Assembly: GCA_002926195.1 (NCBI GenBank)
Contig: MZXQ01000095.1
Location: 1 to 41,161, forward strand
Direction of reading: 5' to 3'
DNA length: 41,161 bases
Source: Candidatus Methanomarinus sp. HR1
GTDB taxonomy: Archaea; Halobacteriota; Methanosarcinia; Methanosarcinales; Methanocomedenaceae
The position numbers were made by a program, and so were the translations under genes. Shown piece by piece: positions 1 through 41,161 of the stretch. Position 1 is the first letter of the stretch, and each line of letters opens with the position of its first letter. The notes under the pieces are model-generated. The model saw only the letters and a program-made list of their open reading frames with translations. It did no database searches and was not told where the DNA came from.

Positions 1-428
1 TCATTGAACCAACTTCTGTGAAGGGGTTTGAAGTCTTCAGGTATATGATAAAACGTGGTTTTAAAGGTATCTGTATGTCTAAAAAACATCCTGATGAAAT
101 TAGAAAAGAGATAAAAGAGGATCATCTTCCATTAATATGGTTAACAAACGAGAATATTGATATTCCAAATTGTGTATGTACAACAAATTTATTAAAAATT
201 GGTATGACTATTCAATCATTTTATAATAAAGCTAATAATATTATTTTATTCATAGATGATCTTAAATATCTTGTTGATACCAAGAGTTCCGGGATCGTGA
301 ATGGTTTTATTGAAGAAATAAAAATGATTAGTATACAGAATAACAATATATTATTGATATCCTGTGATATAGATCTAATAGAAAAGAAAGTTATTAATCA
401 AAAGGATTTTGAAATTATTAAACCTTAG
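1..428 (+). CDS. 3' part of a gene entering from the left edge; DUF835-like archaeal domain protein
   Basis: The frame is open from position 3 to the TAG at 426-428. The GTG at 18 is only the ORF-finder's first possible start. The pattern KGICMSKKHPDEI ... PLIWLT ... NIILFIDDLKYL ... ILLISCD matches the DUF835 family as I remember it. Confidence 0.5.
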   Translation, partial: IEPTSVKGFEVFRYMIKRGFKGICMSKKHPDEIRKEIKEDHLPLIWLTNENIDIPNCVCTTNLLKIGMTIQSFYNKANNIILFIDDLKYLVDTKSSGIVNGFIEEIKMISIQNNNILLISCDIDLIEKKVINQKDFEIIKP

Positions 429-496
429 CAGAATAATAATAATATCGTAAAGGTGATATCTACATAAATCTGTGCTTATTTAAGGACAAATGATAA

Positions 497-586
497 CCAC
501 AGAGGGCACAGAGAGCACTTTAGCACAAATACTCTTATGCTTTTGAGTGTGCTCTCCGGCAGAATAGAAAACTGTGCTCAGTGTGG
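497..586. repeat. Imperfect nested palindrome rich in CACAG/CTGTG between convergent genes
   Basis: Inner arms gagagcac (511-518) and gtgctctc (549-556) are a perfect 8-bp inverted repeat. Outer arms ccacagagggcacag (497-511) and ctgtgctcagtgtgg (572-586) match 12/15 as an inverted repeat. Confidence 0.6.
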
Positions 587-624
587 ATTTTACCTTTATG
601 ATTTCCTCTTATTAAACCGGGAGA

Positions 625-2547
625 TCATACCAGATCCAGTACCTCTTTAATGAACTTGCCTGTTCCTACCTGTTTCATGACATTTCCAAGTCTCTCTCGA
701 CCCGGTTTTGTCCTGTATTTAACAAACGTACCAGCAATTGCATCGATCAATTTAGGTATCTCCTCTTGTGTACAGAACGATTTCAACAAGATTCCGTCTG
801 AAGGTCTTCGTGCATCATTTCCGCCGATCCACATGGAATATCCACGCTCTTTTTCGATCATAGCCTCGCTTGGACAGCCCCTGATACACCAGCCGCAGGA
901 TATACACTTATCCTTATCGATCTGGGCCTTTTTAAGTACTATTGAAATAGCATCCACCCTACACAGTTCGGCACACCGGCCGCATCCATTACATTTCTCG
1001 GGGTCGAGTTCAGGACGTACCTGGCCTATGAGACCAATATCGTGACGGGTTGGTCTGCTGCAGGCATTCGGACATCCGGAAATACTGATCTTCATTTTAT
1101 GGGGTGTAAGTTTTTGTGCAAATGCCATGGTAAGCTCACCGGCGAGTTTTTTAGTCTCAACCAGCCCTTCTGTACAGTATTCACTACCTACACACGACAG
1201 TACATACCCCATTCCTATTGTTGCCATTCCTTTTGAATAGAGTTCTGCCATAAGTTTATCTACATTAGGACCTGGAACACCCTGTATCTCCACACTCTGT
1301 CTGGTAGTAATCTCAAGCGTACCATCACCGTACTTGTTAGCCAGTTCTGCTGCATTTGCCAGACTATCTGCATTAGTCAATCCGGAATTGGTTTTTATCT
1401 TAACAAAGAATGTTCCCTTTGTCTCACCCATAACGCCCGGATAATCAGATGCCCAGTAGAACTTGACCTTCTTGCCTTCATCCAGACGTCTCTTTAATTC
1501 CCACTTGAACCGCTGCATCTTAAGACCGGCAAACTCCTCGATCCTGTGGAGATCGATATTCGATTCAGTCTCGATATATCCTGCTTTTTCTGCCATCTTG
1601 ATCAGTTCAACACCTTTTTGTGTTCTTCCTATGAGCGTGGTCCATCCTTTGCCTGAACCCATATATCCGGCAGAGATATCAGCAAGTTTTGCGACTGCAT
1701 CCCGACATATCACGCAGCCATCCTGTACGCAGCCTGCATTCCATAGATCATTAAGGTCAAACTCGTGTGTTTGTTCATCAGTAGTTACTACCAGTGAATC
1801 CAGGTGTATCTTGGCACTTTTCACTTTTTCAATATCTACACCCTTTTCTGACATAAAGGTAGTCAATATATCATAATTAAAGTTCTCGGTACAGAACAGG
1901 CCAATCACATATGCTATATTAGGGACCTTGATCGTCTCTCCATTCTCGCCGACTTCATAACCATGTGCTGTAAGGCCAGGGAAGAACTGTGTCTTTCTAA
2001 TTCCATACACATGACAGGGTAGTCCGACAACAGCGGCATTGGTTATATCTTTAGCATCCTTGATAGCAGAAAGAACAGGAACCGCTGAATACTTTGAACC
2101 TGCGCTCAAAAGCAGTTCATCTTTTGTCCTGACCACACGTGAGGTTGGTTTTCCGATATCGCCTGTGGTAATTGCACCGTCGATCAATCCCTGGTCCATA
2201 CAGTATGACAACAGAGCAGTTACAGCACCGCCGTCCTGGCCGGCTTCGAGAATTGCAGCATCAGTTGCACGTGCGGATACAAGAAGATCATATTGTCCAA
2301 GCAGTGCAGGTGGTTTTGCTTTAAACCCAAATATATTAGGGCCAATCTTTGAGGAAAATGTCATCATACGCTGACATACATCTTTACAGGCTCCCTGCCC
2401 GTTTCTCGGACATTCTTCCTTTAATACGGGACCGCTCCCGGTGAACTCTATACGGTCATTAGGACATACTGTTGCACATGCACCGCATAATGTACACATT
2501 CCAGTGTCTACAACTTCATCTTTTAGAAACCATTTGTATTCTTCCAT
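625..2547 (-). CDS. fsr: F420-dependent sulfite reductase-like fusion (FrhB/FpoF-like N-half plus siroheme sulfite/nitrite reductase C-half)
   Basis: The N-half has CTLCGACATVCP and an FrhB-like body. The C-half has SGCPNACSRP (siroheme-[4Fe-4S] type) plus CNGCGRCAELC and CISCGWCIRGCP ferredoxin motifs. I moved the start from 2625 to the ATG at 2547 (MEEYKWF...), which is preceded by GGTGAT at 2556-2551. Confidence 0.8.
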   Translation of the reverse strand: MEEYKWFLKDEVVDTGMCTLCGACATVCPNDRIEFTGSGPVLKEECPRNGQGACKDVCQRMMTFSSKIGPNIFGFKAKPPALLGQYDLLVSARATDAAILEAGQDGGAVTALLSYCMDQGLIDGAITTGDIGKPTSRVVRTKDELLLSAGSKYSAVPVLSAIKDAKDITNAAVVGLPCHVYGIRKTQFFPGLTAHGYEVGENGETIKVPNIAYVIGLFCTENFNYDILTTFMSEKGVDIEKVKSAKIHLDSLVVTTDEQTHEFDLNDLWNAGCVQDGCVICRDAVAKLADISAGYMGSGKGWTTLIGRTQKGVELIKMAEKAGYIETESNIDLHRIEEFAGLKMQRFKWELKRRLDEGKKVKFYWASDYPGVMGETKGTFFVKIKTNSGLTNADSLANAAELANKYGDGTLEITTRQSVEIQGVPGPNVDKLMAELYSKGMATIGMGYVLSCVGSEYCTEGLVETKKLAGELTMAFAQKLTPHKMKISISGCPNACSRPTRHDIGLIGQVRPELDPEKCNGCGRCAELCRVDAISIVLKKAQIDKDKCISCGWCIRGCPSEAMIEKERGYSMWIGGNDARRPSDGILLKSFCTQEEIPKLIDAIAGTFVKYRTKPGRERLGNVMKQVGTGKFIKEVLDLV

Positions 2548-2595
2548 AATATCACCTATGATTGAATAATATAGTATCCTCAATTCCATATAAAC

Positions 2596-2623
2596 ATTTC
2601 GTATGAAATTTACGAATTTCGAC
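2596..2623. promoter_or_regulatory. Candidate operator between the divergent fsr and lrp TATA-like boxes
   Basis: Half-sites ATTTC (2596-2600), GAAAT (2605-2609) and ATTTC (2616-2620) are present. GAAATTtacgAATTTC (2605-2620) is a 6+6 palindrome, and ATTTCG is directly repeated 20 bp apart. The site is flanked by ccatataaa (2585-2593, fsr side) and gtatttatatc (2631-2641, lrp side). Confidence 0.3.
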
Positions 2624-2661
2624 ACATCATGTATTTATATCATTATGACAGTTAGATAATA

Positions 2662-3171
2662 ATGAATGATGAAGAGATCAAATGCTGGAGAAAGGAGTCA
2701 TGCGGTGATCTGCTGGATAATTTGCAAATCGATGATATTGATATGAAGATCATCGGTATACTTAGTGAGAATGCAAGAATAAGTAATGTAGATATTGCCA
2801 ACAAGATCGATGTCAGTGAAGGTACTATCAGGCGCAGGATCAATGAAATGGTTAAAAAGGGGACCATAGAGGGGTTTATTTTACTTCTTAATTGCAAGGA
2901 AGCTGAAAAATGTGTCAAGACATTTATCAACATGAAAGTAGATGATATCTGCCTTGATAAGGTTATCGAAGAACTGCTAAATGATCATGAAAGAATTATC
3001 GCCCTGTATCGCGTTAATACAAAGTTTAACATTATGTGCGAGGCAATGTTCCCTTCGGTTATTGAAATGCAGAGTTTTATTGATAGGTTTTCTACGATTG
3101 AAGGGATCATTGATTCTGAAGTAAAAATGGTGATCGGATCATATAAAAAATGTCTGTGGACCGGAATTTGA
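2662..3171 (+). CDS. Lrp/AsnC-family transcriptional regulator
   Basis: An N-terminal HTH (IDDIDMKIIGILSENARISNVDIANKIDVSEGTIRRRINEMVKKGTIEGF) is followed by a RAM-like C-terminal domain. The gene is divergent from fsr. Confidence 0.85.
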   Translation: MNDEEIKCWRKESCGDLLDNLQIDDIDMKIIGILSENARISNVDIANKIDVSEGTIRRRINEMVKKGTIEGFILLLNCKEAEKCVKTFINMKVDDICLDKVIEELLNDHERIIALYRVNTKFNIMCEAMFPSVIEMQSFIDRFSTIEGIIDSEVKMVIGSYKKCLWTGI

Positions 3172-3197
3172 TTTTTTAATAGTATATAATCTGTAAG

Positions 3198-4646
3198 ATG
3201 ATATACACAAGAAAATCCGACCGAAGGGAGGATTTTGTTCTTAATATTTCATCCGGGGGCTTATCAGTGGATATATTCGATGAAATCCGGGACATAGTCA
3301 CTTTAAATCGTGTTAGCCGGGACCCGGCAGAGTTATACTGCTATTCATATGATGCTTCATATATCAGTTCAACTCCTGATTATGTCGTTATGCCTCATTC
3401 CACGCAAGAAGTATCAGCCATAGTAAAACTTGCATCTCAATATCGTATACCCATAGTACCCAGAGGTGCAGGTACGGGCCTATCAGGTGGTGCTGTACCA
3501 ATAAGCGGTGGGATAGTACTTGATATGAGCCGTATGAACAAACTGCAAAAGATAGATATCCCAAACCTCCAGGTACTGGTCGAACCCGGTCTTATTCATG
3601 CCCGGCTTAACAGTGCCCTTGAACCATACGGATTTTTCTTCCCTCCTGACCCTGGCAGCAGTGAAATGTGTACACTGGGCGGATTTATTGCGAATGGCGG
3701 CAGTGGTATGCGCTCGGTCAAATACGGGACAGTCACCCGATATGTACTGGACCTTGAGATTGTGCTGCCTGATGGTGAAATTATCCAAACAGGATCCATG
3801 ACTATGAAATCCGCATCAGGATATGACCTTAATGCACTTATGGTAGGGTCTGAAGGCACGCTTGGAATTATTACCGCAGCCAGGTTAAAGATACATCCTA
3901 TACCGAAAGCCAGAAAAGTAGTACTTGCCCATTTTAATGATCTTGATGCAGCAGGCAGGGCCGTCCCTGCTATAATGGGCCAGGGAATTGTACCCTCTGC
4001 CTGTGAACTGATGGACAGTACAACAATACAGGCACTTAATATATATGACCCTGACCTGAATATTCCCGAATGTGAAGCCTTGCTGCTTATAGAAGTAGAC
4101 GGCACACCTTGCAGTATAGACTCTGATGCAGTAGATATTACCAACTGCTGCCGGGCATTAGGAGCCTTTGATATAAATACTGCCGGTTCTGTTTTGGAAC
4201 AGCAAGAAATATGGAAGGCACGACGCCTGGTAGGTGCTGTGATGACACGATTATATCCTGATAAGACCAGGGTCTATATAGGTGAGGATATTGCAGTACC
4301 TCTATCTGCTATCCCGGCAATGCTTAAAGATATACGTTCGATCTCTTCACGTTACAATATTACGATCATGACCTATGGTCATGCAGGAGACGGTAACTTA
4401 CACACTGGTATGGCTATTGATATACTGGATAAGTACCAGTATGAACAATTAAAGCAGGTGGCTGATGATATCCACAGGGCTGCTCTTCGAAATGGAGGTA
4501 CGGTATCAGGAGAACATGGTATTGGTTGTGTAAGGGAAATATATATGGAACAGGAACACGGCAGGGGACTTGATGTGATGAAACAGATAAAAAAGGCACT
4601 TGACCCTCATAATATAATGAATCCCCAAAAGGTCGGACTTGAATGA
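3198..4646 (+). CDS. FAD-linked oxidase, GlcD / D-lactate dehydrogenase family
   Basis: The FAD-binding PCMH pattern is present (PDYVVMPHSTQEVSAIVKLA ... IVPRGAGTGLSGGAVP), as is the C-terminal GTVSGEHGIG motif. The first ~16 codons are encoded by the repeat at 3208-3245, so the GTG at 3267 is an alternative start. Confidence 0.85.
   Translation: MIYTRKSDRREDFVLNISSGGLSVDIFDEIRDIVTLNRVSRDPAELYCYSYDASYISSTPDYVVMPHSTQEVSAIVKLASQYRIPIVPRGAGTGLSGGAVPISGGIVLDMSRMNKLQKIDIPNLQVLVEPGLIHARLNSALEPYGFFFPPDPGSSEMCTLGGFIANGGSGMRSVKYGTVTRYVLDLEIVLPDGEIIQTGSMTMKSASGYDLNALMVGSEGTLGIITAARLKIHPIPKARKVVLAHFNDLDAAGRAVPAIMGQGIVPSACELMDSTTIQALNIYDPDLNIPECEALLLIEVDGTPCSIDSDAVDITNCCRALGAFDINTAGSVLEQQEIWKARRLVGAVMTRLYPDKTRVYIGEDIAVPLSAIPAMLKDIRSISSRYNITIMTYGHAGDGNLHTGMAIDILDKYQYEQLKQVADDIHRAALRNGGTVSGEHGIGCVREIYMEQEHGRGLDVMKQIKKALDPHNIMNPQKVGLE
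3208..3245 (+). repeat. H6 hairpin module of the dispersed repeat family
   Basis: The sequence caagAAAATCCgaccgaagggaGGATTTTgttcttaat has stem 3212-3218 / 3230-3236. It is the exact reverse complement of 7714-7746. Confidence 0.85.
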
Positions 4647-5680
4647 AACAGTACCTGAAGGATATTGTCAAGTGTGTTAAATGCGGTCGGTGTCGTACAG
4701 TATGCCCTTCACAGAATGTACTGGGCTGGGAATCCTCAGGTCCCAGGGGCAGGATGTTGATGGCACTGGGATGTACTTGTGATCTTGAGATGTCCCGGGG
4801 GATGATTGATGGTTTTCTAACCTGTACAACCTGTCATCAGTGCGTAAGCGAATGCCCATCCGGCGCAGACCCACTGGAAATTACACGAGTTGTTAGACGT
4901 GAACTTATAGATATGGGACATGTAGCTCCTCACCAGATAGAGATAATGAACCGTGTATCCGGGTCAGGAAATTCACTGGGAGATGAATCACCCAGGACAT
5001 CCTGGCTTGATATTCCGGTTGATGCTGGATCTTTTGATCATATTTATTTTGTGGGATGCCTTGCCTCATATAGACAGCAAGAGACCACTGCTGCTATATA
5101 TTCGATCCTGCGGCAGTTTAGTGTAGGGCTGCTGGAAGATGAGAAATGTTGCGGATCACCTTTATATCGGCTCGGCCTGGATACATCGGAATTAATAGAG
5201 CATAATTCATATCAGATAAAAAAAGCAGGGGCACATACGGTCATTACAGAGTGTGCCGGATGCTATGCTATGTTCAGGGGACAGTATGAATTTAATGTTG
5301 TCCACCTTAGTGAATTTTTATCAGATAGGCTTGAGCAACTACCGCTTAAGAGACTTAATATTACAGTAAGCTACCATGACCCATGTCATCTGGGTAGGTT
5401 CAATAAACTCTATGATGCTCCAAGAACAGTTATCAATCATATCTGTACTCTTGAGGAGATGAAGTATTCCAGGGAGAAGGCAGGATGTTGCGGAGGTGGA
5501 GGTGGTGTCAGGTTAGGATATCCCGAACTATCAAGTATGGTAGCAAAGGACCTTGCTGCAAATATACCTCAAGGTATGGACTATGTGGTAACTGCATGTC
5601 CTTTGTGCATCAGGAACCTTTCTGATATAGGTATAAAGACTATTGATCTTGCGGAACTGGTAAGGATGTCTATGGTGTGA
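4643..5680 (+). CDS. GlcF/HdrD-like Fe-S protein with two CCG domains
   Basis: Motifs CVKCGRCRTVCPS and CTTCHQCVSECPS are followed by CCG motifs (EKCCGSP, AGCCGGGGG). There is a 4-nt ATGA overlap with the upstream oxidase gene. Confidence 0.8.
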   Translation: MKQYLKDIVKCVKCGRCRTVCPSQNVLGWESSGPRGRMLMALGCTCDLEMSRGMIDGFLTCTTCHQCVSECPSGADPLEITRVVRRELIDMGHVAPHQIEIMNRVSGSGNSLGDESPRTSWLDIPVDAGSFDHIYFVGCLASYRQQETTAAIYSILRQFSVGLLEDEKCCGSPLYRLGLDTSELIEHNSYQIKKAGAHTVITECAGCYAMFRGQYEFNVVHLSEFLSDRLEQLPLKRLNITVSYHDPCHLGRFNKLYDAPRTVINHICTLEEMKYSREKAGCCGGGGGVRLGYPELSSMVAKDLAANIPQGMDYVVTACPLCIRNLSDIGIKTIDLAELVRMSMV

Positions 5681-5688
5681 TCATATCA

Positions 5689-5946
5689 TTATTGATCCCA
5701 GAATTCTTTTTCATAATCATCCGGAATGTCTTCCATATTCATCATGTTTTTGGTTTTTGTCTCACCTAATATGCCTCTGGCATAATCGTCAATGATAGGT
5801 TTACCCCTACTTTTTCTTTCACTGGGAGGGTAGTAACCTATTATACAATATTCTTCTTTTGAGCGCCACTCCACTATATACATCGGACATTCATTACCTA
5901 TACATGATCCGGTTTTAGTTCTTTGACATTGTAAAGGAAGTGCCAT
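5689..5946 (-). CDS. Small Cys-containing hypothetical protein
   Basis: This 85-aa ORF lies 71 nt downstream of, and co-oriented with, the AAA ATPase gene. It has four Cys in its first 34 residues. I recognise no family. Confidence 0.4.
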   Translation of the reverse strand: MALPLQCQRTKTGSCIGNECPMYIVEWRSKEEYCIIGYYPPSERKSRGKPIIDDYARGILGETKTKNMMNMEDIPDDYEKEFWDQ

Positions 5947-6017
5947 AATATAGATATATTGGGTTACTAATAGATTAAATTACGGATAGGAATTATTGAT
6001 ATGGCAGTAAATCCGGA

Positions 6018-7307
6018 TCAATAATCAAGAAGCCATTTACACAGAGAAACATATCTGACGTTCTTCCCGGAAACAATTTCAACCGCCTCATAATCCCATG
6101 TAATGATTAACAGATTATCGCATTGAAGTTCCTCTGAACCTTGCAGGAGAGCTTTTATTTCACGCTCTTTTGTCACAAAATCATCAAGCATGTAACATAC
6201 CTGTATAAGCTCAGAAACCTTTTTCCCCTCCTTAATGATAAAATCAATTTCCCGGCCGGATGTAGACTTATAGTAGAATAGATCTCCTTTGCTTCTTCTT
6301 TTCAGTTCAATAAAAACGATGTTTTCAATTAACCTCCCATAGTCCCGTATACCTTGCAGGGACAGTAGTCCATTATCGACAAGATATATCTTTGATATAC
6401 TTGATTCTATTTTTTTGTAAGAATAAGAGAAACTCTTGAGTGGAAAAACAATAAATGAATCTTCAAAATAACCGAAATAAGTATATAGTGTATTCTTGCT
6501 TACCTTATAGCCTTGCGATTTAAGGAAATTATAGAACTTATGGATTGAAAATTCCTTTGAATTGAATATAGCATTAAGGAAGAGTTTCAGCATCTTTATG
6601 TTTTTCACATCATATCTTTCCACAATATCCCTGAATATTGTCACATCTATTATCTCACTCAATATCCGGTCCCACTCTTCCCTGTAAAGCACTGTTTCAG
6701 GAAACCCGCCGTATCTGACATAATCTTCAAGCTTTTGGATTATTTCTCCCATTTGCGCTAATGAAAGATATTCTTCATACTCGAGTTTGCCTGCTTTTAA
6801 GACTTCGGCAAAAGAGAAGGGATATACATTATATGTCAGGCTTCTTCCTCTCATGCTTGTGGCAATCTCTTTACTCATAAGTTTAGATGATGAACCAGTA
6901 ACAAACACATTGACATTTTCCATATCAACAAGTGTCCTTACAAATCGTTCCCAATCAGGGATTACCTGTATCTCATCAAGAAATAACCAGGTTTTTTCAT
7001 TCCTGCCAGGATAAATCTCAAAAAATACTTCGAGAAGTGTGTTCAGGTCTTGTGACACTGCACCCACCAGTCTTGAATCTTCAAAGTTCACATACAATAT
7101 ACTGTTTTTATCCTCTTTACGCGCTAAAAGCTCTTTGATTCCCATATACATGAGATATGTCTTACCTGACCTTCTGGGACCTGAAAGAACAACAGCTCTG
7201 TCTAATGGGATGTCAAGAGGATAGTGTACATCCCTCTGTATAATGTTACGATATCGCCTTTTTTGGAAATCTTTAATTATGTTTCCCCAGAGTGTCTTTG
7301 AGATCAT
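6018..7307 (-). CDS. AAA+ ATPase, AAA_14 + DUF4143 (COG1373-type)
   Basis: It has Walker A GPRRSGKT and Walker B LFLDEIQ. The length and the C-terminal restriction-endonuclease-like tail pattern are typical of this family. Confidence 0.8.
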   Translation of the reverse strand: MISKTLWGNIIKDFQKRRYRNIIQRDVHYPLDIPLDRAVVLSGPRRSGKTYLMYMGIKELLARKEDKNSILYVNFEDSRLVGAVSQDLNTLLEVFFEIYPGRNEKTWLFLDEIQVIPDWERFVRTLVDMENVNVFVTGSSSKLMSKEIATSMRGRSLTYNVYPFSFAEVLKAGKLEYEEYLSLAQMGEIIQKLEDYVRYGGFPETVLYREEWDRILSEIIDVTIFRDIVERYDVKNIKMLKLFLNAIFNSKEFSIHKFYNFLKSQGYKVSKNTLYTYFGYFEDSFIVFPLKSFSYSYKKIESSISKIYLVDNGLLSLQGIRDYGRLIENIVFIELKRRSKGDLFYYKSTSGREIDFIIKEGKKVSELIQVCYMLDDFVTKEREIKALLQGSEELQCDNLLIITWDYEAVEIVSGKNVRYVSLCKWLLDY

Positions 7308-7360
7308 AGTATTATATAAGAGGAAATAATTAATAAAAGTTTCCCCTTATAGAATACTAT

Positions 7361-7640
7361 TGTGCCTGGTCACCGGCAGATTATATCAATATCTGCACTG
7401 AACTGCCGCCGCTATCGGCGAAGCCTACGCTCAGTAGTGCCAGGATGGGGATAGTAGTGATTAGGGGTTTTAGGAACGGGTGCATAGGAAGGCGATGTGC
7501 AGCCCCAGCCATAAACGATCCCGGATTTCGCTTCGCTAAGTCCAGGGCATCAACGGGAGGGAGGCCGGGTTGTTAGATCAGTATGTATAGAGATGGTGTG
7601 AGTGGGTGGATGTTCACCGAAGGCAGCACAATGCTTGGTT
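7361..7640. ncRNA. GC-rich non-coding island; candidate structured RNA of unknown class
   Basis: By hand count, G+C is ~53% over 7381-7620 versus ~32% in 7641-7700. I found no long ORF in the frames I translated by hand, and the track lists none of 60 aa or more here. Local helices include cgccg-ctat-cggcg (7407-7420) enclosed by ctgcact (7393-7399) / agtgc(c)ag (7436-7443). The strand is undetermined. Confidence 0.25.
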
Positions 7641-7713
7641 TTCATTTCCACTTTTCATGAAGTTGCAGTAGAATTAATAGAAAAACTGCTAACTATGTCC
7701 ATTGAAAAAGGTA

Positions 7714-7827
7714 GAACAAAATCCTCCCTTCGGTCGGATTTTCTTGACTGAAGCTTCGAAGAAGCTGAAGATTAGAAAATGTGAACGGAGTGAACATTTT
7801 CGATACATCAAGTTATACTTGATATAC
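7714..7827 (-). repeat. Composite hairpin repeat (modules H6-H5-H2-H1), inverted shorter copy of 29981-30148
   Basis: The stems are H6 at 7718-7724/7736-7742, H5 at 7752-7757/7761-7766, H2 at 7775-7781/7795-7801 and H1 at 7807-7813/7817-7823. The reverse complement aligns to 29981-30148 except for a ~54-nt block. Confidence 0.85.
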
Positions 7828-7907
7828 TAAAATAAAAAATAATCAGGCTATTCTAAAGGCGTTGCAATGAAATTTGAACTGGTAGCTACAGAATTCTTTA
7901 TCAGGCA

Positions 7908-7956
7908 AATAGAAAAACTGGAGAACAAAATCCTCCCTCTGGTCGGATTTTCTTGA
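7908..7956 (-). repeat. Second local H6 hairpin copy preceded by the AATAGAAAAACTG motif
   Basis: The sequence is aatagaaaaactg + gagaacAAAATCCtccctctggtcGGATTTTcttga, with stem 7927-7933/7945-7951. The same 13-mer occurs at 7676-7688, and aatagaaaactg at 563-574. Confidence 0.8.
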
Positions 7957-8171
7957 GTATATATTCCTATAGATTATATACTATGAAAAATCTAAGAATC
8001 AAATAAAAGAAAAAATCCAGTTGATTTCATCCAAACGATTTAAATACTAGACGGACATATTAATTATAATAATATAAATATAATTTATTGAAAACGATCT
8101 GATATACAATTCCACGATTGTGTGGTAGCGGATTTTGGAAGGACCGCAGAAAAAAACGGGAAAGGAAAAGA

Positions 8172-8510
8172 ATGCCATCTAACCTAAAAAACGACTTGCT
8201 ATTGCTATTTTTAATCTATGTTGTTATAGACTGGATAACTACATATCAAATAGTCGCAGATCCGGAATTAGTAGAGATCAATCCTACTGTAAAACATATC
8301 ATTAATGAATTTGGATGGACAGGATTTATGGCTGCTAAATTATTAGTATTCGGATTCATATGCGGAGTAAGTATCCTGTTCACCACACTGAAAGTCGAGT
8401 ATAAAAGGAAAGTCTATTCATTTAATTGGGCATGGAAAACCCTGTATACCTTTATTATGATTTTTAACATAATTGTAATACTGAATAATATTATATTAAT
8501 AATAGAATAG
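8172..8510 (+). CDS. Small multi-pass membrane protein (DUF5658-like)
   Basis: It has hydrophobic helices and a D-W-x-T-T ... E-x-N-P pattern. I prefer the ATG at 8172 (MPSNLKND) to the TTG at 8118 used by the ORF track. Confidence 0.55.
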   Translation: MPSNLKNDLLLLFLIYVVIDWITTYQIVADPELVEINPTVKHIINEFGWTGFMAAKLLVFGFICGVSILFTTLKVEYKRKVYSFNWAWKTLYTFIMIFNIIVILNNIILIIE

Positions 8511-8572
8511 CGGTATCCACTTTAAATCTAAGGGTAATTAATACCTCTTTAAGAATCATGATAATTTAATAA

Positions 8573-8579
8573 TTTTTTT
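8573..8579 (+). terminator. Oligo-T tract downstream of the 8172-8510 gene
   Basis: A T7 run lies 63 nt after the stop. Archaeal RNA polymerase terminates at oligo-T. Confidence 0.35.
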
Positions 8580-8600
8580 AATGAAATATTGCCTCTTGAG

Positions 8601-8776
8601 AAATCTGTGTAAATCCGTGTTAATCTGTGTCTAAAAAAAAGTAAATTCTAACAAGAAAGTGTACATTGCTTACGATTCTTATCCCGGGTTATACACTATA
8701 TAAAATAGAAAGTAATCTTGATAAAGTCAGAAATTATTTTTTTCAGACACAGATTAACACAGATTAACACAGATTA
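8601..8776. repeat. Long inverted repeat whose arms are three tandem 10-bp units (ACACAGATTA) plus A8/T7
   Basis: The left arm is 8601-8640 (aaatctgtgt aaatccgtgt taatctgtgt ctaaaaaaaa). The right arm is 8737-8776 (ttttttt cag acacagatta acacagatta acacagatta). They match 36/40 as an inverted repeat, with a 96-bp spacer. Confidence 0.85.
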
Positions 8777-8839
8777 AAATTCCTTAACCGATCACAAATA
8801 TCAAAATACCATACTTTTTGAAGTGGATACGAATAGCGT

Positions 8840-8867
8840 AAAAATCCGGGTGTTAGCCAGGATTTTT
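8840..8867 (+). repeat. H6 hairpin module (GTTAGC-loop variant) overlapping the topA stop codon
   Basis: AAAAATCCgggtgttagccaGGATTTTT resembles 30115-30140 (aaaatccgagcgttagcgaggatttt). The TTA at 8853-8855 inside the loop is the topA stop on the minus strand. Confidence 0.8.
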
Positions 8868-10892
8868 TTCTTTTTCCTCCTTGAGATTTTTTTGCCATTC
8901 TATAAAATTACAATGAGGACAGCCAAGGTCCCACGGTCTCTTTCCTTTAGTAATAATCTTGATATGATTTATATTATGCTTTTCACAGACCTTATCTGTA
9001 ACAATTATCTGCCCGCTTTTTGGTAAGGGTAGCGAAAAATCACAATCCGGATATCCTGTACACCCAATAAACCGCCCACCTCGTTTTGAACGCCTTATAA
9101 TAAGATCACTACTGCATTTCTCGCATGTACCTATGATCTTGTCTTCCCTCATACCAGAACGAAGACCTTCGGTGATCTTTTCATTATTTGAAATAAGATC
9201 TTCAAATATCGTATTTAGCATTTTTCTGGATTCAGTTATAACCACATCCTCTAATTTAGTACCTTCAGCGATCATATTCATTTCCAATTCCAGAGTAGAG
9301 GTCATTTCAGGTTTGGTAATAGTATCTGCATATTTCTCCAGGGTATCTATGACAGCAAAGGCAGTATTTGTTGGCTGCAAAGGATTACCATGTACATATG
9401 CCCTGGCATAAAGCTTTGAAATGATCTCATGCCTGGTTGATTTTGTACCCAGCCCCATATCCTCCATAGTCTTGATAAGGCGGCTTTGCCCGAATCTTGC
9501 AGGTGGTTGTGTCTCTTTATCCAGATTCTGCTTATCTATGACTGTCAGGACCTGTCCTTGCGTTAGGTTTGGCAGGATCATGTCTTCGGGTTTATTGTAT
9601 GGATAATACCAGCGCCATCCTTCTTCTATAAGGCTTGCTCCCCTGGCTTTGAATTCTTCTTTTGAGATATCAATAGCAGCCCGTATTACCATCCATTGTG
9701 CCGGATCAGCAAATGTAGCAAAGAACCTGCGTACAACCAGTTCGTATATCTTCCATTCATCCGGCTTAAGTGTAGACTGCTTTACATAGGATGCCGGAAT
9801 AATAGGCGGATGGTCAGTGGTCTCTTTTTTACCACGGGTAGGAGTTAGTTCTGGCTTTTTTAACAGGCTTTGGGCGTATGGTTTAAAGACTCCTTTACAA
9901 AGGCTCTTTATGAGCCCTTTAAGATCAAGACTGGGTGAATACACGGTATTATCAGTCCTGGGATATGAAATAAAACCATTCATATAAAGGTTCTCAGCTA
10001 TTCTCATGGCATTAGAAGCAGTGATACCGATCCTGCTGGCTGCCCTGATAAACTCGGTAGTATTAAAAGGAGTGGGAGGCTGGTCTATTTTAGTATCTTT
10101 TTTTATCGTAACAACTACAGCCTTATCACCCAGCTTACTAAAGATCTGTTCAGCTTCCTCCTTATCCCATATCCTTCCGGCTTTGTGACTGGCTATAAAT
10201 TCAATACCACCCACATCATCTATAAGAGTGACAGTGATCTCCCAGTATGGTTTAGGTATATGCGCCTTTCTTTCACGTTCTCTATCAACCAGTAGTGCCA
10301 ACGTAGGCGTTTGTACCCTACCAACACTTAAAAATAGATTGCCCAGCCGTCCGCCTGTGATAGAAATGTGCCTGGTAAGGGCTGCACCCCAGATCAGATC
10401 TATGATCTGTCTGCACTCACCTGCATCTGCCAGATTGAAATCTACAGGCACAGGGTTGTCAAATGACTTTATGATCTCAGTTTTGGTTATTGTACTGTAA
10501 TGGATCCGATCTACTTTCACCTTTGAATTAACATCTTTAATGATCTTTAGTGCTTCCGCACCGATCAGTTCTCCTTCTCTATCGTAATCCGTAGCGATAT
10601 TAATATGCTCTGCCTTTTTGCCAAGCTTTCGCAGGGCAGATACGATCTTTTTCTGAGTAGGGGTTGTGATGATCTCGGCATATATTAACTCCTTACTATC
10701 AACACTCTGCCAATTGTTATATTCTTTAGGGAAATCTACAGAGACAACATGACCACTCAACCCCATAACGATTTTATTTTCCCACTGGTATGTATCAACT
10801 CCATTTACTCTCACCTGTTCTGGTTTTTTTGGTGCGAGTATGGACGCGATCCTCTTTGCCGTATTGTGTTTTTCTGTGATTATCAGATGCAT
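8853..10892 (-). CDS. topA: DNA topoisomerase I (type IA), archaeal
   Basis: It has a TOPRIM N-terminus (MHLIITEKHNTAKRIA ... ATDYDREGE), the catalytic region ISYPRTDN and C-terminal Zn ribbons (CEKCSSDL...CTGYPDC; CEKH...CPHC). Confidence 0.9.
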   Translation of the reverse strand: MHLIITEKHNTAKRIASILAPKKPEQVRVNGVDTYQWENKIVMGLSGHVVSVDFPKEYNNWQSVDSKELIYAEIITTPTQKKIVSALRKLGKKAEHINIATDYDREGELIGAEALKIIKDVNSKVKVDRIHYSTITKTEIIKSFDNPVPVDFNLADAGECRQIIDLIWGAALTRHISITGGRLGNLFLSVGRVQTPTLALLVDRERERKAHIPKPYWEITVTLIDDVGGIEFIASHKAGRIWDKEEAEQIFSKLGDKAVVVTIKKDTKIDQPPTPFNTTEFIRAASRIGITASNAMRIAENLYMNGFISYPRTDNTVYSPSLDLKGLIKSLCKGVFKPYAQSLLKKPELTPTRGKKETTDHPPIIPASYVKQSTLKPDEWKIYELVVRRFFATFADPAQWMVIRAAIDISKEEFKARGASLIEEGWRWYYPYNKPEDMILPNLTQGQVLTVIDKQNLDKETQPPARFGQSRLIKTMEDMGLGTKSTRHEIISKLYARAYVHGNPLQPTNTAFAVIDTLEKYADTITKPEMTSTLELEMNMIAEGTKLEDVVITESRKMLNTIFEDLISNNEKITEGLRSGMREDKIIGTCEKCSSDLIIRRSKRGGRFIGCTGYPDCDFSLPLPKSGQIIVTDKVCEKHNINHIKIITKGKRPWDLGCPHCNFIEWQKNLKEEKEKNPG

Positions 10893-11062
10893 TCGACAAC
10901 CTCGTACTATGATAAATGTACTTCAAATATATTATTTAGATAAATAGTTTTGGTATGTTTTGGCATTAATTCAGTTATTTTTAGACATGTATTCAACATA
11001 ACTTAAAAAAATAGTGGATGAAAATGATTAAATATTTATTGAATACATACCAATTGAAAAGG

Positions 11063-11109
11063 TTTATAAAATCAAAAAAAAATAGTATTTATTTTATTTA
11101 TCCGGAGGT
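11063..11109 (+). promoter_or_regulatory. Candidate TATA box and Shine-Dalgarno site for the PAS/STAS operon
   Basis: gaaaaggTTTATAAAa (TATA-like at 11063-11071) lies ~45 nt upstream of the ATG. GGAGGT at 11104-11109 lies 6 nt before the ATG at 11116. Confidence 0.3.
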
Positions 11110-11115
11110 TACCAC

Positions 11116-13710
11116 ATGAATAACGTAACAGATAGATTGCCATTAAGATATATAGAAAAAGAGCTACAGTTAATTAGCCTGGATTCACTGGTAATGTTCG
11201 ATCTGAATGGGATTATTGTAGATGTGAATGAAGCAACAGTCAAAGCCACAGGCAACAGCAGGGAAGAGTTGATAAGAACACCATTCGCTGATTATTTCAC
11301 TGATTCTAAAAGGGCACAAAAAGGTGTGAACCTGGTCTTTGAAACCGGAGAGGTCAGGGATTACGAGCTGATTATGAAAACAAAGGATGGAACCGAGATC
11401 ATAGTCTCATATAATGCTTCGGTCTATAAAGACCAGAGTGGAAAGATTATTGGTGCCTTTGCTGCCGCCCGTGATATTACCGAGCGAAAGCGTTCAGATG
11501 TGAAAATTCACAATCTTCAGCGTTATAATCGAGGCTTGATCGAAACAAGCCTCGATCCACTGGTAACATTCGATCAGAATGGAATTATTATGGACGTGAA
11601 CGAGGCTACAATTAAAGCTACCGGCAGAAGCAGGGAAGAGTTGATAGGAACACCATTCGCTGATTATTTCACAGACCCTGAAAAGGCACAAAAAGGTGTG
11701 AACCTGGTTTTCGGACTAGGTGAGGTTCGGAATTATGAGCTGGTCATGAAAGCCAGAGATGGAACCGAAACCATTGTTGCTTATAACGCATCGGTCTATA
11801 AAGATGAGACCGAACAGATAGTCGGAGCTTTTGCTGCTGCTCGTGACATCACCGAACGAAAAAATGCTGAAATTGCACTAAGTGAAAGTAAAGCAGAACT
11901 CGACCTCATTTTCCGGATTGCTGCTGATGCAATGTGTGTAATAGATGCTGATTTTAACATCATCAAGGTAAATAAAACCTTTATCAGATTGGTGGGCATG
12001 AATGAAGATAAAATTATCGGTAAGAAATGCTACGATATCTTTAGCGGGGAATTCTGCCATACTAAAGATTGTCCACTCGAGATGATAAAAAAGGGAAAAG
12101 AGTTTGTTGAACGTGAATCTGTCAAGAAGCTACCGAACGGTAAAGAGATACCTATTATTCTGAGTGCTGCAAGATTTGATAAAAACGGAAAATTTGTAGG
12201 AATTGTAGAGGATTTTAAAGATATCACCGGGCTCAAGAATGCTAAAAAGGAAATACAGGATCTTCAGCGCTACTATCGGGGATTAATTGAGATAAACCTC
12301 GATCCTCTGGTAACCTTTGACAAGAAAGGTATTATTCTGGATGTGAACGAGGCTACAATTAAAGCTACCGGCAGAAGCAGGGAAGAGTTGATAGGAACAC
12401 CATTCGCTGATTATTTCACAGACCCTGAAAAGGCACAAAAAGGTGTGAACCTGGTCTTTGGAATAGGGGAGTTTTGGAATTATGAGCTGGTCATGAAAGC
12501 CAAGGATGGAACCGAAATCATTGTTGCTTATAACGCATCGGTCTATAAAGATGAGACCGGACAGATAGTCGGAGCTTTTGCTGCCGCTCGTGACATCACC
12601 GAGCGAAAAAATGCTGAAATTGCACTAAGTGAAAGTAAAACAGAACTTGACCTCATCTTCCAGATCGCTGCTAATGCAATGTGTGTGATAGATGCTGATT
12701 TTAACATCATCAAGGTGAATAAAACCTTTATCAGATTGGTGGGCATGAATGAAGATAAAATCATCGGTAAGAAATGCTACAATATCTTTAGCGGGGAATG
12801 CTGCCATACTAAAGAATGTCCACTCGAGATGATAAAAAAAGGAGAAGAGTTTGTTGAGCGAGAATCTGTAAAGATACGACCGGACGGTAAAGAGATACCT
12901 ATTATTCTGAATGCTGCAAGATTTGATCGGGACGACGAATTCTTAGGGATTGTAGAGGATTTTAAAGATATCACCGGGCTCAAGCGTGCTAAAAAGGAAA
13001 TACAGGATCTTCAGCGCTACAATCGAGGATTAATTGAGGTAAACCTCGATCCTCTTTTAACCTTTGACAAGAAAGGTATTATTCTGGATGTGAATGAGGC
13101 TACAATTAAAGCTACTGGCAGAACCCGGGAAGAGTTGATAGGAACACTTTTTGCTGATTATTTCACAGACCCTAAAAATGCAAACAAAGCTGTAGAGCTG
13201 GTCTTTGAGAACAAAGAAATAAGGGATTATGAACTGATCATCAAAGCCCGGGATGGTACCAAGACTACTGTGGCCTACAATGCATCAGTCTATAAAGATG
13301 AAGCGGGAGAGATCGTAGGGGTATTTGCCGCTGCTCGCGATATTACCGAGCGAAAAAGATCAAAGCAGGAACTGCAGGATACCATCAAGAGGCTTGAGGC
13401 ATACACTGGCCGCGTTAATAGTCTGATGGTAACTATATTAGAAGAGATATCCGACGTCAAAACAAAAGCTATCATTCTTGATATTACAGGAATAGAACAG
13501 GATATTGAAACATTGAATCCTCTGATCAACATTGCACGATATGCAAAGCTACTTGATGCAACATGCATTATAACAGGTATTAAACCTGAAACAGTGCAAA
13601 GATTGTCTGGTCTTGGAGTTGTGTTAGATCCTGTCACTGCAGAACGATCCCTGGAGGAAGGGTTAAGATATACAATATTGATTACAGAAGAGAATAATGA
13701 TAATAGGTGA
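11116..13710 (+). CDS. Multi-PAS sensor protein with C-terminal STAS (RsbR-like) domain; no kinase or other output domain
   Basis: There are six PAS-like units. Four are of type A (LDPLVTFD..GII.DVNEAT ... DGTE..V.YNASVYKD..G.I.G.FAAARDITERK). Two are of type B (DAMCVIDADFNIIKVNKTF ... with a C-x8-C-H-x3-C motif). The C-terminus AIILDITGIEQDIETLNPLINIARYAKLLDATCIITGIKPETVQRLSGLGVVL matches the stressosome-type STAS pattern. Confidence 0.85.
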   Translation: MNNVTDRLPLRYIEKELQLISLDSLVMFDLNGIIVDVNEATVKATGNSREELIRTPFADYFTDSKRAQKGVNLVFETGEVRDYELIMKTKDGTEIIVSYNASVYKDQSGKIIGAFAAARDITERKRSDVKIHNLQRYNRGLIETSLDPLVTFDQNGIIMDVNEATIKATGRSREELIGTPFADYFTDPEKAQKGVNLVFGLGEVRNYELVMKARDGTETIVAYNASVYKDETEQIVGAFAAARDITERKNAEIALSESKAELDLIFRIAADAMCVIDADFNIIKVNKTFIRLVGMNEDKIIGKKCYDIFSGEFCHTKDCPLEMIKKGKEFVERESVKKLPNGKEIPIILSAARFDKNGKFVGIVEDFKDITGLKNAKKEIQDLQRYYRGLIEINLDPLVTFDKKGIILDVNEATIKATGRSREELIGTPFADYFTDPEKAQKGVNLVFGIGEFWNYELVMKAKDGTEIIVAYNASVYKDETGQIVGAFAAARDITERKNAEIALSESKTELDLIFQIAANAMCVIDADFNIIKVNKTFIRLVGMNEDKIIGKKCYNIFSGECCHTKECPLEMIKKGEEFVERESVKIRPDGKEIPIILNAARFDRDDEFLGIVEDFKDITGLKRAKKEIQDLQRYNRGLIEVNLDPLLTFDKKGIILDVNEATIKATGRTREELIGTLFADYFTDPKNANKAVELVFENKEIRDYELIIKARDGTKTTVAYNASVYKDEAGEIVGVFAAARDITERKRSKQELQDTIKRLEAYTGRVNSLMVTILEEISDVKTKAIILDITGIEQDIETLNPLINIARYAKLLDATCIITGIKPETVQRLSGLGVVLDPVTAERSLEEGLRYTILITEENNDNR
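11500..13355 (+). repeat. Intragenic tandem repeat, 747-bp unit (PAS-A + PAS-B), about 2.5 copies
   Basis: The landmark cttcagcg recurs at 11515, 12262 and 13009 (period 747). A 113-nt run is identical at 11596-11708 and 12343-12455. Confidence 0.9.
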
Positions 13711-13714
13711 GAGT

Positions 13715-14092
13715 ATGGCGCAAACTAAAAAAGAAAAGCTGGATCAGGTACTGGCCAAATTCATGCAGGTTGGACAGATAAGCGCTGCAGGGATAGTGAG
13801 TACTGAAGGACTGCTGATAACATCAATAATGCCGCCTGATATGAATGAACGCATTGTCGGTGCACTGTGCTCGACAATTATAGCAAGTGCCCAGACAGCA
13901 AGTTCGCAAATGGGAACCGGAGAAGTAGCAGAGGTTAATGTAAAGACCGAACACGGTGTATTATTGTTAAAGCCATCGGGAGAAAAGGCACTATTCTTTG
14001 CACTGGCGCAGGTAGAAGCCCAGCTTGGTCTGATCACAGTCGAGATCGAAATAAGGGCCAAACAGGTTCAGGAGATACTGGAAGAGGTATAG
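13715..14092 (+). CDS. Roadblock/LC7 (MglB-like) domain protein
   Basis: The pattern is typical of the family (GQISAAGIVSTEGLLITS ... ERIVGALCSTIIASAQ ... VNVKTEHGVLLLKPSGEKALFFAL). I prefer the ATG at 13715 because GGTGA at 13706-13710 precedes it. The ORF track starts at 13697. Confidence 0.8.
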   Translation: MAQTKKEKLDQVLAKFMQVGQISAAGIVSTEGLLITSIMPPDMNERIVGALCSTIIASAQTASSQMGTGEVAEVNVKTEHGVLLLKPSGEKALFFALAQVEAQLGLITVEIEIRAKQVQEILEEV

Positions 14093-14096
14093 GATA

Positions 14097-15281
14097 ATGG
14101 ATATGAAAAAAACCTATATTCCGCGACTGGATGATATCCTGAAAGGGGGTACACCCCCTGGAACATCCGTATTATTCAATGCAATACCAGGTATGCTGTG
14201 TGATGTTTTCGGTTATCAGATCATTGCCCAACGTATACATCACAATAAAGAGATAGGATTTATTTATACTAATACACGTACACCTGCTGAGATTTCGCGT
14301 GTATTTGATAAATACGGATGGGACCTAATAACACCTTTGCAATCAGGTCAGTTATTCTTTGTTGATTCCATCTCCCCTATGATGGGAGTGCCACCGATTG
14401 GCAGATACTGTATTGATGATTTTAATAAAAGCAAAGATACCGTATTAAGTGCGATCAGTGACATAGCTGGCGGTACGGCAGTGATCGAAAATGTAGCCAC
14501 ACTCATTGACTCTATTGGTGCAAATAACACCATGGAATTGATCAGGGCATGGAATGAAGCTGCTAACAAGCACAATGTAAATATAATATATATATTTACC
14601 AGATGGGATTATGAGGACCGGATGATAGATCAACTGACAGGTCTTATCAACTGTACGATAGAACTTTTTGGTATAGAAGAAAGAGTAATGTACAGACAGG
14701 TCTATGTAGTTGTAAAGTCCAGTTGGAGTACAATATCTAAGACTAAAACATTCTTCGAGCTGGTAATGCCCGGAGGGGTCAAAGTATTTATTCCAAAGCT
14801 GTTAGTAACCGGACCCTATAACGCAGGAAAGACTGCATTTGTTCATGCGATCTCCCAGAATGCCGTCTCGGTAGATAGGCAGGCATATGAACTATTTCCA
14901 ACTACAGTCGGACTGGATATAGGACATATTGATTACAAGGGATTTTCTGCTGACATCTTTGGTACACCTGGTCAGGAGCGGTTTGATCTATTACTTGAGC
15001 CACTATCAAGAGAAGCGATCGGTGCATTTATTGTAATTGACTCAACCCAACCAAATACCTTTACCCGTGCAAAGGAAATGATCGATATGTGCCGTGCAGA
15101 AGTAATACCAAAGGTAATTGTTGCCAATAAGCAAGACCTCTCAGGTGCTATGCGGCCGGAAGAGATAAAAAAACGCATGGCATTATGGGAAGATGTACAT
15201 ATAGTGCCAGTTTCAGTAAAGAAAAATAAAGGGATCAATCAAACGCTTAATTCACTTTTTGATCTTATATACAGAGTATAA
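14097..15281 (+). CDS. Fusion protein: KaiC/RecA-like domain with degenerate P-loop plus MglA/CvnD-type small GTPase (COG2229-like)
   Basis: Residues 1-230 are KaiC-like (IPRLDDILKGGTPPGTSVLF) but have NAIPGMLCDV where Walker A should be. Residues ~234-394 carry G1 GPYNAGKT, G3 FGTPGQ and G4 NKQD. Confidence 0.8.
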   Translation: MDMKKTYIPRLDDILKGGTPPGTSVLFNAIPGMLCDVFGYQIIAQRIHHNKEIGFIYTNTRTPAEISRVFDKYGWDLITPLQSGQLFFVDSISPMMGVPPIGRYCIDDFNKSKDTVLSAISDIAGGTAVIENVATLIDSIGANNTMELIRAWNEAANKHNVNIIYIFTRWDYEDRMIDQLTGLINCTIELFGIEERVMYRQVYVVVKSSWSTISKTKTFFELVMPGGVKVFIPKLLVTGPYNAGKTAFVHAISQNAVSVDRQAYELFPTTVGLDIGHIDYKGFSADIFGTPGQERFDLLLEPLSREAIGAFIVIDSTQPNTFTRAKEMIDMCRAEVIPKVIVANKQDLSGAMRPEEIKKRMALWEDVHIVPVSVKKNKGINQTLNSLFDLIYRV

Positions 15282-15289
15282 TAACAAAA

Positions 15290-15979
15290 ATGATACAATC
15301 TACCAGATCAGGGATCACAGGTCTTGATGAATTAATTGGCGGCGGATTCCCTAATAATACTATTACATTGATCTATGGGCCACCGAAGACAGGTAAGTCC
15401 ATATTTTGTTACCAGTTCCTGCAACAGGCAATAACTGATGATGAATACTGCCTTTATATAATGACAGATTACAATCTTTCACAACTTGAAGAAACAATGA
15501 TGTATTTCAAATGGTTTATTCATGACTATTTTACTAAAAAGCAGCTTTATGTGATGGATATTGCATCAGGGTCGGTTGGTGCTGTCCAAAAAGAAACTGC
15601 TTCATTCAAGATATCTTCACCACAGAATCCAACAGAGATCATTAGCGAGATTATTGAGGAATTACAGTCCATCTACCAAAAAACGCATACATTCAGATCA
15701 ATTCTTGATTCTGCAACTACCCTGTTTGCCTACAATTCACCAATACTTATGATCAGGGTACTTAAATCATATACTATGAGGATAAAATTGGCTGGAAGTA
15801 CAGGCATAATCATCTATACGGAAGGAGTGGTAGATTCACAGATAGAGACCATGTTAAAGGCAACTGTAGATAATATTGTGCATATGGATGGAAAAAAGAT
15901 AACTGTTGAAGCGATGATGGGATGTGATCATGTAAGTGCTAATTACAAGATCACTGATAAGGGGATCATTATTATTTGA
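15290..15979 (+). CDS. KaiC/RecA-like ATPase, single domain, intact P-loop
   Basis: ITGLDELIGGGFPNNTITLIYGPPKTGKSIFCYQF contains the Walker A motif. FRSILDSATTLF is Walker B-like. Confidence 0.8.
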   Translation: MIQSTRSGITGLDELIGGGFPNNTITLIYGPPKTGKSIFCYQFLQQAITDDEYCLYIMTDYNLSQLEETMMYFKWFIHDYFTKKQLYVMDIASGSVGAVQKETASFKISSPQNPTEIISEIIEELQSIYQKTHTFRSILDSATTLFAYNSPILMIRVLKSYTMRIKLAGSTGIIIYTEGVVDSQIETMLKATVDNIVHMDGKKITVEAMMGCDHVSANYKITDKGIIII

Positions 15980-16002
15980 TTATTTATTATTTAGTCATTC
16001 GA

Positions 16003-16266
16003 TCATCCGAGAATGTCCTTAGTACGCCTTGCAACCATTATGATCCCGATCGCAACAATTCCCATACCAAGATTTCTTAAATAGCCTGCATAAGTAAATC
16101 CTGTTAAAGCAGTTATGATATAGGTCATATGGATTATACTTCCAAGTAGAATGACATACCAGCACTGCTTCCAGTAATCGATTTTGATGGACCTGATCGC
16201 ATATATGCATGCATAGATGAAGAACAGTCCGATCAGAAGTCTGACACATAACTCTACATTGAACAT
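16003..16266 (-). CDS. Small hydrophobic membrane protein (hypothetical)
   Basis: This 87-aa ORF has three predicted hydrophobic helices. I prefer it to the overlapping alternative frame 16019-16300. Confidence 0.4.
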   Translation of the reverse strand: MFNVELCVRLLIGLFFIYACIYAIRSIKIDYWKQCWYVILLGSIIHMTYIITALTGFTYAGYLRNLGMGIVAIGIIMVARRTKDILG

Positions 16267-16423
16267 AGTTTATTATGTTAGTTAATAAATTATAAAACAA
16301 TTGCCTTTTATTGATGACCTATAGGTGCTGGAGAACATAGACAATTTACATGCCGAAATTATTCACTGTTTGCGATAGTATTAATACTATAGAAACAAAA
16401 AACATATGTAAGAAGGAGATACA

Positions 16424-16909
16424 ATGCAATATAAGAATATTTTATTAATTATGCTGGTAATTTCATTAATGACCATATCAGTATTAACTGCGGGCTGTAC
16501 TGATAAAGAAACTACAGATGATGAAACTCCGACTCCCGGTGCAACACCTGCGTCTACTGCAACCCGGACTTCTACATCCACTCCTACATCCACTCCTACA
16601 TCTGAACCAACACCCGAAATTTCACCCACACCTACAAACGAGCCAAAAAATCATATGATTCGGATCCAGAATTATTTGTTCATTCCCCAGGGAGGAAAAG
16701 AGATCAATCAAGGTGATACTGTTCAGTGGCGAAATTATGAGGATAGTTCGAGTAAAATACGTTATCTGGTTAGCGAGAACGATTTATGGGATGAATATGA
16801 AATCATCAGATATAAAAGATCTTTTTATTATACCTTCAATGAAACTGGATTATATACCTTCCACCTAAAGGGCAGAGAATCAATAAAATGTAATGTTACT
16901 GTATCATAA
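16424..16909 (+). CDS. Secreted lipoprotein-like protein with Thr/Pro linker and cupredoxin-like beta domain
   Basis: AAGGAGA lies 5 nt before the ATG. It has a signal peptide plus lipobox LTAGC and a TP-rich linker (TSTPTSTPTSEPTP). The C-terminal pattern F.P....I..GDTV.W.N is plastocyanin-like, but copper ligands are not evident. Confidence 0.6.
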   Translation: MQYKNILLIMLVISLMTISVLTAGCTDKETTDDETPTPGATPASTATRTSTSTPTSTPTSEPTPEISPTPTNEPKNHMIRIQNYLFIPQGGKEINQGDTVQWRNYEDSSSKIRYLVSENDLWDEYEIIRYKRSFYYTFNETGLYTFHLKGRESIKCNVTVS

Positions 16910-16918
16910 ATTAAAACA

Positions 16919-18070
16919 ATGAAAACACAGATCATCAGCGAAGGAAATATTAGCATAAATGTACCCCTTTCTGATGATACATCTAATTTTTTACCATCTT
17001 CTGCTGCTGTGTTCTATAACCCGCAGACAGAACTAAACAGGGATATTACCACAGCAGTCGTTTCTGCTTTTATTTCATATAAGGAACTTGACCCATGCAG
17101 CCTTTTATATGCTGACATCATGTCAGCTACAGGTATCAGGGGCATAAGGATAGCCACTGAGGTCGGGTTGAAGTGCCATATGAATGACTGGAGTTTGGCA
17201 GCTTATCAACTGATGCAGGACAATCTCAGGGTGAACAATCTTCAAGCTCAATGTAGCGTCTCTCACCAGAATGCCAATACCCTGATGCACCAGGAGTCCT
17301 TTGATATTGTTGATCTTGATCCCTTTGGGTCTCCTGCACCGTATCTGGATTCTTCTGCTCGTTGTGTCAGAAAGTTATTATGCATCACTGCCACAGATAC
17401 TGCACCGCTTTGCGGTGCACATTTAGCCTCAGGTATTCGAAAATATTCCGCTTATCCGTTAAATACCGAATATCATAAAGAAATGGGTGCACGCATCCTG
17501 CTGGGAGCTGCCGTACGGGCACTGGCACTGCATGATAAAGGAGTAAAGGTATTATTAACCCATGCCACACGTCACTATGTCAGATCCTATCTTGAAATCA
17601 TACAGGGCGCATCTGTGGCAGATAAGACCATTGAAAAGATGGGGTATATCTCCCATTGCTTTAATTGCGGTTTTAGACAATGGCATTTTGGGCTGGTACC
17701 TGGTCTTGAACAGGAGTGTCCAAACTGCCATGGCCCCCTCAACTTTGCAGGACCGTTGTGGCTTGGCAGTATCCAGGATCCAGGGTTCTGTCAGGTAGTC
17801 CTGGATCAACTGGATGATAGACGTCCGGGCAAATGGAAACAAGCAGTGAAAATTGTTGCTTTCTGCCAGGAAGAGATAGATATTCCGACATATTATGACC
17901 AACACTGGTTATGCAAAAAACAGAAAATCTCACCCGGACCTATTGATGAACTGGTAAGTGTATTGAAAAAGGAAGGATTTGCATCTTCACGTACACATTT
18001 TTCAGGAACAGGGTTTAAGACTGATGCAAGTATTGTAGAAATCAAAAAAGTATTACATCGGTTTTTATAG
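16919..18070 (+). CDS. trm1: tRNA (guanine26-N2)-dimethyltransferase
   Basis: It has Trm1 motifs (FYNPQTELNRD, DLDPFGSPAPYLDSS) and a Zn motif (CFNCG...CPNCHG). Confidence 0.9.
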   Translation: MKTQIISEGNISINVPLSDDTSNFLPSSAAVFYNPQTELNRDITTAVVSAFISYKELDPCSLLYADIMSATGIRGIRIATEVGLKCHMNDWSLAAYQLMQDNLRVNNLQAQCSVSHQNANTLMHQESFDIVDLDPFGSPAPYLDSSARCVRKLLCITATDTAPLCGAHLASGIRKYSAYPLNTEYHKEMGARILLGAAVRALALHDKGVKVLLTHATRHYVRSYLEIIQGASVADKTIEKMGYISHCFNCGFRQWHFGLVPGLEQECPNCHGPLNFAGPLWLGSIQDPGFCQVVLDQLDDRRPGKWKQAVKIVAFCQEEIDIPTYYDQHWLCKKQKISPGPIDELVSVLKKEGFASSRTHFSGTGFKTDASIVEIKKVLHRFL

Positions 18071-18106
18071 ATATCTACTTATACTACTTTGGTAATCTAT
18101 TATTGT

Positions 18107-18424
18107 ATGACAAATAATGTAGTACAAGTCAGAATGCCATACGCATTACTTAAGAATATTGAAGAACTTGTTAAAAGGGGATACTATAAAAACAAAAGTG
18201 AGGTTATCATTGATGGAATGCGTCATTTTGTAGGTACAAAACAACCAGAAAGTGATATTGCTCAATATTTAAGAGATGAAATTCATGGAAGACAGATTAA
18301 GCAAGGATATTCAAAAAAAGAAATTGATGATCTTTGGAAAAAAGTTGAATCTAGAAATGAATGGAAAAAGCGGTTTGGATCAGATGCTGATAGTGTCATG
18401 GCATCAATTAGAGGAAGACAATGA
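18107..18424 (+). CDS. vapB: Ribbon-helix-helix (CopG-like) antitoxin
   Basis: VVQVRMPYALLKNIEELVKRGYYKNKSEVIIDGMRHF fits the RHH pattern. There is a 4-nt ATGA overlap with the PIN gene. I prefer the ATG at 18107 to the TTG at 18089. Confidence 0.65.
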   Translation: MTNNVVQVRMPYALLKNIEELVKRGYYKNKSEVIIDGMRHFVGTKQPESDIAQYLRDEIHGRQIKQGYSKKEIDDLWKKVESRNEWKKRFGSDADSVMASIRGRQ

Positions 18425-18870
18425 TATTGATCGATACGGATATTTTTGTAATAGAAAGACTTTTTAAAAATGATAAAAGATACACCATTAATAAGGAATT
18501 TCTGATAAGTGAAATTGAAGGCAAGTGCACTTCAATTTTTAATTTGTTTGAGTTGCTCGGTATTGCTTCTTTCAATTTAAATTCAAATGAATTAAAGAAA
18601 TTGTTCAAAAGTTTTCCAGAGATATATGATATGAAAGTATTATATCCGATTACATCTTATGAATCTGCAGAGGCTTTTATCGAACATTTTTTTGAAAATA
18701 CCTTTGAAAAAATCAGTTTAAAGATGAATTTAATGGATGCAATTATTCTAAATATAGCACAAGAGCATAATTGTTCTACATTTGTTACATGGAATTTGAA
18801 ACATTTTATAGGACGTACAGATATACCAGTAAAAACGCCTGAACAAATATTAGCAATTAATGCTTCATAA
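18421..18870 (+). CDS. vapC: PIN-domain toxin
   Basis: The N-terminal MILIDTDIFV contains the first acidic residue of the PIN motif. Later D/E positions and the ~150-aa size also fit. Confidence 0.75.
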   Translation: MILIDTDIFVIERLFKNDKRYTINKEFLISEIEGKCTSIFNLFELLGIASFNLNSNELKKLFKSFPEIYDMKVLYPITSYESAEAFIEHFFENTFEKISLKMNLMDAIILNIAQEHNCSTFVTWNLKHFIGRTDIPVKTPEQILAINAS

Positions 18871-19357
18871 ACCCCAAGATCATAAAAATCATAGACATAA
18901 TTACCACTGCTAAAGCAATACCTGTAATATCTGCCACCAGATCAAGGATGCTTACAACCCTTCCACTCACAAAAGACTGGTGTATTATCTCATCAGAGAT
19001 CGCATATAACACACCTATAACGAAAGCAAATACTGCTGCATATTTTCGTAAAAAAGAACTATGAGAATAATACATTGTCAGATAAAGAAGTGCCCCAAAC
19101 CCGACATATAATCCGAAATGAAGGATTTTATCATAATTGGAATAAATAATCGATGATAACTTATCTACGATATCTAACTCCAATATTTCAAAAATAGCAA
19201 GAAATTCACGTATATACTGTTTTTTTAAAAAACCAAAATGTGAAGCAACATCACTCTGTGATGAAAGATAAAAAATGAATATTGCATATACAATAGTGAG
19301 CAAAAAAAACACTTTGAATAGATCAACCAAACGCGGATATTTTTTTATCAATCTCAA
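18857..19357 (-). CDS. VanZ-like membrane protein
   Basis: The motifs DKILHFGLY and SDEIIHQSFVSGRVVSILDLVADITG are typical of the VanZ family. Confidence 0.65.
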   Translation of the reverse strand: MRLIKKYPRLVDLFKVFFLLTIVYAIFIFYLSSQSDVASHFGFLKKQYIREFLAIFEILELDIVDKLSSIIYSNYDKILHFGLYVGFGALLYLTMYYSHSSFLRKYAAVFAFVIGVLYAISDEIIHQSFVSGRVVSILDLVADITGIALAVVIMSMIFMILGFMKH

Positions 19358-19367
19358 AGATCTCCTG

Positions 19368-20138
19368 CTACAGTATATAGTATCCTGCAGATAAGATAAT
19401 AGTTAGAAGTCCCAGTACTATACAGAAGATTGAAAAATCGACTTTATCAGCAAACTTCAATAAAAAGTCCATCATAATATATCCAACTACCAGAGATGAT
19501 AAAAACATTACTCCACCACAGATGGGATCTACACTACCTATCATACCCACATCCAGAACAGCTGCACAGAGTACAACAGGAACACTGATTATAAAAGAGA
19601 CCGTCAAAGCAGATCTCTGATCTACATTTCGAAGCAGCAATGCAGTGATAGTTACGCCTGAGCGCGAAATACCAGGCAGTATAGCAAAACCCTGAGCAAG
19701 ACCTAACAGTACCATATCAAAAATTGTAATAGAATCAACTGATTTATGTCCGGAGTGTTTAGTCGTACCCAGAATGACACCAGTACAAATAAGAAGCACA
19801 CCAATTATAATCGTAGCACCCGAACCGCTGACAAATGTGTTCTTTAATAAAAAATATAGAGGAAGACCTGTCAGTCCTGTACAAAACGTGCTTATCAATA
19901 TAATCCTCAGGTATTCATTATTATGTCCGGATATTATTGATATAAATTCATCCTTAAATTTAATTAATACAGCAAATGATGTACCAAGATGCAAAAAGAT
20001 CGCTATTGAGAGTGCACTATCTATGTCCATATGCAAAATATTGAACATAATAAGCATACTCTGACCTTCGCTGCTAATAGGGAGCCATTCAAAAATTCCC
20101 TGAATAATCCCTAACATCAGCGCCTGGATAATATCCAT
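19368..20138 (-). CDS. uppP: Undecaprenyl-diphosphate phosphatase
   Basis: BacA/UppP motifs are present: QGIFEWLPISSEGQ and PGISRSGVTI. Confidence 0.9.
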   Translation of the reverse strand: MDIIQALMLGIIQGIFEWLPISSEGQSMLIMFNILHMDIDSALSIAIFLHLGTSFAVLIKFKDEFISIISGHNNEYLRIILISTFCTGLTGLPLYFLLKNTFVSGSGATIIIGVLLICTGVILGTTKHSGHKSVDSITIFDMVLLGLAQGFAILPGISRSGVTITALLLRNVDQRSALTVSFIISVPVVLCAAVLDVGMIGSVDPICGGVMFLSSLVVGYIMMDFLLKFADKVDFSIFCIVLGLLTIILSAGYYIL

Positions 20139-20166
20139 ATTTAACCCCCTGACAGTTTATATTTTC

Positions 20167-20307
20167 TTATATATAAAATAATACATATGCTATAATTCCG
20201 TACCCCAGGATCAGCATCACCAGCGAAATAAGCCAGAAATACCTGAGTATGGAAGCCTTTACCTCAGGCTCACTTAACCACTTCTTAGCTTTATTATATA
20301 GCGTCAT
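20167..20307 (-). CDS. Candidate 46-aa single-pass membrane peptide directly downstream of atpD
   Basis: It is below the ORF-track cutoff. My hand translation is MTLYNKAKKWLSEPEVKASILRYFWLISLVMLILGYGIIAYVLFYI*. The ATG lies 21 nt after the atpD stop. Confidence 0.3.
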   Translation of the reverse strand: MTLYNKAKKWLSEPEVKASILRYFWLISLVMLILGYGIIAYVLFYI

Positions 20308-20328
20308 TACAAAATAAAGCTACCCCAA

Positions 20329-20946
20329 TCAGGCCTTAATACGCTTAAGTCTAAAAGTATTCTCCCTTTCCATCTCATCCAGCCTGAGAATAATAAAATC
20401 TCTGGCCTCTGAAAGTTCCGGGATCACTTTAAACTCAAGTGCATTGACCCTGCGCTTGGTCTTCTCAATATCATCTAACAGTTTCTTGATAGTCGTCTCT
20501 ATCTCTGCTGCCAGGATAATCTTATCGACCAGGTTTTCATAAGCTTCCGCAGCCTCATCTATCCGGCTGCTTGTCCCTATAATACCATATCCCCTTTCAT
20601 TAATATCCTTTTTGATACTGCTGGACTCTATCTTAGGGACAACCACTCCCATTACGTTCTTGCTCTCTACTTCCAGTCTAGGTGTATCCTTGAATGAAAA
20701 AGCAGTAGACTTGACTGTAACAATTCCTTCAACTGACTTGGCAACATTGATCTTTTCCATAGAGCTAATGAACTGTTCATCCAGCTCAGCCCGTACTGTT
20801 TTGGCTTTTTTTAAGATCTCAAAGAACTCCAGGATCAACCCATCCCGCTTCATCTTGAGCAGTTTATGCCCACTCTCAGATAGTTTGATCTTCCTTTTTA
20901 GTTCAATTAGTTCTGAGCGAGTGGGCTTAACATCCTGTACAGTCAA
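20329..20946 (-). CDS. atpD: A1Ao ATP synthase subunit D
   Basis: The N-terminus KPTRSELIELKRKIKLSESGHKLLKMKRDGLI is typical of A/V-type subunit D. It is the last gene of the operon. Confidence 0.9.
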   Translation of the reverse strand: MTVQDVKPTRSELIELKRKIKLSESGHKLLKMKRDGLILEFFEILKKAKTVRAELDEQFISSMEKINVAKSVEGIVTVKSTAFSFKDTPRLEVESKNVMGVVVPKIESSSIKKDINERGYGIIGTSSRIDEAAEAYENLVDKIILAAEIETTIKKLLDDIEKTKRRVNALEFKVIPELSEARDFIILRLDEMERENTFRLKRIKA

Positions 20947-20960
20947 TGCAATATCTCCTT

Positions 20961-22337
20961 TTATTTTTTATGTGCCGGATGGTATTTCTCAATATACTTA
21001 TTATCTATCCTGACCAGCAATGACTCAGGGAGTTCTGCCAGCAGTTCCCATCCGATTGAAAGAGTTGTCTCGATATCCCTGTCTTCTTCAGGACCCTGAC
21101 GCACGAACCTGTCCTCAAACATATCTGCGAATTCAAGTAATTTTTTATCCCTGTCAGACAGCGCATCCTTACCAACAATAGCCACCAGGCCTCGTAAGTC
21201 CTTGCCTTCTGCATAAGCTGCATATAACTGATCTGATACTGCTTTGTGGTCTTCTCTGGTATGACCTTCACCAATACCGCTGTTCATCAACCTGCTAAGT
21301 GATGGCAGCACATTGATAGGCGGATATATACCTTTCATGTGAAGTTCCCTGGATACGACTATCTGGCCTTCTGTGATATATCCACTAAGATCAGGTATGG
21401 GGTGTGTAATATCATCACCAGGCATACTTAATATACTGAACTGGGTCACAGATCCTTTTCTACCCTTTATTACACCTGCCCGCTCATAGAGACTGGCCAG
21501 GTCAGTGTACATATAACCAGGATAACCACGTCTGCCAGGTACTTCTTCCCTGGCAGCACCCATCTGCCTTAGAGCCTCACAATAATTAGTAATATCAGTC
21601 AGGATGACAAGTACATGCATATCATGCTCATAAGCCAGATATTCAGCAGCAGTAAGTGCCATTCTCGGTGTGATCAATCGCTCAACTGCCGGGTCATTAG
21701 CAAGATTCAAGAATACTACTGCCCGCTCGAGAGCACCTGTACGCTCAAAATCATGCATGAAATACTGGGCTTCTTCATGGGTAATACCCATAGCTGCAAA
21801 AACCACAGCAAAATCTTCTTCACTACCAGGTACTTTTGCCTGCCTGGCGATCTGCAATGCGATCTCGTTATGGGGCAGTCCCGAGCCTGAGAAAATAGGT
21901 AGTTTCTGGCCCCTGACAAGCGTATTAGTACCATCAATAGTACTGATACCGGTCTGGATGAAATCCTCCGGCGGCATTCTGGAAAACGGATTAATAGCCG
22001 CACCCATTATATCAAGTCTATCTTCCGGTATAATAGCTGGCCCGCCATCTAATGGGTCTCCTGACCCTGACAGTATCCTGCCCAGCATATCAAATGATAC
22101 CGGTAGCTTGATAGTATCTCCACTGAACCGTACCCCACAGTCTCTATTCAGGCCGCCTGTACCTTCGAATACTTGTACTACCACAATATCATGGGATGTA
22201 TCCAGTACCTGACCTCGTTTTGTTGTACCATCCGGCAAATTGATATTCACCAGTTCATTGTAACCGACAGGTTCGGTCTTTTCAAGGAAGATAAGCGGAC
22301 CTGCGATCTCTGTGATCGTCTTATATTCTTTTGTCAA
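20961..22337 (-). CDS. atpB: A1Ao ATP synthase subunit B
   Basis: I trimmed the start to the TTG at 22337, giving (M)[14 protein letters not shown], the usual A-type B N-terminus. GGAGG lies 9 nt upstream. The ORF-track start at 22394 would overlap atpA by 56 nt. Confidence 0.9.
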
Positions 22338-22338
22338 T

Positions 22339-24108
22339 CTACTCAACCTCCTGAGTGGCACTGTCAGCAAATGATTCACCTTTGATCGAATCAAACTCTT
22401 TATCCATTTTATCCATCACCTTTTTCAGTGATCCATCGAAATCTTCCTCAAACCTTACCTTTGCCAGTTCATCCTTTGACTTCAGTGTAATGATATCCTG
22501 TATAAGTACACCGGATTCCAATGCCGCATTTGCCTTATCTGAAAACTTTTGTATAGCATCCAGCAGTTTGTATTGCTTGTCCATAGGACAGAAAGTATCT
22601 ATGGGATGGAATGCGTTTTGCTGCAGAAAGAACTCCCTGATCAATCTAGTGATCTCTAATGTCAATTGCTGATCGGGTGGGAGTGCATCCGAACCAACGA
22701 GTTGTACAATATCCTGAAGTTCAGCTTCCTGCTGAAGCAGATCCATAGCATCATCCCGAAGATCGGTCCACTGCGGAGATACATTCTCATCATACCACGG
22801 TGACAGTGCCTTGGAATACAAACTGTAACTGCTTAGCCAGTTGATGGACGGGAAATGACGCTTCTGGGCAAGTTTTGCATCAAGTGCCCAGAACACTTTC
22901 ACAATTCGCAGGGTATTCTGGGTGACAGGTTCTGAGAAGTCACCGCCGGGAGGAGATACAGCACCGATAATGGTGATAGAACCGTCAAGTCCTCCTAATG
23001 ATACTACTCTACCAGCTCTCTCATAGAACTCGCTTAAACGTGCGGATAAGTATGCCGGGTATCCCTCTTCACCGGGCATCTCTTCTAATCTTGATGATAT
23101 CTCTCGCATAGCTTCAGCCCATCTGCTGGTACTGTCTGCCATTAATGCCACATCATAACCCATATCCCTATAATATTCTGCAATAGTAATGCCGGTATAT
23201 ACACTGGCTTCCCTGGCAGCAACAGGCATATTACTGGTATTGGCTATAAGCACGGTTCTTTCCATTAGTGGCCTGCCTGTTTTCGGATCTTCCAGTTCAG
23301 GGAACTCATTAAGCACATCAGCCATCTCATTACCTCTCTCACCGCAGCCGATATATACCACGATCTCAGTATCGCTCCATTTTGCCAGCTGCTGCTGTGT
23401 AACGGTCTTACCGCTTCCGAAAGGTCCTGGAATAGCTGCTGTTCCGCCTTTTGCGACAGGGAACAATCCATCCAGGATCCGCTGCCCGGTAATAAGAGGA
23501 ATATTGGGCGGCAGCTTCTTAGAAACAGGCCTGGGTTCCCGTACAGGCCATTTATGCATCATCTTTATCTGAGTGCCGTTTGTAAGTGTGCATATAGTAT
23601 CCACAACTGTGAACTTTCCTTCTTTTATCTCAGCTACAGTACCTGAAATATTAGGTGGGATCATAATCTTGTGGTCCACATTATGGGTCTCCTTGACCAC
23701 TCCTATCACACTACCTCCGGATACTTTATCTCCTGCTTTCACAGATGATTTGAATTCCCAGGGTTTTTCATGATCCAGCCCGTCAATCATAACTCCGCGC
23801 CGGATAAAATCACCCATAGTATCTTTAAGAATAGGGAGGGATCGCTGTATGCCATCATATATACTCTTAAGAAGTCCGGGTCCTAATTCAACAGAAAGTG
23901 GCATACCAAGGTTTTCCACAGGTTCTCCAGGTCTGACACCTGCTGTCTCTTCATATACCTGGACAATTGATTTATCTCCTTCTATGCCGATAACTTCTCC
24001 CATCAGACCTTCATTACCTATTTTGACCACATCATACATCCGGGTATTAACACCCTGAATGGTAACTACAGGCCCCGATATTCTAAAAATTTCTCCTTTT
24101 ATTTCCAC
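22339..24108 (-). CDS. atpA: A1Ao ATP synthase catalytic subunit A
   Basis: It has the P-loop GPFGSGKT and the non-homologous region typical of A/V-type A subunits. The N-terminus is [15 protein letters not shown]. Confidence 0.95.
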
Positions 24109-24398
24109 AGATCAACACCTACTGCTTGTTTAATTTTATCTCTCAAATTTGAACTTTCCCCTGCTCCGCCTATTGTAATTGTTGTTGGTGTTACTAATTC
24201 ATCTAACGTGATCCTTAGCTTTTCAGGTAATCCAGCCATGTCATCGTTGTGTATCACCAGCACTCCTACATCCTTATCTTTTAATATGTTCCGGATGATA
24301 GGCACAAGATCATCACCATTTGTCTCCAATATCTTTTTTACTCCGGCCATCCTGAAACCCAGGGTAAATTCACTTTTTCCAACTACTGCTATTTCCAT
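24099..24398 (-). CDS. atpF: A1Ao ATP synthase subunit F
   Basis: It is 99 aa, begins [20 protein letters not shown], and sits between C and A. Confidence 0.85.
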
Positions 24399-24400
24399 AA

Positions 24401-25453
24401 TTATATCACCAGTTGTTTTCTTATGGTCTCATCAGCTAATTGTGCCTCTTTACCACGCACTATAGTCCTTATATTTCTAACTTCAAGTTCTTTATTGAGC
24501 ATATAATCAAATATAGGCAGGATCGATAGTGGATAATAATGGGATATCTTAGATGCAAACGCAAGAGCATACTTATCCAGTACAGCTTCCATATCCTTGA
24601 GACTATCCATTTCAGCAGACACTACATCTGACAGTTCAGACCAATATGAATAATCTTCAAGTGCTTTTAGAAAATCCGACCACTGAAGTGATGCTAACTT
24701 ATTCAAATCAGCTGTTTTTATTTCAATACCTCCGGGAATCAACAGCTCAAAAATGATGGTTTTATCAAGATCAGCTTTCTTAGTCCGAAAAAGTGTCTTA
24801 AGGTTCTTAATATCTATCTCTGTTCTAATGAACTTAAGACTCAGTTTCTCAGCTTTGGTACTGCCAAGGGATGCAAGAAGTCTTGAATAATATAGTTTAT
24901 CCAGGTTATTCTCGACATCTGATAGCATAGCACCATCATAATCTTCGATAACAGGATAATAAGGTGTAAGATCAAGAGCAGCTTTAATATCTTCAATTGA
25001 ATTCATGCCAGCTATTTCAGTCAACTGACGATAACCCAACTGCCCGGCAGCTACAACAGTGTCAAGTATCTCTTCAAGATCAGCACCATAGTTTTTACCT
25101 CTTAAGATGGTTTTAATATTCCAGATGTCCCAGTGACGTAAATATTCTGTTATTAGATAATTAGGTTCATCACGGGATATACGCTGCAATTTTCGATATG
25201 TTCTGGCCAGATTCTGGTTCAGGGCATGTTCGAACAGGTCTATATCATTATATTGTTGAGCCAGTTCATCTACGTTCTCCTTATATTCGGATTCTTCAAT
25301 AAAACGAGTGATCTCAGCAATATCCATATTCATAAGTTTAGGATAAACTTCACGTGGCATCAATTTACTTTTCATAGCCCTGACTCTGGCTGTAATATAA
25401 GGATATTTCTTACTACCACGTTTGATAAAGAATGCCATAATGATCTCACCCAA
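24401..25453 (-). CDS. atpC: A1Ao ATP synthase subunit C
   Basis: YPYITARVRAMKSKL is the hallmark N-terminus. An alternative ATG at 25438 gives MAFFIKRG. Confidence 0.85.
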   Translation of the reverse strand: MGEIIMAFFIKRGSKKYPYITARVRAMKSKLMPREVYPKLMNMDIAEITRFIEESEYKENVDELAQQYNDIDLFEHALNQNLARTYRKLQRISRDEPNYLITEYLRHWDIWNIKTILRGKNYGADLEEILDTVVAAGQLGYRQLTEIAGMNSIEDIKAALDLTPYYPVIEDYDGAMLSDVENNLDKLYYSRLLASLGSTKAEKLSLKFIRTEIDIKNLKTLFRTKKADLDKTIIFELLIPGGIEIKTADLNKLASLQWSDFLKALEDYSYWSELSDVVSAEMDSLKDMEAVLDKYALAFASKISHYYPLSILPIFDYMLNKELEVRNIRTIVRGKEAQLADETIRKQLVI

Positions 25454-25997
25454 AGAGTATTTCTGATATCTGTTTTAGTGATTGATCCGATACATCGTCC
25501 AAAATCCTGTCATAGGTAAAATCCAGACGGATAGAACCATCATCATTTTCAATCACCAGGCCTCCGATACAGTCGATCTCTCCCATATAAGTAAGACTGG
25601 TCATTTTTTTAACAAGTTCCGCATCCTTTTTATTAGAATATACGCTTGTACCGTTACTTTCGTTGTTTTTAAGAATGACCTTTAATAGATCAGCATTCTT
25701 CTTATCAGGTAATGAAGAAATATTATCTCTTACAGATTGAAAAACGCTATCTAATATGTCTTTTCTTGCGTTCAGAACAGCTCTTTTTGTTTCAAGTCTG
25801 GTACTGGAGATATCCTGTTTTTTCATCCTGATTATTTGTGCTTCTACTTCAGTTTGCTTCTCTTCTTTGATCTTCTTAGTTTGTATGTTAGCCTTATTGA
25901 TTATTGCCGCAGCTTCTTCATCTGCCTGTGAAGTGATGATATCCACTTCAGACCGTGCCTGATCAAGGATATCCTTCACTACATTCTCAAGTCCCAT
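25446..25997 (-). CDS. atpE: A1Ao ATP synthase subunit E
   Basis: This 183-aa protein has a charged coiled-coil N-half. Its operon position also fits. Confidence 0.85.
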   Translation of the reverse strand: MGLENVVKDILDQARSEVDIITSQADEEAAAIINKANIQTKKIKEEKQTEVEAQIIRMKKQDISSTRLETKRAVLNARKDILDSVFQSVRDNISSLPDKKNADLLKVILKNNESNGTSVYSNKKDAELVKKMTSLTYMGEIDCIGGLVIENDDGSIRLDFTYDRILDDVSDQSLKQISEILFG

Positions 25998-26026
25998 GTC
26001 CTATCTCCCGGTGATGGATATGGAAT

Positions 26027-26287
26027 TTACATAAAGATCAGCAATATAGCAATAACAAGTCCGAAGATAACAATAGTCTCAGGAATAACGGTCAGGATAA
26101 GACCCTTTGCAAAGAGTTCTTCCCGTTCTGCCATTGCACCTACTGCTGCTGCACCGATATCCTTTTCTGCAATACCTGATGCAATACCTGATAGTCCTAC
26201 CGCGAGACCTGCGCCAATAGCCACAAGTCCTTTCTGATTCGCAATGATCTGTTCAACCGTTGCATCTGCTATACTTATATCTACCAT
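26027..26287 (-). CDS. atpK: A1Ao ATP synthase proteolipid subunit K (c)
   Basis: This 86-aa protein has two hydrophobic helices. The ion-binding carboxylate sits in the context VIPET. Confidence 0.9.
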   Translation of the reverse strand: MVDISIADATVEQIIANQKGLVAIGAGLAVGLSGIASGIAEKDIGAAAVGAMAEREELFAKGLILTVIPETIVIFGLVIAILLIFM

Positions 26288-28240
26288 TTATTTAACCTCC
26301 GTATATTTTCGAATATATCCAAAGGGATTGAATTTACGGCCGCCACCTTCGTAGAACTTAGTGAAAAATTCTACATACTGCAGCCTTAAAGCATGCAGTC
26401 CGGGCGCTACTACGCCCAGTACGGTATTTACCGTGTGCCCTATAATGAGCACGAGAATCCCTATTATTATAAATACTCCGCCTTTTGGAAAAAGCATTGT
26501 TGTTACGATCTCATTTACTGCAAAAGCAATGCCCACCGAAGACAAACCAACTGCTGCAAGCCTTGTATATGATAAAGTATTACTGAGTATGGAAGGAAGT
26601 TCTAATATTGCTCCCATTCCTTCACCTGCTATCAACATTACAAGACCGAGTACAGCCACTGCTGCACCTATTATCTGGCCTGCCTGGGGAATGAATCCTA
26701 TATATGCTATTATGACTATGGCAATTCCCAGTTGAAGTACTATCCAGCTCATCTTCTCAAGTACTGCCTCTTTCATGCCGTGTGATATTGCCATGTTCCT
26801 GAATCCCAGCAAGAAACCAAGGTTCAGATGCACTACACCGATAAGTGCCGATGCTATTAAAAGTATGGGAATATCATCCGGATCGAGCCGGTCCAGTATA
26901 GGGAGTAGACTGAAATTATGGAATGCCATACCCAATACACTGTTTTCGCCCATCAATGATGTTACTATACTATGATGTCCGAATATATGAAACCCGAATA
27001 TCTCTGCATATAGAATGCCGAATATAATTGTGGAAATACTACAATAGACAAGCAGGGTGGATAATGATCTTAATTCACCTTCTTTTATCTTTGCTATGCC
27101 TACCATGCCGAGTGTAAGCAGTACCAGACCGTACCCGATATCTCCGAGCATGATTCCGTAAAACAATGGAAAAGTAATGAAAATAATAGCCGATGGATCG
27201 ATCTCCTTATAAGTAGGTCTTGAATACAGATCCATTATTGTCTCAAGTGGTTTGACCGGGTTCGGATTATTATATTCTATAGGAATTGATTCGGATTCGA
27301 TTTCTTCCTCTTCAAGATCCAGTTTAGATATAAAAATTCGTCCATTAAATTCATGTTCTATTGTACTGACCACTTTCTCAAACTCATCGTCTGATATCCA
27401 GCAGTCTATTATAAAAGTATTATCACTTGTTGCAAACTTCAATGGTGCTTCTGCTTTTTGTGTAGTGATGGATAATACTTCATCCGATGCCTGGACAAAG
27501 TCCTTATATTTTTTTTGCAGGATATCTATCTCACTTTCAAGTGAGGCTAATTCGATCTGAGCATCCTGTTTTCTGTTGATCATTCCTGAAATCAGCTGTT
27601 GAGGATTACCTGTTAGTTCAGGTATATGTATCTCTGAAAAACCATTTTTATCCAGGACTTCTGCAATCTGCTCTTCATATTCCTTTGATGTGAAAAGGGC
27701 AATTACCTGCATTTTATTATATGATGATATGAATAGTTCATAATCTGTAGTAATACTCCGAATATCTGTTTCGATCTCATTACTACGGACAAAACCCGTA
27801 TGAACAGAAATTGAATTATAACCTTTATACATATCTACATCCAGTGGAAATTGCGAAAAGGGTTCTAATTCAACAACCTTACTTTCTATTGCTTTTAATT
27901 CATTATCCAGATAATTCCTTTTATCCGTTAATCTTGATATTGCTGAGTCCAGTTCATCCAGTTTATCATCCATTTCATGTAGTAAAGAGTCCTGGTTCAC
28001 CATGGTATCAGGATTATGTGGTTTTAACCCTAAAAAATTAGAGAATGATCTGAGCTTAACTAATTTGTTAGAAGCTTCTGTTGCAGCCTTACCAGGTCTG
28101 CCAATGGAAAAGAACGAATCCTCCTTATCAAAATCCTCTATATGGACGCAGTTAAGCTGGTAAAGTACATCCACAACACTATCTAATAATGTTTTATTCC
28201 CTACGATTATTGCTTTTGAAACTTTTTTAGCTGCCAGCAT
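26288..28240 (-). CDS. atpI: A1Ao ATP synthase subunit I (a)
   Basis: It has a cytoplasmic N-half and a polytopic C-half (LSYTRLAAVGL motif). I prefer the start at 28240 (MLAAKKVSKAIIVG) to 28264. Confidence 0.9.
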   Translation of the reverse strand: MLAAKKVSKAIIVGNKTLLDSVVDVLYQLNCVHIEDFDKEDSFFSIGRPGKAATEASNKLVKLRSFSNFLGLKPHNPDTMVNQDSLLHEMDDKLDELDSAISRLTDKRNYLDNELKAIESKVVELEPFSQFPLDVDMYKGYNSISVHTGFVRSNEIETDIRSITTDYELFISSYNKMQVIALFTSKEYEEQIAEVLDKNGFSEIHIPELTGNPQQLISGMINRKQDAQIELASLESEIDILQKKYKDFVQASDEVLSITTQKAEAPLKFATSDNTFIIDCWISDDEFEKVVSTIEHEFNGRIFISKLDLEEEEIESESIPIEYNNPNPVKPLETIMDLYSRPTYKEIDPSAIIFITFPLFYGIMLGDIGYGLVLLTLGMVGIAKIKEGELRSLSTLLVYCSISTIIFGILYAEIFGFHIFGHHSIVTSLMGENSVLGMAFHNFSLLPILDRLDPDDIPILLIASALIGVVHLNLGFLLGFRNMAISHGMKEAVLEKMSWIVLQLGIAIVIIAYIGFIPQAGQIIGAAVAVLGLVMLIAGEGMGAILELPSILSNTLSYTRLAAVGLSSVGIAFAVNEIVTTMLFPKGGVFIIIGILVLIIGHTVNTVLGVVAPGLHALRLQYVEFFTKFYEGGGRKFNPFGYIRKYTEVK

Positions 28241-28559
28241 AAATGCTCCTCTCAAACTTATCAATCAGGAATTCTGTGGATTTTGTTACATTCGTATCAG
28301 CCTTTGTTTTAACAGCTTCTGCTTCTGCAAGACCTTTTTTTATCATATCCTCTTTGTGGATTTTCATCTGTTCTTTTGCCTGAGCTATTTTTTGCTCTGC
28401 ATTTTCAATAGATTCTCTTTTGGCGTTTTCTAATATCTCCCTGGCCTGGTTCCTGGCCCGGATGATTTTAGTATTATTTGCTTCTTTACCTTCCGATACT
28501 ATTGATTTTGCATCTTCTTCGGCTTTCTTGACCTGCAATAAGATTTCAGCTTTTGTCAT
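28227..28559 (-). CDS. atpH: A1Ao ATP synthase subunit H
   Basis: This 110-aa, highly charged helical protein is the first gene of the operon. GGTG lies 6 nt before the ATG. Confidence 0.75.
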   Translation of the reverse strand: MTKAEILLQVKKAEEDAKSIVSEGKEANNTKIIRARNQAREILENAKRESIENAEQKIAQAKEQMKIHKEDMIKKGLAEAEAVKTKADTNVTKSTEFLIDKFERSIYAGS

Positions 28560-28595
28560 AGTATTACACCAATTAAGATTTATTCTCTATCATTT

Positions 28596-28612
28596 AATAT
28601 ATTATAGATAAA
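28596..28612 (-). promoter_or_regulatory. Candidate TATA box for the ATP synthase operon
   Basis: The minus strand reads tttatctataatatatt about 40-50 nt upstream of the atpH ATG. The region is AT-rich, so specificity is low. Confidence 0.3.
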
Positions 28613-28614
28613 TC

Positions 28615-28652
28615 ATTCGGTTTTTATGAATCAAAAAGTAAAAAAACCGAAT
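28615..28652 (-). terminator. Hairpin with T tracts downstream of the 28673-29158 gene
   Basis: attcggttttt (28615-28625) pairs with aaaaaccgaat (28642-28652) in an 11-bp stem with a 16-nt loop. On the minus strand the stem contains T runs. Confidence 0.35.
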
Positions 28653-28672
28653 TCTATCACTGTTTTTTATGA

Positions 28673-29158
28673 TCAATTCGAATGTCCTTTACAAATCTCA
28701 TCTATGATAGTATCAGCGATCTCACCACATGTAGTATGACCGGGACCGTCTATCTTGTGTACTTGTAAGGTTAAGATACCTCCATTCAGATCACTTCTTA
28801 CTAAGAATGTATCACCTTTAGTAGGAATTTTGTTGAGATTCTTTCCAAGATACGAATATAATAAACTTATTTTAAAATCCAGTATGCCATTGTATTCTAT
28901 GTCTTTTAGAATACTACTGAGATTGTTTGGTGTCAATTGCTTAAAATCTACATTCGATTCGGCTATATCCACAGCAATATTCCTTTTAGCTTTCAATGTC
29001 TGGTTATTTGAGTTCTTCATCTCGAAAGACCCGGTTTTATTATTCATGCCAGCTAATGACTTTACTATAAACGGAAGATCATCCCAGAAATGATATTTTT
29101 GTGTAAAATCTAAATTATCAAGTGGAAAACGATGATATATCCGCTTTTTCATTTTCAA
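28673..29158 (-). CDS. Hypothetical protein
   Basis: This 161-aa ORF is Asn/Lys-rich and AT-rich, with no motif I recognise. The start is TTG at 29158 or ATG at 29152. Confidence 0.45.
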   Translation of the reverse strand: MKMKKRIYHRFPLDNLDFTQKYHFWDDLPFIVKSLAGMNNKTGSFEMKNSNNQTLKAKRNIAVDIAESNVDFKQLTPNNLSSILKDIEYNGILDFKISLLYSYLGKNLNKIPTKGDTFLVRSDLNGGILTLQVHKIDGPGHTTCGEIADTIIDEICKGHSN

Positions 29159-29216
29159 TTTGACTCACCAACTTTAATTAGGTTCTATTTTATTTATATA
29201 ATCTTCGAAAATATTA

Positions 29217-29936
29217 TCATTTTATTTTCATCAATTTCAATGCTGATAAACTCTTATAAACATCTTCACTGTTTCTATGTTCAAGTATTTTAATTGTGTT
29301 ATTTTTCTTCAGTATGCCGCGAAGGGCAGAATAATCTATATTTCCATTACCTATCCATGAATGTTCATCTTTTTCCCCGTTATTATCATGTAAATGAAAA
29401 TGACCTACCTCAAGTTTAATAAATTCATTGAGAGTACCTGTAGTATTGGCATGTCCCACATCCAGTGTAATGGTATTTCCATCAAGATCAATATCAGGAT
29501 ACCTGAAAAGAAAACACTCCCAATCCGGCATGTTCTCAATACAAATATTGACTCCTGTTTCGTGAGTGATATCTGCAAACTGCTTAATCGATTTCTCAAG
29601 TGCCACCTTTGCTGCCTGGATATCATATGCATAAGAAAAGTAGCCAGGATGCAAAACCAGAGTCTGCGCATCTATTTTAATGCACATATCCACTGTCTGT
29701 CTGACAAGTTCAAGACTGGCACAACGAATCGGCTCTCTAATACTGGCTATGTTCAAGTCTGTAGTGGGAGCATGAACACTGTATGTAAGGTTATATGAAT
29801 GGGGTATCTGCGGATGACGGAAGATATCATGCATACCTTCCGAATATATCTCAGCACATCCGGATATCTTTTCAATTTGTTCCAGGGCCTGAGATAATGG
29901 CAGGCTGTGATATGCATATGAAGAAATTCCTATCAT
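29217..29936 (-). CDS. Sugar phosphate isomerase/epimerase (xylose isomerase-like TIM barrel)
   Basis: Family motifs are present: LVLHPG, ICIENM, LDVGHAN and HLHDNNGEKDEH. Confidence 0.8.
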   Translation of the reverse strand: MIGISSYAYHSLPLSQALEQIEKISGCAEIYSEGMHDIFRHPQIPHSYNLTYSVHAPTTDLNIASIREPIRCASLELVRQTVDMCIKIDAQTLVLHPGYFSYAYDIQAAKVALEKSIKQFADITHETGVNICIENMPDWECFLFRYPDIDLDGNTITLDVGHANTTGTLNEFIKLEVGHFHLHDNNGEKDEHSWIGNGNIDYSALRGILKKNNTIKILEHRNSEDVYKSLSALKLMKIK

Positions 29937-29980
29937 AAAGTAATCTTCATTAACCAGACAATTATTATACTTTTGTATTA

Positions 29981-30148
29981 GTATATCAAGTATAACTTGA
30001 TATATCGAAAATGCTCACTTTGTTCACATTTTCTAATCTTCGGCTCTCCTGAGAGCCTCAAGCAAAGATTCTACGAATCTTTTAGTCTTCAGCTTCTTCG
30101 AAGCTTCAGTCAAGAAAATCCGAGCGTTAGCGAGGATTTTGTTCTTAA
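29981..30148 (+). repeat. Composite six-hairpin mosaic repeat (H1-H6)
   Basis: The stems are H1 at 29983-29991/29995-30003, H2 at 30007-30013/30027-30033 and H3 at 30042-30047/30052-30057. They continue with H4 at 30064-30071/30075-30082, H5 at 30091-30096/30100-30105 and H6 at 30115-30121/30134-30140. Confidence 0.85.
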
Positions 30149-31591
30149 TTTGTGATTGTTCTTATCACCTCTCCCTATTCCTTTATATACAAAACCTTTA
30201 TTGATGAAAACATCGGGATCAATAACATTTCGTCCGTCAATGATCACAGGATGATCCTGGTTCATTGACTCTTTGAGCATACCTGCATCAATATTGAAAT
30301 ACTGATCATGACCGGTAAGTATGGCTACGCAATCAGCATTTTTTATAACATCCGATAGTTCATGAGATATGGGTACCCCGGGATATTCCAGTACATGAGG
30401 GTCATGTACTTCCACTTTACATCCTGAGTCAATAAGCAGATCCCTGTATGGCTCAGATGGCGGGTTTCTGGCATCATCGGAATTATTAATAAATGCCCAG
30501 CCCAGTATCGCCACTTTCAAACCTTCCAGTGGTTTATTAATTCTTTCTAATGCTTCAACGCTCAGATGATACATATGCACAGGCATGAAATCATTAACTT
30601 TACGTGCCAGCACAAAAATCGAATCCAGGCCATCAGGGTAATCCAGTTTTTCTTTGGATATTTTTACGCCGCGCTCTAAGTGATAAGTATCTTTGGTCAG
30701 GCAGTGCCCGCCCACACCAGCTCCGGGATATAGTACAGCTCTGGTAATGCCCTCACCTTTTAAACTGTCTACACCAGCTCTTACATCATATACATTGATG
30801 CCCATGGCCTCGCAGTATAGAGCAAGCTGGTTAATAGAAGCTATCTGAAGGTCTCTGAAGGTATTTTCCGCAGTCTTGGTAACCTCAGCAGCGGTTGCAC
30901 TCATAGGTATGATCTTACCTGTAGTAAGTACAGGTGTGTACAGTTCAACAGCCCTGTCTGTGCAAACCTGGTCTATACCACCTACTATGCGGTCATGTTC
31001 TCTTATATTTCGCAGCAACCTGCCCACCATCACACGCTCAGGAGCATGAGCCAGCCCGAAATCCTCACCTGCGGTCATACCTGACTCTTCCTCAAGTATT
31101 TGTCTTGCAAGTTCGTCAGTAGTACCTGGAGTTATGGTCGATTCCAGTACAACCAGCGTGCCTTCACTGAGATATTTGCCGGTTTGTTTTAATCCTTCGA
31201 TCAAAGCACTAAAATCCGGTAAAAGGCTCTCAGGGTTTGAGAACGGAGTTTGTATGGCAAGAGTTACTGCATCTACCCCGGATATCTTTGAAAAATCCGG
31301 AGTGCACTTGAATTTTTTTCTATCAACAACTTTTTTAATAAGCTCATCCAGTCCAGGTTCCTCACCTTTTAACGGGCTTTCACCACGGTTTAACATGTCT
31401 ATTTTATAGCCGGATGTCGAAGAATCCCGCTGGAATCCCCACACAAAATCAAAATTGTCCGAATCAGCAAACAGTACTGCTGCCGGAATACCCACATAAC
31501 CCATGCCAATTACACCGATCTTCTTAATAGGGCCTTTACTTTTTAATAATTCCTGTAATTTCGTAGTCATATCAATCCCTGAAATTTCCAA
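30110..31591 (-). CDS. wecC: UDP-N-acetyl-D-mannosamine (nucleotide-sugar) 6-dehydrogenase
   Basis: It has the Rossmann motif IGVIGMGYVGIPAA and the catalytic motif GGHCLTKD. The last ~13 codons and the stop (…LRTKSSLTLGFS*) are encoded by repeat module H6. Confidence 0.85.
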   Translation of the reverse strand: MEISGIDMTTKLQELLKSKGPIKKIGVIGMGYVGIPAAVLFADSDNFDFVWGFQRDSSTSGYKIDMLNRGESPLKGEEPGLDELIKKVVDRKKFKCTPDFSKISGVDAVTLAIQTPFSNPESLLPDFSALIEGLKQTGKYLSEGTLVVLESTITPGTTDELARQILEEESGMTAGEDFGLAHAPERVMVGRLLRNIREHDRIVGGIDQVCTDRAVELYTPVLTTGKIIPMSATAAEVTKTAENTFRDLQIASINQLALYCEAMGINVYDVRAGVDSLKGEGITRAVLYPGAGVGGHCLTKDTYHLERGVKISKEKLDYPDGLDSIFVLARKVNDFMPVHMYHLSVEALERINKPLEGLKVAILGWAFINNSDDARNPPSEPYRDLLIDSGCKVEVHDPHVLEYPGVPISHELSDVIKNADCVAILTGHDQYFNIDAGMLKESMNQDHPVIIDGRNVIDPDVFINKGFVYKGIGRGDKNNHKLRTKSSLTLGFS

Positions 31592-31598
31592 TTGTTAA

Positions 31599-32528
31599 TT
31601 AGATCTTAATAGCCTTTGCTTCGCTATATGATTCTATTGCTGCCATAGCCACTTTAAGTGCATGTATACCATCCCTGCCTGTGGGGTCGGGTTCATGTCC
31701 ATTCGATATGGCATCCACGAAACTTGTCAGTTCCAGTTTCAATGGTTCTTCCTGTTCTATTTTAGCTTTCCTGATCCATTCACCATCATGCAGTTCCACT
31801 GTCTGGTCAATATAATCAAGATAGGCAACACCCTTGATCCCTATGGCTGTAAGCTTTCTCACTTTGTGAGGGGTGAGCCAGTTGGTCTCAACGATCCCTG
31901 AAAATTCATGATCATAACGCAGTACAATAGCAGCATGGTCTTCAAATGAATGAATATCAGCACCGGCAATCGCATAGACTTCGTTTACTTCCATACCATA
32001 GAGACAGGAGATCACATCAATATCATGTACTCCTATATCAATGATCACACCCACATCACGTATCCTGGGGTTATAAGGCCCCACACGCCGTGTGGAGATA
32101 GAAACGATCTTACCAAGTGCCCCTGAATCAATGATCTGTTTTAATTTCATAACTGCAGGATTGAATCTTTCGATATGTCCTACCATTAATTTTACCTTTG
32201 CATCCTTAGCAGCTTCGGTTATTTTATAAGCATTTTCAAGTGTATCTGCGATAGGTTTTTCTATAAGTATATGCACTCCGGAATTGATAGCGTCAAGACT
32301 GATGGGTGCATGTAATGTTGTAGGTACGACAATACTGACTATATCAAGATCCTTTTCAAGCAGTTCTTTATGATCAGTAAAACCTTCAATTCCATATTGT
32401 TCACATAGTGCTTTAAGTGGTTCTTCAGAGATATCAGAAATGCCGACAAGTTCAACATTCTCCATCTCGCTATATATTCGTACATGGTGCTGTCCCATTG
32501 CACCGGTACCAATTACCCCTGCTCTCAT
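31599..32528 (-). CDS. Gfo/Idh/MocA-family NAD-dependent oxidoreductase (UDP-GlcNAc(A) 3-dehydrogenase-like)
   Basis: It has MRAGVIGTGAMGQHH (Rossmann) and the EKP motif (ILIEKPIA). It is adjacent to wecC. Confidence 0.8.
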   Translation of the reverse strand: MRAGVIGTGAMGQHHVRIYSEMENVELVGISDISEEPLKALCEQYGIEGFTDHKELLEKDLDIVSIVVPTTLHAPISLDAINSGVHILIEKPIADTLENAYKITEAAKDAKVKLMVGHIERFNPAVMKLKQIIDSGALGKIVSISTRRVGPYNPRIRDVGVIIDIGVHDIDVISCLYGMEVNEVYAIAGADIHSFEDHAAIVLRYDHEFSGIVETNWLTPHKVRKLTAIGIKGVAYLDYIDQTVELHDGEWIRKAKIEQEEPLKLELTSFVDAISNGHEPDPTGRDGIHALKVAMAAIESYSEAKAIKI

Positions 32529-32593
32529 TTTATCATCTCCTTGATTGTTATTAATAATAGTTTTTTATCAATATAAAATGTACTGTTCATATA

Positions 32594-33709
32594 TTACCCA
32601 AGCGAACCAATACGTGCTCCCCTCACCGATTTACGGTACTGTTTACTAAGTTCAATGGTTTTTTTCAGATTCTGCGGCATAACCCAGACCACCGGTGGAA
32701 TATCAATTCCATCTGTGCCAGTATAGGCATGTTTAAATTCTGTGTATATAGGATCTTTTATCAAACCTTTTCCATGCAATTTTTCTATAGAAGACCAGTT
32801 CCAGTTTAAGGTCAATTCCCTGACCGTATCCAGTCCGCATTTTTCAAATAGGTCTACCAGAAGAGCAGTGATCAGGCAGTTATCGGACATGACAGCAACA
32901 TTACAGTTTGATATGGCATATTCATTACCGTTAAAGGATAAAGCCAGCCCGCCTGCATCTTTAGTACCTTTTAGCATCTTCCAGTCTGTAATGCTGTCGC
33001 CAATAGTAGCTGATCTGTTCAGACCAACTCCTTCTTTTTCAAGTGCCTGAATAACAGCTTCATACTTCCTGGTACCTCCAATGGGTTTTACTTCATTCAG
33101 GACCTTTGCGAATCCGGTCGCAGGAAGTATTTCCCAGAAAAAATGGTCTATTGTTTGTATGGACTCAACAGTTTCTTCACTTAACTCATTCACCCTGGTG
33201 TCCATATCAATATCAAACTGTGGTATTGTCGTAATAATATCTGCTATTTCCCGTACCAGGTGTTTATCCTCATCTGATATTTCATGCGCATATTCATCAA
33301 TGGGAAACTCTGTGCAGTATATATTTTCTACTGGTATGCCAGCCAGGGAGGAAGAGTAATTGACATATTGATTATAGCTGGTACTTATAATATTTACCGT
33401 ATAATACCGTCGAAGTAATGATATTGCCTCTATTGAACCATTGATAAAATTGGCATTATCCTTAGCCACTGTTGTAAGGAACTTATCATCCAGATCAAAA
33501 GCTATTAATAACGGTGCTATCAATGAAAGGGTATTTCCAGGTTCATAACCTTTTTTTTTTACTATATATGCCAGATAATCGTCATATGCACTGATGGTCT
33601 CAAACAGGCGTGCTCCCCCATCAATACCACGGCGCATAATATCAAAGGCATGGTCTGCTGTAACCCAGGGCCCTTCCCAGTCTGAGTTTATCATATGAAT
33701 CGGCTTCAA
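32594..33709 (-). CDS. HAD-superfamily-like protein (EhaR-like family)
   Basis: The N-terminal SDWEGPW resembles the D-C-E-G-P start of EhaR-type proteins as I recall. The C-terminal GDSITDWKML resembles HAD motif III. Confidence 0.5.
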   Translation of the reverse strand: MKPIHMINSDWEGPWVTADHAFDIMRRGIDGGARLFETISAYDDYLAYIVKKKGYEPGNTLSLIAPLLIAFDLDDKFLTTVAKDNANFINGSIEAISLLRRYYTVNIISTSYNQYVNYSSSLAGIPVENIYCTEFPIDEYAHEISDEDKHLVREIADIITTIPQFDIDMDTRVNELSEETVESIQTIDHFFWEILPATGFAKVLNEVKPIGGTRKYEAVIQALEKEGVGLNRSATIGDSITDWKMLKGTKDAGGLALSFNGNEYAISNCNVAVMSDNCLITALLVDLFEKCGLDTVRELTLNWNWSSIEKLHGKGLIKDPIYTEFKHAYTGTDGIDIPPVVWVMPQNLKKTIELSKQYRKSVRGARIGSLG

Positions 33710-33866
33710 TATGTGGTTGTGAATGCTTTAATCTTTCTTTTTAAGTGGATATAAAATGTTCCCTTCGGCCGCACTTACTTGAGATATATTTTTATAAAAT
33801 ATATACAGTAATAAAGATAACCTTTATGTGGTAATTTAAATATAATATATATTAACAACAGTTCTT

Positions 33867-34733
33867 GTGGCTCACATGGATAAAGATATTAAGAAGATTT
33901 CCAGGATATTTCGCAGATACAGATGGTATTATAGGATAACCGACTTTATTCTGCTTTTTACACTGTTTTATACTATATCCTATTATTTCAATGTGGTCAC
34001 AGTATTTTCCCAGTATATGGAATTCTATGTGATAGGTACTATAACACTTGACAAGATCATAGTAGTGGGGTTATGTGGTCTTATTTCCATGGTACTGGTT
34101 ATTTTATTGTATATAAGAAAACCACCGGTTGATCCATTCGGAATGATCGAATCCAGGTATGGATGGATGATCGAGAGGCTTCAAACAGCCTGGGACAACA
34201 GGTATGAGGATAATATAGTCGCAAGTGACCTGATTGAACAGGTGACCAATAGGCTAAAACAGGTTAATGTAGGCTCATTCCTCAACCGCAAACACATAGT
34301 TACCAGACTATTGTTCTCTTTGATCCTGACAGCTTCGTTGATAGGACTTCTTACCACCCAGACACATTCGGATTTTACCCCGCAGGATATAGCTCAAATA
34401 ATTGAAAAGACAGCTGACAATATATCGAATAGTGCCCTACCGAACCAGACCTCTAAGGAAAGTGGAATGGATGAAGATATCTACGGAGAAACCTCTGTGG
34501 CCAGCCTTTCAGGTGAGAGTATAGAATTGCTTATTATCCCGGGTCTTGGTACTGAGGTCACTATAAGACATACCGAGCAGGAAGATGATATCCAGTTCGT
34601 TGCGTCCCAGACATATCCGGTGGATATTAGTGCATCAGCAGCCGCTGATGAGAGTTATCAGGCAATCCTTGCGCTGTCAGACCAGGATAGTGACCTGGTA
34701 AAAGAATATGCCATATTACGTAGTAAATTATAA
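33867..34733 (+). CDS. Membrane protein, first gene of the MoxR/vWA cluster
   Basis: It has three hydrophobic helices and an acidic C-terminal region. The start is GTG at 33867 or ATG at 33876. I recognise no family. Confidence 0.55.
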   Translation: MAHMDKDIKKISRIFRRYRWYYRITDFILLFTLFYTISYYFNVVTVFSQYMEFYVIGTITLDKIIVVGLCGLISMVLVILLYIRKPPVDPFGMIESRYGWMIERLQTAWDNRYEDNIVASDLIEQVTNRLKQVNVGSFLNRKHIVTRLLFSLILTASLIGLLTTQTHSDFTPQDIAQIIEKTADNISNSALPNQTSKESGMDEDIYGETSVASLSGESIELLIIPGLGTEVTIRHTEQEDDIQFVASQTYPVDISASAAADESYQAILALSDQDSDLVKEYAILRSKL

Positions 34734-34754
34734 TCAAATGTATTGAGGTATTGA

Positions 34755-35729
34755 ATGAATAAAGATAAGAATAATCTATCAGATACATACGATCGATCAG
34801 GTGAGGTATTCAAATCAGTCTATAATGAGATCTCTGAAGTGATCGTAGGTCAATCCGAGGCTGTAACACAGATCATGATAGCTATGCTGTGTGACGGGCA
34901 TGCTCTTATAGAGAGCAATCCCGGACTTGGCAAGACACTTATTATCAGTACACTATCGCGCATGCTTGATCTTAAATTTAACAGGATACAGTGTACACCT
35001 GATCTGATGCCTTCTGATATCACCGGTACTTATGTAGTAGAAGAGAAAGGCGGGAGTAAGGAGTTCAGGTTCGAACCAGGGCCGGTATTTACCAATATCC
35101 TGCTGGCTGATGAGATCAACAGGGCATCTCCGAAAACACAAAGTGCACTGCTTGAGAGCATGCAGGAGAAGCAGGTTACTGTAGGTAATATGACATATTC
35201 ACTGGAGAGGCCTTTCTTTGTACTGGCAACCCAGAACCCTATTGAAATGGAAGGAACTTTCCCATTACCTGAAGCCCAGCTGGATAGATTCCTGATAAAG
35301 ATCAACCTGGACTATCCGTCTTTCGAAGAAGAGAATGAGATCGTAGACAGGTATACAGGTAATGTTGTGCCTGAAGTAAGAAAGATAATGTCAAAAGAGC
35401 AGTTGATAAAATTGCAGATGCTGACACGAGATGTACCTATATCAGAAGAACTGAAAAAAAAGGTTATCAAGATCGTGTCCCAAACGCGTACTGATAAAGA
35501 ATTCATTGAATTCGGAGCATCGCCGAGAGCCAGTATAGCACTTATTCTATCATCCAAGGCAAGAGCCCTGATCAATGGACGTAATTATGTTAGTGATGAG
35601 GATGTGCAATCAATGGCATATCCTGTATTACGGCACAGGATTATCCTGAATTTCGAATCCCAGCGCAAGGGCATTAGCCACGATCAGGTGATTGACAGTA
35701 TCTTACAACACACAAAACACATCAAATAA
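34755..35729 (+). CDS. MoxR-family AAA+ ATPase
   Basis: It has Walker A NPGLGKT and Walker B ILLADEINRASPKTQSALLE. GAGGT lies 5 nt before the ATG. Confidence 0.9.
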   Translation: MNKDKNNLSDTYDRSGEVFKSVYNEISEVIVGQSEAVTQIMIAMLCDGHALIESNPGLGKTLIISTLSRMLDLKFNRIQCTPDLMPSDITGTYVVEEKGGSKEFRFEPGPVFTNILLADEINRASPKTQSALLESMQEKQVTVGNMTYSLERPFFVLATQNPIEMEGTFPLPEAQLDRFLIKINLDYPSFEEENEIVDRYTGNVVPEVRKIMSKEQLIKLQMLTRDVPISEELKKKVIKIVSQTRTDKEFIEFGASPRASIALILSSKARALINGRNYVSDEDVQSMAYPVLRHRIILNFESQRKGISHDQVIDSILQHTKHIK

Positions 35730-35732
35730 GTC

Positions 35733-36590
35733 ATGATCTCTACTGAATTTCTACGCGAACTGGATCGCTTCTCTTTTGCTGCACAGAAAAGAGTGTCAAG
35801 TCAATATGCCGGAGGACGCCGCTCTACCAGGATAGGAAGAGGCACTGATGCGTATGGTTTTCGTGAATATGAAAGAGGTGACGATTTTAGGACCATCGAC
35901 TGGAAGGTATATGCCCGTACTGAAAAACTATATGTCAGGCAGTTTGAGGAACACAGGGACCTGGTCACCCATATCCTGCTGGATGTAAGCGGGAGTATGA
36001 ACTTTCCTGATGAGGGACTCAATAAATTCGAATACGCTGCCATGCTGGCAGTAGGGTTTGCCTACCTGGTGATGCGTGAGAATGAAAAATTCACTATATC
36101 CACCTTTACAGACGATATAGCTATTTTTAAACCAGGCAGGGGAAAAGTAAACCTGTTATCAAGCATTGACAGGCTGAACAGTATTAATCCCGGGGGACCT
36201 ACTGCATTTGAGGATTGTATCGAGCAATACAGCAAAGTGATACATTCAAAATCAAGAGTGATCATTATCTCTGATCTTCTAATACCATTGGAGGATATAC
36301 GCCCTGCCATCTACCGGGTGGGACAAAATGACATGATCGTTATTCAAGTGCTTGATCCATCTGAGATACAGCTTCCTGAAGTAGGTGCAGTAAAGCTGCG
36401 TGACCTTGAGACAACCGAGCAATTATTTACTGACATCAACACTGCCCTGGTATCCGAATATACAAGTGAGCTTATATTACATAGAGATAGCATTAAGACC
36501 GAATGTGATCGACTTGGTGCGGATTTCTTTTCATTCGGTACAGATCTGCCTATCTTTGAGGCTATTTACAGGACCATCCACGGGAGATGA
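35733..36590 (+). CDS. DUF58 (vWA-like) protein
   Basis: It has the DUF58 hallmark FREYERGDDFRTIDWKVYARTEKLYVRQFEE and the MIDAS-like LLDVSGSM. It starts 3 nt after the MoxR stop. Confidence 0.85.
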   Translation: MISTEFLRELDRFSFAAQKRVSSQYAGGRRSTRIGRGTDAYGFREYERGDDFRTIDWKVYARTEKLYVRQFEEHRDLVTHILLDVSGSMNFPDEGLNKFEYAAMLAVGFAYLVMRENEKFTISTFTDDIAIFKPGRGKVNLLSSIDRLNSINPGGPTAFEDCIEQYSKVIHSKSRVIIISDLLIPLEDIRPAIYRVGQNDMIVIQVLDPSEIQLPEVGAVKLRDLETTEQLFTDINTALVSEYTSELILHRDSIKTECDRLGADFFSFGTDLPIFEAIYRTIHGR

Positions 36591-36595
36591 ATTGA

Positions 36596-38449
36596 TTGGC
36601 AGGGTTTTTTAACATACTATTTTCCAATCCGCTGGGATTGCTGGCACTGGCCAGTATTATTCCTCTTATCATTCTATATCTGTTGCGCCCTAAGACCATT
36701 GACCTGAATATACCTTCACTGCTTTTTATTCTAAAACGCGAAGAGAAGCGCAGTAAGCTTTCACTGCTATTTAGAAGGCTTATCCGCGATCCGTTGTTTC
36801 TTATACAGTTATTTGTATTGATCCTGTTAAGCCTTGCAATAGCAGGCCCATATATCATGGATGAGAAGGTTTCAGGTGACCATACGGTGATCATAATAGA
36901 TAATTCAGCCAGTATGCAGGCAGGCGGCAGGCTGGACAGTGCTAAAGATATGGCTACAAAGCGTTTGTCTGCTGTAAATAGTGTGATCTGGGCACAGAAT
37001 GTACCTGTACTGGCATTAAAAGAAAAAAGCACAATAAGAGCTAAAGAAGTGATCGCTATAACTCCCCAGCGCGCTGTTGCCTGTGATCTTGCTGCTGCTA
37101 TCACCTATGCAGAAAGGATTTCGGGTGCGGGTGGAAGTATCATTGTTTTTTCAGACTTTGCCAGCTGGACAGGTGATGACCCACTTGTGGCAAAAAGCCT
37201 GGCTGAATACAATGGAGTGAAAGTTGAGTTTGTAGGGGTTAATGAGCCTGGTAACGGAAATATTGGTTTTGTCAATGGTTGGATAGATATTTCCAATGGA
37301 AAATATAACCTGAACCTTGCAATTAAGAATTTTAATGAACAAAATGCCAATGTACAATTACAAATCCGAAACGGAGATGCAAAACAAAGCGCAACACTGG
37401 ATATCCCTGCACATACTACCAGCGCATATATTGTACCTGGTCTTAATACCGGCCGCACTGAAGTAACTATAAATAGTGGTGGTGGACTTGGGCTTGATGA
37501 TACTGCTTATGTTTTTATCCCACCTGCTGCCGGGGGCAGTATCTTACTTGTGGATAGTAGAGACCAGACACCGACCATAGGTGCTCTGGGACTTTTTAGT
37601 GCAGGAGTTGAACATTCCAGGCACCTGCCGCAGGACCTTTTTGCATATGATATTGTGATACTTGGCACATTGAACAACGGATCAGTTGATTGGAATGTAT
37701 TGAATGATTTTGTGAAAGGCGGCGGAACATTGATCGCAATGGCCTCTTCGTCTCTGGTTAATGCAAATAATGATAATGATCTGCTGCCTATTACTGTTAC
37801 CGGCATCTCAAATGAGACGAAGCTTACAGTAGTTGCAGAAAATCCTCTGACCGGAAGTATTGCTTTTGAAGATATTGAAATAGTGCATCACATAAAGGGC
37901 ACAGTACCTGATGGTGCTACCGTGCTTGTAGAGGCATCGGATGGCTCACCCATATTATGCCACTGGCGTAAGGGTAAGGGTACTGTTGTGTATCTCGGAC
38001 TCAATGATATAACGGGAGATAATGCATGGTCAGGTTTTAATACCATGCCTGAATTCCCGCTGTTCTGGAAGAATATGATAGACTGGATAGGAGGTACGGA
38101 TATTGAGCAGCACAATGCTTTAACTGGTACTGTTATCAAACTGCCTGCCGAGCAGACCATTACCTGTCCGGATGGAAATACTATTACCTCCAACAACCTA
38201 TGGATAGACCAGGTGGGTTTCTATCAGTTAGAAGCGCAGGTACTTGCAGCTAATCTATATGATTCTAAAGAGTCAAATGTGGATGAGATATCCCTGGATG
38301 TCAGCTCTGTCACAAGTAAATATATTGAAAGACCGCAGACAGTCAGTACAGAGGGAACCAGTGATATCACTACTTATCTTATCTTATTGGTATTTGGTCT
38401 GGTCTTTTTGGAATTGTATGTTATACACCGCAGGAGGGAGCTGTTTTGA
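36596..38449 (+). CDS. BatA-like membrane protein with vWA domain
   Basis: It has a TTG start and an N-terminal double-TM 'aerotolerance regulator N-terminal' pattern (LASIIPLIILYLLRPK). MIDAS is IIIDNSASM, and there is a C-terminal TM anchor. Confidence 0.8.
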   Translation: MAGFFNILFSNPLGLLALASIIPLIILYLLRPKTIDLNIPSLLFILKREEKRSKLSLLFRRLIRDPLFLIQLFVLILLSLAIAGPYIMDEKVSGDHTVIIIDNSASMQAGGRLDSAKDMATKRLSAVNSVIWAQNVPVLALKEKSTIRAKEVIAITPQRAVACDLAAAITYAERISGAGGSIIVFSDFASWTGDDPLVAKSLAEYNGVKVEFVGVNEPGNGNIGFVNGWIDISNGKYNLNLAIKNFNEQNANVQLQIRNGDAKQSATLDIPAHTTSAYIVPGLNTGRTEVTINSGGGLGLDDTAYVFIPPAAGGSILLVDSRDQTPTIGALGLFSAGVEHSRHLPQDLFAYDIVILGTLNNGSVDWNVLNDFVKGGGTLIAMASSSLVNANNDNDLLPITVTGISNETKLTVVAENPLTGSIAFEDIEIVHHIKGTVPDGATVLVEASDGSPILCHWRKGKGTVVYLGLNDITGDNAWSGFNTMPEFPLFWKNMIDWIGGTDIEQHNALTGTVIKLPAEQTITCPDGNTITSNNLWIDQVGFYQLEAQVLAANLYDSKESNVDEISLDVSSVTSKYIERPQTVSTEGTSDITTYLILLVFGLVFLELYVIHRRRELF

Positions 38450-40893
38450 TAGGGTTTGAACATGTGTACTACCTGCTGGCAATAATCCCTGTATTTATTG
38501 CAGGGTGGATACTGGTAAAACGTGGTGCCAATCACAGTCTTATTATGAGTCGTGTTAGTGTCATATCACTGCTTATTATAGCATTAGCAGGACCGTATAA
38601 TCCATTGATCGTGACTGAGATTGATGATACTCCTTCTATTACTGTATTATCGGATGAGACAGAGAGTATGGACCTTTTTGAAGAAGGTACGGCGCAGGAG
38701 ATATTTGAGCGTTTGCAGGGGCAAACACCTGTTACTATGGAACGGATGAAGGGGTTGCGCTCGGATATAGGTGATGAGATACTTTCTTCATCGGAAAGGA
38801 GTTATCATGTTGTGGTGGTATCTGACGGGAATAACAATTTCGGAAGTGATTTGGAAGAGACTATTGATTTTATTTCAGATACAGGTACTTCAATATATGC
38901 TATTACACAGACTCCGCTGGTAAATGATCTGAGTGTTGAGATAACGGGTGGGAGGACGGCTGTTGTTGGTAATGAGAACCTGGTAGGTATTGAGGTAAGA
39001 CAGGCACTGAGTGATGCACGTTATAGGCTGACTGTTGAAGTAGACGGACAATCTGTGTTAAGAATAGATGAGACACAGACTGCTGTGAAAAAGACCATAG
39101 CTTTTTCCCATACTTTTACGTCTTTGGGTCCTCATGTGATCACTGCCAGGATATCATCCTCGGATGATATGCGTACGGATAATAATCTGTTTAATAAGAC
39201 AGTCTATGTTGTTCCTAAACCTGAAGTTTTGTTGATCACATCAGATACGGACTCACCTATGTATAATATACTGAATAATCAGTATGCTCTGTATACTGCT
39301 TCTGCAGTTGATGTTAATAATCTATCAAAATATAAGGCTGTAGTGCTGGATAATAGCAATAATGACCACATTTCTTCTGGTGTTGTGGATAAACTACGGG
39401 AATATACTGCTAATGGTAGAGGGCTGGTTGTGGTTGGTGGAGATAATAGCTATGATTTCGGGAATTATTTATCATCCGGACTGGAGACTGTATTACCGGT
39501 TGAATCGTATCCCAGTACCTATGCAGGGTCTGTGAATATTGTAATTGTAATGGATATTAGCGGAAGTATTAAAGCTCATCAGGCACTGGATGATGAGAAA
39601 GCCATGGTTATCAGTCTATTGCAAGATATGGGCAGGGACACGAATGTTGGAATAGCAGCCTTTGGCAGTAAAGCTGTTCAGGTAAGCGAGGGATTGCTGC
39701 CTATGTCCGGTCATGCCAACCGTGATGCTCTGATAGATAAAGTGACAAATCTTAAAACAGGTCATGGGGGTACATCTATGGATGAAGGGATTGCTAAGGC
39801 TACTGAGATGCTGGATAATACCAGCGGTCAGAAAAATATCATAATATTTTCTGATGGGGCTATTGATAATTGTTTTGATGACTGCATGATAGAGATATCA
39901 AGTATTGATACCACGCAAATAGAAATGATCTTTGCATTGATCAAGACCAATGTGATAAAAGAGCAACTTGTGAAGACAAATTACAATAAGGGAGAATATT
40001 TCATGGATATCTTAGCTCAACATGCAGGAGGAGAATTCTATGAACTTGAATTGGATCAGCGGCTTGATCTTACTTTCGGGAAGGAGTCACCTGATCTTTC
40101 ACCAGATGAATCAAAAGTGTATGCGGTTGTACGTCTTGATGAAGAACATTTCATCACCCGTTATCTCAATATATCAGGGAGCATTTCAGGATATAACGAT
40201 GTCACACAAAAAGTTGGTGCCAGCCGTCTGGTAACCACAAGCATGGGAAAACCTGTTGTTACTTCATGGCAGTTCGGACTGGGCAGGGTGGTAAGTCTTA
40301 GTACTGATAATGGTAAATTCTGGTCAGGTGAACTGTATTCCGGTGAGAATGCCAGGTTAATGCCCAGTATTATCAACTGGGTGGTAGGTGACCCACAACC
40401 TGACAAAGGGCTTGTAGTTTATTCCAGTGATATGTATCTGGGTTCACCTGGAACGATAACTGTTCTAAGTGATACGCTGCCGGGTGTGAGCTTTAATGGA
40501 CAGGAAGTATCAATGTCCAGGACTGAAGACAGGAGCTTTGAAGGTGTACTTAATCCTGTGTCCCAGGGTGTATTTCCGCTTGTGGTTACAGGAGGAGGAG
40601 AACGGATAGATGATTTATTAGCAGTTGATTATCCGATGGAATACAGGGATGTTGGTAATAATCCTGAGTTTTTGGAGGCAGTTAAGAGGAATAGGGGTGG
40701 GGTATATTATCCGGAGCAGGCTACGTCGATATTGTTTGAGGATATTATGACTAATTCGGTTCGGACTACTGTGGAACATGTGGATTTAAGGTGGATAGCT
40801 CTTTTGGTGGCATTGATTGTGTTTTTGAGTGAGGTTATTGTGAGACGTGTACATGGGATTATTGATATTAAGGATAGGCGTAAGGGGGTGTGA
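38446..40893 (+). CDS. Large membrane-anchored vWA-domain protein (Bat-like)
   Basis: A TTGA start/stop overlap links it to the previous gene. It has N- and C-terminal TM helices and MIDAS VMDISGSI ... IIIFSDGA. A central VVLDN...GRGLVVVGGDNSY segment resembles a GATase1-like fold. Confidence 0.8.
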   Translation: MIGFEHVYYLLAIIPVFIAGWILVKRGANHSLIMSRVSVISLLIIALAGPYNPLIVTEIDDTPSITVLSDETESMDLFEEGTAQEIFERLQGQTPVTMERMKGLRSDIGDEILSSSERSYHVVVVSDGNNNFGSDLEETIDFISDTGTSIYAITQTPLVNDLSVEITGGRTAVVGNENLVGIEVRQALSDARYRLTVEVDGQSVLRIDETQTAVKKTIAFSHTFTSLGPHVITARISSSDDMRTDNNLFNKTVYVVPKPEVLLITSDTDSPMYNILNNQYALYTASAVDVNNLSKYKAVVLDNSNNDHISSGVVDKLREYTANGRGLVVVGGDNSYDFGNYLSSGLETVLPVESYPSTYAGSVNIVIVMDISGSIKAHQALDDEKAMVISLLQDMGRDTNVGIAAFGSKAVQVSEGLLPMSGHANRDALIDKVTNLKTGHGGTSMDEGIAKATEMLDNTSGQKNIIIFSDGAIDNCFDDCMIEISSIDTTQIEMIFALIKTNVIKEQLVKTNYNKGEYFMDILAQHAGGEFYELELDQRLDLTFGKESPDLSPDESKVYAVVRLDEEHFITRYLNISGSISGYNDVTQKVGASRLVTTSMGKPVVTSWQFGLGRVVSLSTDNGKFWSGELYSGENARLMPSIINWVVGDPQPDKGLVVYSSDMYLGSPGTITVLSDTLPGVSFNGQEVSMSRTEDRSFEGVLNPVSQGVFPLVVTGGGERIDDLLAVDYPMEYRDVGNNPEFLEAVKRNRGGVYYPEQATSILFEDIMTNSVRTTVEHVDLRWIALLVALIVFLSEVIVRRVHGIIDIKDRRKGV

Positions 40894-40980
40894 GTTTGGG
40901 GGATGTGTGTTTGAGGGATTTGCAAGTATTTTTTGAATCGGTCACTTATTTGTAGATATTCCTTGGATACATAACAAAAA

Positions 40981-41161
40981 TCAATCTTGTGCTTGTGCTT
41001 CTACTATGATTTGGGGGTGTCGCATTATGCTAACGCCACCTTTGGTTCGCTTGCGCTTTGGGCTGTGGCTGCCGATACTAAGGAACTCCGCACAATACTT
41101 CACAATAACGCACTTCTTTTTCTCTTCATCTGGGAGCAGTTCTGGACGGATGGATTTTAAC
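40981..41161 (-). CDS. C-terminal 59 codons of an unidentified gene entering from the right edge
   Basis: The minus-strand frame is open from the window edge to the TGA at 40983-40981 (…KYCAEFLSIGSHSPKRKRTKGGVSIMRHPQIIVEAQAQD*). G+C is higher than in the flanks. I recognise no family. Confidence 0.3.
   Translation of the reverse strand, partial: LKSIRPELLPDEEKKKCVIVKYCAEFLSIGSHSPKRKRTKGGVSIMRHPQIIVEAQAQD

Follow-up and report, generated by a model that had tools for sequence, protein, structure and literature searches.

A multi-PAS sensor gene beside a conserved Roadblock, GTPase and KaiC-like module in an ANME-2b methane oxidiser

Do four closely packed genes of an ANME-2b methane oxidiser form one signalling unit, and how might such a unit work? 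The genes lie in a 41,161-nt stretch of Candidatus Methanomarinus sp. HR1 that was analysed as a whole (the window), and in them a multi-PAS sensor of bacterial type, whose STAS tail is degenerate, has been added to a three-gene GTPase/ATPase switch shared by many methanogens and their relatives.

The four genes and their products

The four genes are tightly packed on one strand, as the first-pass annotation had described them from the ORF list, with gaps of 4, 4 and 8 nt between genes 1 and 2, 2 and 3, and 3 and 4 (Table 1). Direct reading of the upstream intergenic region also agreed with its description as AT-rich with a GGAGGT before the gene 1 ATG: a TATA-like TTTATAAAA is found at 11063-11071 and GGAGGT at 11104-11109, six nt 5' of the start codon. 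The convergent gene said to close the cluster is present as an ORF whose hydrophobic product gave no family match. In loci L006, L009, L010, L011 and L014, tblastn placed a counterpart of this ORF, 68-69% identical, at the corresponding position; in ANME-2a/b relatives it directly follows the KaiC gene, and the predicted membrane protein may be an associate of the module. No counterpart in those loci was found by tblastn for the other flanking genes tested (topoisomerase, a 161-aa secreted protein and Trm1). As had been claimed, neither Pfam nor NCBIfam matched a kinase, HAMP, GGDEF or HTH output in the four proteins.

Table 1. Features of the operon and its downstream neighbour (positions in the window)
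Feature	Positions	Strand	Basis
Promoter/leader region of the operon (putative function)	10893-11115	+	Read directly from sequence
Gene 1, 864 aa	11116-13710	+	ORF
Gene 1, sensor part, six PAS domains	11116-13347	+	Pfam and NCBIfam, six PAS stretches each
Gene 1, Jα-like helix and degenerate RsbR/YtvA-type STAS-like domain	13348-13710	+	phmmer, profile search, alignment, Foldseek
Gene 2, MglB-like Roadblock/LC7 protein, 125 aa	13715-14092	+	ORF; Pfam, PDB matches, gene adjacency
Gene 3, 394 aa	14097-15281	+	ORF
Gene 3, N-terminal half, predicted catalytically dead KaiC/RecA-fold domain	14097-14780	+	Pfam, alignment, Foldseek
Gene 3, C-terminal half, MglA-family small GTPase domain	14781-15281	+	Pfam Ras/Arf, motifs
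Gene 4, single-domain KaiC-like ATPase, 229 aa	15290-15979	+	ORF; Pfam, PDB matches, motif alignment
Hydrophobic (predicted membrane) protein, convergent, 87 aa	16003-16266	-	ORF

The six PAS-like units noted earlier in gene 1 were recovered by both domain libraries, with PAS_9 scoring 297 bits in the Pfam search. They are arranged in the order A-A-B-A-B-A, and the A+B pair forms a 747-bp direct repeat present in three copies. The B units carry the motif C-x8-C-H-x3-C-P, which is conserved in orthologues and may serve in metal binding or redox sensing. The last PAS domain was modelled by AF2 with pLDDT above 95, and the number of PAS domains in the PAS-STAS proteins of ANME-2a/b ranges from 1 to 11.

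The earlier assignment of a stressosome-type STAS domain to the end of gene 1 held. Although the Pfam STAS score of 13.9 bits is below the cut-off of 22.6, the call could be rescued because phmmer matched the tail to RsbR/RsbS stressosome STAS chains in the PDB (E = 3e-7 to 5e-5); in addition, a profile built from the ANME-2 homologues retrieved bacterial PF01740 proteins, and the top Foldseek match of the C-terminal part was full-length YtvA (2MWG). Outside ANME-2 the gene 1 protein is most closely related to bacterial PAS-STAS proteins of the RsbR/YtvA type, with 36-42% identity over PAS plus STAS. The domain is degenerate, as the alignment showed loss of the β1-β2 hairpin by an 11-residue deletion and absence of the conserved phospho-acceptor, and the AF2 model of this part reached pLDDT values of only 50-70. 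The STAS partner switching invoked earlier, in its classical kinase-driven form, is therefore unlikely for this tail. Given the low-confidence model and the score under threshold, the tail could even be a decaying remnant; the motifs ATCI and GLRYTI at the C-terminus are invariant among nine aligned ANME-2 sequences.

Gene 2 had been called a Roadblock/LC7 protein, and this was supported by a Robl_LC7 score of 56 bits (cut-off 23) and by PDB matches to the Roadblock-domain entry 7F8M (E = 7e-15) and to CvnB5 (3LEQ, E = 1e-3). An alternative ATG at 13697 would make the gene overlap gene 1; the orthologues, however, are 125 aa long.

The description of gene 3 as a P-loop-less KaiC-like domain fused to a small GTPase was borne out by Pfam (KaiC 48.8, Ras 48.1 and Arf 45.3 bits) and by alignment to the KaiC CI domain, in which PGMLCD replaces the Walker A GTGKT and NT replaces the catalytic EE. 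Neither the Walker A-equivalent nor the catalytic-Glu positions are conserved across 90 representatives of the family. Judged by its sequence, the KaiC-like half is dead, Walker A and the catalytic glutamates having been lost family-wide. The fusion was modelled by AF2 with pLDDT 86 and pTM 0.80, and its N-domain resembles the archaeal KaiC-like PH0284 (2DR3, an entry of six chains) with a Foldseek TM of 0.85. The G domain carries G1 GPYNAGKT, G2 PTT, G3 GTPGQ and G4 NKQD, motifs kept in 80-98% of the family representatives. GTPGQ in G3 and TT in G2 form the signature of MglA groups 2-5, a family that is typically gene-coupled to MglB (PMC4316618), and at the sequence level the gene 3 G domain matches it. 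Since the G domain has this MglA-family signature, gene 2 is the MglB-like partner of gene 3.

Gene 4 proved to be the intact KaiC-like ATPase that had been proposed, with a Pfam KaiC score of 104 bits, PDB matches to PH0284 (E = 7e-19) and KaiC (E = 4e-16), and both Walker A (GPPKTGKS) and Walker B intact in the motif alignment.

Conservation of the last three genes

Genes for Roadblock, fusion and KaiC proteins were adjacent in 78 of 88 related loci, the Roadblock gene adjoining the fusion gene in 78/88; five of the others were cut by contig ends, three had all parts in another order and two lacked Roadblock. Because the triad recurs in this way, the arrangement is well above chance. The 78 complete triads fall into two gene orders, type A (42) and type B (36), with median intergenic gaps of -4 to +1 nt. 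The A/B split is seen in each of the three proteins, whose matrices of pairwise identity are correlated (rho 0.80-0.88). The 88 loci belong to ANME-2, Methanoperedens, Methanosarcinaceae, Methanocellales, Methanobacteriaceae, Methanomassiliicoccales and others. A search of species-representative genomes gave at least 580 genomic loci; the fusion family forms 82 clusters (50% identity) at E <= 1e-30, and its full-length architecture is unchanged down to about 25% identity. The Walker A of the type B KaiC partners, GPPMSGK[E/D], departs from the canonical form, and their Walker B often has Asn, so ATP hydrolysis by the ring is perhaps not essential to the module in general.

Co-conservation of all four genes, as expected from the first-pass annotation, was not found. 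The PAS-STAS gene is present only in ANME-2a/b loci of about 75% identity, where it stands directly upstream of the triad, about 9-10 nt away, in 6/6 of those having upstream sequence. Loci outside ANME-2a/b have other genes upstream, among them those for V4R/Cys-rich or pilin-like proteins and type IV pilus genes, and no conserved effector gene was found in the neighbourhoods of related loci. What is conserved as a unit is the triad, to which the PAS-STAS gene is an add-on.

A proposed switch and other readings

By conservation, the core consists of the MglB-like Roadblock, the MglA-type G domain with its dead KaiC fold, and the KaiC-like ATPase. We read the module as a switch of MglA/MglB type that is coupled to a KaiC hub, the links between the parts and the output being what we infer. 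Like MglB towards MglA, a Roadblock dimer would serve the G domain as a GAP or GEF platform and so determine whether GTP or GDP is bound, the GAP role being extrapolated from bacterial MglB. The dead KaiC domain may act as an adaptor co-assembling with active KaiC-like subunits in a mixed RecA-type ring, an idea drawn from two observations, the gene adjacency and the co-divergence of the two KaiC-fold proteins. The state of the G domain could then gate ATP turnover, autophosphorylation or partner binding by the ring, or vice versa. In ANME-2a/b, input would come from the multi-PAS sensor, apparently recruited from a bacterial RsbR/YtvA-like PAS-Jα-STAS lineage, whose truncated, non-phosphorylatable STAS may dock onto one of the core proteins; the first candidate is Roadblock, whose gene adjoins and is probably translationally coupled. 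Output would be by protein-protein contact and encoded outside the operon. It seems to us somewhat probable that the four genes form a single operon and that this operon elaborates, specifically in ANME-2a/b, a three-protein NTPase switch working in this manner.

The triad could instead control the assembly or polarity of a surface filament, either type IV pilus-like or archaellum-like, with the KaiC-like ATPase acting as ArlH does on a secretion ATPase, GTPase and Roadblock as MglA/MglB, and the PAS-STAS protein supplying environmental control in ANME-2. Two precedents favour this explanation: in Myxococcus, MglA/MglB control the polarity of pili, and the archaellum motor has a KaiC-like regulator, ArlH. 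At one locus (L008) the module adjoins PilB-type (T2SSE) and T2SSF genes and two more KaiC-like genes, and in Methanobacteriaceae a TPR protein is encoded downstream and two conserved same-strand ORFs, 0.5-2.5 kb upstream, have N-termini like class III signal peptides (GQ[IT][ST]xE[YF], then a hydrophobic stretch). Also in its favour, archaeal loci for type IV pili are reported to contain arCOG02603 Roadblock proteins frequently (PMC4858521). However, the 41-kb window contains no pilus or archaellum gene, the pilin-like call is a motif spotted by eye with no Pfam or NCBIfam match, and the Methanoperedens-type neighbours look housekeeping-like by eye (S19e-like, small RNA-binding-like and cysteinyl-tRNA synthetase-like proteins). 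We consider control of a filament unlikely; as a concrete suggestion for the output, it is compatible with the preferred switch.

Another explanation would make the PAS-STAS protein independent of the triad, sharing its promoter only and working like RsbR through STAS oligomers or partners elsewhere. Bacterial PAS-STAS proteins are stressosome members, with RsbS and RsbT encoded nearby, which favours such independence, as do the absence of any PAS-STAS gene from most triad lineages and the presence in some ANME-2 loci of two PAS-STAS genes, one copy being split in L005, which suggests loose constraint. Yet the invariant C-terminal motifs argue for a selected function, the adjacency is kept in every ANME-2a/b locus with upstream sequence while the tested genes further out are non-syntenic, the hairpin and phospho-acceptor used with RsbT are missing, and no RsbS- or RsbT-like gene lies in the window. 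Independence is rather improbable in our judgement. A KaiC-based timer, with an hourglass or clock-like phosphorylation cycle and with GTPase/Roadblock and the PAS sensor as input and output in the roles of KaiA/KaiB, would fit the membership of gene 4 and of the N-terminal half of gene 3 in the KaiC family, one live and one dead domain recalling two-domain KaiC. It is nevertheless very improbable: no KaiA or KaiB homologue was found in the window, both KaiC-fold proteins are single-domain, scores with the NCBIfam circadian KaiC models fall well short of the cut-offs (63 against 408 bits), and the Walker motifs of the type B partners are degenerate.

Comparison with known systems

The parallel drawn earlier with conservons and MglA/MglB is apt, given GTPGQ in G3 and TT in G2. 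The actinobacterial conservon (CvnA histidine kinase, CvnB Roadblock, CvnC DUF742, CvnD GTPase) is likewise an operon of sensor, Roadblock and GTPGQ-type GTPase without a response regulator, and CvnB5 resembles gene 2. Here, in an archaeal host, the sensor is of PAS-STAS type instead of a histidine kinase, the DUF742 protein is absent, and the GTPase forms one protein with a dead KaiC and has a KaiC-like ATPase as its partner. With MglA/MglB of Myxococcus and Thermus the module shares the Ras-like G domain, the G3 without Asp, the Thr-Thr of G2 and the Roadblock/LC7 neighbour, whereas here the G domain belongs to a 394-aa fusion with a dead KaiC fold, a KaiC-like ATPase is the obligate third partner and RomR/RomX-like genes are absent. 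Wuichet & Søgaard-Andersen (2015, PMC4316618) described MglA group 4 as confined almost entirely to methanogenic Euryarchaeota; their survey left out proteins above 240 aa and gave no conserved gene neighbours for that group.

Like RsbR and YtvA (PAS/LOV-Jα-STAS), gene 1 runs from PAS through a helical linker to a C-terminal STAS, and its best PDB sequence matches (RsbR/RsbS STAS) and best structural match (full-length YtvA) lie among these proteins. It differs in having six PAS domains, in its STAS without hairpin and phospho-acceptor, and in its place in an archaeal GTPase/KaiC operon with no RsbS/RsbT nearby. The Rag GTPases and Ragulator (Roadblock/longin) also offer a Roadblock-fold platform for a GTPase permanently joined to a non-GTPase domain, but the appended Rag domain is Roadblock-like and mediates dimerisation, whereas here it has the RecA/KaiC fold, and the membrane-trafficking context is not evident.

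Makarova, Galperin & Koonin reportedly proposed 'KaiC signalling hubs' in 2017. That paper aside, the literature searched yielded no experimental study of the triad and no description of an iKaiC::GTPase fusion or of a fixed Roadblock and KaiC partnership. The earlier statement that no such system is characterised holds to this extent for the searchable literature, although the components had already been surveyed comparatively, as MglA group 4 in methanogens and as KaiC hubs. Gene 4 is typical of the archaeal single-domain KaiC-like ATPases (PH0284, PH0186, ArlH/FlaH, CirA-D), and the first half of the gene 3 product matches what has been called 'iKaiC', an inactivated KaiC domain (PMC5847659), here fused to another signalling domain.

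The cluster and its setting

The four same-strand genes described in the first-pass annotation were reproduced by an ORF scan, with gaps of 4, 4 and 8 nt between them, and the 223-bp AT-rich spacer upstream of gene 1 was found to carry both the reported GGAGGT before the ATG and a TATA-like element. The convergent gene closing the cluster corresponds to an 87-aa ORF for a hydrophobic, predicted membrane protein. This protein has no family match, and its homologues, 68-69% identical, lie in five ANME-2a/b loci, where they are likewise convergent and follow the KaiC gene. The topoisomerase, the 161-aa secreted protein and Trm1 that flank the cluster in the window, which comes from an ANME-2b archaeon, have no counterpart in those loci. 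As had been claimed for gene 1, no kinase, HAMP, GGDEF or HTH domain was found by Pfam and NCBIfam, and this holds for all four proteins.

Two other readings of the cluster were rejected. A megablast of the cluster against plasmids gave no match, arguing against a plasmid or mobile origin, and PADLOC gave only marginal partial matches to defence systems, the best being to ThsB (25 bits) within a PAS unit. No Rfam family reached the gathering score in the window, and no tRNA was found there. Elsewhere in the window, the partial ORF at its edge may belong to another KaiC-related protein, since DUF835 co-occurs with KaiC-like matches in L004, a numbered locus of a relative.

Coordinates of the cluster and of other features of the window
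Feature	Position	Strand	Description
DUF835 ORF	3-428	+	Partial ORF at window edge; DUF835 match of 57.7 bits
Fsr-like gene	625-2625	-	FrhB (F420 hydrogenase β-like) and nitrite/sulfite reductase fusion; Fsr-like F420-dependent sulfite reductase
Genes after Fsr-like gene	2662-5680		Divergent AsnC/Lrp regulator, then FAD-oxidase and CCG/Fe-S pair
TATA-like element	11063-11071		TTTATAAAA
GGAGGT	11104-11109		In the spacer, before gene 1
Gene 1	11116-13710	+	PAS-STAS sensor, 864 aa (ORF scan)
First PAS-B unit	11866-12270		Residues ~250-385 of gene 1
Second PAS-B unit	12613-13017		Residues ~499-634 of gene 1
Gene 2	13715-14092	+	Roadblock/LC7, 125 aa (ORF scan)
Gene 3	14097-15281	+	KaiC-like/GTPase fusion, 394 aa (ORF scan)
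Gene 4	15290-15979	+	KaiC-like ATPase, 229 aa (ORF scan)
Convergent gene	16003-16266	-	87 aa
Gene pair	18089-18870	+	Overlapping; 111-aa protein (no family match) and PIN-domain protein just downstream of Trm1; looks like a VapBC-type toxin-antitoxin pair
Gene series	20329-28559	-	Long same-strand series; looks like an A1Ao ATP synthase operon by ORF sizes and order
DUF7502 gene	33867-34733		Precedes the MoxR series
MoxR series	34755-40893	+	MoxR AAA+ ATPase, DUF58/VWA, BatA-like, VWA

The Roadblock, fusion and KaiC proteins and their conservation

The domain assignments of genes 2-4 all held in profile searches. Gene 2 is a Roadblock/LC7 protein (Pfam PF03259, Robl_LC7, 56 bits against a cut-off of 23), with Roadblock-domain homologues in the PDB at E = 7e-15. 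Gene 4 is an intact KaiC-like ATPase (PF06745, 104 bits against 26.6), having GPPKTGKS as Walker A and ILDS as Walker B, and an Asp aligned with the RecA catalytic Glu. In gene 3, a KaiC-like domain that has lost Walker A is joined to a small GTPase, and the Pfam scores were 48.8 bits for KaiC, 48 for Ras and 45 for Arf. When aligned with the KaiC CI domain, the KaiC-like half has PGMLCD in place of the Walker A GTGKT, and NT for the catalytic EE.

To describe this family, 90 full-length representatives were taken from 50%-identity clusters. About 90 representatives, 355-430 aa long, keep the fusion architecture. The positions equivalent to Walker A in the KaiC-like half are unconserved across the 90, and the motifs of the GTPase half were found as follows: G1 has Lys in 98% and Ser or Thr in 99%; the two threonines of G2 (FPTTV in the window) occur in 83% and 91%; G3, which reads DIFGTPGQER in the window and has an invariant GTPGQ in 13 homologues, keeps its G, T, G and Q in 96%, 86%, 94% and 82%; and the N, K and D of the G4 motif N-K-x-D occur in 91%, 89% and 80%. 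The AF2 model of gene 3 is compact and two-domain (pLDDT 86, pTM 0.80), and its N-terminal domain can be superposed, with a TM of 0.85, on PH0284, a KaiC-like protein of archaea (PDB 2DR3, six chains). An argument from a trans-acting Lys or Arg finger for a mixed KaiC ring was dropped, as the C-terminal halves aligned unreliably to KaiC.

Homologues of the fusion (E <= 1e-5) fall into 1151 clusters at 90% identity. In species-representative genomes at least 580 loci match the fusion, the hosts being methanogens and oxidisers of methane or alkanes. Eighty-eight loci were annotated with custom HMMs made from the window's domains. The Roadblock, fusion and KaiC genes, here called the triad, are directly adjacent in 78 of these; five of the remainder are cut by contig ends, three have the parts reordered and two lack Roadblock, which is present somewhere in the locus in 81 of the 88. 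The co-conservation expected for all four genes therefore stands for genes 2-4 but not for gene 1, which precedes Roadblock only in ANME-2a/b. An apparent conserved family of 30 loci was discarded as an artefact of antisense ORFs over the Roadblock gene.

The triad occurs in two gene orders. Type A, Roadblock-fusion-KaiC with or without a second KaiC, is that of the window, ANME-2a/2c, Methanobacteriaceae and Methanomassiliicoccales; type B, KaiC-fusion-Roadblock, is that of Methanoperedens, Methanosarcinaceae, Methanocellales, Hydrothermarchaeales and Alkanophaga. Some ANME-2 genomes have both (loci L009 with L075, and L013 with L068). The short median intergenic gaps (-4 to +1 nt), the division of all three proteins along one A/B line and the correlation of their pairwise identity matrices (rho 0.80-0.88) point to an operon with co-evolving proteins. 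In the type B KaiC partners (L049-L087) Walker A is non-canonical, GPPMSGK[E/D], and the Walker B Asp is often replaced by Asn; judging from these residues, both KaiC-fold proteins of the type B lineages may be poor ATPases.

The PAS-STAS sensor and the inputs of other lineages

Both Pfam and NCBIfam found six PAS domains in gene 1, the number reported previously. The units are of two types, PAS-A and PAS-B, and a 747-bp repeat comprising one of each is present in three copies. Two PAS-B units carry the conserved motif C-Y-[D/N]-[I/V]-F-x-G-x-x-C-H-[S/T]-x-[D/E]-C-P, which is retained in ANME-2 orthologues and resembles a Cys pattern in the bacterial PAS-STAS proteins P0145 and P0175. This motif may form a metal- or redox-sensing site.

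The assignment of the gene 1 tail to the RsbR/RsbS STAS type was upheld as to homology, but the Pfam PF01740 score is below the cut-off (13.9 bits against a gathering score of 22.6) and the fold is incomplete. No PF01740 match is on record in close ANME-2 homologues of the tail. The last 131 residues are identical throughout to a protein annotated as Candidatus Methanomarinus sp., family Methanocomedenaceae. They match stressosome RsbR/RsbS STAS chains of the PDB in phmmer (E = 3e-7 to 5e-5), and a profile of the ANME-2 homologues finds many bacterial PF01740 proteins, of RsbR and PAS-STAS type, down to E = 7e-19. Alignment of the ANME-2 tails with bacterial PAS-STAS proteins showed that an 11-residue deletion takes out the PVxxvWxGvxxxPLIG β1-β2 hairpin, and that most ANME-2 sequences have D-[I/V]-E at the Ser/Thr phospho-acceptor site, next to the conserved Asp, versus D-T in the bacterial relatives. 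In the AF2 model, pLDDT is above 95 for the last PAS versus 50-70 for the STAS part, in which a Jα-like helix, α1, β3, α2, β4, α3 and α4 are seen, with only two strands. YtvA is a LOV-STAS photoreceptor of the stressosome, and its full-length structure was the best Foldseek match of the gene 1 C-terminal model. Since both PAS types are similar to the PAS of bacterial PAS-STAS proteins, and the last PAS with the STAS is up to 42% identical to such proteins, we infer that the whole PAS-STAS unit is bacterial in origin.

A PAS-STAS gene was found before Roadblock only in ANME-2a/b loci of about 75% identity (L005, L006, L009, L010, L011 and L013), with 1-11 PAS units and sometimes two such genes per locus. 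At L005 (4023-4749) the second of two such genes, lying upstream of the other, is broken into overlapping ORFs of 117 and 132 aa; a frameshift or a pseudogene may explain this and would suggest that sensor genes turn over. The ANME-2c loci have V4R and Cys-rich proteins upstream, the Cys-rich ORFs having no Pfam or NCBIfam match, and the Methanomassiliicoccales loci have an extra Roadblock, a stand-alone GTPase and a V4R protein. The flanks of the Methanoperedens loci, judged by eye, hold housekeeping-like genes. In phmmer the STAS tail showed no homology to small proteins encoded before Roadblock in other lineages (L001, L004, L007, V4R), so that the upstream inputs of the different lineages are non-homologous. 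The upstream sensor of the triad is swappable.

Interpretation and comparison with known systems

Classical two-component systems are few in archaea. KaiC-like ATPases have been proposed as archaeal signalling hubs, an idea that to our knowledge has hardly been tested, and the triad offers a concrete, testable case of it, since a KaiC-like ATPase, a Ras-like GTPase and Roadblock are held together in a fixed, co-evolving and widespread operon. The boldest reading, put forward tentatively and as possible rather than probable, is that the triad is a distinct and ancient archaeal device for signal transduction, in which a pseudo-enzyme subunit serves as adaptor and lets a G-protein switch gate a RecA-type ATPase ring directly. 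Such a device would be a hybrid between KaiC and G-protein signalling without a characterised counterpart. On this reading ANME-2a/b took over a bacterial sensor of stressosome type, the STAS of which was remodelled to a kinase-independent docking module. In the gated-ring model that we favour, Roadblock dimers would set whether the G domain holds GTP or GDP; the pseudo-KaiC would dock this domain onto a ring formed with active KaiC-like subunits, and GTP state would be coupled to ring activity through that docking. The PAS-STAS protein would modulate the core by binding via its remodelled STAS, without phosphorylation; no GHKL kinase of RsbT/SpoIIAB type was found within the window.

Other explanations were also weighed. 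That the output goes to type IV pilus-like machinery, which would be compatible with the gated-ring model, seems rather unlikely. Two small conserved pilin-like ORFs lie upstream in Methanobacteriaceae (L001 4556-5488, L004 3106-4030 and others), several members of one such family begin with GQ[IT][ST]xE[YF] and a hydrophobic stretch, resembling in sequence archaeal class III (type IV pilin) signal peptides, and one locus adjoins PilB and T2SSF genes. The pilin-like ORFs have no Pfam or NCBIfam match, the Methanobacteriaceae loci also have a TPR protein after the second KaiC gene, and no common effector gene emerges across the annotated triad loci. That the PAS-STAS protein is functionally independent of the triad would fit its restriction to ANME-2a/b; its gene lies 4 nt from gene 2 in the window, and we regard such independence as improbable. 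A KaiC timer is very hard to reconcile with the data: scores against the circadian KaiC models of NCBIfam stay far under the cut-offs (PRK09302, 63 vs 408 bits; TIGR02655, 41 vs 546 bits), and neither KaiA nor KaiB was found in the window.

The gated-ring model would make the dead KaiC a pseudo-enzyme serving as a covalent adaptor, and the fusion bears on the archaeal wiring of Roadblock-GTPase platforms, from which Rag/Ragulator-type systems descend. The main interest lies in a core triad that is widespread, apparently without experimental study, and whose ANME-2 version reveals an input. With its conserved Cys-rich PAS motif, the ANME-2 sensor is an entry point to sensing in uncultured methane oxidisers; if the triad is indeed a distinct device, redox or ligand sensing by PAS would be tied to the behaviour of methane-oxidising consortia. 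Full-text searches found neither an experimental nor an explicit comparative account of a KaiC, small GTPase and Roadblock unit; their coverage leaves out the 2017 KaiC-hub paper, which may list the neighbourhood.

Known systems share parts of this composition. In MglA-family groups 2-5 the signature is GTPGQ plus a G2 Thr that stands where group 1 has its intrinsic Arg finger, and group 4 is almost exclusive to methanogenic Euryarchaeota (Wuichet & Søgaard-Andersen 2015, PMC4316618). The same survey reported no conserved neighbours for group 4 and excluded proteins of more than 240 aa, which places the fusion outside its scope (PMC4316618). Like groups 2-5, the G domain of gene 3 has GTPGQ rather than DxxGQ, Thr in G2 and a Roadblock-coupled gene; unlike these single-domain proteins of 150-240 aa, it is part of a 394-aa two-domain fusion. 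The window shares Roadblock and a GTPGQ-GTPase with the actinobacterial conservon, but the four proteins have no CvnA (HisKA/HATPase) or CvnC (DUF742) match in Pfam or NCBIfam. In contrast to the stressosome STAS, that of gene 1 is incomplete and, from its residues, predicted to be non-phosphorylatable, and whereas circadian KaiC has two tandem KaiC domains, CII phosphosites and KaiA/KaiB, gene 4 is single-domain. The module thus combines features of MglA/MglB, the conservon, stressosome sensors and archaeal KaiC hubs, and departs from each in at least one defining feature.
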